Shown: piece by piece, positions 1 to 64,000 of the stretch
Layout of the letters: the number at the start of each line of letters is the position of its first letter
How positions within the stretch are numbered: position 1 is the first letter of the stretch
NCBI GenBank assembly: GCA_963675785.1
Contig: OY776562.1
Location: 2,528,001-2,592,000, forward strand
Direction: 5' to 3'
Length of the DNA stretch: 64,000 nt
Origin: Anaerolineae bacterium
GTDB lineage: Bacteria; Chloroflexota; Anaerolineae; UBA1429
Program-made: the position numbers and the translations under genes
The notes under the pieces: generated by a model
Told to the model about the DNA's origin: nothing
Databases searched by the model: none
What the model saw: only the letters and a program-made list of their open reading frames with translations

Positions 1-42
1 TTGACTTGTTCTAGCATTTGCTAAAGAGAACGTCAAAGAACA

Positions 43-66
43 AGGGCCTGCCAAGAGGCAGGCCCT
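43..66. terminator. Intrinsic terminator-like hairpin after ogl paralog 1
   Basis: AGGGCCTGCC/GGCAGGCCCT 10-bp stem, 15 nt past the stop of the minus-strand gene. Confidence 0.7.
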
Positions 67-80
67 GTTTTGTGGAAGAA

Positions 81-1241
81 CTAGACCTCGTTCTTGGCTG
101 CTAGAGTTGATCGATCAGGCAGGTCATCCCAATCAGGAATTTCCACCAAGAAAGCCTGACCATAACCCTGCGGATCAGCCGTAAAGGCGATCTGCTTGCC
201 ATCCGGACTAAAGCAAGGATGTACGTGTACATTCTGGATGTGAAACGAGCCACGGTGCCAGGCCAGAGCCTTGGGACCCTCAAAGACGCCGTCCTTCATA
301 CGCCACAGCAGTAGATAGGGATTGGCCGCCGTGCCATCACCCACTACCTGATCCAAGAAATAGCTGTGATAGTGCCAAGAGTGATAGGCAAACGGAGCCT
401 CGACACGGTCGCTGTTGTCATAGTGGATTGAACCGTACATCTCGCCGTCAGGTGTTTTACCATGGTAACCCACGTGCACGCCATCGGGCATCCAATATTC
501 GTGACCCACCGACTCTTCCGATGTCTGCGGACGCAACGGATAGATCTCGCCTGTGTCCGTATTCAGCACCCACATGCGCTGCTCAACCAAATCCCAAGGA
601 CCTTCGTGGCAGATGGTCATAATGTTACGTACTTTGGGTGAGGGGTTGAGGTGCCCCAGCCAGTTACGATCCTCGTGAATGACTTCTTGGCCGCTGCCAT
701 CCATAGCCACCTTGAGAATCTTGGATTGTGGATGGTACTCGAACCATTCACGGAACCCAACGTAACCATGGCCCATATCGGTATAGATGCGGTCCGAAAG
801 GTCGTCGACCTCAGAAGTAATAAGATACTTGCCATCGGCCGTAACGTTCGTGCCGCCACCGACCCAACCATCTGGCTTTTCATAGATTGTGCGCTCTTCA
901 AGGGTATTCAGATCCAGTACTTTGATGACCTTACCCTGGCTGAACACAACTTCATCCTTGGCGGGGTTGATCGAAGTTCCGCCGATGCCCAATTCCTTGG
1001 GGTAATCGGTCAGTTGCAAAAGCTCACCTGTCTTGAGATCGACACTATAGAGGTTGGTCGCATTCTCACGATCTGAAGTGATGACCATCTTGGTCGTATT
1101 GGCGTACCAGCAGGGGTTGGTGAAATAAGAATGTCGACTATGTGCATAATAGTCCGTCAGCTGATGTACGGTCGCGCCGGTCATGGGATCCTGATATGTA
1201 TTCCACTCAGCCGGCCAAATCCGCCCTTTGCCACTCGTCAT
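81..1241 (-). CDS. Oligogalacturonate lyase family (PL22) beta-propeller protein, paralog 1
   Basis: N-term 'GRIWPAEW..YQDPMTGATVHQLT', 'CHEGPWDLVEQRMW', 'GHEYW', 'HVHP' motifs like Ogl; AGGAG RBS. Confidence 0.8.
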   Translation of the reverse strand: MTSGKGRIWPAEWNTYQDPMTGATVHQLTDYYAHSRHSYFTNPCWYANTTKMVITSDRENATNLYSVDLKTGELLQLTDYPKELGIGGTSINPAKDEVVFSQGKVIKVLDLNTLEERTIYEKPDGWVGGGTNVTADGKYLITSEVDDLSDRIYTDMGHGYVGFREWFEYHPQSKILKVAMDGSGQEVIHEDRNWLGHLNPSPKVRNIMTICHEGPWDLVEQRMWVLNTDTGEIYPLRPQTSEESVGHEYWMPDGVHVGYHGKTPDGEMYGSIHYDNSDRVEAPFAYHSWHYHSYFLDQVVGDGTAANPYLLLWRMKDGVFEGPKALAWHRGSFHIQNVHVHPCFSPDGKQIAFTADPQGYGQAFLVEIPDWDDLPDRSTLAAKNEV

Positions 1242-1334
1242 GTTACTCTCCTATTCATACAAGAAATCGCAGACAAAAGCCTAACTCATAATAGGCCCTA
1301 ACTACCGCCCAGCTAACCCAAGTTCGTGCTCAAT

Positions 1335-2477
1335 CTAGAGTGCTGATCTATCAGGCAGGTCATCCCAATCGGGAATATCCACCAAGAAAGCCTGACCATA
1401 GCCCTGCGGATCGGCCGTATAGGCGATCTGCTTGCCGTCGGGGCTAAAGTAAGGATGTACATGCAAATCCTGTACATGGAAAGAGCCACGATGCCAAGCC
1501 AAAGCCTTGGGGCCTTCAAAAACGCCATTCTTCATGCGCCACAACAGTAAGTAAGGGTTATCCGCTGCGCCATCACCCACTACCAGATCCAAAAAGTAGC
1601 TGTGATAGTGCCAAGAATGATAAGCAAATGGAGCCTCGATCTGATCTGTATTGTCATAGAGGATCGAACCATACATCTCGCCGTCAGGTGTTCTGCCATG
1701 GTAGCCAACATGTTCGCCATCGGGCATCCAGTACTCGTGCCCTACCGACTCTTCTGGCGTCTGTGGACGTAGCGGGTAAATATCACCAGTATCCGTGTTT
1801 AGCACCCATATACGCTGTTCAACCAGATCCCAAGGCCCCTCATGGCAAATCGTCATGATATTGGGTAATTTGGGTGAGGTGTTGAGGTGAGTAATCCAGT
1901 TCTTTTCCTCATGAATGATCTCCTGACCGCTGCCATCCATAGCTACCTTGATGATCTTGGAAACTGGATGATACTCGAACCATTCACGGAACCCCACATA
2001 ACCATGGCTCATGTCGGTATGAATGCGATCCGAAAGATCGTCAACCTCGGAAGTGATAACATACTTGCCATCAGCCGTGATATTGGTGCCACCACCTGAC
2101 CAACCATCGGGCTTTTCGTAAATTGTGCGTTCCTCGAGCGTGTGTAGATCTAGCACTTTCATATACTTGCCCTGACCAAACACAAGCTCGTCCTTGACAG
2201 GATTGATGTAGCCGCCACCAGCACCAAACCCCTTGGGATAGTCGGTCAGTTGTAAAAGCTCTCCCGTCTTTAGGTCAACGCTGTACAAGTTAGTCGTGTT
2301 CTCACGATCTGAAGTGATTACTATCTTGGTCGCATTGTCATACCAACAAGGATTGGTAAAATAAGAATTCCGGCTGTTCGCATAATAATCCGTTAATTGA
2401 TGTACGGTTGCACCTGTCTTGGGATCCTCGTAGGTCTTCCACTCTGCCGGCCAGATCCGCCCTTTGCCACCCGTCAT
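1335..2477 (-). CDS. Oligogalacturonate lyase family (PL22), paralog 2
   Basis: Highly similar to 81..1241, same motifs and same RBS context. Confidence 0.8.
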   Translation of the reverse strand: MTGGKGRIWPAEWKTYEDPKTGATVHQLTDYYANSRNSYFTNPCWYDNATKIVITSDRENTTNLYSVDLKTGELLQLTDYPKGFGAGGGYINPVKDELVFGQGKYMKVLDLHTLEERTIYEKPDGWSGGGTNITADGKYVITSEVDDLSDRIHTDMSHGYVGFREWFEYHPVSKIIKVAMDGSGQEIIHEEKNWITHLNTSPKLPNIMTICHEGPWDLVEQRIWVLNTDTGDIYPLRPQTPEESVGHEYWMPDGEHVGYHGRTPDGEMYGSILYDNTDQIEAPFAYHSWHYHSYFLDLVVGDGAADNPYLLLWRMKNGVFEGPKALAWHRGSFHVQDLHVHPYFSPDGKQIAYTADPQGYGQAFLVDIPDWDDLPDRSAL

Positions 2478-2614
2478 GTTACTCTCCTATTTCTAGCAGT
2501 AAGAACAAGCGCCAGACTAACCGCCCGATAACGCCTTGTCAACACTGCCAATAGAAATACTCTTTAAAAATGGTGATTCTTACCAGAGAAAATCGCCTAG
2601 GTACAAGTACGGAA

Positions 2615-3796
2615 TCAAAGCGCGGTCCGTTCGGGCAGATCGTCCCAATCGGGAATATCGACAAGATATATCTGCCCATAACCCTCTGGGTCTGATGTAT
2701 AGACCACTTGCGGCGCATAGGGGCTACAGCAGGGATGCGCATGCACACGCCCCACATGGAACGAACCGCGATGCCAGGTCAACACGCGCGGTCCCTCGAA
2801 AGAATCACCGCGGAACTTCCACATCAGCAAGTAAGTGTCCTTTGCACTGCCATCGCCCACAATTGTATCCAGGCTCAGGCTGTGAAAGTGAGTCGATCCG
2901 TAAGTGAACGGGGCCTCGACATGCTCGGTATTATCATAGCGAATCGAGCCATACACCGGGCCGTTGGGCGTTCGCCCATGAAAACCAATATGCTCTCCAT
3001 CATGCATCCAATATTCGTGACCAATGGCCTCGTCTGGTGCATTCTCTCGAATAGCCCAGCAGTCCCCTGTATTTATATCCAGACCCCAAATACGATTCTC
3101 GACCACGTTCCAGTTGCCCTCGTGGCAAAAGGTCATGATGTTGGGCAGAGTTGGCGACGGATTGGCATGGCCAAAGTAGTAATCCTCTTCATGTACCACC
3201 TGAGAACCGCTGCCATCCACCGCCACCTTGACGATAGTGGAATGGGGGTGCAATTCCCAAATCATCTGGCGATAGCCAGAGACATCGCCGCCCTTTTTGC
3301 CTATGGCAAAGCGCTGAAATCCGGGGTCATCCGAACGACCCGATACATCTTCAATATGAAAAGTAATGACGTATTTGCCATCGGCAGTGGTTGAAGTAGA
3401 GCCTTTCATATAACCATCCGGCCGCCTGTAGATATCTGTCTCCTGAAGGGTATCCAGGTCAAGTTTTCTCAACATCGGTCCCTGATAGTAATAGACATCG
3501 CGTGTTTTAGTATTGACCGATATTCTATTGCCCAGCTCGCCATCAGCCAGATCCAAATCTGTCAATTGGAGAATCTCGCCCGAGAATAAATCCACGCTAT
3601 AGATGTTATAGCTATTCTCTCGTTCTGATATGAACACCAACTTACGACCCTCGTCATACCAACCAGAATCCGTAAAATAGGGATGGTAATTATGGGCCAT
3701 ATAGCTGGTTAGTTGGTGAACCGTAGCACCGCTCACGCCATCAACAAACGTTTGCTTCTCTGACGGCCAGATCCGCCCCTTGTTTTCACCTTTCAT
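2615..3796 (-). CDS. Oligogalacturonate lyase family (PL22), paralog 3 (more divergent)
   Basis: 'FCHEGNWNVVENRIW','GHEYW','HAHP'; start moved to ATG 3796 behind GAGGAGG RBS. Confidence 0.78.
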   Translation of the reverse strand: MKGENKGRIWPSEKQTFVDGVSGATVHQLTSYMAHNYHPYFTDSGWYDEGRKLVFISERENSYNIYSVDLFSGEILQLTDLDLADGELGNRISVNTKTRDVYYYQGPMLRKLDLDTLQETDIYRRPDGYMKGSTSTTADGKYVITFHIEDVSGRSDDPGFQRFAIGKKGGDVSGYRQMIWELHPHSTIVKVAVDGSGSQVVHEEDYYFGHANPSPTLPNIMTFCHEGNWNVVENRIWGLDINTGDCWAIRENAPDEAIGHEYWMHDGEHIGFHGRTPNGPVYGSIRYDNTEHVEAPFTYGSTHFHSLSLDTIVGDGSAKDTYLLMWKFRGDSFEGPRVLTWHRGSFHVGRVHAHPCCSPYAPQVVYTSDPEGYGQIYLVDIPDWDDLPERTAL

Positions 3797-3896
3797 CGTG
3801 TCCTCCTCTGCAAACAAAATCCCGGCCAAATTTGGTTGCTAAACCAAGCTTAACCGGGGTCTTTAATTTGTCCAGTGCGTCAATAACCTAGCCGCA

Positions 3897-5438
3897 TCAA
3901 TACCAGATAATGGTACGGGAAGTGCTGGAAGGGCTAAGGGGAGTGCCAATTTCAGCTTCGCTATAGCGCGATACCACTGTCACCTGCCAGAGAAGCTGTT
4001 GCTTCTCATCCTGGGCCGGACGCAATCCCTCGGCAAGCCTTACAGAGGTAGCCTGTGTCCAAATCTCTATCTCTTCTTCTCCGATATCTGACGGCCAAAT
4101 GCGTACCAGGTACCATTCGTAAGGTTCCAAAATGCCGCTAGAAGTCCAGTTGAGCAAGATAGTCGCATCATCACCAGTGAACGCCGCTCCATTTACCGGG
4201 CTCAAAAGATAAGGCTTTGTGTAGACGTAATTGATAGATTCGGAAGCCGCAGGCGTTAGTGTAGGTACTGGCGTTACAGTTGGCATACCCGGCAGCGGCG
4301 TTGCTGTAGGTTCGGGTGTGCGTGTTGCCGCAGTGCCGCCAGCAGGAATAATGATCTCCTGACCGATGGAAAGAACAGAAGTCAAAGTAAGGTTGTTGGC
4401 AGCCAGAATCTCGTCAGCTGACACACCATAGTGAGCAGCGATAGACTCGATGTATTCGCCAGAAACTACCTTATGCACCGTAGCACGCTCTGGTTCTACG
4501 GTAGGTGTTGCTGTTGGCTCAGCCACAGCAACTGTATCCTCATCGTCTGCAGCCAGGGGAATCACCAGTTCCTGCCCAATGCTGAGAATATCGTCCACGT
4601 CGATGCCGTTGGCCGTAGCGATCTCTTGCTGAGTCACGCCATAGGTTCGGGCGATGATCAAAAGGTTTTCACCGGAGATCACCTTATGCACAACGGGCGT
4701 CGCCGTACCGCCCTCAACCGGGATAATCAACTTCTGGCCAATGCTCAAAATGTCATTCACACCCATATCGTTGGCATCGGCAATCTCTTGCTGAGTCACA
4801 CCATACATCTGAGCGATGACCAACAAGTTTTGTCCGGCAGTCACCGTGTGGATCGTTTGAGAAGCAGCTGGCTCTTCTGTTGTTGCCTCGGATACAACCG
4901 TTGCAACAGGTGTTGGCGTCGCCTCGGGTACCTCAGTCGACAGCACTACCTCATCGCCGTTGACCGGTATCTTGAGAATTTGGCCAATAGAAAGCACATC
5001 GTTTTCTGTTAGCCCGTTGATAGAAAAAAGAATGTCTACACTGGTATCAAAACTCTGGGCCACGCTAAGCATGGTATCACCACGAACGACAGAGTATTCG
5101 ATATAGGCCGGGGTTGGCGTCGCAGTCATCGTCGGCGTTAGAGTGGGTGTTGCACTTGCCGTGGCAGTCATCGTCATGGTAGGGGTTGATGAAGGGCCCG
5201 GCACAGACGTATAGCGCTCAGCTACGTTAACCGGCTCATCAGTTTCCAGATTGAGCCAAGCATTTGAGGATAACATAGCGCCCAACAATGCAACAAAAGC
5301 AATGACTAGCGCCAACATTGTCCAACGGCGCGCCCCTTTGGAAGCAGCCAGGTTCAGCTCATCTTCGGGTACCTGATTATCGCTGTCATGTTGATCCTCT
5401 TGGATCGGATCAGGATTTTTATTCTCTACATCACTCAT
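3897..5438 (-). CDS. Membrane-anchored protein with four LysM domains and Pro/Thr-rich linkers
   Basis: N-terminal TM helix; four '(Y/H)xVxxG(D/E/Q)...IA..YGV....I..AN......LSIGQ.L.IP' repeats. Confidence 0.9.
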   Translation of the reverse strand: MSDVENKNPDPIQEDQHDSDNQVPEDELNLAASKGARRWTMLALVIAFVALLGAMLSSNAWLNLETDEPVNVAERYTSVPGPSSTPTMTMTATASATPTLTPTMTATPTPAYIEYSVVRGDTMLSVAQSFDTSVDILFSINGLTENDVLSIGQILKIPVNGDEVVLSTEVPEATPTPVATVVSEATTEEPAASQTIHTVTAGQNLLVIAQMYGVTQQEIADANDMGVNDILSIGQKLIIPVEGGTATPVVHKVISGENLLIIARTYGVTQQEIATANGIDVDDILSIGQELVIPLAADDEDTVAVAEPTATPTVEPERATVHKVVSGEYIESIAAHYGVSADEILAANNLTLTSVLSIGQEIIIPAGGTAATRTPEPTATPLPGMPTVTPVPTLTPAASESINYVYTKPYLLSPVNGAAFTGDDATILLNWTSSGILEPYEWYLVRIWPSDIGEEEIEIWTQATSVRLAEGLRPAQDEKQQLLWQVTVVSRYSEAEIGTPLSPSSTSRTIIWY

Positions 5439-5452
5439 GTTCTGTCCACAAC

Positions 5453-6016
5453 CTAAGGATTGAGATCCAATTCACCAGCCACCGGCTTGAGCGCTTTTAC
5501 AACAAACATGATGTGCTCACCTAGATCTACGCCCATCTCTTCAGCACCGAGCAGGATGTCCTCCCGGTTAACACCGCGAGCAAACGCCTTATCCTTGAAC
5601 TTTTTTCTGATCGAGCTGAGCTTCATGGTCGAAAGGTCCCTATCCGGGCGTACCAGGGCACAAGCTACAACAAGACCTGATAGTTCATCGACAGCAAAAA
5701 GCGTTTTAGCCATCATTGTTTCTCTAGGAACACCGAGATAGGTGGCGTGTCCCTTGATGGCCTCGATAATATCCTCCGGCCAGTCCATCTCTTGCAGCAT
5801 GGTCGTACCCACAATAGGATGTTCTTCAGCCGTCGGGTGTTCCTCATAATCGAAATCATGGATGAGTCCAGTGACGGCCCAACGCTCTTCATCTTCGCCG
5901 TAATGTCGTGCATAGGCCCGCATCACGGCCTCCACAGCCAGGGCATGCTTGATGAGTTGCGGATTCTTGGTATGCTCGTTTAATAGAACCCAGGCCTCTT
6001 CACGCGTTGGTGTCAC
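5453..6016 (-). CDS. HDIG/HD-domain metal-dependent phosphohydrolase
   Basis: 'LIKHALAVEAVM','GLIHDFDYE','LFAVDELSG'; GGAGG RBS, GTG start. Confidence 0.85.
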   Translation of the reverse strand: MTPTREEAWVLLNEHTKNPQLIKHALAVEAVMRAYARHYGEDEERWAVTGLIHDFDYEEHPTAEEHPIVGTTMLQEMDWPEDIIEAIKGHATYLGVPRETMMAKTLFAVDELSGLVVACALVRPDRDLSTMKLSSIRKKFKDKAFARGVNREDILLGAEEMGVDLGEHIMFVVKALKPVAGELDLNP

Positions 6017-6036
6017 AATGAAACCTCCAATACCAG

Positions 6037-6750
6037 CTATCGAGATAGCGCCAATTGCTGTACCAGGAACAGCTCGTCCAAGCCCTTTTCCGCCAGAGCC
6101 ATGAACTGATCCAATGCCTCACGAGAAAAGGGTTCGCCCTCTGCCGTTCCCTGCACTTCGATGAAAGCATGTTGATCATTCATCACTACGTTGAAATCCA
6201 CTTGTGCGCGGGAATCTTCGACATAGGCAAGATCGAGCAAAGGTTCGCCTTCTACCAAGCCCACGCTCACGGCCGCCACAGCTGGACCAAAGACATCAGA
6301 CGATACAAGCCCTTTTCCCACCAGTCCTCGCAAAGCGAACATCAGGGCGACATAGCCACCCGTCACTGAAGCAGTACGCGTTCCGCCATCGGCCTGGAGC
6401 ACATCACAATCGATAGTGATGGCATAGCCGTCGAGAGCTGGCAAGCTCACCGCAGCACGCAAGGAGCGGCCGATAAGGCGCTGAATCTCTTGCGTGCGTC
6501 CCGATATCTTGAGCCGTTCTCGATCGTGGCGGGTATTGGTAGCACGAGGAAGCATAGCATATTCAGCCGTCACCCAACCACGCCCACGCCCTTCAAGCCA
6601 GGTGGGGAGAGTTTGGGAGACAGAAGCCGCGCAGAGCACGCGCGTATCACCAAAAGAGATCAGAGCCGATCCCTCAGCATAAGGCTGGTAGCCGGTGATA
6701 ATCTCAATGGGGCGTAGTGCATCGGGGGCTCGTCCGTCAGCCCGCATCAT
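6037..6750 (-). CDS. rph: Ribonuclease PH
   Basis: 'RADGR','[14 protein letters not shown]','[17 protein letters not shown]','[15 protein letters not shown]'; exact Met start +/-3 nt. Confidence 0.97.
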
Positions 6751-7249
6751 CATCAACTCCTTTGAAATCAAACTCTGAGGGGCCGGGGGCATAGCCCATC
6801 TCCGTCAAGAGTTCGTCTTGCTTGTGCCACATTTCGTGCTGTTGTTCAGCATCAGGATGGTCATAGCCCAACAAATGCAGGCAGCCATGCACGACTAACA
6901 GAGCCAACTCATCATTAACATGGCGCCCCGCAGCAAGAGCCTGCCGCTGCATCTGCGGTAAAGAAATGACGATATCCCCTAGATTGACAGGCATCCCTTC
7001 GGGCAACACAAAAGGTTCGCCTTCAAAAGATGAAAAGGAAAGGACATCCGTCGGCGCATCAACATCACGATATTTGCGATTGAGTTCTCTAATATGCTCG
7101 TCCAAAGTTACAAGAACACAGAGTTCGGTGTCATCCGGCTGATTGTGGTGCTGCAACACGTGCTCGGCCACAGAAATGATCAAGTCACTCTCTGTTTGGG
7201 CAAGCGTTACGCCATCGCCTTCCAGTACCTGAATCTCATAGGCAGACAT
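6737..7249 (-). CDS. ybeY: rRNA maturation RNase YbeY
   Basis: '[15 protein letters not shown]','LGDIVIS','[11 protein letters not shown]'. Confidence 0.96.
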
Positions 7250-7980
7250 TAGGCCTGACTTTCTACTTTTTCAAGAACATCTAAAGCGTGATCCTCTCCG
7301 CTCTCAATGGCAAGTGTGCGCTCGGCGTAGACACCTCGGTATGATTCAGGCAGGTTGAGTGCAATCTTGAGCATGATCAAATCAGACAGGGCTTGAAGTT
7401 GAGCAGTAGATGGCTTTTGCAATTGGGGCAAATAAAAGGGCTCCCCCACTACCACATGGCACACCGGGCGCCGCAGGTGTTTCCATTCTCCAATGCGCTC
7501 GACACCCCATTGGGCTACGGGCACAATAGGCACACGGTCGCGCTGAGCGATAAAAGCGATGCCCGGGCGCGCCATTTGCATCTGACTCGTTTTGCTGCGC
7601 GTTCCTTCTGGCGCAATAACCAGCGGATAGCCGCTATCCAAAGCTTTGAACGAGTCCTTGAGTGCCTGACGATCTACCTCACCTCGTTTGATAAAGATAG
7701 AACCTATCTGCTTTAAAAGCCAGCCAGCAATGCCCCGGTCCCGCCACTTGTCGGCAGCAAAAGGCACGACCTGCCTCTTTGTAACCGGGGCCATGACAAT
7801 AGTATCAAACATGTGCAAATGGTTAAAGGCCAGAATGATAGGTCCTTCTTGGGGTACATTTTCTGAACCTACTAGGCGATATTTGTATAGGAAATGGGCC
7901 AAAAAGCACAAGACTGCACGCCATGCGGCATACATATGTCGATTGACTTTCCATGCTGTTTGGGGCGGCTTGATACTCAT
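7249..7980 (-). CDS. plsC: 1-acyl-sn-glycerol-3-phosphate acyltransferase
   Basis: 'NHLHMFD' (HX4D), 'FIKRG', 'APEGTRS'. Confidence 0.88.
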   Translation of the reverse strand: MSIKPPQTAWKVNRHMYAAWRAVLCFLAHFLYKYRLVGSENVPQEGPIILAFNHLHMFDTIVMAPVTKRQVVPFAADKWRDRGIAGWLLKQIGSIFIKRGEVDRQALKDSFKALDSGYPLVIAPEGTRSKTSQMQMARPGIAFIAQRDRVPIVPVAQWGVERIGEWKHLRRPVCHVVVGEPFYLPQLQKPSTAQLQALSDLIMLKIALNLPESYRGVYAERTLAIESGEDHALDVLEKVESQA

Positions 7981-8202
7981 TCGTCACTTTCCTCTTGAAA
8001 TACAAGCTCCATTGTACCACAACGGACCATGCACCATGAATAACACCAATTTTATTACAGTTCTTAACATTGATTCTGGCGCAGCAATCTGATATGTTAA
8101 GTTCAGGCGTGCCTTGCTGATTTCACGTTCCACACGCCTCCGTCCATTGTTGATGAAAGAGTCGCTTTTTCTAATCTATCATCCCTTGCAGGAGGCCCTC
8201 CC

Positions 8203-9219
8203 ATGTTCAAACCACTGAATCAAAAACTTACTCTGATCATTGCCCTCATCACTGTCGCCACACTCATCGTCTCCGGCTGCGGTCTGGCCCAACCTGGTAT
8301 CGGCTATCAGGGCGTGCTAACCGACGCATCCGGACAACCTGTTCCCGATGGTACCTATGATATGGAATTTCGATTGTACGAGATCAACTATGAAGGCAAC
8401 CCTCTCGACCCTGATGTTGTGCCCAATCAAGTGTTTACCTATACAGCTTCTGTAGAGGTAACTGATGGCGTATTCGATGTTGTCATCGGCGATACGACAA
8501 CTCCCCTGCCCGTAGACAAGATGGGGCAAGAGATGGAACTAGAGATCGCCGTGGACAACGGCTCTAGCTATGAGACCCTTTCCCCCCGCCAACCCCTCGT
8601 TGGCGCACCTTATGCCTTTAGCCTCTATCCCGGTGCCTGCATCACCGATGTTACAACCGTTGAGGGACCGGCACTCACCATTTCCAAAGACAGCACGCTG
8701 GGGCCTGCACTACTGTTGGATGGCAAGTTAACGTCAACAGAATACTCTTACACCTGGATAAACCCCCTCTCTACCGTGGAAGAGGGAACCGCCGATCTGT
8801 TCACCTTTTACTACTCGGGATCTTCGGACTTGCGCATCAACGCCACGAGCGGCGGTACAGATTCAGATATTTTGATCCCCCTCGATGTGCCGGGCACCTT
8901 GCTGGGCCAGGACGTCACCCTAGATAGCGTTCGTTTATATTATGGCTGTTCAGGAGATTGTTCTGCCACACAAACACGCATTCGCAGCATCTACCTCAAC
9001 CGAGCCAGTTCAGCGTCCGCTGGTGCACTAACAGCGATTGATGATGCTGTTGGTATCAATGTATACGCCAGTAACAGCTCTTACTCACTTGGCAGCCTTG
9101 CTGAACCCCTCGGTTCAGATTCACTACAAAGCCTGGTGCTGCGTGTCTATCTTTACTTTCTGGATACAAACGACTATATTTATATCCGCGGTGTCAGACT
9201 GGGCTTTACCCACCAGTAA
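8203..9219 (+). CDS. Secreted/lipoprotein-like hypothetical protein with a fibre/adhesin-type N-terminal domain
   Basis: Signal peptide ending 'IVSGC'; 'YQGVLTDASGQPVPDGTYDMEFRLY...LSPRQPLVGAPYA' domain; AGGAGG RBS. Confidence 0.7.
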   Translation: MFKPLNQKLTLIIALITVATLIVSGCGLAQPGIGYQGVLTDASGQPVPDGTYDMEFRLYEINYEGNPLDPDVVPNQVFTYTASVEVTDGVFDVVIGDTTTPLPVDKMGQEMELEIAVDNGSSYETLSPRQPLVGAPYAFSLYPGACITDVTTVEGPALTISKDSTLGPALLLDGKLTSTEYSYTWINPLSTVEEGTADLFTFYYSGSSDLRINATSGGTDSDILIPLDVPGTLLGQDVTLDSVRLYYGCSGDCSATQTRIRSIYLNRASSASAGALTAIDDAVGINVYASNSSYSLGSLAEPLGSDSLQSLVLRVYLYFLDTNDYIYIRGVRLGFTHQ

Positions 9220-9230
9220 GGAGAGAAACA

Positions 9231-9515
9231 ATGAAATATGCCAAAATAGCATTCTTGGCGATGGTTCTCTTGCTGCTGGTTACCACCACCGTCAGCGCCG
9301 ATGCACCCTACAAGATCACGCTGTACCAGTTTCACGGCACTGGCGAGACCACGCTGTCTAGTGCCAGCTTTGGTCTGCAGGGTACCGTCACCTGGACGGG
9401 TATGGGGCAAACGAGCAGCGGAAGCTATGTGCTCACTTCTGGATTTTATCCGGCCGTAGTGATCAAGTCGCAATACAAGATATACGTCCCCCTGACCGTG
9501 AAAAACGCCACATAG
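9231..9515 (+). CDS. Small secreted protein with Chloroflexi-type C-terminal (I/V)YxPLxx(K/R) tail
   Basis: Signal peptide, 'SSASFGLQGTV..TGMGQTSSGSYVLTSGF', ends 'KIYVPLTVKNAT'; AAGGAG RBS. Confidence 0.75.
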   Translation: MKYAKIAFLAMVLLLLVTTTVSADAPYKITLYQFHGTGETTLSSASFGLQGTVTWTGMGQTSSGSYVLTSGFYPAVVIKSQYKIYVPLTVKNAT

Positions 9516-9532
9516 AACACCTTGAATCCCTT

Positions 9533-9565
9533 ACGAGCCAGACGCAGGTCTGGCTCGTTTGCTTT
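9533..9565 (+). terminator. Intrinsic terminator
   Basis: ACGAGCCAGAC/GTCTGGCTCGT stem followed by TTGCTTT. Confidence 0.7.
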
Positions 9566-9613
9566 GCTGCTTCATCCTACTAGAATGACGCCATCTTACG
9601 GAAAGGATGCTCC

Positions 9614-10474
9614 ATGCTACGTGTTATCTTGGATTTTGATGGCACTCTCACGGCGGAAGAAAAACAAGCAGCCGACCTTGCTCGACTTTCTATCCACACC
9701 CTGGCCAGTGATATCCTCCACATTTCTGAAGGTGTGGTTAGCGAGGCATATGAAAGCACCAAAAAACGCTTGCTGGCGCGTCCACGTGATTACGCCTGGA
9801 TAGTCAATGGTCTTGTCGCTTCGTACTGCGACGAGGGTTCCTTTATACTCAACACAACCACGCTGCAAACGATGCTCTCGGAGAACGAAGACTATCTCAA
9901 AGCTGTGCAAGCAGCTTTTCCCAATCCCGAATATGATGCTGTGGCCGATTGCACCAACTATTTATTCCACAAGCACACACCCACTCTGGTACCAGAATTC
10001 AGGCCTCACGCCATGGACACGCTCGTCTATTTGCAAGGACAGTCCCATATAGAGCCTCTCATCCTGACAAACTCACTCGGTGACAAGGTGGCCCATTTCT
10101 TGCAGGGCGCCTCTTTAGCAAAAGCACCGCGCATTCTGGGAGATACGCGCCAGTATGATATGGCCCCGGATTGGCGATTACCGGGGCATACCGAGCAGTC
10201 AGAAACCTTTGTATTTGGGTATCCGGTGGACTTGAGGCGGCCCGCCTATTACGCAGCCCTTATGAGCGAATCGCGTGACGGTAGCCAGCTCATGGTCGTG
10301 GCTGATACATTCTCATTACCAGGCGCCTTGCCATTGGTGTTGGGGATTCCTTTTGTGCTGATACATACCGCCTACACGCCCGCCTGGTGCGTTCAAGCAG
10401 CAAGTGAACATCCTTTGGGCTATGTCATCAAAGATCTAGCCGAGATCGTCACCATTGCAGAAAACATGTGCTAG
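9614..10474 (+). CDS. HAD-superfamily-like hypothetical protein
   Basis: N-terminal 'ILDFDGTL', later 'LTNS' and 'VADT'; AAGGA RBS. Confidence 0.65.
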   Translation: MLRVILDFDGTLTAEEKQAADLARLSIHTLASDILHISEGVVSEAYESTKKRLLARPRDYAWIVNGLVASYCDEGSFILNTTTLQTMLSENEDYLKAVQAAFPNPEYDAVADCTNYLFHKHTPTLVPEFRPHAMDTLVYLQGQSHIEPLILTNSLGDKVAHFLQGASLAKAPRILGDTRQYDMAPDWRLPGHTEQSETFVFGYPVDLRRPAYYAALMSESRDGSQLMVVADTFSLPGALPLVLGIPFVLIHTAYTPAWCVQAASEHPLGYVIKDLAEIVTIAENMC

Positions 10475-10620
10475 TGAACGGCGAAACTGCCAGATTGAAC
10501 TTTGACCACGGCTTGCTGGCGTTGTGAATCACATTGGCATAGTTAGCATCAAAGAATGCTGGGCGCCAATAGTTGCCCATTCAGAACGGTATTGTGCTCA
10601 TACAGAGGAGAGTCATTGAT

Positions 10621-11781
10621 ATGAAGATTACGGATATAAAACCCTATCCTGTTTGGGTGGGGCACCGCAATCAAATGCTGGTCAAGATCGAGACGGATGA
10701 AGGCATCTACGGCTGGGGTGAAGCTGGCGTCTCAGGGCGTGAATTGGCCGTGGCCGGCGCCGTGCAACACTATCGCGAGTTCCTCATTGGCCGCGACCCC
10801 ATGCGCATCGACGCATTGTGGCAAGAGATGTACCGCAGCCAGTACTTTGAGGGAGGGCGCATCCTTACCGGTGCCATCTCGGCCATCGACATTGCCTTGT
10901 ACGACATCGTGGGCAAAAAGCTGGGGGTACCAGTGTATCAGCTGCTAGGCGGCAAGCATCGTGATGCTATTCCCTGTTTTGCCACGGTGGGTGCCAATAA
11001 TGAAGAACAACTCATCCACGATGTAGGCCTGCTCCTCGAAAACGGCTGGCACACGGTACGTACTGGCGTTCCCAATCCCCTGGCAGCGGAGGATGCACAG
11101 CTCTTTGAACCACGCGAATCGTTGGCCCTGGCTGCCGATTGGCTCACAGCTGTGCGTAAAGCATATGGTTCGCGGTTAGTGTTAGGCATCGATTTTCACC
11201 ACCGGCTCAACGTCGCCGAAACGGCCTCATTTTGCCAGCGTATGCCCACTGGCACTCTCGATTTTCTCGAAGAGCCCATCCGGGACGAGTGCCCTTCAGC
11301 TTATGCCGCCCTGCGCAGCATGACGGGCGTGCCTATGGCCATTGGCGAAGAGTTTGCCAGCAAATGGCAGTTCCTGCCCTATATCGAGCAAGGGCTTACG
11401 AACTATGCTCGGGTTGACGTTTGTAATATAGGTGGCCTGACCGAAGCTAAAAAAGTGGCTGGCTGGGCCGAAGCACACTATATCGACCTCATGCCCCATA
11501 ACCCCCTGGGGCCTATCTGTACCGCCGCGACTGTGCACCTGGGAGCGGCAGTGACCAATTTTTCCTGGTTGGAAGTGCGCTACAGCCCGACAGAAAACCT
11601 GCAAACCAGCAGCAGTGAGATTTTCCCGCAGCTCTTGGAACTCGACGGCGACACCATCCCCGTGCCCGATCGTCCCGGCCTAGGTGTAGAAGTCAATGAG
11701 GAATATATCAAGGCACAGAGCTTTGCCTATTGGGAAGCACCCCATCTGCACCGCCGTGATGGTTCATACACAAACTGGTAG
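10621..11781 (+). CDS. Mandelate racemase/enolase-superfamily acid-sugar dehydratase (galactonate dehydratase-like)
   Basis: 'MKITDIK','TDEGIYGWGE','AIDIALYDIVGK','DFHHRL','EEP','IGEE','PHNPLGP'. Confidence 0.88.
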   Translation: MKITDIKPYPVWVGHRNQMLVKIETDEGIYGWGEAGVSGRELAVAGAVQHYREFLIGRDPMRIDALWQEMYRSQYFEGGRILTGAISAIDIALYDIVGKKLGVPVYQLLGGKHRDAIPCFATVGANNEEQLIHDVGLLLENGWHTVRTGVPNPLAAEDAQLFEPRESLALAADWLTAVRKAYGSRLVLGIDFHHRLNVAETASFCQRMPTGTLDFLEEPIRDECPSAYAALRSMTGVPMAIGEEFASKWQFLPYIEQGLTNYARVDVCNIGGLTEAKKVAGWAEAHYIDLMPHNPLGPICTAATVHLGAAVTNFSWLEVRYSPTENLQTSSSEIFPQLLELDGDTIPVPDRPGLGVEVNEEYIKAQSFAYWEAPHLHRRDGSYTNW

Positions 11782-11806
11782 ACCACAACAACACGAATCC
11801 CAAAAC

Positions 11807-11835
11807 AAAAAAGGGCAGCCATCAGGCTGCCCTTT
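11807..11835. terminator. Bidirectional intrinsic terminator between convergent genes
   Basis: AAAAAA-GGGCAGCC-ATCA-GGCTGCCC-TTT. Confidence 0.8.
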
Positions 11836-11848
11836 CACTATCTAAAAC

Positions 11849-12886
11849 TTAGCATGCTTTAACTGGTGCAAAAGCCTGCTTGCAATTGGAGCGATATATG
11901 GCAGAAAGCACGTCAATCGCTTTCCGTCCCTCTTCGCCGGTGATCATGGGGTCGCGATCCTCAAGAATGGCCTGGATATAGTCCTCAATGGCCAGCCCAT
12001 GGCTGGAACCATAATAGGCCTTACCTACCGCATCGCCACCCGAAAATCCATTGACGGGGATTGCTGGCAATTCAGCGCCATCCATGGTCTCAAAGGCCGT
12101 AATCTCTTGGCCTTCGATCGTAATGGACCCGCGCGTCCCAATTACATCCACCGAAACATCCTTGGAGGGATAGGCGCAATTGGTGGCATAAAAACTGCCG
12201 ATGGCCCCAGAGCTATAACGCAGCACAATGGAAGCCACATCCTCGACTTCGATGGTCGGGTGCCCAAGAGTACCTACGCTTGCCATCACACCGGACACTT
12301 TGCCACCCAGATAAAGCACCAGATCCAGTGTATGGATCGCCTGATTGATGAGCACGCCGCCGCCCTCGGTAGACCACTTGCCGCGCCAGGGGCTGTCATC
12401 ATAATACTCGGGAGCACGATACCATTCGCAGGTTCCGTGAATGCTCACAATATCGCCGAGAAGACCCTGCTCAATTGCCGTTTTGGCTTGCTGCGTGGCA
12501 GGGTTGAAACGGTTCTGAAAACAAACAGCGAATTTAACACCTGCTTCGCGGCAGGCCATAATGGCATCCGTAGCCTCTTGCGAGTTCATGGCCATGGGCT
12601 TTTCTGTCATTACATGCTTGCCAGCCCGGGCAGCATCCACCGTCATGGGCACGTGCAGATAATGGGGAGTACAAATGGAAACAGAATCGATATCGTCTCT
12701 CTCAAAAATCTTGCTAGCATCGGTGTACCAATCAGGAACACCAAACCGTTCTGCAAAAGCCTGCGCCCGTTCAGGGATGATATCACAACACGCTACCAAC
12801 TCGGCGGTATCCAGTGCACTCAAAACAGCACCATGAACGGGACCTATCACACCACAACCTATCACAGCACATCTTACTCGTCGCAC
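11849..12886 (-). CDS. Gfo/Idh/MocA-family oxidoreductase
   Basis: 'AVIGCGVIG','GKHVMTEKPM','GGGVLINQAIHTLD'; GTG start behind GGAGGT. Confidence 0.9.
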   Translation of the reverse strand: MRRVRCAVIGCGVIGPVHGAVLSALDTAELVACCDIIPERAQAFAERFGVPDWYTDASKIFERDDIDSVSICTPHYLHVPMTVDAARAGKHVMTEKPMAMNSQEATDAIMACREAGVKFAVCFQNRFNPATQQAKTAIEQGLLGDIVSIHGTCEWYRAPEYYDDSPWRGKWSTEGGGVLINQAIHTLDLVLYLGGKVSGVMASVGTLGHPTIEVEDVASIVLRYSSGAIGSFYATNCAYPSKDVSVDVIGTRGSITIEGQEITAFETMDGAELPAIPVNGFSGGDAVGKAYYGSSHGLAIEDYIQAILEDRDPMITGEEGRKAIDVLSAIYRSNCKQAFAPVKAC

Positions 12887-12980
12887 GTTACGCAACCTCC
12901 GTGCTCTGCAGCCAATTGTTAAAGCATAGGCTTTAGCCGCTGCCGAGTCAAAAGTTTCTCCGAAATCAACAGAAATACCG

Positions 12981-13004
12981 GCCCCGCCCTGAAACGGGCG
13001 GGGC
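12981..13004 (-). terminator. GC-rich hairpin after the 851-aa gene
   Basis: GCCCCGCCC/GGGCGGGGC stem. Confidence 0.6.
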
Positions 13005-13026
13005 AGTATATTGCACTCATTCAGCT

Positions 13027-15582
13027 CTAGTTGGAAAAGTCCAAACGCAAAGCCCAATCCAAAAAGCGTAGTTCCATCACGTCATCACCTGCCTTATACT
13101 GGCAGTAGATGCTGTCACAGTGCTTTTCAAAGCGGAGCGGCTGCTCTTCGCCAGCTACCATGAACGGCCCTTCCCAGCCAAAGGAGACGGGCTGATCACG
13201 CAGGCCTGTATAATTGACGCTCAGACCATCGTAAGTGATCTCAGCACCCAGAACCTTTTCCTGGAACTCTTCAAAGGTGCCATCCTCCGAAGCACGCCCC
13301 ATCTGCACAAGCCAGATATTCTCGTTACCATGAGAGCAAAGTTCGCGATAAGCGTTCTGCCCTAGAGTTGTTTCTTCCAGGCCATTCTTGGCAGTAATGG
13401 CCAAGTAGCCATCGTTCTTTTTGGCAAAGGCCCAACCATCGCGGATGGCATGTTCATCAAAAGCATATTCAGGGAAATAGGCATGGGTATATCCCATCCA
13501 ATCATTCTCATCGAACTTGTGCACCGATACAAGGACATCCTTGTACTGTGCAGTACGCGGCAGAATATAGTTACCATGCCAATAGTTCGGGCGATGTGAA
13601 CCTTTCTCACTGACACAGGTCGGATGGGTTACAAACACCACCGCATCAGGGCCCATAGTGGCTTGCCAGATGTGTTGTTGAAATCCCTTTTCACCCGAAT
13701 AATAATCCTGCGCCGAAGCCAGCATGTAATCTGCCGTCTTGTACAAGACTTTATGGACACCCTTGAGACCGGCTATCTCTGTGGGATCACCGCTGTCTAC
13801 ATTTTGAGTCTCACGAGACCAAACATCGACGTCGTCAACAGCGATTGCATAGATGAGATCACTGAACTCGTAATTCTTGGTTGCGCACAGTGAAACAAAC
13901 CCACGCATATTTTCGTTGAAACAGCCCATGCCCCATAGCAACCGACTCACGCCGCTGGTACCTTCTCGCCGAGATCCTTTGATATAAGGCGTATAAGAGC
14001 GTCCATGAGTCGATCCAAAGGCACCCTTGTAGGAGTTTAAAGCCAGCGTAAAGAACAGCTTGTCTAGCACTACGGCAGCCATCTCGGCCACCTCTTCATT
14101 CTCGGCTAGATCGACCAAATGCGAAAGAGCGAGAATATCCTCTTCGAAATAAACATTGGAATCCCACTCGCTGAAACCATAGCGCGCCCGTTGCTGAAGC
14201 CAGGCCATAGCCCGCTCTTCACCCAAGGTACGATGCCAAGCACCATTCTGGTTCACATTGCTGAAATTCTCATCGGGATAGAGCTGGCCAGCGAGAATCT
14301 CACAAGTATGAAAGAGGATCGAATGGTTCTCAGTGCGAAAGCACATAGCATCCGAGCCAGGTTCTTCGTCCCAGTAACGGAAATTGAGTGCACTCTCTTT
14401 GATCTTGCCTTTGAGTTCCTCAGGGAAAGAAGGATGGGCAAAGTACCGATAGACCATGCCCAAAAGACCCACAAGATCAAAATCACTGCAATCGCCCCGA
14501 TCATTGATCCGTTCGATAGAGGCCTCGAGCACTTCAGGATGCAGGTTCTTCCAGACGCCGAGTTCCATCTTGGCAACCTCGGCATATAGATTCTTTTCCC
14601 GAAATGCGCTGGCCTTAAGAGCCTCGATACGGCGGGTGGCATAAGTGCCATAAGCCTCTTCAGAAAACTTGTTGCGGAAAGAATAGATATTTCGCTTGCG
14701 CAGTACCCGCAACCCCTTTTCATAGTACTCTTCCGGGGGTGCCATGAGCCAGAGCTCAAACTCACTCTCGGGCAACTCATAAGCCTTGACCATTTTTTGG
14801 CTCTTGCCGCTGATGGCAGCTGGATGCGCTTCAGCATAGATTCGACCATCAGGACGCTGTATGCGGATGCCAATCTTGCTGGAAATGCCCATATCCTCAC
14901 CAAAGAGGATTTCGACATCCTCACCACTGACGAAGACATCGCGATCAAAATAGCACTTGTCAAGGATTTGCTCGAGCATCAAACGCCGTCCAATGGCCTC
15001 GTTTGGGGTAGGAATACGCACAGGACGTATGGGGTGTTCCAACCCACGAATCTGCAAAGCCATGACATAAGGGCATTCGCGCGCAGCAACTTCTTCAAAA
15101 CGGATCAGAATGTCGTTCTTACCATCCTTAAAGGTGGCAGTAAACGTTACCCGGTTGGGGTCTTGGTGATAAAAATGCTCCTGGCGATGCACATGTTCAT
15201 CATTGATCCAGATATCCGCCGGACCATTGGTAGTAAGCTCACACTCGAGTGTTTGCTCGCCATTTGCCAGCACAGTCGCAAAAGCCCAAGAGCGCAAATA
15301 GTGCGTCGTATGATAGAAAGAAGTTTGATCCACAAAATGGTCCGCAAGGCAGTGGCAAAAGTTCCATTTAAGATCTGGTAATTCCTCAGAAACGGGCTTT
15401 CGCTCGACGATCTCGACAGTCACACCAGACTCGGAGGTATAGTAGTGACGGGCGATCTGCAGCTTGAAATCAGCCCCCTGGAATTGATCCAGGTCCTCAA
15501 CCTCGATCGCCTGCGGGCCAGCGACGAGCCAGTCGTGGATATAGCCGTCCTGAAGCTCGTACTCGACCTGGTACTTTTTCAT
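13027..15582 (-). CDS. Large hypothetical protein (851 aa), possibly a polysaccharide-lyase/heparinase II-III-like fold
   Basis: Long ORF with GAGGAG RBS; 'TENH', 'GFSEWDSNVY', 'STHGRSY' motifs; sugar-catabolic context; fold is inference. Confidence 0.6.
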   Translation of the reverse strand: MKKYQVEYELQDGYIHDWLVAGPQAIEVEDLDQFQGADFKLQIARHYYTSESGVTVEIVERKPVSEELPDLKWNFCHCLADHFVDQTSFYHTTHYLRSWAFATVLANGEQTLECELTTNGPADIWINDEHVHRQEHFYHQDPNRVTFTATFKDGKNDILIRFEEVAARECPYVMALQIRGLEHPIRPVRIPTPNEAIGRRLMLEQILDKCYFDRDVFVSGEDVEILFGEDMGISSKIGIRIQRPDGRIYAEAHPAAISGKSQKMVKAYELPESEFELWLMAPPEEYYEKGLRVLRKRNIYSFRNKFSEEAYGTYATRRIEALKASAFREKNLYAEVAKMELGVWKNLHPEVLEASIERINDRGDCSDFDLVGLLGMVYRYFAHPSFPEELKGKIKESALNFRYWDEEPGSDAMCFRTENHSILFHTCEILAGQLYPDENFSNVNQNGAWHRTLGEERAMAWLQQRARYGFSEWDSNVYFEEDILALSHLVDLAENEEVAEMAAVVLDKLFFTLALNSYKGAFGSTHGRSYTPYIKGSRREGTSGVSRLLWGMGCFNENMRGFVSLCATKNYEFSDLIYAIAVDDVDVWSRETQNVDSGDPTEIAGLKGVHKVLYKTADYMLASAQDYYSGEKGFQQHIWQATMGPDAVVFVTHPTCVSEKGSHRPNYWHGNYILPRTAQYKDVLVSVHKFDENDWMGYTHAYFPEYAFDEHAIRDGWAFAKKNDGYLAITAKNGLEETTLGQNAYRELCSHGNENIWLVQMGRASEDGTFEEFQEKVLGAEITYDGLSVNYTGLRDQPVSFGWEGPFMVAGEEQPLRFEKHCDSIYCQYKAGDDVMELRFLDWALRLDFSN

Positions 15583-15753
15583 GAGCTGCAACTCCTCTAC
15601 GATTCGATCAGCAACGATCGTTATGGATTATACCAGTCCATTAACAGCTTGAAAACCTAGCGTTATCATATGGTACTAAGCATGTGAGAACTGGTCGAAT
15701 TCGGCATTTCTATCTACTGGTAATGGCCAATACCCTTTCCAATAGATAGAAAT

Positions 15754-15781
15754 GCGGAGCACGGCCCGAGCCGTGCTCCGC
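15754..15781 (-). terminator. Intrinsic terminator after GH4 paralog 1
   Basis: GCGGAGCACGGC/GCCGTGCTCCGC 12-bp stem. Confidence 0.75.
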
Positions 15782-15792
15782 TCTTGCCTAAC

Positions 15793-17172
15793 TTACCAGT
15801 TCTTGGGCCAGGAAAAGTGCTCGTTAATATCTTGAATCTGCTTGGCCGGCTCATTACGCGGCAAGCTAAAGACCGCATCCAAAGCCTCCAAAGCCTGATC
15901 ATAAGAGCGAGTCTGATGGTCTTGGAGAATACCATAGAGGAGCATGGACTTGTCGCCGGAAAGTACGGCTTCCAGTTCAAGCTCCATCCGCAGCCAATTG
16001 GGGTAAATCCGCTCGAGCATGACCTTGGCAGGAAGGGGCTCGACACGAATTGGCAACACGCCCTTGATATTGACGATGGCCGGCACTTCAACTGCCACGT
16101 CATCAGGGATGCCGGGCAACGCGCCATAGTTCGGAATATTGACCTGGAACTGGCCTTCGTTGTCGTTTACCAGGGCATCGATGATACCGATATGCTGTTC
16201 GCGTGTCTTCTCAGAGCCAAAGAGGTCAACCGGGCGAACCTTGGCATCGTAAGCTGCCGTCTTCATCTCAGCGTACTTTGCTTCCTTGTCCAACAAGATC
16301 TTGTTGCGACCTTCGGGCGTATCGCCAGCGCCACTGCCACCATACCAACGTTTTCTGTTTTCGGCGCTTTCGGTCGCCCACCAGCCACCGGTACGCGGCG
16401 TATCACCAATGGGCATAAGACCCATCATCTTGTATTGCCAAATGGCGGCAGGTGACATCTGGTAACCGACCTCCTCGCCTGCAGCAGCCTTGGCCGCCCA
16501 ATAATCCTCAGCCTCGTTGGCGATCCACTCATCCAGGCGAGGATACAAATCCTGGCCTTTGTAATAAAAGTGGGTCAGCCAGATATTGTGGTTGAGGCCC
16601 GGAGCCTGCCATGTGATGTTTTCCACATCTTCAATGCCCAGAGTACGAGCAACTGATTGATAGCCATAGTGCCCGTGGCATAGACCAATCATCTTGATGT
16701 CCGTCTCGCGCGTGACCAGTGTGGTGCAATCGAACACGGGGTTACCTGCCAGAATCATCCAGGCATCCGGGCAAAAACGCTCCATGTCCTGGCCAACTTC
16801 GAGCATGAGTTGAAGGTTGTAGTATTCCGGCATGCCTGCGCTGGTGCTGTAATAATATCCCAGCTTGGCAAGAGCCTCGCGGGCAGCCTTCATCTGATAC
16901 TCGTTGTGTGAGATGGTGGCCGTGTTGATGACAAAATCGGCACCTTCGAAAGCTGCTTGTCGACAGGTCGTCTTTTCAAACTTGAGATTGGCGCCCAGGT
17001 CTTCGGCGTAGCGCTTGGCCAGCTGATAGACCACATCCAGCTTTTCTTCGTCGATATCCATAAAGCAGACTGTGCTGTCCGACAGTCCCTTGGTAAGGCA
17101 GAGGTCTTTGACCAAAGCCAGAGAAAATACCACGCTACCAGCACCGAAAACTGTAATCTTGGTTGAGGACAT
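15793..17172 (-). CDS. GH4 NAD+-dependent glycosidase (CHGH subgroup: alpha-glucosidase/alpha-glucuronidase type), paralog 1
   Basis: 'FGAGSVVFS','GNP','GLCHGH','GLNHNIWL','PDDVAVEVPA'. Confidence 0.9.
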   Translation of the reverse strand: MSSTKITVFGAGSVVFSLALVKDLCLTKGLSDSTVCFMDIDEEKLDVVYQLAKRYAEDLGANLKFEKTTCRQAAFEGADFVINTATISHNEYQMKAAREALAKLGYYYSTSAGMPEYYNLQLMLEVGQDMERFCPDAWMILAGNPVFDCTTLVTRETDIKMIGLCHGHYGYQSVARTLGIEDVENITWQAPGLNHNIWLTHFYYKGQDLYPRLDEWIANEAEDYWAAKAAAGEEVGYQMSPAAIWQYKMMGLMPIGDTPRTGGWWATESAENRKRWYGGSGAGDTPEGRNKILLDKEAKYAEMKTAAYDAKVRPVDLFGSEKTREQHIGIIDALVNDNEGQFQVNIPNYGALPGIPDDVAVEVPAIVNIKGVLPIRVEPLPAKVMLERIYPNWLRMELELEAVLSGDKSMLLYGILQDHQTRSYDQALEALDAVFSLPRNEPAKQIQDINEHFSWPKNW

Positions 17173-17254
17173 GATTGATCATCTCCTTTAGTGACCAGGC
17201 CTATCCTGGTCGAAGGTGTTATACTGCAAATAACTTTGATGAAAGGAGCAGGAA

Positions 17255-18175
17255 ATGCCCCGACTGTATACAACCCTTGGGCCTCTTGAAGCTGATAAGG
17301 TAGGCATGATCCTACCTCACGAGCATATCTTTGTCGATCTGCGAACGCCCGACATACCAGAGCAAGGTCAGGCTGATATCGCCGATGTGCAGCGCTTGAT
17401 GGCGCCACAAGTTCGCCTGGCACGTGCCGCCGGTGTTTCGGCGCTCGTTGATAGCGGCCCAGTTGGCGTTGGCCGCCGCTCCGATGCTATCCTCGCCGTC
17501 TCACAACTCACTGCGTTCCCCATCCTCATCCCCACAGGTGTCTATCGAGAACCCTGGATCCCCGATTGGATCAAGTCGGCTCCTGTTGAGGAACTCGAGA
17601 TGTGGATGACTAGTGAACTGGAGGAACAGATCGAGGATACGGGCGTCAAGGCAGGCTGGATCAAGCTCAGTGCAGGCGACGATGGACTGACGCCCACAGA
17701 GATCAAAATCCTGCGAGCAGCCGCCCGAGCCGGAAAGCATACTGGCGCAGTCATTGGCAGCCATACCATACGGGGCCGAGTTGCAAACGATCAGCTCGAT
17801 ATCATCGAGCAAGAAGGTTACAGCCCCGAGCGCTTTATCTGGATTCACGCTCACAACGAGGGCAATCTCGACCTTGTGGAAAAGATCGCCCGCCGTGGAA
17901 CATGGATCGAGTATGACGCTATTGGTAGTGCTGGCAAAACCGATGCCTTTTTCCTGGAACGAATCAGGCACCTGCTCGATGCAAACCTGGGACGCCAGGT
18001 ACTTCTCAGCCACGATCGCGGCTGGTACGACCCCGCTAAACCCGGCGGAGGCATTCCCCGGCCCTTTACCTACATCAATCAGGTATTCCTGCCCTACATA
18101 CAGCGTGAAGGCATTCATCAAGAGACCATTCGAATGTTAACAGAGAGCAATCCCTTTAGGGCATTTGCTCGTTAA
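17255..18175 (+). CDS. Phosphotriesterase-family (PTE-like lactonase) metallohydrolase
   Basis: 'PHEHIF','GWIKLS','GSHT','IHAH','LSHD' metal ligands. Confidence 0.85.
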   Translation: MPRLYTTLGPLEADKVGMILPHEHIFVDLRTPDIPEQGQADIADVQRLMAPQVRLARAAGVSALVDSGPVGVGRRSDAILAVSQLTAFPILIPTGVYREPWIPDWIKSAPVEELEMWMTSELEEQIEDTGVKAGWIKLSAGDDGLTPTEIKILRAAARAGKHTGAVIGSHTIRGRVANDQLDIIEQEGYSPERFIWIHAHNEGNLDLVEKIARRGTWIEYDAIGSAGKTDAFFLERIRHLLDANLGRQVLLSHDRGWYDPAKPGGGIPRPFTYINQVFLPYIQREGIHQETIRMLTESNPFRAFAR

Positions 18176-18183
18176 GACAAGTT

Positions 18184-18208
18184 GCGGGGCAGGCATAACC
18201 TGCCCCGC
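18184..18208. terminator. Hairpin between convergent PTE and GH4 genes
   Basis: GCGGGGCAGG/CCTGCCCCGC stem. Confidence 0.65.
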
Positions 18209-18215
18209 CTGGCGA

Positions 18216-19601
18216 TCACCAGTTATCAGGATAGCGATAGTGATCCTTGATAGCCTCAACGTAGGCCATCGGTTTGGAAGGATCCGTCTCAGCCAGTTTG
18301 AACATGGCATCGATCAGTTCGACAGCCTGATCGTACGACTGTGTTTGATGGCTCTCCAACACACCGTAAAGCAGCAGCGATTTGTCGCCTGTCAGTAGTG
18401 CCTCGATCGCTACTTCATTCTGCAGCCAGTTCGGATAAATCTGGCAAAGCATGATCTTTTGTGGCAACGGCTGAACACGTATTGGCTGAATCCCCTTGAT
18501 ATTGACAACAGCCGGCACTTCGACAGCCACATCATCCGGCAGGCCGGGGAGCGCGCCATAGTTGGGTACGTTCACCTGGAACTGTCCCTCATGATCGTTT
18601 ACCAGAGCATCGATGATGGGCACATGCTGCTCTGCGCTTCTCTCCGTGCCAAACAGATCGGAAGGACGCACGTCCTTATCGAACGCCGCCCGAATCATCT
18701 CGTTGTACTTGATCTCTTTGCCAGCGATGACTCGATCGCGTCCACCAGGGGTATCGCCGCCACCATCCGGTCCACCGTACCAACGACGGTTAGACTCGGT
18801 ATCATTGTGATACCACCAACCACCACTGCGTGGGGTATCGCCAATGGGCATCAGGCCATACATCTTGTACTGATGAATGGCCGCACGCGACATCTGGTAG
18901 CCATAGCCCTCGGTGTCATTCTCATGCTCGGCCCAAAAAGCCTCGGCCTCGTTCTTGATCCACTCGTCAACGCGAGGATAAAGATCCTGGCCCTTGTAGT
19001 AGAAATCGGTTAGCCAGATATTGTGGTTGAGGCCTGGCGCCTGCCAGGTAATGTTGTCCACATCCTCAATGCCGATAGTCTTAGCGACCCGCTTGTAGCC
19101 ATAATGCCCATGGCAAAGGCCCACCATTTTGATATCTGTCTCACGCGTAACCAGGGTGGTACCCGCAGAAACGGGGTTGCCCGCCTGAATCAGCCAGGCA
19201 TCGGGGCAAAGATCTTCCATATCCCGAGCGACATCAAGCATGAGCTGCAGGTTCCAGTAGGTAGGCATGCCGGTACGGCCATAGAAATAGCCCATAGAAT
19301 CAGCGAGGTCACGAGCTCGCTTGTTATAGTACTCGTCATTGACGGTGGCCGAGCTGACGACAAAATCGGCATCTTTGAAGGCGATACGCCTGTCGGTTGT
19401 CTTTTCGAACTTGAGGCTGGCGCCTACATCCTCTGCATAGCGCGTGGCCATGTGGAAAATCGTATCCAGGCGCTCTTCATTGATATCGGTAAAGCAGATT
19501 GTACTACCAGCCAGGCTCTGGGTCAGACAAACATCTTTGACCAAAGCCAGCGAAAACACCACACTTCCCGCACCGAATATTGTGATCTTGACTGAAGACA
19601 C
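18216..19601 (-). CDS. GH4 glycosidase (CHGH subgroup), paralog 2
   Basis: Same motifs as 15793..17172; AAGGAGG RBS, GTG start. Confidence 0.9.
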   Translation of the reverse strand: MSSVKITIFGAGSVVFSLALVKDVCLTQSLAGSTICFTDINEERLDTIFHMATRYAEDVGASLKFEKTTDRRIAFKDADFVVSSATVNDEYYNKRARDLADSMGYFYGRTGMPTYWNLQLMLDVARDMEDLCPDAWLIQAGNPVSAGTTLVTRETDIKMVGLCHGHYGYKRVAKTIGIEDVDNITWQAPGLNHNIWLTDFYYKGQDLYPRVDEWIKNEAEAFWAEHENDTEGYGYQMSRAAIHQYKMYGLMPIGDTPRSGGWWYHNDTESNRRWYGGPDGGGDTPGGRDRVIAGKEIKYNEMIRAAFDKDVRPSDLFGTERSAEQHVPIIDALVNDHEGQFQVNVPNYGALPGLPDDVAVEVPAVVNIKGIQPIRVQPLPQKIMLCQIYPNWLQNEVAIEALLTGDKSLLLYGVLESHQTQSYDQAVELIDAMFKLAETDPSKPMAYVEAIKDHYRYPDNW

Positions 19602-19847
19602 GGTTAAACCTCCTTGTTAGCCGGAGTTCTCGTTCGTCCAGCGCGTCGTCCCTGGGATTAACATCCATTCCGAACGGCCATTCCCAGAGGCATCCCTGCT
19701 TGATAGCCATTCAGGCTTGTAGATTTCGTCTATAACAGAATCCCCCTGCAACAATCCCCTTTCAATATCCAACCATGGCATCTTAGAGCACTCTGCTAAT
19801 AGAAGGCAAGCGAGAGAACGCTCTTTTTCTCATTTTTACGCAACGAG

Positions 19848-19995
19848 TTTTCGACAACCTGTGGATAACTCGAGGGCTATTTGTGGATAAGGTGGCGTTT
19901 TCCACATCAACCTGTGGATAACTCTGGGACAAAGTGCCTTGAGATGTTGATATGTACGGGGTTTGTGCACAACTCGATCCAGCCATTGGGGATAA
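19848..19995. promoter_or_regulatory. DnaA-box cluster
   Basis: Perfect TGTGGATAA at 19860, 19882, 19913; TTTTCCACA 19898; near-matches at 19848, 19964, 19987. Confidence 0.85.
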
Positions 19996-20006
19996 AGTGT
20001 TATGAC

Positions 20007-20035
20007 AGAGCCCCCACCTACAAGGCAGGGGCTCT
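20007..20035 (-). terminator. Hairpin after nucleoside hydrolase
   Basis: AGAGCCCC...GGGGCTCT inverted repeat just past the stop. Confidence 0.55.
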
Positions 20036-20040
20036 TGATC

Positions 20041-20940
20041 TCAGGGCAGTAATTGAAACAAATCGCGATATACCTGATCGCGATGAACATCGGTAGCCAT
20101 GCGCACCAGGTGCCGCCCCGCATCCGCATCCCAGGTGAGATCATCGCGCAAGATGGGCGATGGCATCAACTCAGTGGGTACCCAATCTGGATTGATAATC
20201 CAAGCCACAGTAGAAATGTCCCAAATCACCTTGGAGCGAGCATAGTGGTCATCGGCAAAATCCTCATAGATCTGGTACAAATAATCGCCAATGGCGCCGT
20301 GACCACGAACATAAGCGGCCATCTCAGGCAAGGTAGTGCGTAAATGCTCGGCCACGTTTTTGCAGGGAATCTGCACCAAGGGCACGCCAGAATCGAACAG
20401 CACCTGCGAGGCCGGGATATCCTGCATAAGATTGAATTCTCGCGCCGTAGGCCAATAGGTCGGCTGTCCGCCCAACCAAACCACCACGATCTTTTCACAG
20501 ATAGCCGGTTCCATCAGAATAGCCGAGGCCACGTTGGTGGGCGCCCCGATGGTCAACACGTATAACGGCTCGGTAGCGACCAAAGCCTTTTGAATGAGGT
20601 CGCGTGCAGCCGGGCTATCGACAGGCTCGCCTTTGGCAGGCAAATAGCTCTCCGAACCCTTAAAGGCCATGTCGGTCGGCACACCCAGCATATCCAGGAT
20701 GCGCAGAATCTCGGCATAGCTCTTTTCCATGCCATCACCCGGCCCCGCAGAGCGCTCATTATGAAACGGCGCTGCATAAACCGCTTGTAAATCGATCGCA
20801 TCGGTCAAAAGGGCATAAACCAAGGCAAACTGGTCATCGATCTCATTATAGGTGTCGGTATCGAGCACCGCCTTAACCGGATTCTTCGGCAAGGCCAGCA
20901 GCTCTTGGCGGCGTATGTCGCTATTCAAGAACAATGCCAT
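20041..20940 (-). CDS. Inosine/uridine-preferring nucleoside hydrolase family protein
   Basis: 'LDTDTYNEIDDQFAL','IGAPTNVA','REFNL','IWD'. Confidence 0.85.
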   Translation of the reverse strand: MALFLNSDIRRQELLALPKNPVKAVLDTDTYNEIDDQFALVYALLTDAIDLQAVYAAPFHNERSAGPGDGMEKSYAEILRILDMLGVPTDMAFKGSESYLPAKGEPVDSPAARDLIQKALVATEPLYVLTIGAPTNVASAILMEPAICEKIVVVWLGGQPTYWPTAREFNLMQDIPASQVLFDSGVPLVQIPCKNVAEHLRTTLPEMAAYVRGHGAIGDYLYQIYEDFADDHYARSKVIWDISTVAWIINPDWVPTELMPSPILRDDLTWDADAGRHLVRMATDVHRDQVYRDLFQLLP

Positions 20941-20953
20941 GACAATCCCCCGA

Positions 20954-21712
20954 TTACGCCTTGTTCCAGGCCTTGAGATTATTGAGGCTCATACGGGCGC
21001 TTTCGATGCTAGAGCCATTGCAGCGATCCTGCTCGACGATGTACCAATCAGCGTCGGCGGCTTCAGCAGCAGCAAAGATAGGCGCAAAGTCCGTGGTGCC
21101 CTCGCCCACTTCGGCAAAGGTGCGAGCATCGCCCTCACCGGTCATATCTTTGAGGTGCACCAAGGCAATGCGATCCGCATAGCGTTTGATCAGCTCGGCG
21201 GGGTCATAACCGGCATAACGCATCCAGTACACATCAGTCTCAAAGTAAACCAGGTCGGGATCGGTCTCATTCATCAAGATTTCCCAGCCGGTGACGCCAT
21301 CCATCATCTCGAACTCAAAATTGTGGTTGTGATAATAGAGTTGAATCCCTGCTTCGGCATAAGCCTGGCCCCAAACGTTCATCTTTTTGGCGACTTGACG
21401 GAAACCGGCGGGATTACGCAGCTCAGTGGCCATCCATGGCACGCCAACAAAGGGATTACCGATCGCTTGGTTATAACGGATGACGCCTTCGAGGTCCTCT
21501 TCCATGAGCGGTATGGCCACATGGCTACCGGCCGGCTCAAGTCCCGTCTCATCCAACAGCTCGCCCATGGCCTCTGCTGAAAGTCCGCCATATCCAGCAA
21601 ACTCAACGCCCGCATAGCCCATCTCTGCCACTTTGCGTACGGTGCCAACAAAATCTTTTTCCGTCCAATCGCGAACCGTATAGAGCTGCAAGCCAACAGG
21701 AATCTTGTTCAT
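20954..21712 (-). CDS. Sugar phosphate isomerase/epimerase (IolE/AP endonuclease 2 TIM barrel)
   Basis: 'GLQLYTVR','GYAGVEFAG','YHNH','HLKD','IVEQD'; start at ATG behind GAGGAG. Confidence 0.88.
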   Translation of the reverse strand: MNKIPVGLQLYTVRDWTEKDFVGTVRKVAEMGYAGVEFAGYGGLSAEAMGELLDETGLEPAGSHVAIPLMEEDLEGVIRYNQAIGNPFVGVPWMATELRNPAGFRQVAKKMNVWGQAYAEAGIQLYYHNHNFEFEMMDGVTGWEILMNETDPDLVYFETDVYWMRYAGYDPAELIKRYADRIALVHLKDMTGEGDARTFAEVGEGTTDFAPIFAAAEAADADWYIVEQDRCNGSSIESARMSLNNLKAWNKA

Positions 21713-21749
21713 GTCCATCTCCTCATCATAAGCGTGCAAAACGCGCGTA

Positions 21750-23084
21750 TCATACTGTCTCAGCACCTGTATAGCAATCCAGGCCCAATAAAGCGGCGCA
21801 ATAACCGAACGCCCTAGCCCAATCTCCAGGCACAATCACCTGATGGTTGCCCAGTAAATGTTCCACGAAATCGCGCCGTGATGCAAGCCTTACGCGCAAC
21901 TGCGTGCGGCAAGTAGGCTCACTGGCGCCATCCAGCGCCCGCCCAGGGAAAACGCTCAAGGCCGATGAATCGCGACCAAAGCGCACCACCGTCACCTGCT
22001 GCCCCATCCACAGGCCCACCTGTGGGCTCACACCCAGGCCGCTTTCATGATGACTACGCAAACAAAGACACCCGCCGCCATCAGCAGGAGCCACCGGCGC
22101 CGTACAGTGGGCAAAGAGAATAGTATCGTCTCGTCCAATCACCGGATTGGCCATCCATGCCGACTGGCCAGTGAGGGCCTTAGCCAAGGCCAAGGTAACG
22201 GCTGCATCCACGTCCCCCTCACAGGCACCCATGCGATGCGTATAAGCATTGAGTGAGGCCAGCGCCAGACATGCCGTTGAGCTGATATCGCCGATCAGCG
22301 AGAAACAGGCCACCGCCGCGCCGTCAGCATCGTAAAAATCCAGCATTTGCTCAAGGGCCAACTCGATGCAACAGGCCTGCACCACATCCTTTTCATCGGG
22401 CTCAACCACACGTTCAGCGCGTTCAATCCAGTCCTGGGCCCTCAGCAAAGCTTTTTGTGCCTCAACGCGTGTCGCATAATCCTCTAGCACTCGCAATGGC
22501 ACTGTGGTTACGCTCACACCCACCCGTTCGGACAGGCGCCCCAGGTCGCGTTCTGAGCTCTGTACCCAGTTTTCGGGTCCCCCTAGCAACAGCAGGCGCA
22601 ATCTGCGTAGCCGTGCCACCGCTTGCACCGCCAGAGACAACTGCACGAAATCGTTGGCCTGTTCGGCCCAAATGGCCAACTTTTTGCCGCGTTTGAACAG
22701 GCTCCAAACCTCGACTGCTGCTGGCGCGGCGTTGCGAGCCAACGCCAACTGAGAGGCCGAGAGAGAAAGAGGTCCAGGCATATAGGCAGGCAACAGAGCC
22801 ACCGCTTCAAAGCCGCTAGCCGCCTCGATCATCCAGGCCTGCACACCGCCGCTCAGTGGCACCAACAGTGCCGCACCGCCGCCCAAACCCTGCAAATCAT
22901 CTGCCGAGTAAATGAGCGTGGTGGTTACGTCCAGGCCCGCCAACGCTTCTTCAAGCACTTTTTGGACGTGGCCGTAGATGACGGCCAACTCGTCCTTGTC
23001 GGGCCAGTAACGCGGGCTGGCAAAAATCAACACCTTAGCTTGTGTCGTATGCTCCAACGCTCTCATCTCAGGTCCCTGCCACAC
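21750..23084 (-). CDS. Divergent L-fucose/L-arabinose isomerase-like protein
   Basis: 'ACEGDV','FAHCT','LRSHHES','CRTQL','GNHQ' C-terminal FucI/AraA-type motifs. Confidence 0.7.
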   Translation of the reverse strand: MWQGPEMRALEHTTQAKVLIFASPRYWPDKDELAVIYGHVQKVLEEALAGLDVTTTLIYSADDLQGLGGGAALLVPLSGGVQAWMIEAASGFEAVALLPAYMPGPLSLSASQLALARNAAPAAVEVWSLFKRGKKLAIWAEQANDFVQLSLAVQAVARLRRLRLLLLGGPENWVQSSERDLGRLSERVGVSVTTVPLRVLEDYATRVEAQKALLRAQDWIERAERVVEPDEKDVVQACCIELALEQMLDFYDADGAAVACFSLIGDISSTACLALASLNAYTHRMGACEGDVDAAVTLALAKALTGQSAWMANPVIGRDDTILFAHCTAPVAPADGGGCLCLRSHHESGLGVSPQVGLWMGQQVTVVRFGRDSSALSVFPGRALDGASEPTCRTQLRVRLASRRDFVEHLLGNHQVIVPGDWARAFGYCAALLGLDCYTGAETV

Positions 23085-23088
23085 GGCC

Positions 23089-24093
23089 TCATGGCACCAC
23101 TACCGTTTTGATATGGCCGCCCGGCCCGGATTTCAATAACTCTGGGAGTTCTTCCAAGCTAATATGGTTAGTCATCAGCGGCTCGACCTGAATACGCCCC
23201 TCAGCGAGCAAAGCCAGGGCCCGCGCATGGGTAAAGGGATTGATACGCGCGCCGCGAATCGTCAACTCCTTGCGAAACACTTCGTTGGGCTCGATTTCGA
23301 TGGTATGGCCAGGAGGTGTTACCCCAAACCAGACAATGGTCGCCCCAGGAGCCGCCCAAGCTACGGCCTGGCTGGTGGTCACGCGTGAACCCACCGCTTC
23401 CAGCACCACATCGGCACCACCCTGCAGCGTCCCGCCAACCGCCAAAGGATTCTCGTTGAGCGGATCGATCACCACATCAGCGCCAAGCTCAAGGGCCATT
23501 TGCCGCCGCTCAGCCATGGGATCGCTAACCACCACTGGCGCTGCCCCGGCAAAACGCGCCAACTGGGCCAACATCTGGCCAATGGCGCCGCCACCGATCA
23601 CTGCCACCCGATCGCCCGGCACAATGCCCGCCTGCTGAATACCCCGAACGCAACAAGCCAACGGCTCGGTCATGGCGCCAGCAAAAGTGCTCACGCCCTC
23701 TGGCAGCACATAGCACTGCTTGCGCGGCGCCACGCAATACTCGGCAAAGCCGCCATCCACGTCCACACCTAGGGCACGCAAGTTCTCGCACATGTTGATG
23801 CGACCCCGTTGGCAGGATCGGCAAATGCCGCAAGGCATGTTGGGGTCCACGGCAACGCGGTCACCCGGCACAATGTCGGTCACACCCACGCCCACCTCAA
23901 CGACTATGCCAGCATATTCGTGACCAGGCACCACCGGCGGCACGGTGTCGAATTCACCGTGAAAAATATGGTGGTCGGTGCCGCAAACACCGCAGGCCTC
24001 GATCTTGATCAGCACCTCACCAGCCGATGGCTTGGGCGTCGGACGCTCTTCGCAGCGGATATCGTGCAGCCCATAGAATACGCAGGCTTTCAT
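23089..24093 (-). CDS. Zn-dependent medium-chain (sorbitol/threonine-type) dehydrogenase
   Basis: 'CGVCGTD','GHE', CxxCxxC...C structural Zn site, 'GGGAIG'. Confidence 0.9.
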   Translation of the reverse strand: MKACVFYGLHDIRCEERPTPKPSAGEVLIKIEACGVCGTDHHIFHGEFDTVPPVVPGHEYAGIVVEVGVGVTDIVPGDRVAVDPNMPCGICRSCQRGRINMCENLRALGVDVDGGFAEYCVAPRKQCYVLPEGVSTFAGAMTEPLACCVRGIQQAGIVPGDRVAVIGGGAIGQMLAQLARFAGAAPVVVSDPMAERRQMALELGADVVIDPLNENPLAVGGTLQGGADVVLEAVGSRVTTSQAVAWAAPGATIVWFGVTPPGHTIEIEPNEVFRKELTIRGARINPFTHARALALLAEGRIQVEPLMTNHISLEELPELLKSGPGGHIKTVVVP

Positions 24094-24172
24094 TTTTTAC
24101 CTCTCCATTCATTCTCGCAACGTGCCGCCACTATAGCACCCCTTTTACCAGTCGACCAGCCCGCCAAGCAAC

Positions 24173-24201
24173 TTGAGCAGACCGCGAATTGGTGCTAGAA
24201 T
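24173..24201 (+). promoter_or_regulatory. sigma70-type promoter of the ECF/CoA operon
   Basis: TTGAGC-17 nt-TAGAAT with TG extended -10. Confidence 0.7.
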
Positions 24202-24250
24202 AAGTATGTTGGTGACTCGTCGAGCATCAAACGTTGCAATTGCCTGAACA

Positions 24251-24350
24251 ATATTTCGCTTGGATCGTTATACGACCGAGACGATATGAGACAGATGGGG
24301 CCTTGTGCCCAAACGCAGCCTCGTGTCCTCGGTCGACACGGGGTTTTTCT
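24251..24350 (+). ncRNA. pan-motif-like cis-regulatory leader RNA with terminator/antiterminator
   Basis: Hairpin 24256-24284 with bulged A24264 and A24281; terminator stem 24317-24345 with T-tract; CGACCGAG (24273-80) complementary to CTCGGTCG (24328-35). Confidence 0.7.
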
Positions 24351-25190
24351 GTGAGTGACTTTATTCGTATCGAAAATCTGCATTATACCTATGGTGCCGA
24401 TACCGACCATGCGGTCGTTGCTCTACGCGGCATCGACCTATCCATCGCCCAGGGCGAATATATCGCCATCATGGGACATAACGGCTCGGGAAAATCCACA
24501 CTGGCCCGCTGCCTGAATGGCCTGCTGACGCCCACCCAGGGCACAGTTTACGTAGATGGGTTGAATACAGCCGATGAACAAGCCCTATTCGATATTCGCC
24601 GCCGGGTGAGCATGGTGATGCAACACCCAGATAACCAGTTCGTCTCCACTGTGGTAGAGCACGAAGTAGCTTTTGGCCCCGAAAACCTGGGCCTGCCGCG
24701 CGTCGAACTCGTTGAGCGCGTCGACCAGGCTCTGGAACAAACCGGCCTGATCAATCTGCGCCACCGCGACCCGCGTACCCTTTCGGCCGGCCAAAAGGCC
24801 CGGTTGGCTATTGCTGATATGCTGGCCATGCGTCCTGAATACCTCGTCCTCGATGAATCGACCATCTTGTTGGATCCGCTCTCGCGTGAATCCATTCACG
24901 AATTGCTGGCTCAGCTCAACGCCCGCTCTATGGGCATCATCCACATCACTCACCAGGTCGAGGAAGCTGCCGCCGCCAAGCGCATGATCGTGCTGCAACA
25001 GGGCCAAGTGCTGGTGGACGATGCGCCCCTGTCAGCCTTTGCCCAAGCCAGTGAACTCGGGTTGGGTATCGGACAACCTGCCCCCATGGCCCTTGCCGAG
25101 AGATTGCGACAGCGCGGCTTGGCCATCGAGCTGGTGCTGACCACGGCCAACCTAATAACAGCGCTGCAACAAGCGGAGGCCTTGCTATGA
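24351..25190 (+). CDS. ECF transporter ATPase EcfA1
   Basis: 'GHNGSGKST','QHPDNQF','VAFGPENLG','LSAGQK','LVLDE'; GTG start inferred. Confidence 0.9.
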   Translation: MSDFIRIENLHYTYGADTDHAVVALRGIDLSIAQGEYIAIMGHNGSGKSTLARCLNGLLTPTQGTVYVDGLNTADEQALFDIRRRVSMVMQHPDNQFVSTVVEHEVAFGPENLGLPRVELVERVDQALEQTGLINLRHRDPRTLSAGQKARLAIADMLAMRPEYLVLDESTILLDPLSRESIHELLAQLNARSMGIIHITHQVEEAAAAKRMIVLQQGQVLVDDAPLSAFAQASELGLGIGQPAPMALAERLRQRGLAIELVLTTANLITALQQAEALL

Positions 25191-26035
25191 GCCAATCCGC
25201 CATTCAAGTGAGCAATCTGCAGCACATCTACATGCCCGGCACACCAGAGGCCTTTCAAGCACTATACGATGCCTCACTGACGGTGGCCCAGGGCAGCATT
25301 ACCGCCCTAGCCGGCGAAAGCGGCGCGGGCAAATCCACGCTGGCTCTCTATTTATGCGGACTTTTGCGTCCCACCAAGGTCGGACAGGTGCGCATTTTCG
25401 ACCGCGATATGGCCCAAAGCAGCCCGGGGCGTGATGTGGGTCTGGTGTTCCAATATCCCCAGCAACAGCTATTCGAACGTTATGTAGGCGATGATATTGC
25501 CTACGGCCCACGCAAGATGGGTCTCGCTGATACAACCCTCACCGAACGCGTGGGCTGGGCCATGGAGATGGTAGGTCTCGACTTTGAGGCCTTTGTCGAT
25601 CGTGAAACCTTTTCTTTAAGCGGTGGCGAGATGCGGCGTGCAGCGCTGGCCGGCGTACTGGCCATGCAGCCCCACATTCTGGTGCTGGATGAAGCCACTA
25701 CCGGTCTGGATCCCGCTGGGCAGTCGCTTATTCACCGGGTAATGCGCGAGTTGCGCGACAACCTGGGCACCACCGTTTTGCTCATCAGCAATGACATGGA
25801 CGAGATCGCCGAGTTGGCCGACGCCGTGGTGCTCTTGCATCAGGGGCGCACCATCGCCGAGGGTGCACCGCGCGAGGTGCTGGCCGAGGAAACGCGCCTC
25901 AATGCCTGCTCGCTGGTACGACCCACGCCCATGCGCATTCTGGCCGAGGCCGGACGTGCGGGATTTACCGTGAGCCAATCCGCGCTATCGCTCGATGAAG
26001 CCGAGGAAGAGTTATGGCAAGCTTTGCATCGCTAA
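25187..26035 (+). CDS. ECF transporter ATPase EcfA2
   Basis: 'IYMPGTP','GESGAGKST','FQYPQQQLF','LSGGEMRR','LVLDE'; ATGA overlap. Confidence 0.9.
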   Translation: MSQSAIQVSNLQHIYMPGTPEAFQALYDASLTVAQGSITALAGESGAGKSTLALYLCGLLRPTKVGQVRIFDRDMAQSSPGRDVGLVFQYPQQQLFERYVGDDIAYGPRKMGLADTTLTERVGWAMEMVGLDFEAFVDRETFSLSGGEMRRAALAGVLAMQPHILVLDEATTGLDPAGQSLIHRVMRELRDNLGTTVLLISNDMDEIAELADAVVLLHQGRTIAEGAPREVLAEETRLNACSLVRPTPMRILAEAGRAGFTVSQSALSLDEAEEELWQALHR

Positions 26036-26859
26036 GAAACATAAGCATCGGCCAGTACCACCCCGGCGATACAGTCTTTCACTTGCTGGACGCCCGTGTC
26101 AAGCTATCTGCCTTTATCCTGGCTCTGGTGGTTATTGTCATCGCCTCATCCTACAGCGCTAATATCTTGCTACTGGTGCTCTTCTTGGCGGCCATGTATG
26201 CCGCCCGGCTCTCACCCCGTGAGACCCTTGCCAGCCTGGGGCCGGCACTGCCGCTCATCGCTATGTTTGCCCTATTGCAGCTCTTGTTCTACGGCCAAGG
26301 ACCGGCGGAATCGCGCATCGTCCTCGATTGGGGGCCAGTCATCATCTCCACCGCCGGTATTCAGCTGGTCGTTGTCTCGGTGATGAGGTTGTTCAGTTTA
26401 CTATTCGCCACAGCACTACTCACCAACACCACCACCGTATCGGCGTTGACCCAGGGCATGGAACAACTGCTCTCGCCCCTGTCGCGAATCGGCTTGCCCG
26501 GCCACGAACTAGCCATGGTAGGAGCCATCGCCCTGCGCTTTCTGCCCATCTTGGGAGAACAGATGGCCGTCATCTCGCAGGCGCAAATGCTGCGCGGCGT
26601 GGACGAGGAAAGCGGCGGCCGCTGGCGCATTGTGCAAAATGCACGCCGTCTGGCTACGCTCATCGTGCCCCTCTTTGTCGACGCCTATCGACGTTCGGGA
26701 GAGATGACCGAAGCCATGTTGACTCGCTGTTACCGGGGCGGACGCGGACGCACGCATTTGTATGAACCCAAGCTCTCCTCAAGGGACCTGACTTCGTCTC
26801 TAGTATGTCTGGCGTTTTCCGGGATCGTCATTTGGATCGCTTATTCACCGCTACCCTAA
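26014..26859 (+). CDS. ecfT: ECF transporter transmembrane T component
   Basis: 'GQYHPGDT..H.LDARVKL','IALRFLP','AQMLRG','AMLTRCY.GG.GRT'. Confidence 0.9.
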   Translation: MASFASLRNISIGQYHPGDTVFHLLDARVKLSAFILALVVIVIASSYSANILLLVLFLAAMYAARLSPRETLASLGPALPLIAMFALLQLLFYGQGPAESRIVLDWGPVIISTAGIQLVVVSVMRLFSLLFATALLTNTTTVSALTQGMEQLLSPLSRIGLPGHELAMVGAIALRFLPILGEQMAVISQAQMLRGVDEESGGRWRIVQNARRLATLIVPLFVDAYRRSGEMTEAMLTRCYRGGRGRTHLYEPKLSSRDLTSSLVCLAFSGIVIWIAYSPLP

Positions 26860-26873
26860 AAAAGGGGGAATCC

Positions 26874-27605
26874 ATGGTACCCAATCAAAGAGGCGTTCAA
26901 CGCGTGGTAACCGCTGGCCTGTTGCTGGCCATTACCCTACTGCTGACCTTTACTCGCATCGGCATGATCCCAGTGCCTACGCCCGCTGGCAATGCTACTA
27001 TCAGCCATATTCCTGCCATCATCGGCGGCATTTTGGAGGGCCCTCTGGTTGGCCTCATCGTGGGCATGGGCTTTGGCTTTGCCAGTTATGCCACAGCCAC
27101 CACGCCCATGTTCAAAGACCCGCTGGTAGCCGTACTGCCGCGTTTGTTCATCGGTGTGGCTTCTTACTATATGATTGCCCTACTCTACAAGGCCAACCGC
27201 AAAACACTGCAGACCCTAGCCGGCGTATTGTGGGCCCTGCTGCTGGTTTTTTCCTGGCAGATCGGTGGACAGACGCTCTGGTTGGGCATTCTAGTTGCCC
27301 TAGTCTCTACAGCTGCAGCCATTGCCGCGTTTATCTGGCTGCAAAAAGAGGATACGCGCATCGTTGCCCTAGCCATTGCCTCGGTCGTCGGCTCTTTTAC
27401 CAATACCGTGCTCGTTTTGGGCATGGCGGTATTCCGCGCCTATCTCACTGCTGAAGTAGCCTTGGCTGTGGGCCTTGTCCACGGCGTGCCCGAAGCCATT
27501 ATCAGCGCCATTATCACCGTCGCTGTAGTCGCCACGTTGAGGCAGATCAATCGCAAAAAGGCGGGCTCCAAGCTCGTACGCGAAAACAGCAGCACGAATC
27601 AATAA
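26874..27605 (+). CDS. ECF S component, PanT-like (pantothenate/pantetheine by context)
   Basis: 'IPVP...ATISHIPAIIGGILEGP','DPLVAVLPRLFIG','GSFTNTVLVLG','PEAI'. Confidence 0.8.
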   Translation: MVPNQRGVQRVVTAGLLLAITLLLTFTRIGMIPVPTPAGNATISHIPAIIGGILEGPLVGLIVGMGFGFASYATATTPMFKDPLVAVLPRLFIGVASYYMIALLYKANRKTLQTLAGVLWALLLVFSWQIGGQTLWLGILVALVSTAAAIAAFIWLQKEDTRIVALAIASVVGSFTNTVLVLGMAVFRAYLTAEVALAVGLVHGVPEAIISAIITVAVVATLRQINRKKAGSKLVRENSSTNQ

Positions 27606-27621
27606 CAGCAGGAGGGGAAAC

Positions 27622-28395
27622 ATGCTTCTCTGTGTAGATGTTGGTAACACCAATACGGTCCTGGGGCTTTACGATGGTGAAGAACTGGTCACCCATTGGC
27701 GCATCAGCACTGACGCCCATCGCATGCCCGATGAGTACGGCATTCAATTGTTGACCCTGGCCGCCAATGCACACATCGAGCTACCCAGCATTGATGGGGC
27801 TATTGTGGCCAGCGTGGTGCCGCCTGTCACTGAATACCTGACTGAGATGATCCACGAATACGTGGGCATCGAGCCGCTGGTAGTGGGAGGCGGTATCCGC
27901 ACCGGCGTGCCTATTCGCTACAGCAGCCCGCAAGAAGTGGGTGCCGACCGCATCGTCAATGCTGTAGCCGCTCACAAACTCTACGGTGGACCGGCCTGCA
28001 TCGTCGATTTCGGTACTGCCACTACCTTTGACGCCCTTTCTGCCAAGGGAGAGTACCTGGGCGGCGCCATCTCGCCGGGCATTCGCCTGGCCGCCGAAGC
28101 CCTTTACGAGCGTACCGCCAAGTTGCCCCGCATCGACCTAAAAGCCCCCGATAAAGCCGTGGGGGCCAACACCATCGACGCCATGCGCTCAGGCATCCTC
28201 TATGGCTATATCGGCCTGGTGGAAGGTATGGTCAAGCGTTTCCGCGCTGAACTGGGCGCCAACATGAAAGTCATTGCCACTGGCGGTTTGGCCGAGGTAG
28301 TGGCTCGTCACACTGATTGCATCGAAGTAGTAGATACCTGGCTAACCCTCAAGGGCCTGCGGTTCATTTATGAGCTGAACGAGGAGGAGCGATGA
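27622..28395 (+). CDS. coaX: Type III pantothenate kinase
   Basis: 'DVGNTN','VGADR','VDFGTATT','GGAISPG','ATGG'. Confidence 0.96.
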   Translation: MLLCVDVGNTNTVLGLYDGEELVTHWRISTDAHRMPDEYGIQLLTLAANAHIELPSIDGAIVASVVPPVTEYLTEMIHEYVGIEPLVVGGGIRTGVPIRYSSPQEVGADRIVNAVAAHKLYGGPACIVDFGTATTFDALSAKGEYLGGAISPGIRLAAEALYERTAKLPRIDLKAPDKAVGANTIDAMRSGILYGYIGLVEGMVKRFRAELGANMKVIATGGLAEVVARHTDCIEVVDTWLTLKGLRFIYELNEEER

Positions 28396-29600
28396 TCCTA
28401 AAAGGAAAGAACGTGGTCCTCGGCGTTACCGGGGGTATTGCCGCCTACAAAGCCGTAGATTTGTGCAGCAAGCTGGTGCAGGCTGGTGCTAACGTGGACG
28501 TCATCATGACGCCCGCCGCTACCAAGTTTGTCACGCCGCTGCCCTTTCAAACCATCTCGCAGAACCCAGTCTCTACCGACATGTTCCAGTTGCTCAAAGA
28601 AACCGATATGGCCCACATCTCCCTCTCGAAAAAAGCGGATGTGATCGTCATTGCCCCGGCAACCGCCAACACCATTGCCAAGCTGGCCCATGGTATGGCC
28701 GATAACCTGCTGACTACCACCGTGCTGGCCTCACCCGCGCCGTTGGTCATTGCCCCGGCCATGGATGCCGACATGTGGGCTAACCCACGCACTCAGGCCA
28801 ACGTGCGCACGCTGGTCGATTCCGGCGTTGCTTTTGTAGGGCCTGGCGAGGGCCGACTGGCTTCGGGGCGCATGGGACGGGGACGGTTGGTCTCCACAGA
28901 AGATATCCTGGCTGCCATGCGCATCAAGCTGGGCGAAAAGGGGCCTCTGGCTGGCCAACAGGTGGTGGTTACCGCCGGTGGCACCCAAGAGCCGCTGGAC
29001 CCCGTGCGTCATCTAGGCAATCGCAGCTCGGGCAAGATGGGTTACGCCCTGGCTATCGCCGCCCGCGATGCTGGCGCCCACGTTACCCTGATCTCGGCGC
29101 CCTGCTGTCTGGAAGCGCCTTACGGCGTCGAGTTTGTGCCTGTACGCACCGCCGCCGAGATGCACCAGGCTGTGCTGGCTCATGCCAATGGCTCAGACAT
29201 CCTGTTCATGGCCGCTGCCGTGGCTGACTACCATCCGGCTGTTGTGTCCGCTGAAAAGATGAAAAAGACGCCGGGCAACCTCATGCTGGAACTGGAGCGC
29301 ACGCCTGACATTCTGGCCAGCGTGGCAGAGATGGGCGTCGCGCGACCGCGCGTGGTGGTGGGTTTTGCCGCCGAAACCGAGAATGTGCTGGCCAACGCCC
29401 AGAGCAAATTGGCGCGCAAAAAACTGGACATGATCGTGGCTAACGATGTATCCGTAGCGGATAGCGGCTTTGGCGTGGACACCAACCGCGTCACCCTACT
29501 GACGCCTGATGGTCAGCAGGAAGAGTTGCCGCTCCTCTCCAAAGAAAAAGTCGCCGAACGCATCATTGCCGCTACCGCCTCGATGGGAGATGGGGCATGA
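28392..29600 (+). CDS. coaBC: Phosphopantothenoylcysteine decarboxylase/synthetase
   Basis: 'GVTGGIAAYKA','APATANTIAK','TAGGTQE.LDPVR..GNRSSGKMG','GFAAET'. Confidence 0.97.
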   Translation: MILKGKNVVLGVTGGIAAYKAVDLCSKLVQAGANVDVIMTPAATKFVTPLPFQTISQNPVSTDMFQLLKETDMAHISLSKKADVIVIAPATANTIAKLAHGMADNLLTTTVLASPAPLVIAPAMDADMWANPRTQANVRTLVDSGVAFVGPGEGRLASGRMGRGRLVSTEDILAAMRIKLGEKGPLAGQQVVVTAGGTQEPLDPVRHLGNRSSGKMGYALAIAARDAGAHVTLISAPCCLEAPYGVEFVPVRTAAEMHQAVLAHANGSDILFMAAAVADYHPAVVSAEKMKKTPGNLMLELERTPDILASVAEMGVARPRVVVGFAAETENVLANAQSKLARKKLDMIVANDVSVADSGFGVDTNRVTLLTPDGQQEELPLLSKEKVAERIIAATASMGDGA

Positions 29601-30559
29601 AACCAAGATATGCGGGCTCGATCACCGATGTGACCGGCATTACCGTGGGGCAAGCGCAAAATCTCGAGGCAGGCACCGGCTGCACAGTAGTGCTGGCTGA
29701 TGGTGGCGCTATTGCTGGTGGTTCAGTGCGCGGCCTCTCCCCTGGCACCCGCGAAACCGACCTTCTGCGCCCTGGCACGTTGGTACAAAAGGCCAATGCC
29801 ATCCTGCTCACCGGAGGCAGCGCCTTTGGCCTGGCTGCTGCTGATGGCGTGATGCGCTATTTGGAAGAGCATGATCTGGGCCACGATACCGGCGTCGCAA
29901 AGGTGCCCATTGTGCCCGGTGCGGTGCTGTTCGATCTGGCCGTGGGCCAGGCCTCCATTCGCCCCGACGCTGCTATGGGCTATCTGGCTTGCCAGAACGC
30001 TTCAGTCGCCATTCCCGCCATGGGTAATGTAGGGGCTGGAACGGGTGCTAGTGTGGGCAAATTGCTGGGCATGAACCGCGCTTACAAGGCGGGCATTGGC
30101 ACAGCCAGCATTAGCGCCGGAGGATTGGTGGTGGGCGCCATTGTTGCTACCAATGCTTTTGGCGATGTCATCGACCCCGAAAACGGCACCATCCTGGCGG
30201 GCACGCGTAAAGCCGTGGGTTCAGGCTTTGCCGATACCGCTCAGGCCATGCGCTCGATGGTCGTGCGCAATGTGTTAGCACGCACCAACACGGTTATTGG
30301 CGTCATTGCCACCAATGCCGATCTCGATGTAGCCCAAACCAACGAAGTATCCGCCGCAGCTCACGACGGTCTGGCGAGGGTCATCCGCCCCTCGCATACG
30401 CTCTACGATGGCGATACCCTATTTGCCCTTTCCACATGCGAGATCAAGACCAACCTGGCGTTGGTGGCCGATATGGCCGCCGAGGCAACCGCCAAGGCCA
30501 TCATCAACGGCATACTGGCCGCCGAGGCCGCTTATGGATTGCCAGCCGTCAACAAGTAA
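29597..30559 (+). CDS. P1/S58 (DmpA/ThnT-like) peptidase/amidohydrolase
   Basis: 'ITDV.GI.VG','PGTRETDLL','LTGGSAFGL','GNVGAGTG','NTVIGVIATNA','HTLYDGDT'; ATGA overlap with coaBC. Confidence 0.88.
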   Translation: MKPRYAGSITDVTGITVGQAQNLEAGTGCTVVLADGGAIAGGSVRGLSPGTRETDLLRPGTLVQKANAILLTGGSAFGLAAADGVMRYLEEHDLGHDTGVAKVPIVPGAVLFDLAVGQASIRPDAAMGYLACQNASVAIPAMGNVGAGTGASVGKLLGMNRAYKAGIGTASISAGGLVVGAIVATNAFGDVIDPENGTILAGTRKAVGSGFADTAQAMRSMVVRNVLARTNTVIGVIATNADLDVAQTNEVSAAAHDGLARVIRPSHTLYDGDTLFALSTCEIKTNLALVADMAAEATAKAIINGILAAEAAYGLPAVNK

Positions 30560-30581
30560 CCACAGGCGCGTTTTGCACAAG

Positions 30582-30614
30582 AAAAAAGGCGGTCGGATAA
30601 TCCGACCGCCTTTT
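30582..30614. terminator. Bidirectional intrinsic terminator
   Basis: AAAAAA-GGCGGTCGGA-TAA-TCCGACCGCC-TTTT. Confidence 0.85.
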
Positions 30615-30625
30615 AGCATACGCTT

Positions 30626-31969
30626 CTAGCTGTGGCTCTGGCGACCCTCATCATAGATAGGGCCATAAACCTCGCGATCGAACATGGCACAGCCGGCCCG
30701 GCCGTGATCGCGCATGATCTGCGTGCAGCGGCTGCAGGCCACGCACACGCCGCGAGTCTTCATGGCGCCGTCCAGTAGAATATCGCGAGCAAAATCAGGA
30801 TAGGCAAAGGCCATGCGACCCGCCCCCACGATATCGGCCCAACCAGCCTCGACCACGCCAGCAGCCACGTTGGCCATATACTGCCTCAGCCAGGAATAGC
30901 CCGAGCCCATAATCAACATATCGGGGTTAGCCAGCTTGATATCACGCGCCACATGGATGATGCGCTCCACACCAAAGAGCGGATGCTCTTCTGGTGTATA
31001 GGCCCCCACGGTATTGGTATCGAACGGGCGGTTGATATGCGGCTTGAAATAGGGGTTCCCTATCGTCACATTGACCAGTGAGACGCCCAATCCCTTGAGC
31101 ATGCCGACCAGCTCGATAGGCTCACTCAGATCGGGCACCATGGGGTCGTCCTTACTGACGCCCCAACCCCAGGGATAAGGATGCCCATCGTAACAGTTCA
31201 TACGAATGGTGATGTCGATCTCGGGCACCTCGTTACGCACGCGTGCCACGGTCTCACGCAACATGCGGGTGCGGTTCTCGAACGATCCGCCGTACTTGCC
31301 CTCGCGGGTATGGCAGGCCAACAGCTCAGAGAGCAGATAGCGATGGCAGCTCTTGATGTCGACGCTATCGAAACCCGCCTTGTAAGCCAGCTTGGCCGCC
31401 GCCACATAGGCGTCCTGCAAACGATCGAGGTAATCGTCCGTCACCAGAGGATAATCGGCAGGGATACCCACAGCATCGTCGAGCAGCCCATCATGATGGG
31501 CAATGATAGGAGCCGGCTTATCCACCGGGCGAGAATAACGCCCCGAATGGGTCAGCTGGATGGCGCAATAGGGGTCATAGGCAGCACCATTGCGCTCCTG
31601 GCCGTCCGCTACAGACTCTTCGCGAAGACGCTTGAAAGCGTCCAAGTTGTCCTCAACCAGCAATAATTGGCGAGGATTGGCGCGCCCCTCGGGAACCACG
31701 GCCGTGGCCTCGAACCAGAGCAGCCCGGCGCCGCCACGCGCAAAACGGTGATAGCGTCGAATGGTCAGTTCATCGGGCTTGCCCTCAGCTGTGCCGTCGC
31801 AGCCTTCCATGGGGTGAACACCCAGTGAATTCGGCGATACTTTGCGGCCAACCTGCACGGGGCGAGCGAGAACGCTCAAATCCTCGCTGACGGGCAAGTC
31901 TAGCCCGAGTTCATCAATGCGAGCCTTGAGATCATCCAAAGTCTTGAAACGGAACCTCTCATGGGGCAT
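30626..31969 (-). CDS. Old-yellow-enzyme-type NADH:flavin oxidoreductase
   Basis: 'PMEGCD','FARGGAGL','QLTHSGR','DIKSCHRYL','YGGSFENR', C-terminal CxxCxxC. Confidence 0.88.
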   Translation of the reverse strand: MPHERFRFKTLDDLKARIDELGLDLPVSEDLSVLARPVQVGRKVSPNSLGVHPMEGCDGTAEGKPDELTIRRYHRFARGGAGLLWFEATAVVPEGRANPRQLLLVEDNLDAFKRLREESVADGQERNGAAYDPYCAIQLTHSGRYSRPVDKPAPIIAHHDGLLDDAVGIPADYPLVTDDYLDRLQDAYVAAAKLAYKAGFDSVDIKSCHRYLLSELLACHTREGKYGGSFENRTRMLRETVARVRNEVPEIDITIRMNCYDGHPYPWGWGVSKDDPMVPDLSEPIELVGMLKGLGVSLVNVTIGNPYFKPHINRPFDTNTVGAYTPEEHPLFGVERIIHVARDIKLANPDMLIMGSGYSWLRQYMANVAAGVVEAGWADIVGAGRMAFAYPDFARDILLDGAMKTRGVCVACSRCTQIMRDHGRAGCAMFDREVYGPIYDEGRQSHS

Positions 31970-32055
31970 GAGGCTATCCCCTTTCTATCCAATCACGAGT
32001 ACCATCTGGGAAAAGATAGCACGCTCGGTTGTCAGGGTCAACCTGCCATCGCTTC

Positions 32056-32084
32056 TTGACATCACCAAGCGCCAATGCCATGCT
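32056..32084 (+). promoter_or_regulatory. sigma70-type promoter
   Basis: TTGACA-17 nt-CATGCT with TG extension, upstream of 32109. Confidence 0.55.
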
Positions 32085-32108
32085 AATGGAAATCGATTGA
32101 GGAGAAAC

Positions 32109-33122
32109 ATGATAGAACCACTCTACCCCATGTTGGGTATGATCATCCCCACCTATTTCTCTGATCAGACGCCCGAGGGGATCATCCGTGAACTGTTTGC
32201 CATGACCCTGTGCCACCTCGACCATTACCTGCCGCTCGCACAGGTAGAAGTCGTTATCGATGGCGATCAGCGCGCGTTGCCCATCATTCGCGAACTGGGC
32301 GCCAGTCTCGATCAACCGTTCGACCTTGTCGTACTCGAGGAGAATCAGGGGAAATTAGGAGCCATTCGCGTGGGTCTAGAGCGCCTGTATGAGCGCTGGC
32401 CCAATACCGAGGCAGCCGTCATCCGCGATTGCGACGGCGACCATGGATCTGAGGCTTTGCCTTCGTTCATACGCCTATCCCAAGAGCTAAAAAGCGCTTC
32501 GAATGGCCTGTACATGATCGCCGGGGCCCGCACTTCGCGGCACCACCCCATGGGCTGGATGCGCGGCGAGTTGGAGACCATCCTCGATGCTGTGACCATA
32601 GACGCCCTGGCCTTTAGCCTGGCCAAACAGAATCGCCTGCTCGACCTGACCTATTGCGCTACGCAACGCGCCGTACCCGATATCAGCAGCGGTTACAAGC
32701 TCTATTCGCGCGAGCTTGTACAGCACATCTTTTTCACCCAGACGAACACAGCCTGTCTCTCGCCATACGACTATGATCACCTGGCCCCCGAGACGGCCCC
32801 CTTCGTAGAGGCCATGCTGCAGGGCGCCCTCTATGGCGAGATCGAACGTAGCACCTTTAACGGGCAGCCCACCACCTCTTTCGGCGAGTTCGAACACGCC
32901 CATCTCTACGGGCGTCTGCTGGCCTGGGTATGGACCCGACTCGACGTACCGCTCGACGTAGGTCTGCAGATGTATGACAATCACGCAGCCCCCAGCCTAC
33001 TGCTCACCACCGAAAACGGCATTCAGGCCGTCGAAGCCGTTCGCCAACGGGCGGCAGACATTATTCAAGTTGGCGAGCCCGAAATGCGCTTTCGCAAACG
33101 CAGACGCAGGAGCTTTGTCTAG
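32109..33122 (+). CDS. Hypothetical GT-A-fold (family 2-like) glycosyltransferase
   Basis: 'IIPTY','VIDG','ENQGKLGAIRVG','RDCDGDH','DISSGYKLY'; GAGGAG RBS. Confidence 0.6.
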   Translation: MIEPLYPMLGMIIPTYFSDQTPEGIIRELFAMTLCHLDHYLPLAQVEVVIDGDQRALPIIRELGASLDQPFDLVVLEENQGKLGAIRVGLERLYERWPNTEAAVIRDCDGDHGSEALPSFIRLSQELKSASNGLYMIAGARTSRHHPMGWMRGELETILDAVTIDALAFSLAKQNRLLDLTYCATQRAVPDISSGYKLYSRELVQHIFFTQTNTACLSPYDYDHLAPETAPFVEAMLQGALYGEIERSTFNGQPTTSFGEFEHAHLYGRLLAWVWTRLDVPLDVGLQMYDNHAAPSLLLTTENGIQAVEAVRQRAADIIQVGEPEMRFRKRRRRSFV

Positions 33123-33183
33123 AACTTTTTCCCCGTTCTCGATCAAAAGATTACAATAATGAGCAGCTCAGGAGTGCAAATAT

Positions 33184-34110
33184 ATGTCAGATATCGTGGT
33201 TCTCGGCAGCATCAACATGGATTTAGTCGTTCGCTCACCGCAGATGCCCCGCCCCGGCGAAACGCTTAGAGGCAGTGGCTTTACCACCGTACCCGGCGGT
33301 AAAGGCGCCAATCAGGCCGCAGCGGCCGCCCATCTGGGGGCCAGCGTGCAAATGATCGGCTGCGTGGGGCAAGATGCCTTTGGTCAAACCCTGCTCACTA
33401 ACCTCACCAATCAGGGTGTCGATGTCTCCAGCGTGCGCACCACAAATGACGAGGCTAGCGGCATTGCCCTGATCATCGTGGATGACGACGGCGAGAATTC
33501 GATTGTGGTAGCGCCGGGGGCCAATTATGCCTTGCAGGCTGCGGATGTGGCCCGCAACCGCCAGATATTCAAGCAGGCACGTATGCTGGTTATGCAGTTA
33601 GAGATTCCCCTGGGGGTCGCTGCGGAGGCCATCTATACCGCCAAAGAGATTGGTCTGCCCGTGGTGCTCAACGCCGCCCCGGCAACCAAGGTGCCCGCCG
33701 AGTTGCTGCGCGGCATCTGCGTCATCGTCAACGAATCCGAAGCCGAGACCATCACCGGCATTCCCGTTCATTCCGATCAAGACGCCTATCGCGTTTGCAT
33801 GCACCTCATGGACCTGGGCGCCGAGACGGCTATCGTCACTCTGGGGCCCAATGGGGCCGTTTACAGCAACAAAAACACTAGCGGATATGTCCCGGGCGTC
33901 AAGGTCAAGGCCATCGATACCACCGGCGCTGGCGACACCTTTGTGGGCGCCTTTTCCGTGGCACTGCTAGAGGGGCGATCGTTGGGCGAGGCTGTGGCCT
34001 ATGCCAACTGCGCCGGCGCCCTGGCCACCACCGTGCTTGGCGCACAAACCTCCATTCCCCAGCGCAATGATGTCGATTCCCTCTACGAGAAGACGAAAAG
34101 CCTAGCATGA
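33184..34110 (+). CDS. rbsK: Ribokinase (PfkB family)
   Basis: 'GSINMDL','GGKGANQA','NESE','DTTGAGDTF'. Confidence 0.9.
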   Translation: MSDIVVLGSINMDLVVRSPQMPRPGETLRGSGFTTVPGGKGANQAAAAAHLGASVQMIGCVGQDAFGQTLLTNLTNQGVDVSSVRTTNDEASGIALIIVDDDGENSIVVAPGANYALQAADVARNRQIFKQARMLVMQLEIPLGVAAEAIYTAKEIGLPVVLNAAPATKVPAELLRGICVIVNESEAETITGIPVHSDQDAYRVCMHLMDLGAETAIVTLGPNGAVYSNKNTSGYVPGVKVKAIDTTGAGDTFVGAFSVALLEGRSLGEAVAYANCAGALATTVLGAQTSIPQRNDVDSLYEKTKSLA

Positions 34111-35105
34111 GCGCCAGAATCGGACTCATCGCCAACCCCGCCGCCGGAAAAGACATCCGTCGCCTGATTGCCCACGGCACCAGCATGGATAATCAAGCCA
34201 AGATCGCCATGCTGCGGCGCATTCTAGTGGGCTTGCAGGCCATGGGACCGATCAACGTGTTGGCTATGCCAGATGCCAGCCATCTCATTCAGCGTGCTCT
34301 GGAGGGCATTGGTGGCGTCAAGCCCCAGGTCGATTACGTGGACATGGCCGTCACCAACCTGCCTACCGATTCGACCAAGGCGGCCCAGGCCATGCGTGAG
34401 GCCGATTGTGCCTGCATTCTGGTGCTAGGCGGCGACGGCACGGCACGCATCGTCTCTCAGGCAGACGTGCCTCTGCTACCCATTTCCACCGGCACCAACA
34501 ACGTGCTGCCGGTAACCACCGAGGGCACCCTGGCTGGTATGGCCGCCGGAGCTATGGCACTGGGGCTCATCGACGCCAACCGGGTGTGTTATCGCCACAA
34601 GTGGTTGGAAATTCGCGACAACGACACTTATGTCGACCGCGCCTTGGTGGATGTGGCCGTCATTCGCGGCCAGTTCATCGGCGCCAAGGCCGTGTGGGAT
34701 ACCTCGCGCCTGGTACAGGTGATTGCTACCCGTGCCAATCCCATGTCCACCGGTATTTCGGCCATCGCTGGCATGTGCTGTCCGGTCGCCGTGAGCGAGC
34801 CGCACGGCGTGGCCCTGACTATTGGGCCGGATAGCAGCAAATCGGCCAGTCATCACATTCGCGCGGTCATTGCCCCGGGTCTGGTCGAGAGTGTGGGCAT
34901 TCAGGCTCACCGCAGCATCGCCCCCGATGAGTCCGTGGCCATTGTCGACGAGCGGCCCCTGGTCATCGCCCTTGATGGTGAACGTGAGATCGTGCTGAAC
35001 GCCCCCTCGCGGGCCACCGTCACCCTGCACGATGACGGGCCTTGTATTATCGATCTGGAAGCGGCCGTTCACCAGATGGTCAGCCGACACTTGTTCACAG
35101 TCTAG
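34107..35105 (+). CDS. ATP-NAD kinase-like / AcoX-family protein
   Basis: 'IANPAAGKDIRRL','LGGDGT','STGTNNV','ALDGERE'. Confidence 0.8.
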   Translation: MSARIGLIANPAAGKDIRRLIAHGTSMDNQAKIAMLRRILVGLQAMGPINVLAMPDASHLIQRALEGIGGVKPQVDYVDMAVTNLPTDSTKAAQAMREADCACILVLGGDGTARIVSQADVPLLPISTGTNNVLPVTTEGTLAGMAAGAMALGLIDANRVCYRHKWLEIRDNDTYVDRALVDVAVIRGQFIGAKAVWDTSRLVQVIATRANPMSTGISAIAGMCCPVAVSEPHGVALTIGPDSSKSASHHIRAVIAPGLVESVGIQAHRSIAPDESVAIVDERPLVIALDGEREIVLNAPSRATVTLHDDGPCIIDLEAAVHQMVSRHLFTV

Positions 35106-35145
35106 AGCGCCCCGACGCGCCCTACCCAGCCAATACGGAGGAATA

Positions 35146-36555
35146 ATGACAATTAAAACAGATATCGCGATCATCGGTTCAGGCCCCGGAGGCTATGTGG
35201 CCGCATTGAGGGCCGCTCAGCTCGGTGCGAGTTGCACCCTCATCGAAAAAGACAGATTGGGTGGCGTTTGCTTGAACTGGGGCTGCATCCCCACCAAGGC
35301 ACTGTTGTATTCTGCCGAGGTCATCGAGAGCGCCCACACCGCCAGCGATTTCGGTATCAACATCGGCGATGTGGTGGTGGATTGGGATGGCGTCCAGGCC
35401 CACAAAAACAGTGTGGTCAAAAAACTCACCGGTGGCGTCGAGGTGTTGCTGAAAAAGGCCGGCGTCAACATTCTTTACGGCGCGGCCAGCTTTATCGAGC
35501 CCACTATTTTACAGGTCGAGGGCGAATCCGGCACAGAAACCGTCGAGGCGCGTGATGTGATCATCGCTACCGGCTCACGCAACGCCAGCATCCCCATCCC
35601 AGGGCTGGATGGCCCTGGCGTGGTCGATAGCACCGGCGCTCTGGCCCTGGAAGCCCTACCCAACTCCATCTGCATTATTGGTGCGGGCGCCATCGGCTTG
35701 GAATTCGCCAGCCTGTTCAATGATTTCGGCGTCAAGGTGACCGTGGTCGAGATGATGCCCCGCATTGCCCCACTGATGGATGAGGCCATCAGCCGCGGCT
35801 TGGACCGTGCACTCTCTGGCAAGGGCATCGACCTGCACACCAACACCCGCGTCTCTCGCGTCGAGCACGATGGCAAGCAGTGCATCATCACCATGACCAA
35901 GGACGGCGAGGAGCAAAAGGTCTCGACGGACATCGTGCTCTCAGCTATCGGCCGAGCGGCCAACATTGAGAACATTGGCCTGGAAAATCTGGGCATCAAA
36001 GCCGACCGCAAGGGCATTCAGGTGGATAACCGTATGCGCACGGCCGTGCCCCATGTCTATGCCATCGGTGACGTGGCCAAAGACGGCCCCATGCTGGCCC
36101 ACGTCGCCTCGCACCAGGGCATCGTGGCCGTCGAAGACGCCATGGGCCTGACGGCGCACATGGCATATAACGCCGTGCCTTCCTGCATCTATACTTCTCC
36201 CGAGGTGGCCTCGGTGGGTCTTACGGAGGAAGAGGCTCGCAATGCCGGTTACGAGGTCGTCACCGGCACCTTCCGACTGGGCGCCAACGGCAAAGCGCTG
36301 GCCATGGGCGTATCCGATGGATTCGTCAAGGTGGTCTCTGATGCCAAGAACAAGGCCATTCTGGGTGTGCACATCGTCGGCCCCCACGCCAGCGATGTCA
36401 TCCTCGAAGGCACACTCTCGCTGGACATGGAAGTCACCCTCGGCGAGATGCGCCATGTCATCCATCCCCATCCGGCTCTGGGCGAAGCGCTGGCTGAAGC
36501 CATGTTGGATGCCGAAGGCATTTCGCTGCATTCCGTCTCGCGCAAGCGCAAATAA
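35146..36555 (+). CDS. lpdA: Dihydrolipoyl dehydrogenase
   Basis: 'GSGPGGYVAA','GGVCLNWGCIPTK','GAGAIGLE','HPHPALGE'. Confidence 0.95.
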   Translation: MTIKTDIAIIGSGPGGYVAALRAAQLGASCTLIEKDRLGGVCLNWGCIPTKALLYSAEVIESAHTASDFGINIGDVVVDWDGVQAHKNSVVKKLTGGVEVLLKKAGVNILYGAASFIEPTILQVEGESGTETVEARDVIIATGSRNASIPIPGLDGPGVVDSTGALALEALPNSICIIGAGAIGLEFASLFNDFGVKVTVVEMMPRIAPLMDEAISRGLDRALSGKGIDLHTNTRVSRVEHDGKQCIITMTKDGEEQKVSTDIVLSAIGRAANIENIGLENLGIKADRKGIQVDNRMRTAVPHVYAIGDVAKDGPMLAHVASHQGIVAVEDAMGLTAHMAYNAVPSCIYTSPEVASVGLTEEEARNAGYEVVTGTFRLGANGKALAMGVSDGFVKVVSDAKNKAILGVHIVGPHASDVILEGTLSLDMEVTLGEMRHVIHPHPALGEALAEAMLDAEGISLHSVSRKRK

Positions 36556-36557
36556 TG

Positions 36558-36587
36558 AAAAGGGGGAGTCTTAAGACTCCCCCTTTT
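36558..36587. terminator. Bidirectional intrinsic terminator (perfect 30-bp palindrome)
   Basis: AAAAGGGGGAGTCTTAAGACTCCCCCTTTT between convergent genes. Confidence 0.88.
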
Positions 36588-36588
36588 A

Positions 36589-37332
36589 TTAGCGTTTCCG
36601 TGCCACCCACATGATGCGAAACGTCTCTTCTCCGGGCGGATCAAAGGTAAAGCAGTCATAGGCGGCTTCTACCGCAAAACCAGCATCAGTCAACAGATTG
36701 GCTACCTCTTCGGGCGGATAGGCCTGTTCGACATGCTCCTCGACCATGCGCTCATAGAGCTCACCGCGGCGCTCAAAGGCGGTGAGCATCAGATTGACTC
36801 GCTTGAGATAGTCGTCATAGGTGCTCTTCATGACTACAGCCAAGTCGCCGTTATCCCGAAAGGTCGTCTCGTCATCCCATAGCATTTCAAAGGCATAATC
36901 GGTATTCATGTCGAACATGAACACGCCGCCGGGCACCAAAGCATGGTTCACCCGTCGAAAAACGGCCAATAAATCCTCACTGGTGAGCATATAATTGATG
37001 CTGTCATACAGGCAGGTCACCCAGTCTACTGATGTGCGCAAGCGAAAGGCGCGCATATCCGCCTGGATGAGCGGGCAGTTGAGGCCATCCTGAGCGAGCT
37101 TTAGCCGGGTCTCAGCCAGCATCTCAACCGAACCATCAATGCCCAAAGCCTGCCAGCCGGTTTGCAGCATGGCCTTGAGTACCGTGCCCGTACCGCAAGC
37201 CAAATCAAGACAGCGCCGCCCCGCCACCTCGTGTTTGTCCAACAGTTCTTGCAGATAAGAGATCATCTTGATGCTAAAAAAGAGTTGCCCAGAAGCATCA
37301 TAGATGTGTGCATAGTCCTTGTAATTGATCAA
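36589..37332 (-). CDS. Class I SAM-dependent methyltransferase
   Basis: 'LDLACGTG','GIDGSVEML','DSINY','LVPGGVFMFD'; TTG start with GGAG RBS. Confidence 0.88.
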   Translation of the reverse strand: MINYKDYAHIYDASGQLFFSIKMISYLQELLDKHEVAGRRCLDLACGTGTVLKAMLQTGWQALGIDGSVEMLAETRLKLAQDGLNCPLIQADMRAFRLRTSVDWVTCLYDSINYMLTSEDLLAVFRRVNHALVPGGVFMFDMNTDYAFEMLWDDETTFRDNGDLAVVMKSTYDDYLKRVNLMLTAFERRGELYERMVEEHVEQAYPPEEVANLLTDAGFAVEAAYDCFTFDPPGEETFRIMWVARKR

Positions 37333-37381
37333 ACCGAAAAACTCCTTTTGCCGCCAGCCTCAGAGGGGTTAAACTATCAGC

Positions 37382-38164
37382 ATGAAAGACTATATCATCC
37401 GCAAGGCCCTGCCAAACGCGCAGGACTCAGCCGGCATTCATCATGTCGAGCAGATCAGCCTGGGCGATTCACCCTATGGCGTCGAGCGTGTGCTATCCGT
37501 GTTGGCCGATCCCACACACTATACCTGGCTGGCCCAGTCAGTCGAGGGCACCATCGTCGGCTTTTGCGACTGTTTTCTCACCCGTCGTCCCCGCCTTTGC
37601 CTGGAGATAGACTTGCTGGGCGTGCTATCCGAGGCTAGAAAAAACGGCCTGGCCACACAAATGCTTTGCGAGGCAGCTGCTTACGGTCACCAACTCGGCG
37701 TGGCCAATTGCCGTGCCCTGGTAGCGCAGGATAACATCGCCTCACGGCGAGCCTTTGAAAAGGCCGGTTTTACGGCCAGTAGCGAACTGTATCGATTGCT
37801 CATCTGTGAGACGGGCTCGACGCAGCCACAAGAGCAGCCACACCTCATAACAAGCCCTACGCAACCCGCTGGCTCCCCAAGCGCTGTGCCCTTGCGGCGT
37901 CTGCAACTGCCCTCGTCAGATGCCTGGGTCGACGTGGTCAAGGTTCGTACCATCCCTTACGACGGCCTCTGGATCGAGGGCATCGGGGAGGCGTCAGAAG
38001 ATGACATACTCACTACGCTACGTCAACTTGTTGCCTATGCTCAGCAGCAAAATCTGGACGAGGTCGGGCGCATTCATCCACTCGATGATGAATCTGGCCA
38101 AGCTACTGCTCTGTTTAGAGCTGGCTTTAGCCACATTGGCGAGTATTACATTCTCTCGGCCTGA
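37382..38164 (+). CDS. GNAT-family acetyltransferase
   Basis: 'LGVLSEARKNGLATQM','NIASRRAFEKAGF'. Confidence 0.75.
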   Translation: MKDYIIRKALPNAQDSAGIHHVEQISLGDSPYGVERVLSVLADPTHYTWLAQSVEGTIVGFCDCFLTRRPRLCLEIDLLGVLSEARKNGLATQMLCEAAAYGHQLGVANCRALVAQDNIASRRAFEKAGFTASSELYRLLICETGSTQPQEQPHLITSPTQPAGSPSAVPLRRLQLPSSDAWVDVVKVRTIPYDGLWIEGIGEASEDDILTTLRQLVAYAQQQNLDEVGRIHPLDDESGQATALFRAGFSHIGEYYILSA

Positions 38165-39444
38165 GAGGCAGCGATCTTGGTTTCCAACCGCGACAGGCGA
38201 TGGCTCAGCTCTTGCAGTGTAAGCCGAGAGGCCTGTGTCATCGGTCGGCGTGCGCTTACCATGCACAGGGCCTCCTGGGTCAAGCTGTGGGCCTGGGCCA
38301 AATCGCGATAATCCAGCTGGTGTTCGTAAATCTTGGCCAGTTCCACATAAGGTTCCACCAGCCCCTGGCCAAGCTGATTGCGCCACACGGCCATGGCCAT
38401 GTCATAACGCGCCCGCCTGTCTGTCTCTTTGCTGCCACGCGCCCAACGCTTGAGCATCAACCCCAGTCTCTCTGAAGCTTCGCCAGACACCGCCGGTCCG
38501 CCTTGCTGAATGGTTCCCTCGTACATGGCCATGGCCCGCTCGAACCAAACCTCCTCAACCTCGTCGGTAGAGCAAGCTTGGAAAGCACGCCCTTCAAACA
38601 GCCGCCCCAAAGACAAACATTCGGCGGGATCCTGGGCAGCCTGCGGCGCCTGCAAACTGAGCAGCTGTTCGGTGCGAGCTGTCAGTGTTACCAACGAGAG
38701 AATGTCCAGTTCATTATGATAAAAGACACCCTCCAAGGGCACAATTTCTCCCGCCCGCAAGTACTCGTCATAGATCTCGGGGACCAAATAACCAGGGATA
38801 TCGATGCCCTTACGTACCACACCCAGCCTGTTATTCTCGATGGAGCCCAGGGAACAGGATGGGAGCGCGTTGCGCCAAAAGCGCCGCGAAAGGGTCAGCA
38901 GGTCGAGATGCGGCTGAGGGTTCAATTGCGGCCGTGCACCCAGACGCACATAGCGGTCGCACAGCAGGGGCCAGTCAAAACTTCGCCCGTTAAAGGTCAC
39001 CAACCCGTTGAGTTCAGCCAGGCTGCTGTTGAGCAGCGAAAGCATGGCCTCTTCATCAGGCGGATCGGGCACAAAGAACTGCTGTAGCACAAAACGATCG
39101 CCTCGGAAAAAGCCCAGCCCCACCAAAAAGGCCATAGCGTTACGCAAGCCAGTGGTTTCCAGATCCAAATAGGCCACGCGCGCCGGATCAAAGGCGCCTG
39201 AACCATAGGCAAAAGGCTCCACTTGCCCTTCATAGGCCTGCAAGGCAAAAGCCAGCGGTGTATCCCCATGCACATGGCCAGGGTCATAGACGCGCTCACG
39301 CACCAGGCAGCGCATCCCTTGCAACTCGGTGATATCACCCCCCACCAGGCTTTGCAGATCACCCAATCGGGCAGGCCCGAGGTTTCGCGATCGCCCCGAG
39401 CTACGGCCCAGGGTTAGGCGTAAATGTCGATCAAGGCTATCCAA
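38146..39444 (-). CDS. YprB/MrfB-like RNase H-like (DEDD) exonuclease with C-terminal TPR-like region
   Basis: 'YLDLETTGL','VTFNGRSFDWP','HLDLL','HNELDILSL'. Confidence 0.85.
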   Translation of the reverse strand: MDSLDRHLRLTLGRSSGRSRNLGPARLGDLQSLVGGDITELQGMRCLVRERVYDPGHVHGDTPLAFALQAYEGQVEPFAYGSGAFDPARVAYLDLETTGLRNAMAFLVGLGFFRGDRFVLQQFFVPDPPDEEAMLSLLNSSLAELNGLVTFNGRSFDWPLLCDRYVRLGARPQLNPQPHLDLLTLSRRFWRNALPSCSLGSIENNRLGVVRKGIDIPGYLVPEIYDEYLRAGEIVPLEGVFYHNELDILSLVTLTARTEQLLSLQAPQAAQDPAECLSLGRLFEGRAFQACSTDEVEEVWFERAMAMYEGTIQQGGPAVSGEASERLGLMLKRWARGSKETDRRARYDMAMAVWRNQLGQGLVEPYVELAKIYEHQLDYRDLAQAHSLTQEALCMVSARRPMTQASRLTLQELSHRLSRLETKIAASQAERM

Positions 39445-39477
39445 GGGTATCGTTTCTCCATCAGGTATAGTGAGATC

Positions 39478-39503
39478 ATTATACCATCACAGAACAAATG
39501 TTC
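39478..39503 (-). promoter_or_regulatory. Extended -10 promoter with adjacent LexA (SOS) box
   Basis: TGGTATAAT on minus strand (39478-39486); GAAC-AAAT-GTTC at 39492-39503. Confidence 0.7.
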
Positions 39504-39552
39504 ACATAAAGACAAGGCGGCTGCATGACGCAACCGCCTTGATTGTACTAGT

Positions 39553-41745
39553 TCAGCCCATATAAACCTGGCCATCGAACAAAGGCCGAGTCCAATCCTG
39601 TCCTTTGATGATCTCGCGGCCATACTGTACCCAGCCGACCTCCAGCCGCAGCCGAGGGTGCTCAAAGCCGTAGAAAAAGTGAATGCGGATGCGTTTGCCA
39701 CGTACCTGCGTCAGAAATACCGCATAGGGCCCCATGGGGGAATGCACTACCTTGAGCGGGGTGATGTTCTCAAAAGCGGCAGCACATTCTTCCCGCTCCA
39801 AATAGTCCATTAGGGCGGGCAAGTGCTCTGCTGCATCCTGAGCTCGAATGGGATCGATCTCGATAACTTCGGGCTCATTCCAGGCGGGCAGGCCCTCTGC
39901 CGAGCCGCCGCAGGTGGATTCCACCCAAATGGGCGAAGACCAGATCATCTCGCCGTCCTCTTGCTCGATGCGCAGGTAATAGTAACTGGCGCCCGTCGGC
40001 GGGCAGTCGACGATCTCGGTGCCAAAGCTTAGCTCGCCCGGCTCCCAACGCGCCAGTCGCTGCGTATCGCGAATCAAATCCACACGCTCTAGGGGCGCAG
40101 TACCCTCGATAGCAATCTTGAGTGCCACCTCATGGTCAACTGAAAGTTCGCCGCCCATGAATACGCCATTCGCACTGAAATCTACCAAAGCCCGGGCGCC
40201 AGTGGTAGCATAGACCCTCCGTTGAGAAAAAGCCTCCCATAGCGCCTCGCGGGTCAGTTCCTTGGCGCATACCCCCAAGATGGGTCCACCATACCAGCCC
40301 GCATCACGGCGGCGCAACAACCCGAAAAAGCGGCCTCCCTCGCTGCTAACTATGCGAGGATGCCCCGGCGTGGCCTTGTGGCCATCCGAGCCACCGATAA
40401 AGCCCACGCGATAACCCTTTTGCAGATAGGCCTGGCCAAACCACTCAAAATTGCCATGCCCAGAGGTCATCTCACACAAATGCTCTACTTTATCGTCGTG
40501 GCAGGTAGGGAAGGCAATCGCACCGCCCACATGGGGCGTTACCATGCCTTGCTGTCGAGCCATCTGTGCAAAGACTTGATCGATCTTCCAAGTGGGGTCA
40601 GGTGTGGGCGCATCCAACTCGCGCCAAATGAGGTTGCGGTCACCGCCGATCTGCTCGCCATCGCGCCATTCACAGCCCAAAAAGGAAACAAAGCGACCCG
40701 GCGCATCCACGGCCTGAGCCGCCTGACGGGCTAACTCCCACCATTTATATACAGCCTGCGGTGCTTGCCTAAAGATATGCGAGCCCATGGACATGAAATC
40801 AAGGCGGGTCACATCGCGTCCATATTCAAAGGCCCCCCGAGGATGGGTACCCTCGTTGAGCACATTGATCTCTGAACCATCATAGCCGTGGCAGTGAAAC
40901 TCGCCCCAGTACACGTTCCACTCGTTCTCGCCTACCTTGATGGGGTTGCTGATCGCGCGAATGCCGCGTTCCTCATCCACCAGCTCTAGCCGGGCTACAC
41001 CAGAACGCTCTACAGAGGCTGTGGCGTGCAGGCCTTTGCCGACCGCCTGAAAGGTATCGCCAGTCGCGGCCAGCTTGATAGGGTGATCCACATCAATGGC
41101 GTTACCGTTGATATCCACCGGCAGGGCCGTTACCTCAAATGTCTCACCAAGCTGCGCGTTGGACGGCGCAAAGAAATAGTAACTGTGCACGGGCTGACAG
41201 GGCACCACACGCACCGTCATCGTGGCATTGGGCACGGGACGATAACGCTTATCGCCAGGCAAAGCCACACCCACCTCGATATGGGCGGCATCATAGCGGG
41301 CCGGCTGTACCTGACAACCCGTACCGCCAAAGCGCTGGTCGCCCATACGCATCACAATGATCTCGCCAGGTCGCCAATCTCGCGGCAGGGTCACAATGGC
41401 TGGCGTCGCCGCCTTGAACACTGTCTCGCATTCAAAGGGCAAAGGCTCTCCCGCACCCTCTTCTACCGTCACATAGCCCATTGATTCCGGCCAATAATCC
41501 TGATGAATCCAGTCAAAGCGAAACTCGTTCTCCATTTTGGTAAAGGCCACACGTGAACCAGCAGGCAACATTTCATCGGGTGAAAAACGGATCACCCAGG
41601 TGCCCACGCGGCCCGCCTCGACGGTGATCGAGGAAGCAGGGAGTACATCCTCAGCAAGGTTGGCTTCAAAGGCAATGGTCGCCGTACCAGGAAAAGTGTA
41701 AAAAGGCACATCCAAACGATTCGACGTCGGTTCTTTTCTATCCAT
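39553..41745 (-). CDS. DUF3604-like PHP-fold metallohydrolase
   Basis: 'SNPI','YWGEFHCHG','GCEW','PHVGG','GGSDGH','YYYLRIEQEDG...WSSPIW'. Confidence 0.75.
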   Translation of the reverse strand: MDRKEPTSNRLDVPFYTFPGTATIAFEANLAEDVLPASSITVEAGRVGTWVIRFSPDEMLPAGSRVAFTKMENEFRFDWIHQDYWPESMGYVTVEEGAGEPLPFECETVFKAATPAIVTLPRDWRPGEIIVMRMGDQRFGGTGCQVQPARYDAAHIEVGVALPGDKRYRPVPNATMTVRVVPCQPVHSYYFFAPSNAQLGETFEVTALPVDINGNAIDVDHPIKLAATGDTFQAVGKGLHATASVERSGVARLELVDEERGIRAISNPIKVGENEWNVYWGEFHCHGYDGSEINVLNEGTHPRGAFEYGRDVTRLDFMSMGSHIFRQAPQAVYKWWELARQAAQAVDAPGRFVSFLGCEWRDGEQIGGDRNLIWRELDAPTPDPTWKIDQVFAQMARQQGMVTPHVGGAIAFPTCHDDKVEHLCEMTSGHGNFEWFGQAYLQKGYRVGFIGGSDGHKATPGHPRIVSSEGGRFFGLLRRRDAGWYGGPILGVCAKELTREALWEAFSQRRVYATTGARALVDFSANGVFMGGELSVDHEVALKIAIEGTAPLERVDLIRDTQRLARWEPGELSFGTEIVDCPPTGASYYYLRIEQEDGEMIWSSPIWVESTCGGSAEGLPAWNEPEVIEIDPIRAQDAAEHLPALMDYLEREECAAAFENITPLKVVHSPMGPYAVFLTQVRGKRIRIHFFYGFEHPRLRLEVGWVQYGREIIKGQDWTRPLFDGQVYMG

Positions 41746-41766
41746 CAGAGCACCTCCAAGGCAAAA

Positions 41767-43137
41767 TCAGTAGCCAGCATTCACATAGTTGGGATCGGCG
41801 TTGGGGCCGTGGCCCAGTTCGGCCAGGCGCGCGCGGAATCCTGTCACAGCTTTGGCATAAGCGGGATCATCGATCAAGTTGTATGTCTCCCCCGGATCAG
41901 CTTCCAGGTCAAATAGCACCTCGGGCATCTCTTTTCCATAGTACTGGTACTTGAGCGCATCCTGCTTGATCATGTAGTTGGCCGTACCGAACTGCGAGAG
42001 CGCTTCATTGCTCCAATGGCTGGTGTCTCCCTGCATCAACGGCACCAGGCTGCGACTATCCAGCCCTTCGGGAATCGGAATGCCTGCTAGGTCGCAGAGG
42101 GTAGCAAAGAGATCAAGAGTGCTGACGTTCTCGTTCACCACATGACCGCCGTCAAACATGGCGGGGTAGCGAATGATGAGCGGCACACGAGCGCTGCCCT
42201 CAAAGAACTTTTGCTTTTCCCAAATACCGTGTTCACCAAGCATCTCACCATGGTCGCTGGTATAAACGATAATCCAATCGTCCAAATCCTGACCGGCAAA
42301 CTCCAAAGCCGCCATCACCTCACCATAGATTTCATCGATACGATCCACCATGCCGTAATAGGCAGCCACAGCACGACGAATCTCGCGCTCACTGGCATCG
42401 ATACCGGGTCTCACCTGACGTTGCGAAAGGAAGGGGTGCTCGAAAACCCGTTGGTTGGCAAAGGGCTGAACTCTGTTGAGGTAATACTGAAAACGTTCCT
42501 CATCGGTGAGATAGGGATAATGAGGCTGAGTGAGACCGAGCCGCAACAAAAGGGGGCGTTCGGGATTCTCGCGGTCATAATAAGTATTTAGCATCTGCCA
42601 TTCGATATAATCGATGGCACCCTGTAAGGCATAATCGTCCCACTTGTGGGTATGGCAATAGCCTACACCAGCTCGCTTGATCTCTTTGGCATCCGACCAT
42701 TTGATACCAAGCAACGACTTGGCATAGTGCGCCCATTCTTCTTGGACTTTGTCTTCGACATACTGATCATGGGTCATATTGTCAGCACCAATGCGTCGTG
42801 CCCAACCTGCCATGAGATCGGGTCCCTGGTGCATCAGACGTCCACAAGCTACCGTTTCATAGGCATAGCGCGTAAACTGGCGTGCCATGGTCATATGGCC
42901 TGGCTCAATATCCTTCCAACCCTCGCAATCACAGGTTTTGGGCATTTGTCCGGCATTGATGCACACCATGGTAGGCACAGTAATGGGCGACGGTGTATAG
43001 GCATGGTTGAACAACACACCCGTCTCGGCCAGTTTATCGAGGTTGGGTGTACGCACTACCTCGTTACCAGCAAAACCCGCCACCGTTGGTCGATGTTCAT
43101 CGCTCATCAAAAACAGGATATTAGGTCTCTTTTTCAC
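41767..43137 (-). CDS. Sulfatase-like (choline-sulfatase-type) hydrolase with atypical active-site motif
   Basis: 'PNILFLMSDEH','RTPNLD','PHYPY','YTSDHGEMLG','LFDLEADPGE'; signature reads TVPTM rather than (C/S)xPxR. Confidence 0.85.
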   Translation of the reverse strand: MKKRPNILFLMSDEHRPTVAGFAGNEVVRTPNLDKLAETGVLFNHAYTPSPITVPTMVCINAGQMPKTCDCEGWKDIEPGHMTMARQFTRYAYETVACGRLMHQGPDLMAGWARRIGADNMTHDQYVEDKVQEEWAHYAKSLLGIKWSDAKEIKRAGVGYCHTHKWDDYALQGAIDYIEWQMLNTYYDRENPERPLLLRLGLTQPHYPYLTDEERFQYYLNRVQPFANQRVFEHPFLSQRQVRPGIDASEREIRRAVAAYYGMVDRIDEIYGEVMAALEFAGQDLDDWIIVYTSDHGEMLGEHGIWEKQKFFEGSARVPLIIRYPAMFDGGHVVNENVSTLDLFATLCDLAGIPIPEGLDSRSLVPLMQGDTSHWSNEALSQFGTANYMIKQDALKYQYYGKEMPEVLFDLEADPGETYNLIDDPAYAKAVTGFRARLAELGHGPNADPNYVNAGY

Positions 43138-43189
43138 GACAGTTTCCCCCTCATCGGCTAAAAAGCCTACTGACCTAGCGAGACTAGAC

Positions 43190-43228
43190 GAAAAAAAAGG
43201 CACTGTCCAGTCAGACAGCGCCTTTTTT
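43190..43228 (-). terminator. Intrinsic terminator-like hairpin
   Basis: A8-GGCACTGTC...GACAGCGCC-T6. Confidence 0.7.
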
Positions 43229-43242
43229 CGTACCACCAAGCC

Positions 43243-44640
43243 CTACTTTTTCTCGGGTGGTTTTTCATCCTTGAAACGGAAATGTACACGCTCTGCGATT
43301 TTATCTGGGATGGGCAAGGGTTCATCGCCAGTGGGCATATCCGGGTAATCCGGCATACCAATGTTTTGCACCAAGTCCTCAATTGTGATGAGCTGCCCTG
43401 TAGCCATGGATTTGTTAGCCGCAATACCCGTCAAGATAGACCAAGCGCCAGAGCGCTGATCAGCAGCGCGCTTGTATTTGTCACCCGACTCACCAGGATG
43501 GAATACATCAGAAAGCATCACTACATCGCCACCACCGTGGCCACCTTTGCCCTCCCACACCTCGACTGGGATCGGTGAACCAAAGTGCGGGTAGATGGTG
43601 ATGGTTGTACCATCTTCTTTGAGCTCGCCCGGCACAGAACCATCGCCACTGATATAAACCGTCTCGCGGCAACGATGCTCTAAACGCCCCTTGGAGCCAT
43701 TAAAGACAATATAGTAACCTTCCCAGGGCAAAAACGTGTTCAGAGAATAGCTCATCTTGCAGCCACTCTCGTAATTGACGATGACATTCATATTGTCTTC
43801 GATATTGATCTTGTCCGAAAAGACGCATTGGTCACGATAGTAGCCGTCGTACTCTTCATTATCGAGGTACAGCTCCTTGAGCTTGTCGTTCTCTGCCAGG
43901 TCAAGGCGAAATGGGCACTTGGTCTCGGGGCAAGTATGACAGCGCTCGGTACGATTTACCAGGCCGTAACGGTCAGCCGTCGAAGGTGTGTAGAACTTGC
44001 GATGGCCAGAAGCGAAAACTGACTCAGGCACTGAAGAAAGCCACCAGTTCACCAGATCAAAGTGGTGTGTGGCCTTGTGGACCATCAAACCGCCCGAATT
44101 AGCCTTGTCGCGGTGCCAGCGTCGGAAATAGTCGGCGCCGTGGGAAGTGTCGAGCATCCAGTGAAAGTCTACCGAAAGAACCTCGCCGATGACACCGGAC
44201 ATGAGCAGATCCTTGACCTGGGTCCGCGGTGGAGAGTAGCGATAGTTAAAAGTAACCAGGCACTGCTTACCCGTGCGCTTTTGGGCATCAAGAATGGCCG
44301 CGCACTTTTTGTCATCGGTAGTCATGGGTTTTTCAGTGATCACGTCGCAGCCGGCTTCCATAGCACGAATGATGTATTCGTCGTGGAAGCAGTCCTTGGT
44401 CGTCACAATGACGACATCCGGTTTGCGCTCGGCAATCATATCTTCAAAGTGCTTTTCATCATAGGCAACGACATCGCAACCATTCTCGATCGCCCAATCA
44501 TAGCGAAGCTTGAGGCGACCTTCATTCATATCACAAAGCCCGACAAGCTCACACGTGTCGGCAAATGTCTCTACAATCGCCGTCGAGTACATCCATGATC
44601 TACTTCCCAGACCAACCTGTGCAAAGCGCTTCTTTGTCAT
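43243..44640 (-). CDS. Gfo/Idh/MocA-family oxidoreductase (YteT-like)
   Basis: 'TEKPM','TFNYRY','HGADYFRRWHR','HKATHHFDL','GHGGGD'. Confidence 0.88.
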   Translation of the reverse strand: MTKKRFAQVGLGSRSWMYSTAIVETFADTCELVGLCDMNEGRLKLRYDWAIENGCDVVAYDEKHFEDMIAERKPDVVIVTTKDCFHDEYIIRAMEAGCDVITEKPMTTDDKKCAAILDAQKRTGKQCLVTFNYRYSPPRTQVKDLLMSGVIGEVLSVDFHWMLDTSHGADYFRRWHRDKANSGGLMVHKATHHFDLVNWWLSSVPESVFASGHRKFYTPSTADRYGLVNRTERCHTCPETKCPFRLDLAENDKLKELYLDNEEYDGYYRDQCVFSDKINIEDNMNVIVNYESGCKMSYSLNTFLPWEGYYIVFNGSKGRLEHRCRETVYISGDGSVPGELKEDGTTITIYPHFGSPIPVEVWEGKGGHGGGDVVMLSDVFHPGESGDKYKRAADQRSGAWSILTGIAANKSMATGQLITIEDLVQNIGMPDYPDMPTGDEPLPIPDKIAERVHFRFKDEKPPEKK

Positions 44641-44731
44641 CGTTTCACCTTTCTACGAAATCACAAGAGCGATAAACGGTTATGCCGTCATCTGAGCGTA
44701 TGCTACTTGACTGCTAAAACTTGTGCAAGTG

Positions 44732-46474
44732 CTATGACTCACTTTGTCTGGCCAACCACAAGGGGTAAGGCTCATCTCGTTCGTAAAGCCAACATGCATA
44801 CAAGAATCGGTACACGTCGTGAACGTAAAACTGAGGACAAGGTTTATTCGGCAGTGCCTGCATGAGGCTAGTAAGCACCCTTTCGGCCATGTTCTCATCC
44901 AGGCCTTTAGAAACCTCATAATCAAAGTAAATAGCCAAATCCCGTCGGGATTCATTAACAACGCGAGTAATGCCATATTGTTCGGGCTGTTCATAAGCAG
45001 GCGAGTATTTTTCCAGGGAAAAGGTGCCGATACCTGCCGAATGAATAGAGTCCTGATGGGCGTACAAAAAATTAACCGTCTCCTGAGCCTCATCCATCGT
45101 TTCCGTGGGAAAGCCAAAGAAAAAGAAAACGTGGTTCCACAATCCGGCCTGGGCTCCGTCGCGCAGTACGCGGCTCATCGTATCAATAGAGGTTCCCTTG
45201 ACCATGTGCGCAGACACGCGAGGTGAAGCCGATTCCAAACCGTAAAAAAGCATGCGGCAGCCGCCCTGCACCATCTTTTGCAGTAACTCGGGACTGAATG
45301 TTTTGTCCAACCGGGCGCAGGTTGCATAGTGCACAGGTGAACCCAATTCAGTCAACAAACCTGACATGTGTCGAAAATTCCGCGGTGTGATGGCCTCGTC
45401 ACCAAAGATGACATGGCGCACACCGTATTTCTCCTTGACGCCAACAAGCTGTTGAACCACACGCTCTGGTGAAAGCTGGCTAAAGCGGTTTTCTTCTCCA
45501 TAACCCACATTACAAAAGGCACACTTGCCATGGTAGCAGCCTCGTGCTGTCATCAGAGGTAACACAGGTTCCGGTGCCAGATATAGTTCGAGAGGCAATC
45601 CAGCAAAGTCTGGATCGGGCAAGTCCATCATCGGGATAGGCGCAATATACGCTGTCTGCAGCACGCGCTCGTTATCTTTGTACAACAAGTTCGGTACTAT
45701 AGAAAAATCGGGGGTGTCTTTCTCTAGTTGCTCCGCCAAAATTCGGAGTGGCTCCTCACCCTCAAACACTACGGCCGAATCAAAAACGTCCAAAATCTCG
45801 GGCACCAGCATGATCTGCTCCCGCAGCATAGTGATATGCGGTCCACCGACTGTGATATGCCCCTTGTAATCATGCTTTTTGAGGAGCGCGGCAACGGTCA
45901 ATCCGGCCAAAAACTGGGCCTGTGTGGGGATCGAAATGCCGACAAGCTCTGGGTCATCGGCCATGATGCTGGCCACAAGCCCATCTTCAAAAAGGCCATA
46001 GAAGAAGTTCTCAGAAGGGGAACGGACTAAACGCATCAGATCATCGCTCACCTCTTCGGCACCCCCAGCTTGAAAGCTCGAATAATCAAGCCTCGATGGT
46101 GCATAGGGTAACGAGGCAAGTTCCAAAGCATCCATCAGCGTAGCAAATGCCTCGGCCCCAGTCGCACCTTCATAAAAGGCGTCGCTTCGCATGACCCCTT
46201 TGGCACGCTCTACCTGCGCAATAAGACGCGCCGCATTGTCTCTTACCCAAACTACAGGTGTACTGTCAGGTGCAAGATGACGAAAACGACGCTTGAAGGC
46301 TCTTTCAGCTCGCTGCAGATAACGCCTAGATAGCATTTTATCCATGCACTCGACATTGAGATCGCGCTGCGTCACCTGATGCCCATGCAATTGGAGATAT
46401 GCCTTGAGTACAGGTGTTGCCAGATGCGGCATCGCGGGCGTCCAGCTAGGGGGAAATAACAAGGTGATTCTCAT
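44732..46474 (-). CDS. B12-binding-domain radical SAM protein
   Basis: Start at ATG behind GAGGT; 'ITVGGPH','FEGEEP','RGCYHGKCAFC','FGDE','GLES','GFPTET'. Confidence 0.88.
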   Translation of the reverse strand: MRITLLFPPSWTPAMPHLATPVLKAYLQLHGHQVTQRDLNVECMDKMLSRRYLQRAERAFKRRFRHLAPDSTPVVWVRDNAARLIAQVERAKGVMRSDAFYEGATGAEAFATLMDALELASLPYAPSRLDYSSFQAGGAEEVSDDLMRLVRSPSENFFYGLFEDGLVASIMADDPELVGISIPTQAQFLAGLTVAALLKKHDYKGHITVGGPHITMLREQIMLVPEILDVFDSAVVFEGEEPLRILAEQLEKDTPDFSIVPNLLYKDNERVLQTAYIAPIPMMDLPDPDFAGLPLELYLAPEPVLPLMTARGCYHGKCAFCNVGYGEENRFSQLSPERVVQQLVGVKEKYGVRHVIFGDEAITPRNFRHMSGLLTELGSPVHYATCARLDKTFSPELLQKMVQGGCRMLFYGLESASPRVSAHMVKGTSIDTMSRVLRDGAQAGLWNHVFFFFGFPTETMDEAQETVNFLYAHQDSIHSAGIGTFSLEKYSPAYEQPEQYGITRVVNESRRDLAIYFDYEVSKGLDENMAERVLTSLMQALPNKPCPQFYVHDVYRFLYACWLYERDEPYPLWLARQSES

Positions 46475-46503
46475 CAACAACCTCGTACTAGGTATCCAAA
46501 AGA

Positions 46504-46537
46504 ACACTGGGAGGCGGCTCTCGCCTCCTCCCAGTGT
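46504..46537 (-). terminator. Hairpin after oppD-like gene
   Basis: ACACTGGGAGG/CCTCCCAGTGT stem followed on minus by TCTTT. Confidence 0.7.
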
Positions 46538-46559
46538 ACACTGTAAATGTATCTTTTGG

Positions 46560-47582
46560 CTACCGATACAGATGGCAACGAGCGTAATGCGCATCGCCAA
46601 CTTTGACGTCCGGCGGGTCCTGTGTATCGCACAGACCCGGCATGAACTCTCGACAGCGCGGATAGAACGGGCATCCAGTCGGGATATTGTACGGATCAGG
46701 CACAGTACCTTTGATCGACTCGAGTCGCTCACGGCTCTTCATGCCCACACGTGGAATTGAGCGAAGCAATGCCTGGGTATACGGATGTTTGGCATCGTAA
46801 AAGATTTGATCCGTTGTGCCAGACTCGACAACCTTACCCAAGTACATGACGATAACATCGCGTGTCATCTGAGCCACAACACCCAGGTTATGGGTGATGA
46901 ACATGATGGCCATACCAAGATCATCCTGAAGCGACCGCATCAGCGTGAGGATCTGCGCTTCTGTAGTCACATCCAAAGCCGTGGTCGGCTCATCCGCGAT
47001 CAGCAAGGCCGGCTCGCAGCACAACCCCATAGCGATAACGCCACGCTGGCGCATACCACCCGAGAGTTCGTGCGGGTAACGATCTACCGTTCGAGAAGGA
47101 TCAGGCATGCCCACTTTATGAAGCATGTCGATAGTGATCTCGCGGGCCTCTTGCTTGTTGACATCTTGATGCAGCAAGATGGATTCCATGATCTGGGAAC
47201 CAATGGTGTGCACCGGGCTCAGCGAAGTCATGGGCTCTTGAAAGACCATGCCAATCTCACCACCGCGGATGGCACGCATCTCGGGACCTTTTTCGTCCAT
47301 CTCGGTCAGTTCGAGCACTTCTTTTTGCTCGGTTCCATCAGGGCCCTTCGAATAGCGATGATATCGAATTGAACCCTCGGTAATGCGCCCGGGCCGGGCC
47401 ACAATGCGCATTACCGAACGAGCCGTCACCGATTTGCCACAACCGCTTTCTCCTACCACGCCCAAGGTCTGGCCGCGGTAAAGAGTAAAGCTGGCATCTT
47501 CAACTGCGTGGACGGTACCCTCGTCCAAGAAAAACTGTGTATAGAGGTTCTTAACCTCAAGCAGCAGCTCTCTATCTGCCAT
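46560..47582 (-). CDS. Opp/Dpp-family ABC ATPase (OppD-like)
   Basis: 'GESGCGKS','FQEPMTSL','[12 protein letters not shown]','DEPTTALD'. Confidence 0.93.
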
Positions 47583-47609
47583 AGCTAGATACTCCCCTCG
47601 CTCTTACTA

Positions 47610-48776
47610 TTACCTGGCGTACGGATCGGCGGCATCGCGCAAGCCATCACCCAAAAAGTTGAAACAGAGGACGGCTATTACGACGAACAAACCGGGCAAC
47701 AAAACCCATGGAGCCAGAACCACCGAACGCAAGTTCTGGGATTCCTGTAGTAACACACCCCAACTAATAGCAGGTGCACGCAATCCCAGGCCGATAAAAC
47801 TCAAACCCGTCTCGCCGATGATCATGCTCGGAATAGCAAGTGTCAGATTAGCGATAATATAGCTCATAAACGATGGAACCATATGCCGCCAGATTATCCG
47901 CCACTCGCTTGATCCAGCAAGTGAAGCTGCCATAACAAAGTCTTCCTCACGCAAGGCCAAAAAGCGCCCGCGAACCACTCGAGCCAAACCAGTCCAGCTA
48001 ATCAAGGAGAGAATGATGGTAATACCAAAATACACCTTGATGACTGGCCAGTCAGCGGGCAACGCAGCGCTCAAAGCCATCCACAGCGGGATCGTGGGAA
48101 TGGAACGGATAAACTCGATAAGACGCTGGATCAGGTTATCAAGCCAGCCGCCATAGTAACCAGAAAGGCCGCCTAGCATGATTCCCAAAATCAGGCTGAT
48201 AAAGACACCGATCAGACCGATGGACAGGGACAATCTTGAACCATATATAACGCGCGAGAACAAGTCTCGTCCAAGACGATCGGCGCCTAACACGAATATG
48301 CCCTGTTCAGCTTGTTCGACCCTGAGGCCAAACAAATGGGTGTCCATCTCAATCAGGCCCCAGAGCTCGTAAGAGGTACCGGGCGAGAAGAGATCGATTG
48401 TGTAACGGATCGATGTGTTCTCAGTATAGATGCTCCGCAGCGTTTCTGGATCACGAGTACGGTCGATCGAGTAAACGAACGGCCAATGAATATTACCGTC
48501 CTCATCAAAAATGTGAATATTAGTCGGCGGACACAGTTTGTACTGAGGGAAAAACTGCTCCGGGTCATACGGTGCCACAAATTCACAAAGAACCGGGCCA
48601 GCCAGATACATGATGATTAAAATCACAAGAGAAATCACGGCCAACTTGTGCTTTTTAAAACGCCAGCGCATCAGCTGTCCTGCTGTAGCGACGTATATCT
48701 TTTCTTCACCGCTTGCTACATCTTGCAGTGAGTCTTCGAGCTCTATATCCCGCAGATCTTTCATGTCAGATGTCAT
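47610..48776 (-). CDS. Opp/Dpp-family ABC permease (OppC-like)
   Basis: 'LGADRLGRD','EEDFVMAA..AG','SWG.LL','GDGLRDAADP'. Confidence 0.93.
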   Translation of the reverse strand: MTSDMKDLRDIELEDSLQDVASGEEKIYVATAGQLMRWRFKKHKLAVISLVILIIMYLAGPVLCEFVAPYDPEQFFPQYKLCPPTNIHIFDEDGNIHWPFVYSIDRTRDPETLRSIYTENTSIRYTIDLFSPGTSYELWGLIEMDTHLFGLRVEQAEQGIFVLGADRLGRDLFSRVIYGSRLSLSIGLIGVFISLILGIMLGGLSGYYGGWLDNLIQRLIEFIRSIPTIPLWMALSAALPADWPVIKVYFGITIILSLISWTGLARVVRGRFLALREEDFVMAASLAGSSEWRIIWRHMVPSFMSYIIANLTLAIPSMIIGETGLSFIGLGLRAPAISWGVLLQESQNLRSVVLAPWVLLPGLFVVIAVLCFNFLGDGLRDAADPYAR

Positions 48777-48781
48777 TTGTC

Positions 48782-49771
48782 TTACCTCGAGATACGAATA
48801 CGCGGATCGACAATCGCCAGCAGGATGTCAGAGAACAGTGTTCCTATGACCGTCAGCGTACTCAGCAAGAGAATAAAGCTTCCTGCCAGGTACATGTCCT
48901 GCGAGGTCAACGCTCTCAACATCATCGGGCCCGTCGTTTGCAGACTCAACACAACTGCCACCAGCGTCGTGCCGGAGATCAGGTTCGCCAACGACCAACC
49001 CAATGTGCTAAAGAACGGGTTCATGGACACGCGTACCGGATACTTCCAGATCAGCTTGCGCTCTTTGACACCCTTGGCCCGCGCCGTCTCGACATAAGGC
49101 TTGTTCAATTCGTCCAACAGGTTGGCACGCGTTGTACGAATGGTCCCCGCTGTGCTGTTGAACAACAGTACGACAACAGGTATCCACATGTGCTGTAACA
49201 AATCCACAGCCTTTGCCCAGGACCATGGCGCCAGGATGAACTCTTCCGAGAACAGGCCTCCCACATTCAGCCCAAGCTGTGACATCGCAAACCACATCAC
49301 CAGCAGGGCAATCAAAAAGCCCGGCGTTCCTACTCCTACAAAACTGATAAAAGTCATAAAGTAGTCCAGGAACGAGTATTGGTGTGTGGCCGAGTAAACA
49401 CCCACTGGTATCGCAATAAACCAGCTCAAGATCATGGTCGTCGCCGAAAGCGCTACCGTCAAGCCCAGGCGCTCCCAGATCAGATCCTTTACCGGCTTTT
49501 GCCACTCCATCGACTGTCCCCAGTCGCCTCGCAGTAGAATGCCGCTGATCCATTTGTAGTACTGCACATAGACCGGCTGGCCCAGTCCATAACGGGCCTC
49601 TAGCGCTGCGATTTCTTCCGCGTCAATGTCTTCGCCTTCCATACGCAGCTGGGCCACATAGGAGGTCAAATAATCGCCGGGCGGTAGCTGGATGACCACG
49701 AAGGAGATGATCGAGATGACGATCAACGTCGGGATCATGTACAAAACGCGCTTTAAAATATAACCAAACAT
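48782..49771 (-). CDS. Opp/Dpp-family ABC permease (OppB-like), copy 1
   Basis: 'PPGD','YVETARAKG','DPRIR'. Confidence 0.93.
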   Translation of the reverse strand: MFGYILKRVLYMIPTLIVISIISFVVIQLPPGDYLTSYVAQLRMEGEDIDAEEIAALEARYGLGQPVYVQYYKWISGILLRGDWGQSMEWQKPVKDLIWERLGLTVALSATTMILSWFIAIPVGVYSATHQYSFLDYFMTFISFVGVGTPGFLIALLVMWFAMSQLGLNVGGLFSEEFILAPWSWAKAVDLLQHMWIPVVVLLFNSTAGTIRTTRANLLDELNKPYVETARAKGVKERKLIWKYPVRVSMNPFFSTLGWSLANLISGTTLVAVVLSLQTTGPMMLRALTSQDMYLAGSFILLLSTLTVIGTLFSDILLAIVDPRIRISR

Positions 49772-49857
49772 TCAACCCTCCACATTCTTACGCTATGCGC
49801 AGTGGTCTCAACCAAACTGCGCCAAGTTCAGCGTTAGGATTGTCTCCTAGTCGGACT

Positions 49858-50901
49858 CTAATGCTTTTCTGTTCGTCCCATCACGCCCATCAGACGCAGT
49901 TCTTCAGCACGATGGCAGGCCACAAAGTGATCCGTTTTGAGTTCACGAAGCTTGGGCTCTTCCATACGACACTTGTCTACTGCGTAACGGCAACGTGGAT
50001 GGAAATAACATCCGCTGGGGGGATTAGCCGGATTAGCAACTTCACCCTCCAGCACCAGTGGCTCTGTGTGGTTACGAGGATCAGGACGTGGAACAGCCGA
50101 CAGAAGAGCTTCTGTATAAGGATGCATGGGGTTGACGTAAAGTTCTTCAGTAGTGGCGCTTTCAACTAGCTTGCCAACATACATAACGGCCACGCGGTCG
50201 CTGATGTGCTCAACAACAGAGAGATCATGAGCGACAAACAGATAAGTAAGGCCAAACTCTTCCTGCAAGTCCTGGAGCAGGTTAAGTACCTGAGCCTGAA
50301 CAGAAACATCCAAGGCTGACACAGGCTCATCGCAGACGACTAACTTGGGGTTTGTTGCCAGCGCACGAGCAATACCAATTCTCTGGCGCTGACCACCGCT
50401 AAAGGCGTGCGGATACCGAACAAGATACTCTGGCCGCAGGCCCACAACCCGCAGCAGTTCGGAGACGCGATCCTCTAACTCCTGACCCTTACAGATGCCA
50501 TTCACCAACAAAGGCTCGCCCACAATCGAGAGCAGCGTCATACGAGGGTTCAGTGATGAATATGGATCTTGAAAGATCATTTGTGCGTTGGCACGAATCG
50601 ACTTGAGCTCTTCCCTATCAAGCTTGGCAATATCGACAAGTCCTAGTTCTGGATCCTTGAACCAGATCTCGCCAGCTGTAGGTTCATACGCCCGCAAGAT
50701 TGTACGACCAGTGGTCGTCTTTCCGCATCCGCTTTCCCCTACAAGACCCAGTGTTTCCCCTTCACGAACAAAGAGATTAACCCCGTCAACGGCTTTGACA
50801 TTGCCAACCGTTCGCGAGAAAAATCCCTTCTTGATGGGGAACCACTTTCTCAAGTCTTTGACTTCGAGTAGTACGTTCTCATCATGAAGCTGTTCCGGCA
50901 T
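49858..50901 (-). CDS. Opp/Dpp-family ABC ATPase (OppF-like)
   Basis: 'VKAVDGV','GESGCGKTT','[12 protein letters not shown]','[14 protein letters not shown]'. Confidence 0.93.
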
Positions 50902-51040
50902 CCTCTCCCTCTCCTTACGTAGTGAGACTACGGTGTAACGGTAATCCCTGCCAGCAAACCGGCGCGAAACGGCTCGCCAACAACGGAGAACAAAATAGGG
51001 TCAAGAACAACAAGGCGCAAATCCATTCGAGAGGGTCGAT

Positions 51041-51084
51041 AAAAAACAAACGGCGCAAAGGCATAGTTTGCCTTCTCGCCGTTT
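51041..51084 (-). terminator. Intrinsic terminator inside the 5' leader of the Opp operon
   Basis: Minus strand AAACGGCGAGAAGGCA-AACTA-TGCCTTTGCGCCGTTT-GTTTTTT. Confidence 0.75.
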
Positions 51085-51091
51085 CTAACAG

Positions 51092-51166
51092 CTAACGCCA
51101 CCCTGCATCGAAAGAGAACCGATCTACAATCGAGGCTCGTCCTCGCGCCTTGTTCAGAGATCCCAC
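51092..51166 (-). CDS. Putative 24-aa leader peptide MGSLNKARGRASIVDRFSFDAGWR
   Basis: TAAGGAG SD 7 nt before GTG, immediately after a consensus promoter, stop 7 nt before the terminator stem. Confidence 0.45.
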   Translation of the reverse strand: MGSLNKARGRASIVDRFSFDAGWR

Positions 51167-51195
51167 AAAATCTCTCCTTAACCCCCAATGCAGCG

Positions 51196-51224
51196 ATTAT
51201 AGAACCTTCAAAAGCGACTGTCAA
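51196..51224 (-). promoter_or_regulatory. Perfect-consensus sigma70 promoter
   Basis: TTGACA (51224-51219)-17 nt-TATAAT (51201-51196) on minus strand. Confidence 0.85.
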
Positions 51225-51560
51225 AAAGCGTTTGAATTCTCTGAACCGCGTCTGAATATTCTCAGAAACGCCTGACAGTATGCTCCTAGCATCGCCGCCA
51301 AAATACCAAATTAGCACATTATCTGGGCAACCTACTCGTGATACAATCAACAACGAGCTTATGCCCTGTCACTATCATATTGGGTAGATCGACTAGATAG
51401 CACACATACAATCGTCGTCCACTGTTCGTCTTGATTTCCCGACACAACCGAGCCAAATCATCAGTACGCCCAGTTGCGAATTGAACGCGTAAAGAACATG
51501 CTTTTGCCTACATTATGACAATAGTAAACAGCATGCAACCTCTGGACACCCAAACTAGGG

Positions 51561-51866
51561 TTATACGCGAGGTGCAATAATCACAACATACTTGAGGTTG
51601 CTATCGCCTGTGTTTACGAGTCCATGCTCAATCGCAGCGTCCAATATGATGGCTTCACCTGCTGCTAGGTCAATGCTCTCATCTGGCATCTCGACGCGTC
51701 CATTACCTTCTAGCGCCAAGAAACATTCTGTTCCCTGATGTTTGTGAGGCGGATGGGCCCGAGTTCCGGGCCCAATCTCGCTAATGTGAACGGTCAGATC
51801 ATCTTTGGATGCACCGTTTGCATAGATTAAAGCCTTCAATCCCTTGGCAGTTGTCTTCTCAAACAT
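51561..51866 (-). CDS. Cupin domain protein
   Basis: 'HPPHKH..TE','LEGNG','EHGLVNTG'. Confidence 0.85.
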   Translation of the reverse strand: MFEKTTAKGLKALIYANGASKDDLTVHISEIGPGTRAHPPHKHQGTECFLALEGNGRVEMPDESIDLAAGEAIILDAAIEHGLVNTGDSNLKYVVIIAPRV

Positions 51867-51875
51867 CTTTTCCCC

Positions 51876-54113
51876 CTAGTAAGGATATTCGTACCAATCA
51901 AGAAATCCCTCAGGTCCAGCCTGGCAAGCATACACCAGGATGGAAGGGAACGTGCTAGCGAACACGCGTCCGCCCCCCATATTACCAATGACTGCACCAC
52001 TCGAATCAATGAACTTGGGTCCGCGCGGCGCTTCTACCGAGCCCTCACTCAAAGCCGCAAATACCCGCGTAGCGATCTTGAGGTATTGGGAATCTCCTGA
52101 AAACCGATAGGCATGGGTAAGTGCCTCAAGCAAGTGAGAAGTTGGAGCACTCCTGCGGAGCGATGGTAGCTCTTTGTAGTAAGGAATGCCATCGGCGCCC
52201 ATGCAATGCTCGAGCATGTCATCAACAGTTTTCAGAACAAGTTCTTTCACCCGTTCGTCATCAGCCACAAGTAGATAACGGGCAAAAGAGTTCGCAGTCA
52301 GAGAGATCATAAAAGGCACACGGGGCATACTGTGACTCGTATAGGGCGCCAGCAAACCGCCAAACTCGTCAAGCCAGGCGAGAAATAGTTCGACGATATG
52401 CTTGGCTTCATCGAGATATTGCTGTTCGCCGGTAGCCATATACATAGCTACCATGGCACGCAGAGCCCAACCACTTTCACGTACTGCTGCTTGCCCGGGC
52501 TCCAGCATCCGCGGCTCGCGTAGATGCCGCATGATATTCGCAGCCACAGAACGCGCGCCATCCAATCCTTCTTGTCGACCTGTCCAAAAATAATAGTCGA
52601 GAAAACCGTTTGTCCATTCGTGAGAAGGCGTAACGCCCCCCGTACCATGATAGGCAGTATGAATCTTGAGACCCCCGTCTATCAATGGATCCTGGCTATA
52701 ATGACACAAATCAACATCGAGCCAATGGCGCGCTGTAACCAAAGCCGAGTCCAGCATGCGGCGTTCGCCAACAAGACCGTATAGTACAGAGCACCAGTGA
52801 GGACGATCGTACTCGTTGTTTACCCAGACAGTCTCGCCACGACCTCGTCCTTGATCCGTATAATGGGCGTCGGGCGCGTCACCAAAATGCATCATCCCGA
52901 GCGCAATAGGGCGTCCGTCGTGCATGCGCTCAAAATAAGTAATGAGGCGCTTGGGAAGCTGCTCTGCAAAATAATTCTCTTGCCAGGGGTTATTATTGCG
53001 GAACCATTCGCGCGAAAGTGCGGGCCGATCAGGAAGTTGGAATTGCAGGCTGCGCGTCGATATCTCTTCCAGCGGCGTATCAGGACCGTGAAAATAGAGC
53101 TGAATACGGTGTGTCTTAGCCATACCTTGAAGCACACGAGCCGGAGGTGCAGAACGGGGATAGAGATCTACAACAATGCCCTTGGGCGTAGCCTTGAGCC
53201 GCTTGGGAAAGTTCTGATGCGCCTGATGAATAGTGGCTGCAACACCAGCACATGAATCTCGCCAATCCACCCAAAAATCGCCATAAAAACAATCAACAAA
53301 ATGTTCATTGGCTTGATAGAGCATGGTCTCATCATCGAGCGTCATCTCGACCTGCTCGTCACTAGTCTGGATATCAGTACGATAATAGCCCTGCCCTAAA
53401 GCAAGGTGTGCATCACCGCAAGCCTGGGGCTTGATCTTGAATGCAAGGCGCTCCAAGGAGATTTCACTGGCTTCTTCTGTGTTCACAAATTGATGTTCAA
53501 TCTGGATATACGGTTTGCCCGCAAAGGCCGTGATCCGTCCTGAGAATTCTAAAAACTTGCCATTTTCATCGCGATGCCAGCCACGAATAACTGCCGTAAC
53601 AAGGAGGGGTCCTTCATCCTCAAAGATTATCTCCACTGGTCCTTCAAGCGTAGAAACCTTGCGCCCATCACAGGTAATTTCAAATCCGCCCAAAGAATGT
53701 GCATCAAGAACCGCCGTACCATCCAGAGATACATCATACACCGGCGCAAAGCCAGATCGACCAATGGAAAACTGCAACGGGCCCGTATTCAGGCGGTATC
53801 CGTCGCCTGTCTCAACCACCGATATCTTTGCGGACGCTTGTTGTGGGGATTCACACATGCCAAATGCAAGTGTCTTGTCCCCATTTCCCGGAAGATCGGG
53901 CTGAAAGTGAACCAGAAGCCATTTAACGCTGCCATCTGACCAATTTGCTAACACGCGCGATTGATTTGCATAATGAACCCCTACCTCAGGATCCCAAATA
54001 TCGAGATGCCACCCCTGTGGCAAGTCCCCTTTTGCAAAGGGAATACTGACCGTCACCGGCTCTTTGATGCGATCGAATTGAGATATCTTTTCAAAATACA
54101 ACGTGCCTTGCAT
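51876..54113 (-). CDS. PL26/YetA-like exo-rhamnogalacturonan lyase family protein
   Basis: 'EPVTVSIPF..G','WSDGSVKWL','GMMHFGD','WVNNEYD','ARHWLDVD','H.W..G.LDYY..TG'; GGAGGA RBS. Confidence 0.65.
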   Translation of the reverse strand: MQGTLYFEKISQFDRIKEPVTVSIPFAKGDLPQGWHLDIWDPEVGVHYANQSRVLANWSDGSVKWLLVHFQPDLPGNGDKTLAFGMCESPQQASAKISVVETGDGYRLNTGPLQFSIGRSGFAPVYDVSLDGTAVLDAHSLGGFEITCDGRKVSTLEGPVEIIFEDEGPLLVTAVIRGWHRDENGKFLEFSGRITAFAGKPYIQIEHQFVNTEEASEISLERLAFKIKPQACGDAHLALGQGYYRTDIQTSDEQVEMTLDDETMLYQANEHFVDCFYGDFWVDWRDSCAGVAATIHQAHQNFPKRLKATPKGIVVDLYPRSAPPARVLQGMAKTHRIQLYFHGPDTPLEEISTRSLQFQLPDRPALSREWFRNNNPWQENYFAEQLPKRLITYFERMHDGRPIALGMMHFGDAPDAHYTDQGRGRGETVWVNNEYDRPHWCSVLYGLVGERRMLDSALVTARHWLDVDLCHYSQDPLIDGGLKIHTAYHGTGGVTPSHEWTNGFLDYYFWTGRQEGLDGARSVAANIMRHLREPRMLEPGQAAVRESGWALRAMVAMYMATGEQQYLDEAKHIVELFLAWLDEFGGLLAPYTSHSMPRVPFMISLTANSFARYLLVADDERVKELVLKTVDDMLEHCMGADGIPYYKELPSLRRSAPTSHLLEALTHAYRFSGDSQYLKIATRVFAALSEGSVEAPRGPKFIDSSGAVIGNMGGGRVFASTFPSILVYACQAGPEGFLDWYEYPY

Positions 54114-54191
54114 ACCGTTCTCCTCCAAACCGCTAACAATGTCTTTGCTCGCACCGGTATAACCCGAGGAAAGTCATACGTCAACACAACG

Positions 54192-54226
54192 AAAAAAGGC
54201 GAGAGCGGGCTCGCCGCTCTCGCCTT
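54192..54226 (-). terminator. Intrinsic terminator after OppB copy 2
   Basis: GGCGAGAGCGG/CCGCTCTCGCC stem with T6 on minus strand. Confidence 0.8.
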
Positions 54227-54240
54227 CCAGACAAACAAGT

Positions 54241-55230
54241 CTACCTGCTAATACGAATACGCGGATCGACAATCGCCAGCAGAATGTCAGAGAACAGTGT
54301 TCCTATGACCGTCAGCGTACTCAGCAAAAGGATAAAGCTCCCTGCCAAGTACATGTCCTGCGAGGTCAACGCTCTCAACATCATCGGGCCTATCGTCTGC
54401 AGACTCAACACAACTGCCACTAATGTCTCACCAGAGATCAGGTTTGCCAACGACCAGCCTATAGTACTAAAGAACGGGTTCATGGACACGCGTACCGGAT
54501 ACTTCCAGATCAACTTGCTCTCTTTGACACCCTTCGCCCGCGCTGTCTCGACATAAGGCTTGTTCAACTCGTCCAACAGGTTGGCACGCGTTGTACGAAT
54601 ACTCCCCGCCGTGCTGTTGAACAACAGTACGAGCACGGGTATCCACATGTGTTTCATTAGATCCACAGCCTTTGCCCAGGACCATGGCGCCAGAATGAAC
54701 TCTTCCGAGAACAGGCCTCCCACATTCAGCCCAAGCTGTGACATCGCAAACCACATCACCAGCAGGGCAATCAAAAAGCCCGGTGTACCCACTCCCATAA
54801 AGCTCAGAAACGTCATAAAGTAATCCAAGGCAGAGTATTGGTGCGTCGCCGAGTAGACACCCACCGGGATGGAGACAATCCAACTCAGTATCATGGTCGT
54901 CGTTGAGAGTGCCACCGTCAAGCCCAGGCGCTCCCAGATCAGATCCTTTACCGGCTTTTGCCACTCCATCGACTGTCCCCAGTCGCCTCGCAGTATAATA
55001 CCGCTGATCCACTTGTAGTACTGCACATAGACCGGCTGGCCCAGTCCATAACGGGCCTCTAGCGCTGCGATTTCTTCCGCGTCAATGTCTTCGCCTTCCA
55101 TACGCAGCTGGGCCACATAGGAAGTCAAATAATCGCCGGGCGGTAGCTGGATGACCACGAAGGAGATGATCGAGATGACGATCAACGTCGGGATCATGTA
55201 CAAAACGCGCTTTAAAATATAACTAAACAT
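54241..55230 (-). CDS. OppB-like permease, copy 2 (near-identical to 48782..49771)
   Basis: 329 aa; 17 aa differences from copy 1 by manual alignment. Confidence 0.93.
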   Translation of the reverse strand: MFSYILKRVLYMIPTLIVISIISFVVIQLPPGDYLTSYVAQLRMEGEDIDAEEIAALEARYGLGQPVYVQYYKWISGIILRGDWGQSMEWQKPVKDLIWERLGLTVALSTTTMILSWIVSIPVGVYSATHQYSALDYFMTFLSFMGVGTPGFLIALLVMWFAMSQLGLNVGGLFSEEFILAPWSWAKAVDLMKHMWIPVLVLLFNSTAGSIRTTRANLLDELNKPYVETARAKGVKESKLIWKYPVRVSMNPFFSTIGWSLANLISGETLVAVVLSLQTIGPMMLRALTSQDMYLAGSFILLLSTLTVIGTLFSDILLAIVDPRIRISR

Positions 55231-55435
55231 TGAAACCCCTCCCCAGCAAAAACTTTGGCTAGTATGGCAAGGGATTTGCAGCGCCTTTGATGGGCTCTAC
55301 TAAACAGGGCGGAAACGCCTCATTGCGTCCCCGCCCACTTATTCGATTGTCTTGGTAACCAGAGCAAAAGAGCAGCTTACCCTATTAGAGGATAATAGTA
55401 TTCTCTTTTTTAGAATCTTCAATAGGCCAGATGGC

Positions 55436-56455
55436 TTATTCCAGACAGGCCTCCTGCATCGTCCGAACGCGGGGGGCCAATGCGGCTCGCAGGATGTCTA
55501 GCAAAGCCCGACCAAAGATGCAAAAAACTCCCAACAGGAAAAGGAGTGCTGTGTTTAGATACATATCCTGCGAGGTAAGCGCCCGAAGCATCATTGACCC
55601 AGTAGTTTGAAGACGCAACACTACTGCAACTAATGTCCCTGAGGAAAGGTTACGCGCAAAAGAATCTGCTTCCATTTCCAGAAACTTGCCCATAGCCACA
55701 GGAAACACATAGTGCCAAAGCAGGCGAGCATTATTGACGCCCCGAGCTCTAGCAGCATCCAAGTAATCTTGCTCCATAACTTGAATTACGCTCTGACGCA
55801 TTGCCAACGTGCTATGTGCAGCACAACCCAACAGCAGAATGAGTATGGGAATCCAAATATGCCCCAGCATATCCCCCACCCTACCCCAAGACCAGGGAGC
55901 CAAGCCATACTCTTCTGAGAAAAGTCCCAAGATTTCTTGATCCAAGTACGACTTGGCATACCACATTGCTACGAGCGCCAGAAGAAAAGCAGGGATTAGG
56001 CGATTAATCTTACATATCAACGTACTCAGCTTTTCAAGAAAGGTGCCTCGATAGCAAGCTAAAGCCATTCCACATGGAAGAGCAATTAGCCAGCCAAGAA
56101 AAAGGGATGATGTTATCAGCAATACAGTGAGCCAGAATCGTTCAGAAAGGAGCCCCTGTACTGGTTCCTGCCACTCCATGGATTTTCCCCAGTCACCGTA
56201 TACAACAACCTGGCGAACCCAGGCGGCATAACGCACTACAAAGGGTTTATCTAGGGCAAAACGCTCTATGTAATCAGTAATCCAGTCTTCATAAACTTGT
56301 GTCTCCTCTGGTGGAGACTGATGAATTATGAGTACATTCTCGGAGGGCAAAAGAAAACGTCCTGGGGGAAGTTCGAGCGTAACAAAGGCAATGAAGGAAA
56401 AAGCGACTACCGAGAGGAAAACCCATAAAAGGCGTCTGAGGACATACTTGACCAC
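55436..56455 (-). CDS. OppB-like permease, copy 3 (divergent)
   Basis: 'LPPG','GDWGKSMEWQEPV','YLDAARARG','MMLRALTSQDMYL'; GTG start behind AAGGGGAG. Confidence 0.85.
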   Translation of the reverse strand: MVKYVLRRLLWVFLSVVAFSFIAFVTLELPPGRFLLPSENVLIIHQSPPEETQVYEDWITDYIERFALDKPFVVRYAAWVRQVVVYGDWGKSMEWQEPVQGLLSERFWLTVLLITSSLFLGWLIALPCGMALACYRGTFLEKLSTLICKINRLIPAFLLALVAMWYAKSYLDQEILGLFSEEYGLAPWSWGRVGDMLGHIWIPILILLLGCAAHSTLAMRQSVIQVMEQDYLDAARARGVNNARLLWHYVFPVAMGKFLEMEADSFARNLSSGTLVAVVLRLQTTGSMMLRALTSQDMYLNTALLFLLGVFCIFGRALLDILRAALAPRVRTMQEACLE

Positions 56456-56617
56456 CGCTCTTCTCCCCTTTGAGAACGCGCTGCCACCCAAACGAGCCGA
56501 CGGGAACATGGAGATGCCCCCGCCGAATCGGATCTCTTTGCTGCAGCAAGATAGACGATCGTACGATGCGTTATTCTATATTGAATTAAGTTAGGCTGTC
56601 AATGACTATGCCCTTAT

Positions 56618-57292
56618 TCAGCAATTCGCCGTTCGTACCATCAAATTAGCATATTCTCCCACCAACGGCGCCATTTGCCGAAAGCCGATCTTGCCGCCGT
56701 CCAGCAAGGGGCCGTAAGTTTGGCCATCATCCTCAAAACGGAACACCTCGAGGTCGTTAATGGCAAAGGTTACTATACCGCCGCATTTAACGAGATGAAT
56801 GTGATAGGGTGAATCGGCATCCTCCACCGAGGGAATGGGGTCGGCCCCCTGAGCCACCAGGTGAAAGCCATAGCTCTTGCGCAGATTGCAGGTATGAAAG
56901 GCCCGCTCCTCTGGCCAACGGCGCCGAAAATAAGAGACGTGCAGCGCATTGATATCACCATGATGGTACTGGTTGTACTCGCCCTCACGCTCGGCCAAGG
57001 CAGGATCAAAGATGCTCTCGCCATTCCGTCCCTTGGCGGCAAAGAAGAGGATGCACAGTCCCGGTTCACGAATCGGCCAAAAATCCCAGGTGATGCTCAC
57101 ATCGGCAGGTAATTCCTCAGGACACCAATACACGAAATTGGATTTTTGTCCCAACTCGGCCTCCAGAGCGTTCTCCATACGCAGCCGCCCGTTAGGAAAG
57201 CTAATCCTGGCCTGACCCTCTAACCGAAATCCTTTGACGTCCTGCGCGGTCGCCAGAGGATTCTCATAAACCACCTCGCCAATTTCAAACAT
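56618..57292 (-). CDS. YesU/DUF1961-family protein
   Basis: 'YENPL','NFVYWCPE','PGLCILFF','HVSYFRR','CNLRKSYGF','GKIGFRQMAP'. Confidence 0.75.
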   Translation of the reverse strand: MFEIGEVVYENPLATAQDVKGFRLEGQARISFPNGRLRMENALEAELGQKSNFVYWCPEELPADVSITWDFWPIREPGLCILFFAAKGRNGESIFDPALAEREGEYNQYHHGDINALHVSYFRRRWPEERAFHTCNLRKSYGFHLVAQGADPIPSVEDADSPYHIHLVKCGGIVTFAINDLEVFRFEDDGQTYGPLLDGGKIGFRQMAPLVGEYANLMVRTANC

Positions 57293-59832
57293 TACGCCTC
57301 CCTCTGGGCGCGCATCAAGGCGATGTGCTCAGCTCCACGGGCATCCAGCCAGACGATACGCCAAAACGGCACCCAGCCCAGCCCAAACAGATCGACCTCG
57401 ACATCGGTACGGCGCGGCTTGATCTCGAACGTGGCCACTTGCTCGGCTGTCTGCTGCCAGTTGGTCTTGATCAGCTCGATCTGCTCGGCCAGTTCGGCCT
57501 CTAGTTCAGCAATGTCCTCTTGCAGAGTTTTGATATCCGCCTCAGCCTTTTCTGCCTGAAGCTTGGCCTGCGAGGTTTGGCGCTGCTTGGAAAGCACCGT
57601 CGAAGCGACACGAGTTGAACGCCTACCCAGCAGCAACCCCACCACAGACTCACCCGCCGAGACCCAGGTCTCCATCTTGCGAGACTGAGCATTCGCCTCT
57701 TTGGTAGCCAGCGTCGATTCGGCTTTGCTCATCCTCTCGCGTAGGGCATCCAGCTTGGTCTCGTAACGCGTCCGCAGCTTGTCCACCTCATCGTCGCGCA
57801 ATTCACGCGCCTGCTGCGTCAGCCTGAGCTTGAAAGCATCCTCAGTCTCGCCAGGGTGCGAGTACAACGCTGCCTGCTCAGAGTAGAATAACTCGTAACG
57901 TTCGTTATAGTAGAGGTGATCCGTCAGGTCGTTGCGCAACGCCGTAATCTCGGTGCTTTCATCGATAGCTGAGCCCAAATCCGCGAACAAGGCTTCCTCG
58001 TGGGGCTCGTCAGCGATATCACGGGGATTGATATCCACCTGTTCCGCCGCATCCCAATCCAATGAACCCATACCACCCGGCGCCTCAGCCAGAATCACAA
58101 AATCCTTGACCTCGTTGACCTCACGTTTAGCATCCACAAAGTGGACGCTGCCCTTCCCAACCAGATAGGGCTCGTAGGTCAGACGACTGGCTACCTGGGC
58201 CGCCTCGGGGTGTTCCTGACGAACCTGGGTCTCGCAGGCGCCGGCGCTGAGCTGAACGGGCAGGTACACCTGCGGAATGCGGCTATCCAAACGTGGCGGG
58301 CTGGGAGAATAGCCGGGCACCTCTTCAGCTAACAGCGGTGACTGCTCCGCCATCACCTGGCTGCTGGTTACTGCAGCCGTTGGAGCAGGTCGATCTGTTG
58401 TAGCACGGGGTGCCTCAACACTGCGGCCAGCCATGAGCATACTCACCTGCGGGCGCGTCAGCGGGCCGCGGAGATAACTCATGGCCCAGCGTGTCTGAAA
58501 GACGATGGGCTGCTCTTCATGGACGTTGTGCAGTAAAAAGACGCGCTTGTCCAGATTAGAGATGGCCTCACTCATCGCCCGCCGATCCAAGGCCTCGCCC
58601 GCTGTGTTGGATACCACCGCCAGGCCATCGAGTAGACGATCGCGGTCTTGTTCAGTCTGCAAACGGCCGATGAACCAGGTGCCAGCGTTGCTCAGGCCTT
58701 TGTAATCCAGATCTACCGGGTTTTGGGTGCAGAGGACGGTGCCCAATCCAAAAGCTCTGGCTTGTTTAAGCAGGGTCAGCAGCAACGGTTTGCTGGGAGG
58801 ATTGGCTACTGGCGGCATAAAGCCAAACACCTCGTCGATGTACAGCAGTGCCCGCAGGCTGGTGGTGCCTGACTGCTCGCGCATCCAGGTAATGAGCTGG
58901 TTGAGCAGCATGGTCATAAAGAACATGCGCTCCTGATCGCCAAGATGGGCCAGGTAAAAGATGCTGTGCCGCGGGCGACCATCGGGCGAGGTTAGCAAGC
59001 TAGGAATATCCAGTGTCTGTCCCTGAGTCCATGTCTTGAAAGAGGGCGCCGCGATGATATTGTTCAACTGCAGAGCCAGCTCAAAACGGTCTTTTTCGGG
59101 AAAGAAGGTATCCACATCAAACACGCCGATTTTTTTCAATGGCGGACTCTGCAGCGCCGTCAGCAATCGTCCCATATCCAGACTCTGACCCTGCTGCCAA
59201 AAGTACTCGAAAAGATTAGAGAGCAGCACATGTTCGCGAGAACAAAGGGGATCGGCCTGAATGCCCACCAAACCGAGGAGCGCGCTTACGGTGCCCTGAA
59301 TGCGTTCGCGCAGAGTGTCAGTGTCCGTCTCCCAGCTCAAACGGGGGGCCTCAAAGGAATGCAGTACAGAAAGAGGAATGCCGGCATCGCTGCCCGGTGT
59401 GAAAATCACAAAATCGGCAGCCTGACGCAGGCGGGCAATACGTGCCCCATCCTGGCCCCAACTAGCCAGGCCATTGCGCCACAGTTCAGCCTGGTTGGCA
59501 GCGAAATCATCGGCACTCAGTCCCTTGCGGCGAGCATCGTCCGGATTGATCCAAGGCTGAAAATCGGCTGGCGCCAAATCGGGAAAAGTAAGTAAAAGAT
59601 TAGTAAGATCTCCCTTTGGGTCGATAATAAGCGCAGGTACGCTATCCAGGGCTGCCTCTTCCAGCAAATCGACACCCAAGCCCGTTTTGCCACTGCCCGT
59701 CATACCCACACACACAGCATGAGTCGTCAGGTCACGAGAGTCGTACATTATCAACTCATCGGTGAGAGCCTTCCCCGCCAGATCGTAACCTTTACCCAGG
59801 TAAAAAGCACCGAGCTGCTCCAGATCGATCAT
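57292..59832 (-). CDS. HerA/FtsK-like (DUF87-type) P-loop ATPase with C-terminal coiled coil
   Basis: 'FYLG','THAVCVGMTGSGKTG','IIDPKGD','LYIDEVFG','LKQARAFG','TQNPVDLDYK'. Confidence 0.82.
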   Translation of the reverse strand: MIDLEQLGAFYLGKGYDLAGKALTDELIMYDSRDLTTHAVCVGMTGSGKTGLGVDLLEEAALDSVPALIIDPKGDLTNLLLTFPDLAPADFQPWINPDDARRKGLSADDFAANQAELWRNGLASWGQDGARIARLRQAADFVIFTPGSDAGIPLSVLHSFEAPRLSWETDTDTLRERIQGTVSALLGLVGIQADPLCSREHVLLSNLFEYFWQQGQSLDMGRLLTALQSPPLKKIGVFDVDTFFPEKDRFELALQLNNIIAAPSFKTWTQGQTLDIPSLLTSPDGRPRHSIFYLAHLGDQERMFFMTMLLNQLITWMREQSGTTSLRALLYIDEVFGFMPPVANPPSKPLLLTLLKQARAFGLGTVLCTQNPVDLDYKGLSNAGTWFIGRLQTEQDRDRLLDGLAVVSNTAGEALDRRAMSEAISNLDKRVFLLHNVHEEQPIVFQTRWAMSYLRGPLTRPQVSMLMAGRSVEAPRATTDRPAPTAAVTSSQVMAEQSPLLAEEVPGYSPSPPRLDSRIPQVYLPVQLSAGACETQVRQEHPEAAQVASRLTYEPYLVGKGSVHFVDAKREVNEVKDFVILAEAPGGMGSLDWDAAEQVDINPRDIADEPHEEALFADLGSAIDESTEITALRNDLTDHLYYNERYELFYSEQAALYSHPGETEDAFKLRLTQQARELRDDEVDKLRTRYETKLDALRERMSKAESTLATKEANAQSRKMETWVSAGESVVGLLLGRRSTRVASTVLSKQRQTSQAKLQAEKAEADIKTLQEDIAELEAELAEQIELIKTNWQQTAEQVATFEIKPRRTDVEVDLFGLGWVPFWRIVWLDARGAEHIALMRAQREA

Positions 59833-59859
59833 CGTTTCTCCCTTTCGCTCACTATTTCG

Positions 59860-59887
59860 AGTATAGCGTACGAGGCGATGAGGTCAA
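59860..59887 (-). promoter_or_regulatory. sigma70-type promoter for the ATPase gene
   Basis: TTGACC-16 nt-TATACT on minus strand. Confidence 0.55.
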
Positions 59888-59902
59888 TGGTAATTGACAA
59901 AG

Positions 59903-59930
59903 AAAAAGGCCTCGACTTGCATCGAGGCCT
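59903..59930 (-). terminator. Intrinsic terminator after Zn-dehydrogenase
   Basis: AGGCCTCGA/TCGAGGCCT stem with T-tract on minus strand. Confidence 0.75.
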
Positions 59931-59935
59931 CATCT

Positions 59936-60949
59936 CTAGAGTTCAATCAATATCTTGGTAAATTTCCCCGGCGCATCGTTCCAATCGGCCAGAGCTTGGC
60001 CGGCCTCTTCAAAAGGATAGACCCGCGTGATCAGTTCTTCAAAGGGGAACATGTGGCTCTCGATCATATGGATCACCGCGGGGAACTCGTGCAGGGCATT
60101 GCGCGAACCGCGCACATCCAGCTCTTTGCGCACGAAATTGGTACTATCATAAGAGACAGGCTTTTTGGCATAGCCAATGTAGACCACACGCCCGGCATAA
60201 CAAGCCGCTTCCACGGCCATTTCGTAGGTGGCGGGCAGGCCAACAGCCTCAATGGCTACCTGTACACCCTCGCCGTCAGTTAGGTTGGCGATAACCGCCA
60301 ACACATCCTCTTTGAGCGAATTGATGGTGTGTTGCGCACCAAAACGCCGGGCAATCTCGAGCTTGCCATCATCGATGTCGCTGACGATGACCCGCGCGCC
60401 CTTGCGAGCTGCCGCCGAAATGGCCCCCAGACCAATGGTACCGCAGCCGATGATCAATACTGTATCCGTCTCGCTGATCTGAGCGCGGTTGGCGGCATGG
60501 TAACCCACACTCATGGGCTCCACCAGAGCCAGCTCTTGCAACGAAAGTGTCTTCGAAGCATACACCTGTCGGTAGGGCACGCTGATCCGTGCCGTCAAGG
60601 CGCCCTCACGCTGTACGCCTAGGGTTTCGTTAAATTGGCAGCAATTCGTCCGCCCCGCGCGGCAGGCTGGGCAGTGACCGCATTCGGTATAGGGCTTGAG
60701 CGTTACGCGGTCCCCCAGCAAGAGATGGCCGGGCACATCGACACCCTTGTCCAAGATGATGCCGGCAATCTCGTGGCCCGGAACCCGCGGATAGGTCACC
60801 ATTGGCGAAGATCCGCGATAGGTGTTCAAATCGCTGCCGCACAGGCCAATGTATTTGACCTCAATGAGTACCTCATCCGGCCTCATAGTCGGCTCGGCCA
60901 AATCCACGATTCCTACACAGCCCGCTTCCAAAATCGATACAGCTTTCAT
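59936..60949 (-). CDS. Zn-dependent dehydrogenase (L-galactonate 5-dehydrogenase/YjjN-like)
   Basis: 'GLCGSD','PGHE', CxxCxxC...C, 'GCGTIG','KELDVRGSRNA'. Confidence 0.85.
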   Translation of the reverse strand: MKAVSILEAGCVGIVDLAEPTMRPDEVLIEVKYIGLCGSDLNTYRGSSPMVTYPRVPGHEIAGIILDKGVDVPGHLLLGDRVTLKPYTECGHCPACRAGRTNCCQFNETLGVQREGALTARISVPYRQVYASKTLSLQELALVEPMSVGYHAANRAQISETDTVLIIGCGTIGLGAISAAARKGARVIVSDIDDGKLEIARRFGAQHTINSLKEDVLAVIANLTDGEGVQVAIEAVGLPATYEMAVEAACYAGRVVYIGYAKKPVSYDSTNFVRKELDVRGSRNALHEFPAVIHMIESHMFPFEELITRVYPFEEAGQALADWNDAPGKFTKILIEL

Positions 60950-61030
60950 AAACACCTCTGCATTGTGCTAATCCTATCGCTCGCTGGGGTGCATTATAGC
61001 CACTTCACGAGGTTCGCGAAAGACCACTTG

Positions 61031-61059
61031 TTGACACCCTGCAGCCGCCGACTTAACAT
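61031..61059 (+). promoter_or_regulatory. sigma70-type promoter
   Basis: TTGACA-17 nt-TAACAT before 61093. Confidence 0.6.
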
Positions 61060-61092
61060 CAATGCTGGTTCGTTTTGAGGAGAGGTTAGCCG

Positions 61093-62322
61093 ATGCCCCC
61101 AGAGCAAGCACGCAGTCTGTTGATCAAGCCCGCTTCGGGTGATTGCAACCTGCACTGTACCTATTGCTTTTATCACGATCGCCCCGACGATCCCTACAAA
61201 ACACAAAAACACCATCGCATGAGCCCCGAGGTGCTGGATACGCTCATCCGCCAAGGTATGCAGCTCAACCGCACCAACGCAGCATTTGGCTGGCAGGGTG
61301 GTGAACCCACACTCTGTGGCCTGGATTTCTTTAAACAGGTGGTCAAGCTCCAGAAAAAGTATGGCTCACGTGGCCAAGTAGTGAGCAATGGCCTGCAAAC
61401 CAACGGCTTGCTGCTCAACGCCGAATGGGCCCAGTTTCTGCGTGAGTACAACTTTTTGCTCGGTGTCAGCATGGATGGCCCAGCGCGCTTTCACGACGCT
61501 TACCGCGTTTATACCAACGGAGATCCTTCCCACGAGCGCGTCATGGCCACGCTCAAGCTGCTCAGCGAGTACGAGGTACAGTACAACGTACTCACCGTCA
61601 TCAACAGCCTAAATGCCAGTCATGCCCGTGAGATGTACGATTACATGGTCACTAACGGATTCTACTACTTGCAGTTCATCCCCTGCGTCGAGGTAGACCC
61701 CGTCAGCGGCCAGATCACCGATTTCTCGGTCTCGCCCGAGCAATTTGGTGATTTTCTGTGCGAGATGTTTGATTGCTGGTACAACGACGGGGAACCTGAG
61801 ACCTCTATCCGAGATTTTGAGGCCATTGCCGCAGTATATCTGGGCCAACAGGCGCCCATGTGTTGCTATCAGGAACAGTGCGGCGGCTATTTGGTAGTCG
61901 AGTACAACGGCGACGTGTACCCCTGCGATTTTCTGGTGCGCGACGACCTCTACATGGGCAACATCATGGAGATGCCGCTGAACGATATCTTTGAGACCCA
62001 AAAGATGCGACATTTCTCGGCGCGAAAGGCAGTGCCGCGCCCCGAATGCCTGGCCTGTCCCTGGCTCATGCTCTGCAACCAGGGTTGCTATCGCTTTCTC
62101 AACCTGGACGGCTCGCGACAACATTACCTCTGCCGAGCCTACAAGCGCTTTTTTACCCATGCCCATAGCCGCCTATCGCAGTTGCGTGACCGCATCATGG
62201 TTAATCAGGGATTGAATCCCAAGCTTGCACCGCACATTCTGGGTGAAATCGGCAGAAACGATCCCTGCCCTTGTGGTTCGGGTTTGAAATACAAGGCCTG
62301 TTGCGGCAAGAACGCGCATTAA
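61093..62322 (+). CDS. Anaerobic sulfatase-maturating radical SAM/SPASM enzyme with C-terminal SEC-C motif
   Basis: 'IKPASGDCNLHCTYCFY','WQGGEPTL','QTNG','YPCD', SPASM cysteines, 'GRNDPCPCGSGLKYKACC'. Confidence 0.9.
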   Translation: MPPEQARSLLIKPASGDCNLHCTYCFYHDRPDDPYKTQKHHRMSPEVLDTLIRQGMQLNRTNAAFGWQGGEPTLCGLDFFKQVVKLQKKYGSRGQVVSNGLQTNGLLLNAEWAQFLREYNFLLGVSMDGPARFHDAYRVYTNGDPSHERVMATLKLLSEYEVQYNVLTVINSLNASHAREMYDYMVTNGFYYLQFIPCVEVDPVSGQITDFSVSPEQFGDFLCEMFDCWYNDGEPETSIRDFEAIAAVYLGQQAPMCCYQEQCGGYLVVEYNGDVYPCDFLVRDDLYMGNIMEMPLNDIFETQKMRHFSARKAVPRPECLACPWLMLCNQGCYRFLNLDGSRQHYLCRAYKRFFTHAHSRLSQLRDRIMVNQGLNPKLAPHILGEIGRNDPCPCGSGLKYKACCGKNAH

Positions 62323-62341
62323 GGCGCGAGGAGGCTGAAAC

Positions 62342-63784
62342 GTGTTCGTTCTCGGTATCGATATTGGCACACAGGGCACCCGCTGTATCATCAGCGATGT
62401 AAATGGCCACATCTCCAATCAGGCAGAACTAACTTTCCCCGCTAAAACAGCTATCCCAAAAGCTGATGGACATTTCGAGCAGGATCCGGACATGTGGCAT
62501 CGTGCGATGCTGACCGTGATAAAAGAGGCCGTTTCCTCCTTTACAGCGAACGGTCATCAGGCTAGCGAGATTCGGGCCATCTCGGCCACTTCGACCTCGG
62601 GCACGCTGTGCCTGACAGATAAGCAGGGGCAGACGCTGGGCCTCGCCATCATGTATTCTGATAATCGCGCACAAAGCGTCATGGAGCAGCTCCATCAGGA
62701 CGGCGCCTCCCAGGAAGAAAAGCTGGGTATTCGTTATGCGGCTTCTTTTGCCCTGGCCCGCCTCTACTGGCTGCGCAAGAACGAACCCGCTCTGCTGGCC
62801 CAAGCCCGCTGGGCCGCCAGTCCCACCGACCTAGCCCTGCAGTGGCTGGGCGCCAAACCCGGCATTACCGACTGGAGCAACGCCCTCAAGACCGGCTATG
62901 ATATTGCTGAATTCGAGTGGCCCGCTTTTATTCCCACGGAAATCCGCAGCCTACTGCCCGAGGTGGTCGCACCGGGTACGGTGATTGGCGCCGTGTCAGT
63001 ACCCATTGCCGATGAACTTGGCCTCCATCCCGGAACGCTGCTGGTAGCTGGGGCCAGCGATGGCACGGCCGCCCAGTTGGCTAGCGGAGCCGTCAATCCC
63101 GGCGATTGGAATACCACCATCGGCACCACGCTGGTGATCAAAGGTGTCACCGAAAACTTGTTGCGCGATCCATTAGGGCGAGTGTATTGTCATCGCCACC
63201 CCGAGGGGCACTGGCTGCCCGGCGGCGCCTCAAACACCGGCGCTGACTGCATTGTCAGGCGCTTTGACAACCCCGACTTGTTGGATGCCAGTCCGCTGCC
63301 GTTAGAACCTATTGACGCTATCGTCTACCCTCTAGAACGCCGCGGCGAGCGTTTTCCCTTTGTGGCGCCGCAAGCCGAGGGTTTTGTGCTGGGTGAACTC
63401 CCCGATGAGCCCGTCTACCAATATCGCGCTTATCTAGAAGGTCTGGCATATTTGGAGCGATTGGCTTACGATACACTAGAATCGCTCGGTGCTATTGTGG
63501 GCAAGCGCATCTACTCCGTCGGTGGTGCCACCAAAAGCCGCACTGGCTGCCAATTGCGCGCCGACATCTTGCAGCTTGAGATCGTCGTACCCGAAGCAGC
63601 CTCTGGTGCTATGGGCGCAGCCATCCTGGCTGCGTGTGGCTGTGCCTACGGGCTGCTCTCTGATGCCACAAAGCACATGGTTCACATTAGCCAGTGTGTA
63701 GCTCCACGGACGCAGTACCAGGTTGATTATGATTCAAACTACCAGCGTTTTGTAACTGCCTTGAAAGAACGGGGATATCTGTGA
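62342..63784 (+). CDS. FGGY-family carbohydrate kinase
   Basis: 'LGIDIGTQG','TSTSGT','SDGTAAQ','GTTLV','GGASNTG','VGGAT'. Confidence 0.88.
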   Translation: MFVLGIDIGTQGTRCIISDVNGHISNQAELTFPAKTAIPKADGHFEQDPDMWHRAMLTVIKEAVSSFTANGHQASEIRAISATSTSGTLCLTDKQGQTLGLAIMYSDNRAQSVMEQLHQDGASQEEKLGIRYAASFALARLYWLRKNEPALLAQARWAASPTDLALQWLGAKPGITDWSNALKTGYDIAEFEWPAFIPTEIRSLLPEVVAPGTVIGAVSVPIADELGLHPGTLLVAGASDGTAAQLASGAVNPGDWNTTIGTTLVIKGVTENLLRDPLGRVYCHRHPEGHWLPGGASNTGADCIVRRFDNPDLLDASPLPLEPIDAIVYPLERRGERFPFVAPQAEGFVLGELPDEPVYQYRAYLEGLAYLERLAYDTLESLGAIVGKRIYSVGGATKSRTGCQLRADILQLEIVVPEAASGAMGAAILAACGCAYGLLSDATKHMVHISQCVAPRTQYQVDYDSNYQRFVTALKERGYL

Positions 63785-64000
63785 GTATTTTCAAAGCCTG
63801 CGACGTGCGCGGCATTTACAACAAGGACCTGGACGATGATATTACCTATCGTCTGGGGCAGGCCCTTGGTATGCGGCTGCAGGGTCAAAGGGCGGTAGTC
63901 GGCGGTGATCTGCGCCTCAGCACACCACCTCTCAAAGATGCGCTAATTCGAGGCATGATGGAGGCCGGCGTACACGTGCTGGATGTAGGCATTGTGCCCA
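63781..64000 (+). CDS. Phosphomannomutase/phosphoglucomutase, 5' part (truncated by window end)
   Basis: GTG start overlapping the kinase stop; translates MSIFKACDVRGIY...VVGGDLRLST...DVGIVP. Confidence 0.85.
   Translation, partial: MSIFKACDVRGIYNKDLDDDITYRLGQALGMRLQGQRAVVGGDLRLSTPPLKDALIRGMMEAGVHVLDVGIVP

What the first reader, a model, noticed from the sequence alone, without database searches (positions are those of the whole stretch)
24173..24353. pan-motif-like leader RNA wired into a complete three-way attenuator controlling CoA-precursor uptake and CoA synthesis
Seen: promoter TTGAGC-17-TAGAAT, then a ~140-nt leader. Hairpin A (24256-24284): UCG-CUUGG-[A]-UCGU-uau-ACGA-CCGAG-[A]-CGA, a stem with one bulged A on each strand. 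Hairpin T (24317-24345): AGCCUCGUGUC-cucgguc-GACACGGGGUU then UUUCU, directly before the GTG of ecfA1, also burying the only G-rich SD-like stretch. The 3' arm of A (CGACCGAG) is exactly complementary to the loop/3' base of T (CUCGGUCG) and can extend into T's 5' arm, giving a mutually exclusive antiterminator. Known: the computationally found 'pan' RNA motif (Chloroflexi, Firmicutes, deltaproteobacteria) is a stem with bulged adenosines upstream of pantothenate genes, with no established mechanism that I know of. Inference: stabilising hairpin A (protein or metabolite, high pantothenate/CoA) frees T and switches the operon off. This gives an explicit mechanism and extends the regulon to ECF-PanT, coaX and coaBC; CoaX or CoaBC are candidate binders.
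Basis: partly seen in the sequence, partly recalled or inferred. Interest (0 to 1): 0.85.

Follow-up and report, generated by a model that had tools for sequence, protein, structure and literature searches.

The report
Pan RNA attenuator controlling pantothenate uptake
A known but still unexplained regulatory RNA, the pan motif, sits in front of genes that import vitamin B5 and begin coenzyme A synthesis, and its sequence reads as an on/off switch built around a transcription terminator.

Summary
Window 24207-24288 (+) matches Rfam pan (RF01749) over the whole model, just above its gathering score (36.9 vs 36.2 bits). It is a complete tandem pan RNA.

A sigma-70-like promoter precedes it and an intrinsic terminator (T, 24317-24345) follows, abutting the GTG of ecfA. 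The hp2 3' arm and flank can form a 16-bp antiterminator with T's 5' arm and loop.

Across 139 related leaders from many phyla, pan-linked terminators complement the hp2 3' arm far better than generic terminators or shuffles. Terminator-less leaders tend to place the ribosome-binding site inside hp2. Both designs imply that hp2 held closed means OFF.

The genome lacks panB, panC, panD and DUF2520, so pan here controls salvage: ECF transporter, the only coaX, coaBC and a ThnT-like S58 amidase. The same gene contexts recur elsewhere.

The exact antiterminator register is not conserved in the nearest relatives. I found no expression data, and the effector (protein or metabolite) is unknown. I found no published mechanism. 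It is a new member of a known family, with a newly readable expression platform and a wider regulon.

The parts
24173..24201 (+). sigma-70-like promoter: -35 TTGAGC (24173-24178), 17-nt spacer with TG, -10 TAGAAT (24196-24201)
   Evidence: In relatives, 45 of 72 hp1-bearing leaders have a promoter scoring at least 9 of 12 in the 48 nt upstream, against 3% of shuffles. The -10 ends 6-8 nt before hp1 in 37 of those 45. In the window the gap is 6 nt.
   Evidence: cmscan alignment to RF01749 positions 1-28. In relatives, 5 of 8 pairs show compensatory changes and 97% of cells are paired.
   Evidence: -11.5 kcal/mol alone. The core is invariant in 18 of 19 relatives found with the Rfam model. The exact 20-nt core occurs in more than 120 genome contigs.
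24273..24335 (+). antiterminator (regions 2:3): 24273-24280 pairs with 24328-24335 and 24283-24290 pairs with 24320-24327; a small hairpin (24298-24310) is nested inside
   Evidence: It is the minimum-energy structure of the transcript ending at 24335: -40.1 kcal/mol, against -35.1 with hp2 enforced. 0 of 40 shuffles did as well.
24317..24350 (+). intrinsic terminator T (regions 3:4): stem 24317-24345, loop 24328-24334, U-tract to 24350. Its 3' arm holds the only G-rich SD-like stretch (GGGG, 24340-24343).
   Evidence: T alone is -16 kcal/mol. At full length, hp2+T is -45.9 against -40.7 kcal/mol for the antiterminator.
24351..25190 (+). ecfA (ECF transporter ATPase 1), GTG start
   Evidence: Pfam ABC_tran. 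The best NCBIfam model is TIGR04520 ECF_ATPase_1, scoring below its cut-off.
25187..26035 (+). ecfA' (ECF transporter ATPase 2)
26014..26859 (+). ecfT (CbiQ family T component)
   Evidence: It is one of 5 CbiQ-family genes in the genome.
26805..27605 (+). ECF S component, PanT-like by context and by weak similarity
   Evidence: Pfam ECF_trnsprt. The best solved-structure hit is 4rfs chain S at E 8.4e-5. No NCBIfam hit.
27622..28395 (+). coaX (type III pantothenate kinase), the only copy in the genome
28392..29600 (+). coaBC
   Evidence: TIGR00521 scores 458 bits, above its cut-off.
29597..30559 (+). S58 (DmpA/ThnT-like) self-processing amidase, last gene of the operon
   Evidence: Solved-structure hits include ThnT at E 1.3e-43. 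The family recurs downstream of pan in 14 other loci.

Best explanation
The leader 24207-24350 is a genuine tandem pan RNA (Rfam RF01749) joined to a classical four-region transcription attenuator. Regions 1:2 are pan hairpin 2, regions 2:3 are an antiterminator, and regions 3:4 are an intrinsic terminator that also hides the ribosome-binding site of ecfA.

When hp2 is not held closed, its 3' arm and flank are captured by the newly made 5' arm and loop of T. The terminator then cannot form and the operon is transcribed. When a signal of pantothenate/CoA sufficiency holds hp2 closed (probably together with hp1), T forms, transcription stops before ecfA, and any read-through mRNA has its SD buried.

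The organism cannot make pantothenate. The switch therefore sets uptake (ECF-PanT-like transporter), the only pantothenate kinase (CoaX), CoaBC and a ThnT-like amidase.

Shown by computation: family membership, the alternative structures and their energies, family-wide enrichment of the complementarity, and the gene contexts.

Inferred: the direction of regulation, termination in vivo, and the nature of the signal. The effector is unknown. I rate a direct metabolite and a protein about equally likely. Because coaX and coaBC are in the regulon while coaD and coaE are not, the signal is more likely a product beyond CoaBC (4'-phosphopantetheine, dephospho-CoA or CoA) than pantothenate itself.
For: 1. 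Membership. RF01749 matches at 36.9 bits over model positions 1-92 and is the only hit in the genome. The four bulged As are invariant in 19 of 19 relatives found with the Rfam model. 93.8% of cells pair, against 28-43% when the partner is slid, and 12 of 22 pairs show changes on both sides.

2. Promoter. It is placed as in relatives.

3. The switch in the window. For a transcript ending at 24335, the antiterminator state is -40.1 and the best hp2-keeping state is -35.1 kcal/mol. At full length, hp2+T is -45.9 and the antiterminator is -40.7.

4. Complementarity is beyond chance in the window: 3 of 100 shuffles and 0 of 40 shuffles were as good.

5. Family level. 105 of 139 leaders have a hairpin plus U-tract within 260 nt.
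- For 92 distinct terminators, the duplex energy with the hp2 3' arm averages -12.5 kcal/mol, against -9.2 for shuffles, -10.4 for the reversed arm and -7.3 for T's 3' arm. In 33% of them at most 5 of 100 shuffles were as good.
- 76 pan-linked terminators average -12.1, against -7.3 kcal/mol for 112 generic terminators from the same loci of equal GC and length. 50% against 6% reach -12.

6. Independent design with the same polarity. Among leaders without a nearby terminator, 18 of 42 carry an SD-like tract in the apex of hp2, against 6 of 92 with a terminator. Several start codons lie 0-17 nt after hp2.

7. Context.
- The first downstream ORFs of 132 leaders are DUF2520 44, PanB 27, ABC_tran 24, S58 12, PanC 7, PanD 1, CoaX 1.
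- EcfA lies downstream in 29 of 139 loci, CoaX in 15, CoaBC in 3 and S58 in 14. The full seven-gene order is found in L021 and L069.
- CoaD and CoaE were never found downstream.

8. The genome has no PanB, PanC, PanD or DUF2520 and a single CoaX.
Against: - The Rfam score is only 0.7 bits above the gathering score.
- The closest relatives do not show the same antiterminator. In genus g8 (L007, L008, L014, L017) 6, 37, 26 and 28 of 100 shuffles were as good, and in L016 54 of 100. In all five, none of T's 5' arm pairs with the hp2 3' arm in the truncated-transcript fold.
- Among the 23 ECF-type leaders with a terminator, only 5 reach 5 or fewer of 100 shuffles (rows, classes).
- The signal is strongest in one group, the S58-first operons: 10 of 10 (crude motif classes).
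- The antiterminator flank shows no significant covariation (70% paired against 61% permuted, P 0.06).
- The folding test over all leaders is weak (5.9 against 4.4 nt).
- Leaders are related to one another, so the P values overstate independence. L020-L139 were chosen by an exact hp2 pattern.
- No RNA data were available.
- coaX and coaBC are single-copy and essential, so the terminator must be leaky or bypassed.
- Whether such terminators work in this phylum was not tested.
Confidence: 0.6

Rival explanations
1. Control is translational only. T is mainly an SD-sequestering hairpin. hp2 and the antiterminator decide whether GGGG (24340-24343) and GTG 24351 are accessible, and little or no premature termination occurs.
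For: The SD-like GGGG lies in T's 3' arm and the U-tract abuts the start codon. Many pan leaders in other phyla have no terminator and place the SD inside hp2.
Against: T has an 11-bp GC-rich stem followed by TTTTTCT, the form of an intrinsic terminator. In relatives the terminator is followed by a separate SD 20-60 nt further on, so there it cannot act by sequestration.
Confidence: 0.15
2. The complementarity between hp2 and T is incidental. The pan hairpins bind a factor that acts in another way (roadblock, RNA stability, recruitment of a termination factor), and T is a constitutive partial terminator.
For: The nearest relatives lack a significant antiterminator in the same register. There is no flank covariation. 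hp2 is invariant, so the complement in T is sequence conservation rather than covariation.
Against: Pan-linked terminators complement the hp2 3' arm much better than 112 generic terminators do and better than shuffles. The 16-bp helix in the window beat all 40 shuffles. Truncated-transcript energies give a balanced switch.
Confidence: 0.15
3. The effector is a pathway enzyme encoded in the operon (CoaX or CoaBC). It would bind the two quasi-symmetric bulged-A hairpins as a dimer.
For: Weinberg et al. 2010 judged the tandem simple stems suggestive of a dimeric protein (PMC2864571, passage read). Each stem is pseudo-two-fold: C-N3-G-A on both strands. CoaX lies in 15 other pan-led operons.
Against: Most pan-led operons in the set do not contain coaX or coaBC within the DNA held. 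No RNA-binding domain was found in either protein.
Confidence: 0.1
4. The polarity is reversed. The bound form of hp2 is the ON state, induced under starvation.
For: None from the sequence. It cannot be excluded without expression data.
Against: A closed hp2 frees T in the window. In terminator-less leaders a closed hp2 buries the SD or abuts the start codon. Both designs make closed hp2 the OFF state.
Confidence: 0.05

Closest known systems
pan motif, Rfam RF01749 (Weinberg et al. 2010, Genome Biol 11:R31; PMC2864571, pan passage read)
   Same: Tandem stems, each with two conserved bulged As. The full-length model match is above the gathering score. It lies in the 5' leader of pantothenate-pathway genes and in Chloroflexota, one of the three phyla originally named.
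   Different: Here it heads a salvage operon (ECF transporter, coaX, coaBC, S58 amidase) in a genome without panB, panC or panD. The paper's text names only panB, panC and aspartate decarboxylase, and I could not see its supplement. An explicit terminator/antiterminator platform can be read here; the paper's text gives no mechanism.
PyrR-type attenuation of the pyr operon in Bacillus
   Same: The logic has three alternative helices: a sensor hairpin acting as anti-antiterminator, an antiterminator and a terminator. Stabilising the sensor hairpin switches transcription off.
   Different: PyrR is a known protein with a known binding loop. For pan the effector is unknown, the sensor is a bulged-A stem, and a second similar hairpin lies upstream.
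NAD+-I riboswitch (nadA motif; PMC6859854, abstract and passages read)
   Same: Two similar tandem stem-bulge domains lie upstream of a cofactor-synthesis gene, with the expression platform attached to the second domain. It was first judged only marginal as a riboswitch candidate. Its ligand carries an ADP moiety, as CoA does.
   Different: There is no sequence or model similarity (only pan matched). nadA has internal bulges of conserved bases, not single bulged As. Ligand binding is shown for nadA and not for pan.
RAT hairpins bound by LicT/SacY/BglG-type antiterminators (recalled)
   Same: A short quasi-symmetric hairpin with bulged adenosines is recognised by a protein dimer and competes with a terminator.
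   Different: In RAT the bound hairpin is itself the antiterminator (ON). Here the bound hairpin would free the terminator (OFF). No such protein is encoded nearby.
ECF-PanT pantothenate transporter (solved structure 4rfs; L. brevis PanT as cited in PMC12570885, passage read)
   Same: EcfA-EcfA'-EcfT plus an S component, next to CoA-pathway genes.
   Different: The S component is only weakly similar (E 8.4e-5). The module is encoded with its S component in a single operon, and the genome has four other EcfT genes. The substrate is untested.

Membership tests
pan motif (Rfam RF01749) | Covariance-model score at or above the curated gathering score, over the full model | tested here: met
   36.9 bits against 36.2, model positions 1-92 of 92, E 1.2e-4 for the whole genome. 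The margin is only 0.7 bits.
pan motif (Rfam RF01749) | [quoted passage not shown] | tested here: met
   hp1 has A24215 and A24230; hp2 has A24264 and A24281. All four columns are invariant in 19 of 19 relatives.
pan motif (Rfam RF01749) | Tandem arrangement of two such stems (true of most members) | tested here: met
   hp1 24207-24233 and hp2 24256-24284. An hp1-like stem lies upstream of hp2 in 105 of 138 leaders; the finder's false-positive rate in shuffles is 22%.
pan motif (Rfam RF01749) | Base pairing supported by covariation | tested here: met
   On a MAFFT alignment of 19 hits found with the Rfam model, 93.8% of cells pair against 28-43% when slid. In hp1, 5 of 8 pairs have changes on both sides; in hp2, 7 of 14.
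pan motif (Rfam RF01749) | Located upstream of operons with panB, panC or aspartate decarboxylase | tested here: not met
   The operon holds ecfAA'T, an S component, coaX, coaBC and S58. The genome has no PanB, PanC or PanD hit. The same RNA precedes panB, panC and panD in other genomes, so the pathway link holds even though the literal gene list does not.
Terminator/antiterminator attenuator | Intrinsic terminator between the promoter and the first gene | tested here: met
   24317-24345 plus a U-tract. 105 of 139 related leaders have one within 260 nt.
Terminator/antiterminator attenuator | Alternative helix that excludes both the sensor hairpin and the terminator, with competitive energy | tested here: met
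   A 16-bp helix. It is 5 kcal/mol better than the hp2 state before T's 3' arm is made, and 5 kcal/mol worse than hp2+T afterwards.
Terminator/antiterminator attenuator | Conservation of the alternative pairing in relatives | tested here: inconclusive
   Enriched family-wide. Not recovered in the nearest genus g8 or in L016. No flank covariation.
Terminator/antiterminator attenuator | Regulated 3' end in vivo or in vitro | not testable with these tools
   No RNA run is listed for this stretch.
Riboswitch (direct metabolite sensor) | Selective binding of a small molecule by the RNA alone | not testable with these tools
   Reviews from 2022 state that no CoA riboswitch is known (PMC9971707 and PMC10043782, passages read). 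A search on six riboswitch phrases found no paper reporting a pan ligand.
ECF-PanT transporter | S component of the PanT family | tested here: inconclusive
   Pfam ECF_trnsprt only, no NCBIfam model, and a weak hit to 4rfs chain S at E 8.4e-5. The assignment rests mainly on context.

The most novel reading that the evidence does not exclude
The pan RNA is not a protein-binding site but a direct metabolite sensor for a late CoA-pathway product (4'-phosphopantetheine, dephospho-CoA or CoA). That would make it the cofactor riboswitch reviews list as conspicuously missing. Its tandem stem-bulge architecture would work like the NAD+-I riboswitch, with hp2 as the switching domain.

In CoaX-type bacteria, whose pantothenate kinase is not feedback-inhibited by CoA, this RNA would be the main feedback on CoA supply. 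It would govern synthesis, uptake and salvage alike.
Probability: 0.25. Interest if true: 0.9.

Novelty: new member of a known kind. Interest (0 to 1): 0.6.

Why it matters
The pan motif has been an orphan since 2010. In the papers I could search I found no mechanism, effector or regulon beyond panB, panC and panD.

This leader, read with about 140 relatives, gives three testable things.
- **A defined switch.** The sensor hairpin, antiterminator and terminator have coordinates and a predicted polarity, and translational variants in other phyla give a second, independent route to the same polarity.
- **A wider regulon.** It covers an ECF transporter, coaX, coaBC, a DUF2520 reductase and a ThnT-like amidase. 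That argues the signal is a late pathway product rather than pantothenate.
- **A link to an open question.** A 2025 review states that type II and III pantothenate kinases lack the CoA feedback seen in type I (PMC12570885, passage read). Two 2022 reviews stress that no CoA riboswitch is known. If pan senses CoA status, directly or through a protein, it would supply that missing control in many phyla.

For this organism, a pantothenate auxotroph, the switch governs its only route to CoA.

Tried and rejected
- **RNA evidence.** No RNA holder is listed for 24100-25100.
- **Folding test across all leaders.** In truncated-transcript folds, T's 5' arm paired to the hp2 3' arm at 5.9 nt against 4.4 nt in shuffles. 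The power is low and I did not rely on it.
- **Covariation in the antiterminator flank.** Tested on 27 leaders with a CC-Y-UCU-Y core; not significant.
- **Gene classes.** The motif-based classes are crude (many EcfA leaders fell into 'other'). I used them only to show that the signal is uneven.
- **Literature.** Six searches and a whole-word check of PMC3766115 ('pan' does not occur) found no mechanism or wider regulon. The B. subtilis CoA paper PMC11487621 has no occurrence of 'riboswitch', 'RNA motif', 'pan motif', 'terminator' or 'RNA switch'. Two papers were not held, and PMC7266159 does not mention pan. Supplements are closed, and Additional File 6 of Weinberg 2010 may show terminators or further genes.
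- **Rejected readings.** T cannot be the terminator of the upstream gene, because that gene (23089-24093) is on the other strand. The ORFs 24234-25190 and 24195-24410 that cross the leader are mechanical only.
Full report
**What is there.** The intergenic region between a minus-strand zinc alcohol dehydrogenase gene (23089-24093) and a plus-strand operon holds several elements.
- A sigma-70-like promoter: TTGAGC, 17 nt with TG, TAGAAT, at 24173-24201. It scores 9 of 12.
- A leader of about 143 nt.
- A GTG at 24351 that opens ecfA.

The Rfam scan of the whole window gave a single hit. It was pan (RF01749) at 24207-24288 on the plus strand, at 36.9 bits against a gathering score of 36.2, covering all 92 model positions. 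It is also the only pan hit in the 3.2-Mb single-contig genome (E 1.2e-4).

The alignment shows two hairpins. hp1 is at 24207-24233 with bulged A24215 and A24230. hp2 is at 24256-24284 with bulged A24264 and A24281.

**The terminator and the alternative helix.** T (24317-24345) has 11 pairs and a 7-nt loop and is followed by TTTTTCT. It is the one long terminator-like site in 23800-24700. Its 3' arm contains the only G-rich SD-like stretch (24340-24343), seven bases before the GTG.

It continues after a 2-nt bulge as 24283-24290 against 24320-24327. That makes 16 bp, which take up 8 of the 11 bases of T's 5' arm, the whole loop and the first base of the 3' arm.

| Transcript | Antiterminator state | hp2-keeping state |
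|---|---|---|
| Ending at 24335, before T's 3' arm exists | -40.1 kcal/mol (the minimum-energy fold) | -35.1 kcal/mol |
| Full length | -40.7 kcal/mol | -45.9 kcal/mol (hp2+T) |

This is the balance expected of a kinetic switch: whatever holds hp2 closed during transcription lets T form. The complementarity exceeds chance. 3 of 100 shuffles of T's 5' arm plus loop were as good by duplex energy, and 0 of 40 were as good in a folding test.

**Relatives.** The Rfam model found pan in 19 of 61 genomes of the same family and class, including the window's own.

On a MAFFT alignment of those 19, the four bulged As are invariant. 93.8% of cells pair, against 28-43% when the partner is slid. Compensatory changes occur at 5 of 8 hp1 pairs and 7 of 14 hp2 pairs. 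The hp2 core is identical in 18 of 19.

By my arithmetic, about 9 chance matches would be expected.

The record titles name these groups:
- Chloroflexota (Dehalococcoidia, Anaerolineae, Chloroflexia);
- Dormibacterota;
- delta-proteobacterial and Desulfobacterota groups;
- Myxococcota, Planctomycetota, Acidobacteriota and Binatia;
- spirochaetes;
- Bacillota (Clostridia, Veillonellaceae and others);
- single Aquificales, Nanopelagicaceae and Patescibacteria bins.

Labels of metagenome bins can be wrong. Three contigs were fetched twice (L008=L021, L009=L069, L002=L082).

**Is the attenuator a family feature?** 105 of 139 leaders have a hairpin plus U-tract within 260 nt.

For 92 distinct terminators within 95 nt, I computed the duplex energy between the hp2 3' arm plus 4 nt and T's 5' arm plus loop.

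| Comparison | Mean energy (kcal/mol) |
|---|---|
| Real hp2 3' arm against T's 5' arm plus loop | -12.5 |
| Shuffled T 5' arm plus loop | -9.2 |
| Reversed hp2 arm | -10.4 |
| T's 3' arm as target | -7.3 |

In 33% of these leaders, at most 5 of 100 shuffles were as good.

A more natural control used generic terminators from elsewhere in the same loci, of equal length and GC. 76 pan-linked terminators averaged -12.1 kcal/mol against -7.3 for 112 generic ones. 50% against 6% reached -12 kcal/mol.

Many Dehalococcoidia-type terminators carry UCUCGG in the 5' arm, the complement of part of the hp2 3' arm. This 6-mer is found in 14% of pan-linked terminators against 1% of generic ones.

**Results against this reading.**
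- The signal is uneven. It is strongest in S58-first operons (10 of 10).
- It is modest in ECF-type leaders. Only 5 of 23 reach 5 or fewer of 100 shuffles.
- It is absent in the nearest genus g8 and in L016, where other pairings appear.
- A test for covariation in the flank of the helix was not significant.
- Leaders share ancestry, so the P values overstate independence.

**A second design with the same polarity.** 42 leaders lack a nearby terminator. 18 of them carry an SD-like purine tract in the apex of hp2, against 6 of 92 with a terminator. In several the start codon lies 0-17 nt after hp2. In Dormibacterota-labelled contigs, the GTG that opens the DUF2520 gene begins with the last base of hp2. 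A closed hp2 therefore means OFF in both designs. This is inference from sequence, not measurement.

**Genes under control.** The operon contains ecfA, ecfA', ecfT, an ECF S component, coaX, coaBC and an S58 peptidase-family gene. The S component's best solved-structure match is 4rfs chain S, at E 8.4e-5. It is PanT-like mainly by context.

The genome is 94.8% complete by markers and lies in one contig. It has no hit to PanB, PanC, PanD or DUF2520. It has one CoaX and five EcfT-family genes, and its coaD and coaE lie elsewhere. It therefore looks like a pantothenate auxotroph whose only route to 4'-phosphopantetheine lies behind this leader.

This context is not peculiar to the window. The first ORFs after 132 leaders fall into these families:

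| Family of first downstream ORF | Count (of 132) |
|---|---|
| DUF2520 with a Rossmann domain | 44 |
| PanB | 27 |
| ABC_tran | 24 |
| S58 | 12 |
| PanC | 7 |
| SBP_bac_5 | 2 |
| PanD | 1 |
| CoaX | 1 |
| ECF S component | 1 |

I recall DUF2520 as the PanG type of ketopantoate reductase; I did not check this.

By tblastn against the 139 loci, EcfA lies downstream in 29, CoaX in 15, CoaBC in 3 and S58 in 14. The full seven-gene order is present in L021 and L069, and ECF operons are present in four spirochaete-labelled contigs. CoaD and CoaE were never found downstream in the DNA held.

coaX and coaBC use pantothenate, so repressing them in response to pantothenate would make little sense. The regulon therefore points to a later product as the signal. 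This is inference.

**Comparison with what is known.** Weinberg et al. 2010 describe pan in one paragraph: a stem with two conserved bulged As, mostly tandem, suggestive of a dimeric protein, upstream of panB, panC or aspartate decarboxylase, in three phyla (PMC2864571, passage read).

Two transcriptome papers only list it (PMC4342826 and PMC4634765, passages read). Two 2022 reviews say no CoA riboswitch is known (PMC9971707 and PMC10043782, passages read). In the passages I read, a 2024 B. subtilis CoA paper and a 2025 CoA review do not mention riboswitch control. The review states that type II and III pantothenate kinases lack the CoA feedback seen in type I.

I found no paper giving a mechanism, an effector or the wider regulon. 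Supplements were closed and may hold more.

Functionally, the layout resembles PyrR-type attenuation (recalled). Architecturally, the nearest riboswitch precedent is the NAD+-I (nadA) tandem stem-bulge RNA (PMC6859854, passages read).

**Verdict.** The element is a member of the known pan family, with one literal criterion (panB, panC or panD downstream) not met but the pathway link intact.

The three-way attenuator is well supported in the window and statistically supported across the family. It is not conserved in register among the closest relatives and is untested in vivo. The effector is open, and nothing here supports CoaX or CoaBC specifically.

My confidence in the attenuator model is 0.6. 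Novelty: a new member of a known kind, with a new readable mechanism and regulon. Interest 0.6.

Noticed in passing
window 29597-30559 (+); also L021, L022, L024, L031, L057, L063, L064, L067, L069, L077, L096, L109, L116, L137: An S58 (DmpA-family) self-processing amidase is a recurrent member of the pan regulon. It is the last gene of the ECF-coaX-coaBC operon here. Elsewhere it is the first gene of operons that contain DUF2520, PanD, PanB and PanC genes.

Its solved relatives include ThnT at E 1.3e-43. Passages I read call ThnT a pantetheine hydrolase (10.1101/2023.03.12.532270; PMC6097109). A review passage says CoaX-type kinases do not phosphorylate pantetheine (PMC12570885). The protein may therefore be a bacterial pantetheinase that feeds salvage. 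This is a hypothesis and is untested.
   Followed up: partly
L020-L139: The exact 20-base hp2 core occurs in more than 120 species genomes. Their record titles span about a dozen phylum-level labels, far more than the three phyla named in 2010. hp1 varies freely with covariation, while the hp2 core is nearly invariant.
   Followed up: partly
L046, L076, L084, L085, L110, L123, L126, L128 and similar: In high-GC contigs labelled Dormibacterota there is no terminator. An AGGAGG-like SD lies in the hp2 apex, and the GTG start of a DUF2520 gene begins with the last base of hp2. This is a purely translational version of the switch.
   Followed up: partly
first ORFs of 44 of 132 leaders (A1): The commonest gene directly after pan is a Rossmann plus DUF2520 protein. 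I recall this family as the PanG type of ketopantoate reductase but did not check it. The 2010 text does not list it.
   Followed up: no
whole genome G000: The genome has no PanB, PanC, PanD or DUF2520 hit, and its only CoaX lies behind the terminator. Essential single-copy genes under an attenuator imply leaky termination or an internal promoter.

The genome has five EcfT-family genes. One ECF module ends about 800 bp before the window starts, at genome positions 2524271-2527180.
   Followed up: no
L007, L008, L014, L017, L021 (genus g8): These close relatives share a conserved hp2 loop and a linker helix (ACGGAAG with CUUCCGU) that overlaps the base of hp2 and abuts the terminator. They may use a different alternative pairing from the window.
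   Followed up: partly
window 21750-23084 (-): A 444-aa ORF upstream of the alcohol dehydrogenase gene has no Pfam family at E 0.001.
   Followed up: no

Follow-up and report, generated by a model that had tools for sequence, protein, structure and literature searches.

What is the role of an S58/P1 family peptidase encoded in a vitamin B5/CoA operon? The question is raised by a locus in a window of 64,000 nucleotides, the whole stretch of DNA that we analysed, from an Anaerolineae bacterium of the phylum Chloroflexota (contig OY776562.1, positions 2,528,001 to 2,592,000). A first-pass annotation, made from the sequence alone, proposed that the peptidase cleaves pantetheine to pantothenate and cysteamine, so that CoaX and CoaBC can use it.

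The operon and the CoA genes of the genome

The peptidase gene is the last in a string of seven genes on the + strand (24234-30559), which the ORF list of the window gives in the order ecfA1-ecfA2-ecfT-ECF S (PanT-like)-coaX-coaBC-S58. The features are collected in Table 1. Neighbouring genes of the seven are separated, or overlap, by no more than 16 nt, and ecfA1 and ecfA2 share 4 nt. As the first-pass annotation had described, an ATGA sequence forms both the coaX stop and the coaBC start (28392-28395), and a second ATGA the coaBC stop and the S58 start (29597-29600). The locus was then taken to begin at position 26874, where the ECF S gene starts. The transcription unit most likely starts further upstream, at ecfA1 (24234), because of the close spacing of the genes and the promoter-like site at 24173-24201. 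This site is suggestive only, since it is a consensus match alone and five such sites were found vs 3.0 ± 1.7 in shuffles. The common terminator that had been claimed can be matched to a strong hairpin behind the last gene (30584-30614), 25 nt past the S58 stop codon. The scan scored this hairpin on the minus strand; on the + strand only four T come after it. Because it lies between convergent genes, the hairpin is probably a bidirectional terminator. Terminator-like matches between 23900 and 30800 total 8, which is not above shuffles (6.1 ± 2.3), and all the others fall within coding sequence.

Table 1. Features of the operon, in window positions.
Feature	Position	Strand	Details
Promoter-like site 5' of ecfA1	24173..24201	+	TTGAGC-17-TAGAAT, 9/12 consensus match, TG before second hexamer
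ecfA1, ECF transporter ATPase	24234..25190	+	PF00005, E 7e-32
ecfA2, ECF transporter ATPase	25187..26035	+	PF00005, E 3e-26
ecfT, ECF transmembrane coupling component	26014..26859	+	PF02361 (CbiQ), E 5e-36
ECF substrate-binding S component, PanT-like, 243 aa	26874..27605	+	PF12822, E 5e-22, 79 bits
coaX, type III pantothenate kinase	27622..28395	+	PF03309, E 8e-79, 265 bits
coaBC, phosphopantothenoylcysteine synthetase/decarboxylase	28392..29600	+	TIGR00521, 458.1 bits (cut-off 219.7)
S58/P1-family Ntn amidase, candidate pantetheine hydrolase, 320 aa (P0001)	29597..30559	+	PF03576, E 5.5e-44
Codons Asn231-Thr232, predicted autoproteolysis site; Thr232 predicted N-terminal nucleophile	30287..30292	+	
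GC-rich hairpin between the S58 gene and a convergent flavin oxidoreductase gene	30584..30614	.	14 pairs, 8 G-C

The coaX product matches NCBIfam model NF009855 at equivalog level (327.8 bits; cut-off 233). No match for panB, panC, panD or the type I pantothenate kinase gene coaA was found in the complete 3.2 Mb genome; the lack of panBCD is what the first-pass annotation had suggested looking for. Thus, the genome looks like that of a vitamin B5 auxotroph with CoaX only. The coaD and coaE genes are encoded elsewhere in the genome. CoaX-type kinases refuse pantetheine, as the first-pass annotation had it, and CoaA accepts it, according to excerpts of PMC11487621 and PMC12570885.

The transporter genes have the make-up of a PanT-type ECF module (PF00005 twice, PF02361 and PF12822), and the similarity to PanT is modest. 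The S component matched the solved chain 4rfs_S with E 6.6e-5 as a single sequence and E 2.7e-9 with profile A3. The second solved relative was 6zg3_C (E 9.5e-4, profile A3), and no further S component structure fell below E 1 for that profile. We take 4RFS and 6ZG3 to be ECF-PanT structures. In the NCBIfam profile search the S component reached no model. Its 243-aa start is supported by homologues of 233-243 aa that cover up to 100% of the query. The cargo of the PanT-like transporter may be pantothenate (or pantetheine).

The S58 peptidase and its characterised relatives

The peptidase matches PF03576 over residues 8-314 with 151.3 bits (cut-off 23.9), which places it in the S58/P1 family. 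The motif N-T-V-I-G-V-I-A-T-N-A, singled out by the first-pass annotation as of the autoproteolysis type, is present at residues 231-241 (nt 30287-30319). Asn231-Thr232 aligns with the N-T pair of ThnT and of Nyl50, and the predicted cleavage falls between these two residues. In the family alignment of 157 rows, Thr occupies the nucleophile column in all but one (156), and 142 rows retain the N-T pair. Of the other catalytic positions, K155 is kept in 154 rows and N186, D271 and D273 in all 157. No signal peptide was visible by inspection of the sequence. The best solved relative in a PDB search was Nyl50 (9cxr; E 5.9e-67, residues 9-304). The same search returned ThnT at E 1.3e-43, with 43% identity over 300 positions, and NylC at E about 1e-25 to 1e-27. 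The term 'ThnT-like' is thus apt for this ThnT/NylC-type family member with a Thr nucleophile.

The family is large: at E up to 1e-3 it takes in 6978 representative clusters, and homologues occur in 228 of 401 Chloroflexota genomes. The Thr-nucleophile clade is single-copy in most Chloroflexota carrying such a gene, and is present in Clostridia too. Fusions of S58 to GNAT, and GNAT neighbours, also occur in the family.

To our knowledge, no microbial pantetheine hydrolase other than ThnT has been characterised. ThnT, of Streptantibioticus (Streptomyces) cattleyicolor (PDB 3TM1, 3S3U, 4IHD, 4IHE), belongs like the window protein to the S58 / DmpA-OAT fold family. The two are alike in the Asn|Thr autoprocessing site and the conserved K, N and D-G-D residues, and would catalyse the same reaction if the pantetheinase reading is right. 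ThnT is longer (405 residues in the reading used vs 320), with an N-terminal extension and with inserts both ahead of the cleavage site and close to the C-terminus. It is encoded on the megaplasmid pSCAT, at a locus that is presumably the thienamycin cluster, whereas the window gene lies in a primary B5/CoA operon. ThnT serves secondary metabolism by supplying cysteamine; the useful product of the window protein would be pantothenate. The name pantetheine hydrolase is given to ThnT in excerpts of PMC13725253 and PMC13602198.

Relatives with B5 linkage match ThnT at E 1e-52 to 1e-55. A Chloroflexota relative encoded beside an ECF S gene shares 48% identity with ThnT over 356 aligned positions, or 57-58% over ungapped columns. 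ThnT branches inside the S58 family, in a group of 37 rows (support 91/87) that includes the clade of the window protein. The B5-linked Bacillota members branch outside this group. A clade of ThnT and B5-linked Chloroflexota proteins, found in a quick tree, was not recovered in the careful tree. Only 6 columns emerged from a scan for residues specific to the groups, and ThnT is of the linked type in 3 of them, a weak signal.

Other known systems share some of these features. DmpA and BapA, founders of PF03576, have the autoproteolytic Ntn architecture in common with the window protein. They use a Ser nucleophile and require a free N-terminal amine. The window protein is not assigned to these beta-aminopeptidases, given the Thr column described above and the lack of DmpA or BapA chains among PDB matches at E up to 0.01. 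Vanins are extracellular ectoenzymes with a nitrilase superfamily fold, unrelated to that of the window protein, which has no visible signal peptide. The overall reaction of vanin (VNN1), pantetheine to pantothenate and cysteamine (excerpts of PMC13602198 and PMC12570885), is the one proposed for the window protein. Salvage by CoaA in E. coli and B. subtilis has the same aim as the proposed route, the conversion of exogenous pantetheine or pantethine to CoA. CoaA phosphorylates pantetheine directly and so bypasses CoaBC (excerpts of PMC11487621 and PMC12570885), whereas hydrolysis to pantothenate would leave both CoaX and CoaBC needed. Nyl50 (PDB 9CXR, 9DYS) has a Thr nucleophile and cleaves, as the window protein would, amides between aliphatic chains. 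It matches B5-linked relatives at E about 1e-73. Nylon is an unnatural substrate of the Nyl50-type 'nylonases'; the native function of the Nyl50 panel is undetermined according to its authors, and is not nylon degradation (excerpt of PMC11601465). Classical NylC (3AXG) is much more distant than Nyl50 (E about 1e-25 to 1e-29). The neighbourhood gives no support for a NylC-type role in nylon catabolism, since a Pfam search, not one specific for nylA or nylB, found no nylA/nylB-like family among the 13 ORFs scanned in 21750-35105. Those with a Pfam match belong to the ECF transporter or CoA synthesis or encode dehydrogenases or kinases, and the others match no Pfam family.

Linkage to B5/CoA genes across the family

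A B5/CoA gene is present in the fetched flank at 52 of 157 unique relatives' loci and is directly adjacent at 47. Linkage was found at 43 of 107 loci in Chloroflexota, 9 of 13 in Bacillota and none of 37 in other phyla. Adjacency at 47/157 loci is more than chance, for which three B5/CoA sites in 3.2 Mb and a flank of ±8 kb give about 1-2%, a rough reckoning rather than a computed control. The adjacent partners are coaBC (28), a PanT-like S component (9), DUF2520-panD-panB-panC (7), coaX (2) and panE (1). Around ten arrangements were seen, with seven B5 gene families, two phyla and both gene orders. They include coaBC-S58, S58-ECF S-coaX, ECF S-S58-M20, S58-DUF2520-panD-panB-panC and panB-panE-panC-panD-coaX-coaBC-S58. 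S58 also stands at the head of complete pantothenate biosynthesis operons. Across the family tree, the linkage state switches at least 18 times. Three additional sets of loci had B5 linkage at 6/26, 4/15 and 3/10; the last set comprises two S58-S-coaX strings and one convergent panB. In RefSeq, C. difficile and Anaerotruncus have 'P1 family peptidase', 'ECF transporter S component' and 'type III pantothenate kinase' contiguous, and Lachnospira eligens has an S component beside a P1 peptidase. The S family adjoins coaX in several Clostridia. The first-pass annotation had named a lack of conserved linkage to CoA genes as grounds against its proposal; linkage to coaBC, coaX, S and pan genes is clear in both Chloroflexota and Bacillota.

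The remaining 105 loci have no B5 gene nearby and lie in diverse surroundings, with neighbours such as AI-2E transporter, response regulator and GNAT genes. Genomes with a type I kinase are not depleted of S58; a homologue is found in 30 of 35 CoaA-positive Chloroflexota genomes. Three of these genomes with CoaA (L190-L192) have no B5 gene beside S58. Thus, the logic that S58 compensates for CoaX is not universal.

Candidate roles of the peptidase

We lean towards a cytoplasmic pantetheine (pantothenoyl-amide) hydrolase that would feed pantothenate to CoaX. The substrate would most likely be pantetheine itself or a pantothenoyl amide very similar to it. The precursor would cleave itself between Asn231 and Thr232. 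Thr232, then N-terminal, would attack the amide carbonyl of the beta-alanyl-cysteamine bond, so that cysteamine departs and water frees pantothenate from the acyl-enzyme. CoaX, unable to use pantetheine, would phosphorylate the freed pantothenate, CoaBC would remake 4'-phosphopantetheine, and CoaD and CoaE would complete CoA. The PanT-like ECF transporter would import pantothenate, and perhaps pantetheine too. We infer the autoprocessing, the substrate and the transporter cargo. The salvage interpretation of the first-pass annotation is in line with the kinship to ThnT, the lack of matches to panB, panC, panD and coaA, and the linkage; what does not stand is a strict fix for CoaX, given the 30/35 CoaA genomes. 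Under the simple logic a pantetheinase is not needed where CoaA is present, which counts against our preferred reading. Because S58 heads pan operons, pairs with M20 and is not depleted with CoaA, we would rather call its role a third route by which pantothenate is supplied. Also on the other side, pantetheine hydrolysis and re-addition of cysteine cost more than direct phosphorylation, and most relatives' loci, including 37/37 from other phyla, have no B5 gene nearby.

Because coaBC, not coaX, is the commonest direct neighbour, a phosphorylated substrate fits as well. S58 could then be an intracellular recycling or repair amidase, acting on a phosphorylated or cysteine-bearing intermediate and returning 4'-phosphopantothenate to CoaBC. 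Its substrate would be 4'-phosphopantetheine (possibly oxidised or damaged), (phospho)pantothenoyl-cysteine or a mis-ligated analogue. This would account for coaBC as the direct upstream gene at 28 of the 47 loci with adjacency and as the sole nearby B5 gene at 19 loci, the reversed order S58-coaBC at locus L146 and, in one representative (P0081), the fusion of S58 to NAD(P)HX dehydratase, which acts in metabolite repair. Co-occurrence with CoaA poses no problem for it. We nevertheless regard a repair amidase as unlikely; free pantothenate better suits both the Bacillota S component-S58 pairs without coaBC and the S58 genes at the head of pan operons, and the known substrate of ThnT is unphosphorylated pantetheine. 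Freeman is said to have reported in 2008 that ThnH dephosphorylates first, before ThnT. The partners of S58 could also point away from vitamin B5. At 8 loci in four phyla, S58 and an M20 deacylase form a module with a transporter (ECF S or SSF), and in Brevibacillus an M3 oligopeptidase (PepF) follows 3'; both partners could indicate that some other amide is imported. The transporter would then carry an amide or peptide-like nutrient for degradation by S58 and M20, and linkage to coaX and coaBC would reflect shared regulation or inherited order. The SSF partner scores about equally with generic SSS, PRK10484 and PanF models, its 123 bits falling far short of the PanF cut-off of 328, and the S component lacks an NCBIfam match. 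Even so, such a cargo seems improbable. Among solved structures, the S family has significant relatives in just the two presumed PanT entries; in C. difficile, Acetoanaerobium, Anaerosolibacter and Thermotalea a member of it is flanked by S58 and coaX; and S58 is linked to panB, panC, panD and panE without any transporter.

Release of beta-alanine for pantothenate synthesis, by an aminopeptidase of the DmpA/BapA kind, is suggested by the shared Pfam family, the linkage to panD-panB-panC operons and the handling of beta-alanyl substrates by DmpA-type enzymes (excerpt of PMC9570944). We consider it very improbable. Beta-alanine would be useless for CoA in the window genome, because panC, panB and panD have no match there; pan operons with S58 encode PanD already; and, like ThnT and NylC, the window protein has a Thr rather than a Ser nucleophile, with no DmpA/BapA chain among the PDB matches. 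Scarcely more probable is a housekeeping enzyme, a peptidase or amidase of general function outside B5 metabolism, whose adjacency to B5 genes is inherited synteny and chance, although the family is widespread and two thirds of the loci, 105/157, have varied neighbours other than B5 genes. One inherited ancestral order is hard to credit because of the ten or so arrangements of seven gene families in two phyla, the two orders and the repeated changes on the tree, and the linkage is far above the rough estimate for a random gene.

The linkage to B5 genes in two phyla points to an undescribed route of pantetheine recycling. More tentatively, and with some doubt, the whole Thr-nucleophile 'P1 peptidase / NylC-like' clade may be the missing bacterial pantetheinase, primary-metabolic and working with a PanT-like importer. 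If so, S58 and a PanT-like importer of pantetheine or pantothenate would provide hydrolysis-based pantetheine salvage for CoaX-only bacteria, in a clade that reaches Clostridia including C. difficile and gut commensals. ThnT would have been recruited from this clade, and the 'nylonase' activity of the clade would be a promiscuous side reaction of an enzyme whose proper target is the beta-alanyl-cysteamine amide. The GNAT fusions and neighbours would then dispose of cysteamine, like ThnF beside ThnT.

Organisation of the operon

Seven consecutive genes, separated by gaps or overlaps of no more than 16 nt, were all clearly assigned by Pfam and NCBIfam (see the table). The first-pass annotation had noted ATGA overlaps at the coaX/coaBC and coaBC/S58 junctions, an autoproteolysis-type motif in the peptidase and a terminator. 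Inspection of the sequence bore this out; both overlaps, the motif and a hairpin after the S58 stop codon are present. The real unit is larger than first delimited because the ECF energising module opens it. A weak promoter-like site lies upstream of ecfA1.

Features of the operon and its surroundings (window coordinates)
Feature	Coordinates	Strand	Assignment or remark
Long ORF, 444 aa	21750-23084	-	no Pfam family at E up to 0.001
ecfA1	24234-25190	+	Pfam/NCBIfam
ecfA2	25187-26035	+	Pfam/NCBIfam
ecfT	26014-26859	+	Pfam/NCBIfam
ECF S component	26874-27605	+	Pfam
coaX	27622-28395	+	Pfam/NCBIfam
coaBC	28392-29600	+	Pfam/NCBIfam
S58/P1-family peptidase	29597-30559	+	Pfam/NCBIfam
GC-rich hairpin, 14 pairs	30584-30614		3' of S58 stop, facing convergent flavin oxidoreductase gene
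Long ORF, 426 aa	31842-33122	+	no Pfam family at E up to 0.001

The operon sits within a G+C-richer block of the window (0.57-0.61 at 22000-42000, compared with 0.49-0.55 across most of the flanking DNA). G+C climbs to 0.55-0.57 at the far end of the window. The 426 aa ORF runs into the 5' end of the convergent oxidoreductase gene and may be spurious.

Searches with a 12-sequence profile of the S component gave two significant solved relatives, 4rfs_S (E 2.7e-9) and 6zg3_C (E 9.5e-4). RibU and all remaining structures scored above E 1. The search results label both relatives by generic molecule names only, and the source names of S component homologs are likewise all generic; we take both to be ECF-PanT structures. 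The S components that adjoin S58 in Clostridia records are homologous to that of the window (E 1.6e-48 to 5.6e-7).

The S58 peptidase and the placement of ThnT

In a PDB search, the best solved relative of the window S58 protein was the nylonase Nyl50 (9CXR; E 5.9e-67). An 'L-aminopeptidase/D-esterase' (9YYS) matched at E 1.7e-52. ThnT, the pantetheine hydrolase of thienamycin biosynthesis, matched at E 1.3e-43 with 43% identity over 300 aligned positions, in agreement with the ThnT-like family membership originally proposed. Classical NylC is far more distant (E about 1e-25 to 1e-27), and no DmpA or BapA chain was among the PDB matches at E up to 0.01. The peptidase motif reads R-T-N-T-V-I-G-V-I-A-T-N-A, and Asn231-Thr232 aligns with the N-T pair of ThnT and Nyl50. 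The predicted nucleophile, Thr232, occurs in 156 of 157 aligned family members and the N-T pair in 142. Residues K155, N186, D271 and D273, which we take as counterparts of the catalytic residues known from NylC, are each kept in 154-157 of the 157. By inspection, the N-terminus has no hydrophobic signal-like stretch; hence, we take the protein to be cytoplasmic. Its gene is single-copy in the genome. Only 6 alignment columns separate B5-linked S58 proteins, whose genes lie near those for pantothenate (vitamin B5) and CoA metabolism, from the others; ThnT agrees with the B5-linked type in 3 of the 6.

The ThnT gene was taken from the pSCAT record, where the plasmid match is ThnT itself; the encoded protein agrees exactly with PDB 3TM1 across chain residues 21-419. 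In a quick tree of 105 rows, ThnT fell within a 12-row clade (SH-aLRT 96). The 11 other members are all Chloroflexota, and 10 are encoded close to B5 genes (the S component, a pan operon or coaX). The eleventh (L124) lies beside ecfT and an M20 deacylase. This clade was lost in a careful analysis of 49 rows under a mixture model. There, ThnT has no firm place inside a 37-row group (91/87) that includes the clade of the window protein, and the B5-linked proteins of C. difficile, Anaerotruncus, L. eligens, Brevibacillus and Anaerosolibacter fall outside the group. In both trees, for which no root was inferred, ThnT falls within the range of sequences covered by B5-linked proteins. This is as expected if an enzyme of primary metabolism with the same activity had been recruited to give ThnT.

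Among 15 long representatives scanned, there was no fusion of S58 to a CoA enzyme. The partners seen in fusions were an SSF transporter, GNAT (2), HPPK, NAD(P)HX dehydratase and LysM. The last three are apparent long forms: HPPK(FolK)+S58 (P0013), S58+NAD(P)HX dehydratase (P0081) and S58+LysM (P0141). The FolK-S58 fusion agrees with the folK/birA-S58-(S)-coaX neighbourhood of Clostridia (L106, L117, L206).

The GNAT fusion is exemplified by P0004 (L164:6986-8539), 61% identical to the window S58 protein and in one frame with a C-terminal acetyltransferase; P0130 is similar. The fusion is clear in only 1 of the 26 loci collected around it (set 3). Around ten loci of Anaerolineae also have GNAT genes, as judged by Pfam, in divergent orientation close to S58. 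The pairing of S58 with GNAT could parallel that of ThnT with the acetyltransferase ThnF, and so point to acetylation of released cysteamine.

Linkage to pantothenate and CoA genes

Four sets of loci and several annotated records were scanned with family HMMs built from the loci themselves. Set 1 comprised the 80 closest relatives of the window S58 protein, all Chloroflexota. Here, coaBC is upstream of S58 in 28 loci (within 200 bp in 25), the full ecfT-S-coaX-coaBC-S58 string occurs in 5 and S58 is inside a pan operon in 1. Overall, 29 of the 80 carry a B5/CoA gene, adjacent in 26. For set 2, which was collected around a distant representative and comprises 77 unique loci with ten phylum labels, the corresponding counts were 23 and 21. 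Across these 157 unique loci, of which 3 are uninformative with less than 1.5 kb on both sides, linkage was found in 43/107 Chloroflexota and 9/13 Bacillota. It was found in 0/16 Acidobacteriota, 0/9 Thermodesulfobacteriota, 0/4 Pseudomonadota and 0/8 from other or unnamed phyla. The conserved linkage to CoA genes on which the first-pass proposal depended therefore recurs in two phyla.

Arrangements of B5/CoA genes around S58 in sets 1 and 2
Arrangement	Loci
coaBC-S58 (commonest)	19
S58-DUF2520-panD-panB-panC and variants	7
ecfT-S-coaX-coaBC-S58	5
coaX-coaBC-S58	4
panB-panE-panC-panD-coaX-coaBC-S58 (one variant included)	3
S-S58	3
ecfT-S-S58-M20 (Brevibacillus)	2
ecfT-M20-S58-S	2
S58-S-coaX	1
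S58-coaX	1
panE-S58	1
S58-coaBC (reversed)	1

Further loci extended these observations. Set 3, in which some contigs are shared with set 1, contained five more S58-DUF2520-panD(-panB-panC) loci and one coaX-S58. Of 15 Chloroflexota regions picked solely for long contigs, 4 have pan genes adjoining S58. Set 4 consisted of 10 new loci: S58-S-coaX was found in 2 (Anaerosolibacter, Thermotalea), a convergent panB in one Eremiobacterota locus and no link in 7. Annotated records have birA-P1 peptidase-ECF S-type III PanK-dusB in C. difficile, PanK-ECF S-P1 peptidase in Anaerotruncus colihominis and ECF S-P1 peptidase in Lachnospira eligens; family HMMs identified S58-S-coaX in Acetoanaerobium noterae. 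These four are among the 6 records examined of 24 that matched in the plasmid collection; the other two are pSCAT and a Selenomonas plasmid, which carries S58 with no B5 link.

In Dehalococcoidia-type Chloroflexota, S58, a DUF2520 reductase, panD, panB and panC form a compact operon (L047, L109, L112, L130, L132, L136, L158, L180-L185, L201). According to PMC4572677, DUF2520 is found in the PanG-type ketopantoate reductase of Francisella, and the DUF2520 protein of this operon is presumably such an enzyme. In another locus (L171:4341-6923), the coaX-bearing open frame upstream of S58 spans ~860 codons. This may be a fusion (e.g. BirA-CoaX, cf. NCBIfam NF009862) or two genes joined by stop-to-stop calling.

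On a FastTree phylogeny of the 157 proteins, the linked or unlinked state changed at least 18 times. The relatives are not independent and, hence, we give no p-value; as a rough guide, 1-2% adjacency would be expected for a random gene. Seven B5 gene families take part in the linkage, in either gene order and in two phyla, a pattern not expected from inherited synteny or chance.

Pantetheine as the candidate substrate

The host genome is one contig of 3.22 Mb, rated 94.8% complete. Family searches found no match in it for panB, panC, panD or type I pantothenate kinase, with each control positive in known genomes. A test for absence of panBCD was among the checks proposed in the first-pass annotation. 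Type II PanK (PF03630) was also unmatched, but its control matched nowhere, so this result is uninformative. Genes coaD and coaE are located elsewhere in the genome. Judged from gene content, the host hence looks like a pantothenate auxotroph with CoaX as its only recognisable pantothenate kinase. Sections of two papers (Warneke et al. 2024, PMC11487621; a 2025 review, PMC12570885) state that CoaA also phosphorylates pantetheine, that CoaX-type enzymes are selective for pantothenate, and that cells with CoaX only are not rescued by pantethine. The earlier premise that type III kinases do not accept pantetheine is thus stated in both. The first of them (PMC11487621) also reports that a Bacillus subtilis panC coaA double mutant is unable to use pantethine.

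We propose that the ECF system imports pantothenate and possibly also pantetheine. By homology, the S58 precursor would self-cleave at Asn231|Thr232, giving chains of about 231 and 89 residues. Thr232 would then, as in ThnT, attack the beta-alanyl-cysteamine amide of pantetheine, so that cysteamine leaves and pantothenate is released. From the established functions of their families, CoaX and CoaBC, encoded directly upstream, would convert pantothenate to 4'-phosphopantetheine, and CoaD and CoaE would complete CoA. Pantothenate is common to all of the B5-gene contexts found, be they import (PanT-like S, possibly PanF-like SSF), synthesis (panB, panC, panD, panE/PanG-type) or consumption (coaX, coaBC). 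Hence, we prefer free pantetheine as the substrate, with pantothenate as the product. However, coaBC is the commonest direct neighbour of S58, and this would suit a phosphorylated substrate as well. The scissile bond would be an amide that joins a beta-alanyl carbonyl to an aliphatic amine. Its likeness to the linkages of nylon would explain promiscuous nylon hydrolysis by Nyl50.

Several observations complicate this scheme. Two thirds of the 157 loci have no B5 neighbour, and the exception outside Chloroflexota and Bacillota is the convergent panB of the Eremiobacterota locus, besides SSF transporters of uncertain specificity next to S58 in four loci. Under the logic of the first-pass annotation, the hydrolase should be anticorrelated with type I PanK; no such trend was seen. 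Of 401 sampled Chloroflexota genomes, 228 carry S58 homologs (E up to 1e-20). Cross-reading the S58 and CoaA tables places a homolog in 30/35 CoaA-positive versus 198/366 CoaA-negative genomes; these tallies take in two genomes flagged unpublished (G145, G227). An ArgE/DapE-type M20 deacylase (TIGR01910, 276 bits, above cut-off) recurs beside S58 in 8 loci (L084, L126, L087, L124, L160, L113, L108, L115). The pair is accompanied by an ECF module or SSF transporter, spans four phyla and, in Brevibacillus, is followed by an M3 oligopeptidase. This partner has no place in the proposed scheme. S58 directly adjoins a sodium:solute symporter gene in L092, L108, L113 and L155 (Gemmatimonadota, Acidobacteriota and unnamed MAGs); in one representative, P0051 (785 aa), the two are fused. 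Against the PanF model (cut-off 328), the unfused SSF scored 123 bits, close to its scores on generic SSF models. Assignment of the SSF half of P0051 as PanF was rejected as not specific (29 bits).

The chemistry would be the same as for ThnT; the role here would differ in belonging to primary metabolism and feeding CoaX/CoaBC. We found no description of such hydrolysis-based salvage, and no paper tying S58/P1 peptidases to pantothenate, in a literature search of main texts; Figure S2 of PMC11601465, a supplement with the neighbourhoods of a nylonase panel, may bear on this. The genomic association is strong, and suggests a new pathway role, in primary metabolism, for an enzyme type already known. 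If true, this would fill a gap stated in parts of two reviews. One, from 2026 (PMC13602198), knows microbial pantetheine hydrolases only from ThnT, in secondary metabolism. The other (PMC12570885) restricts pantetheine use to PanK-I bacteria, describes the uptake route as unknown and counts the import and utilisation of pantetheine/pantethine in PanK-III bacteria among the open questions. It would also provide a native function for a clade now mined for nylon hydrolases; the authors of the panel that includes Nyl50 call its native role undetermined (PMC11601465). The module is present in gut Clostridia and in C. difficile. Hence, it would be relevant to the use of host- and diet-derived CoA breakdown products by gut bacteria, to cysteamine of microbial origin and to the inactivation of pantothenamide antimetabolites by bacteria.
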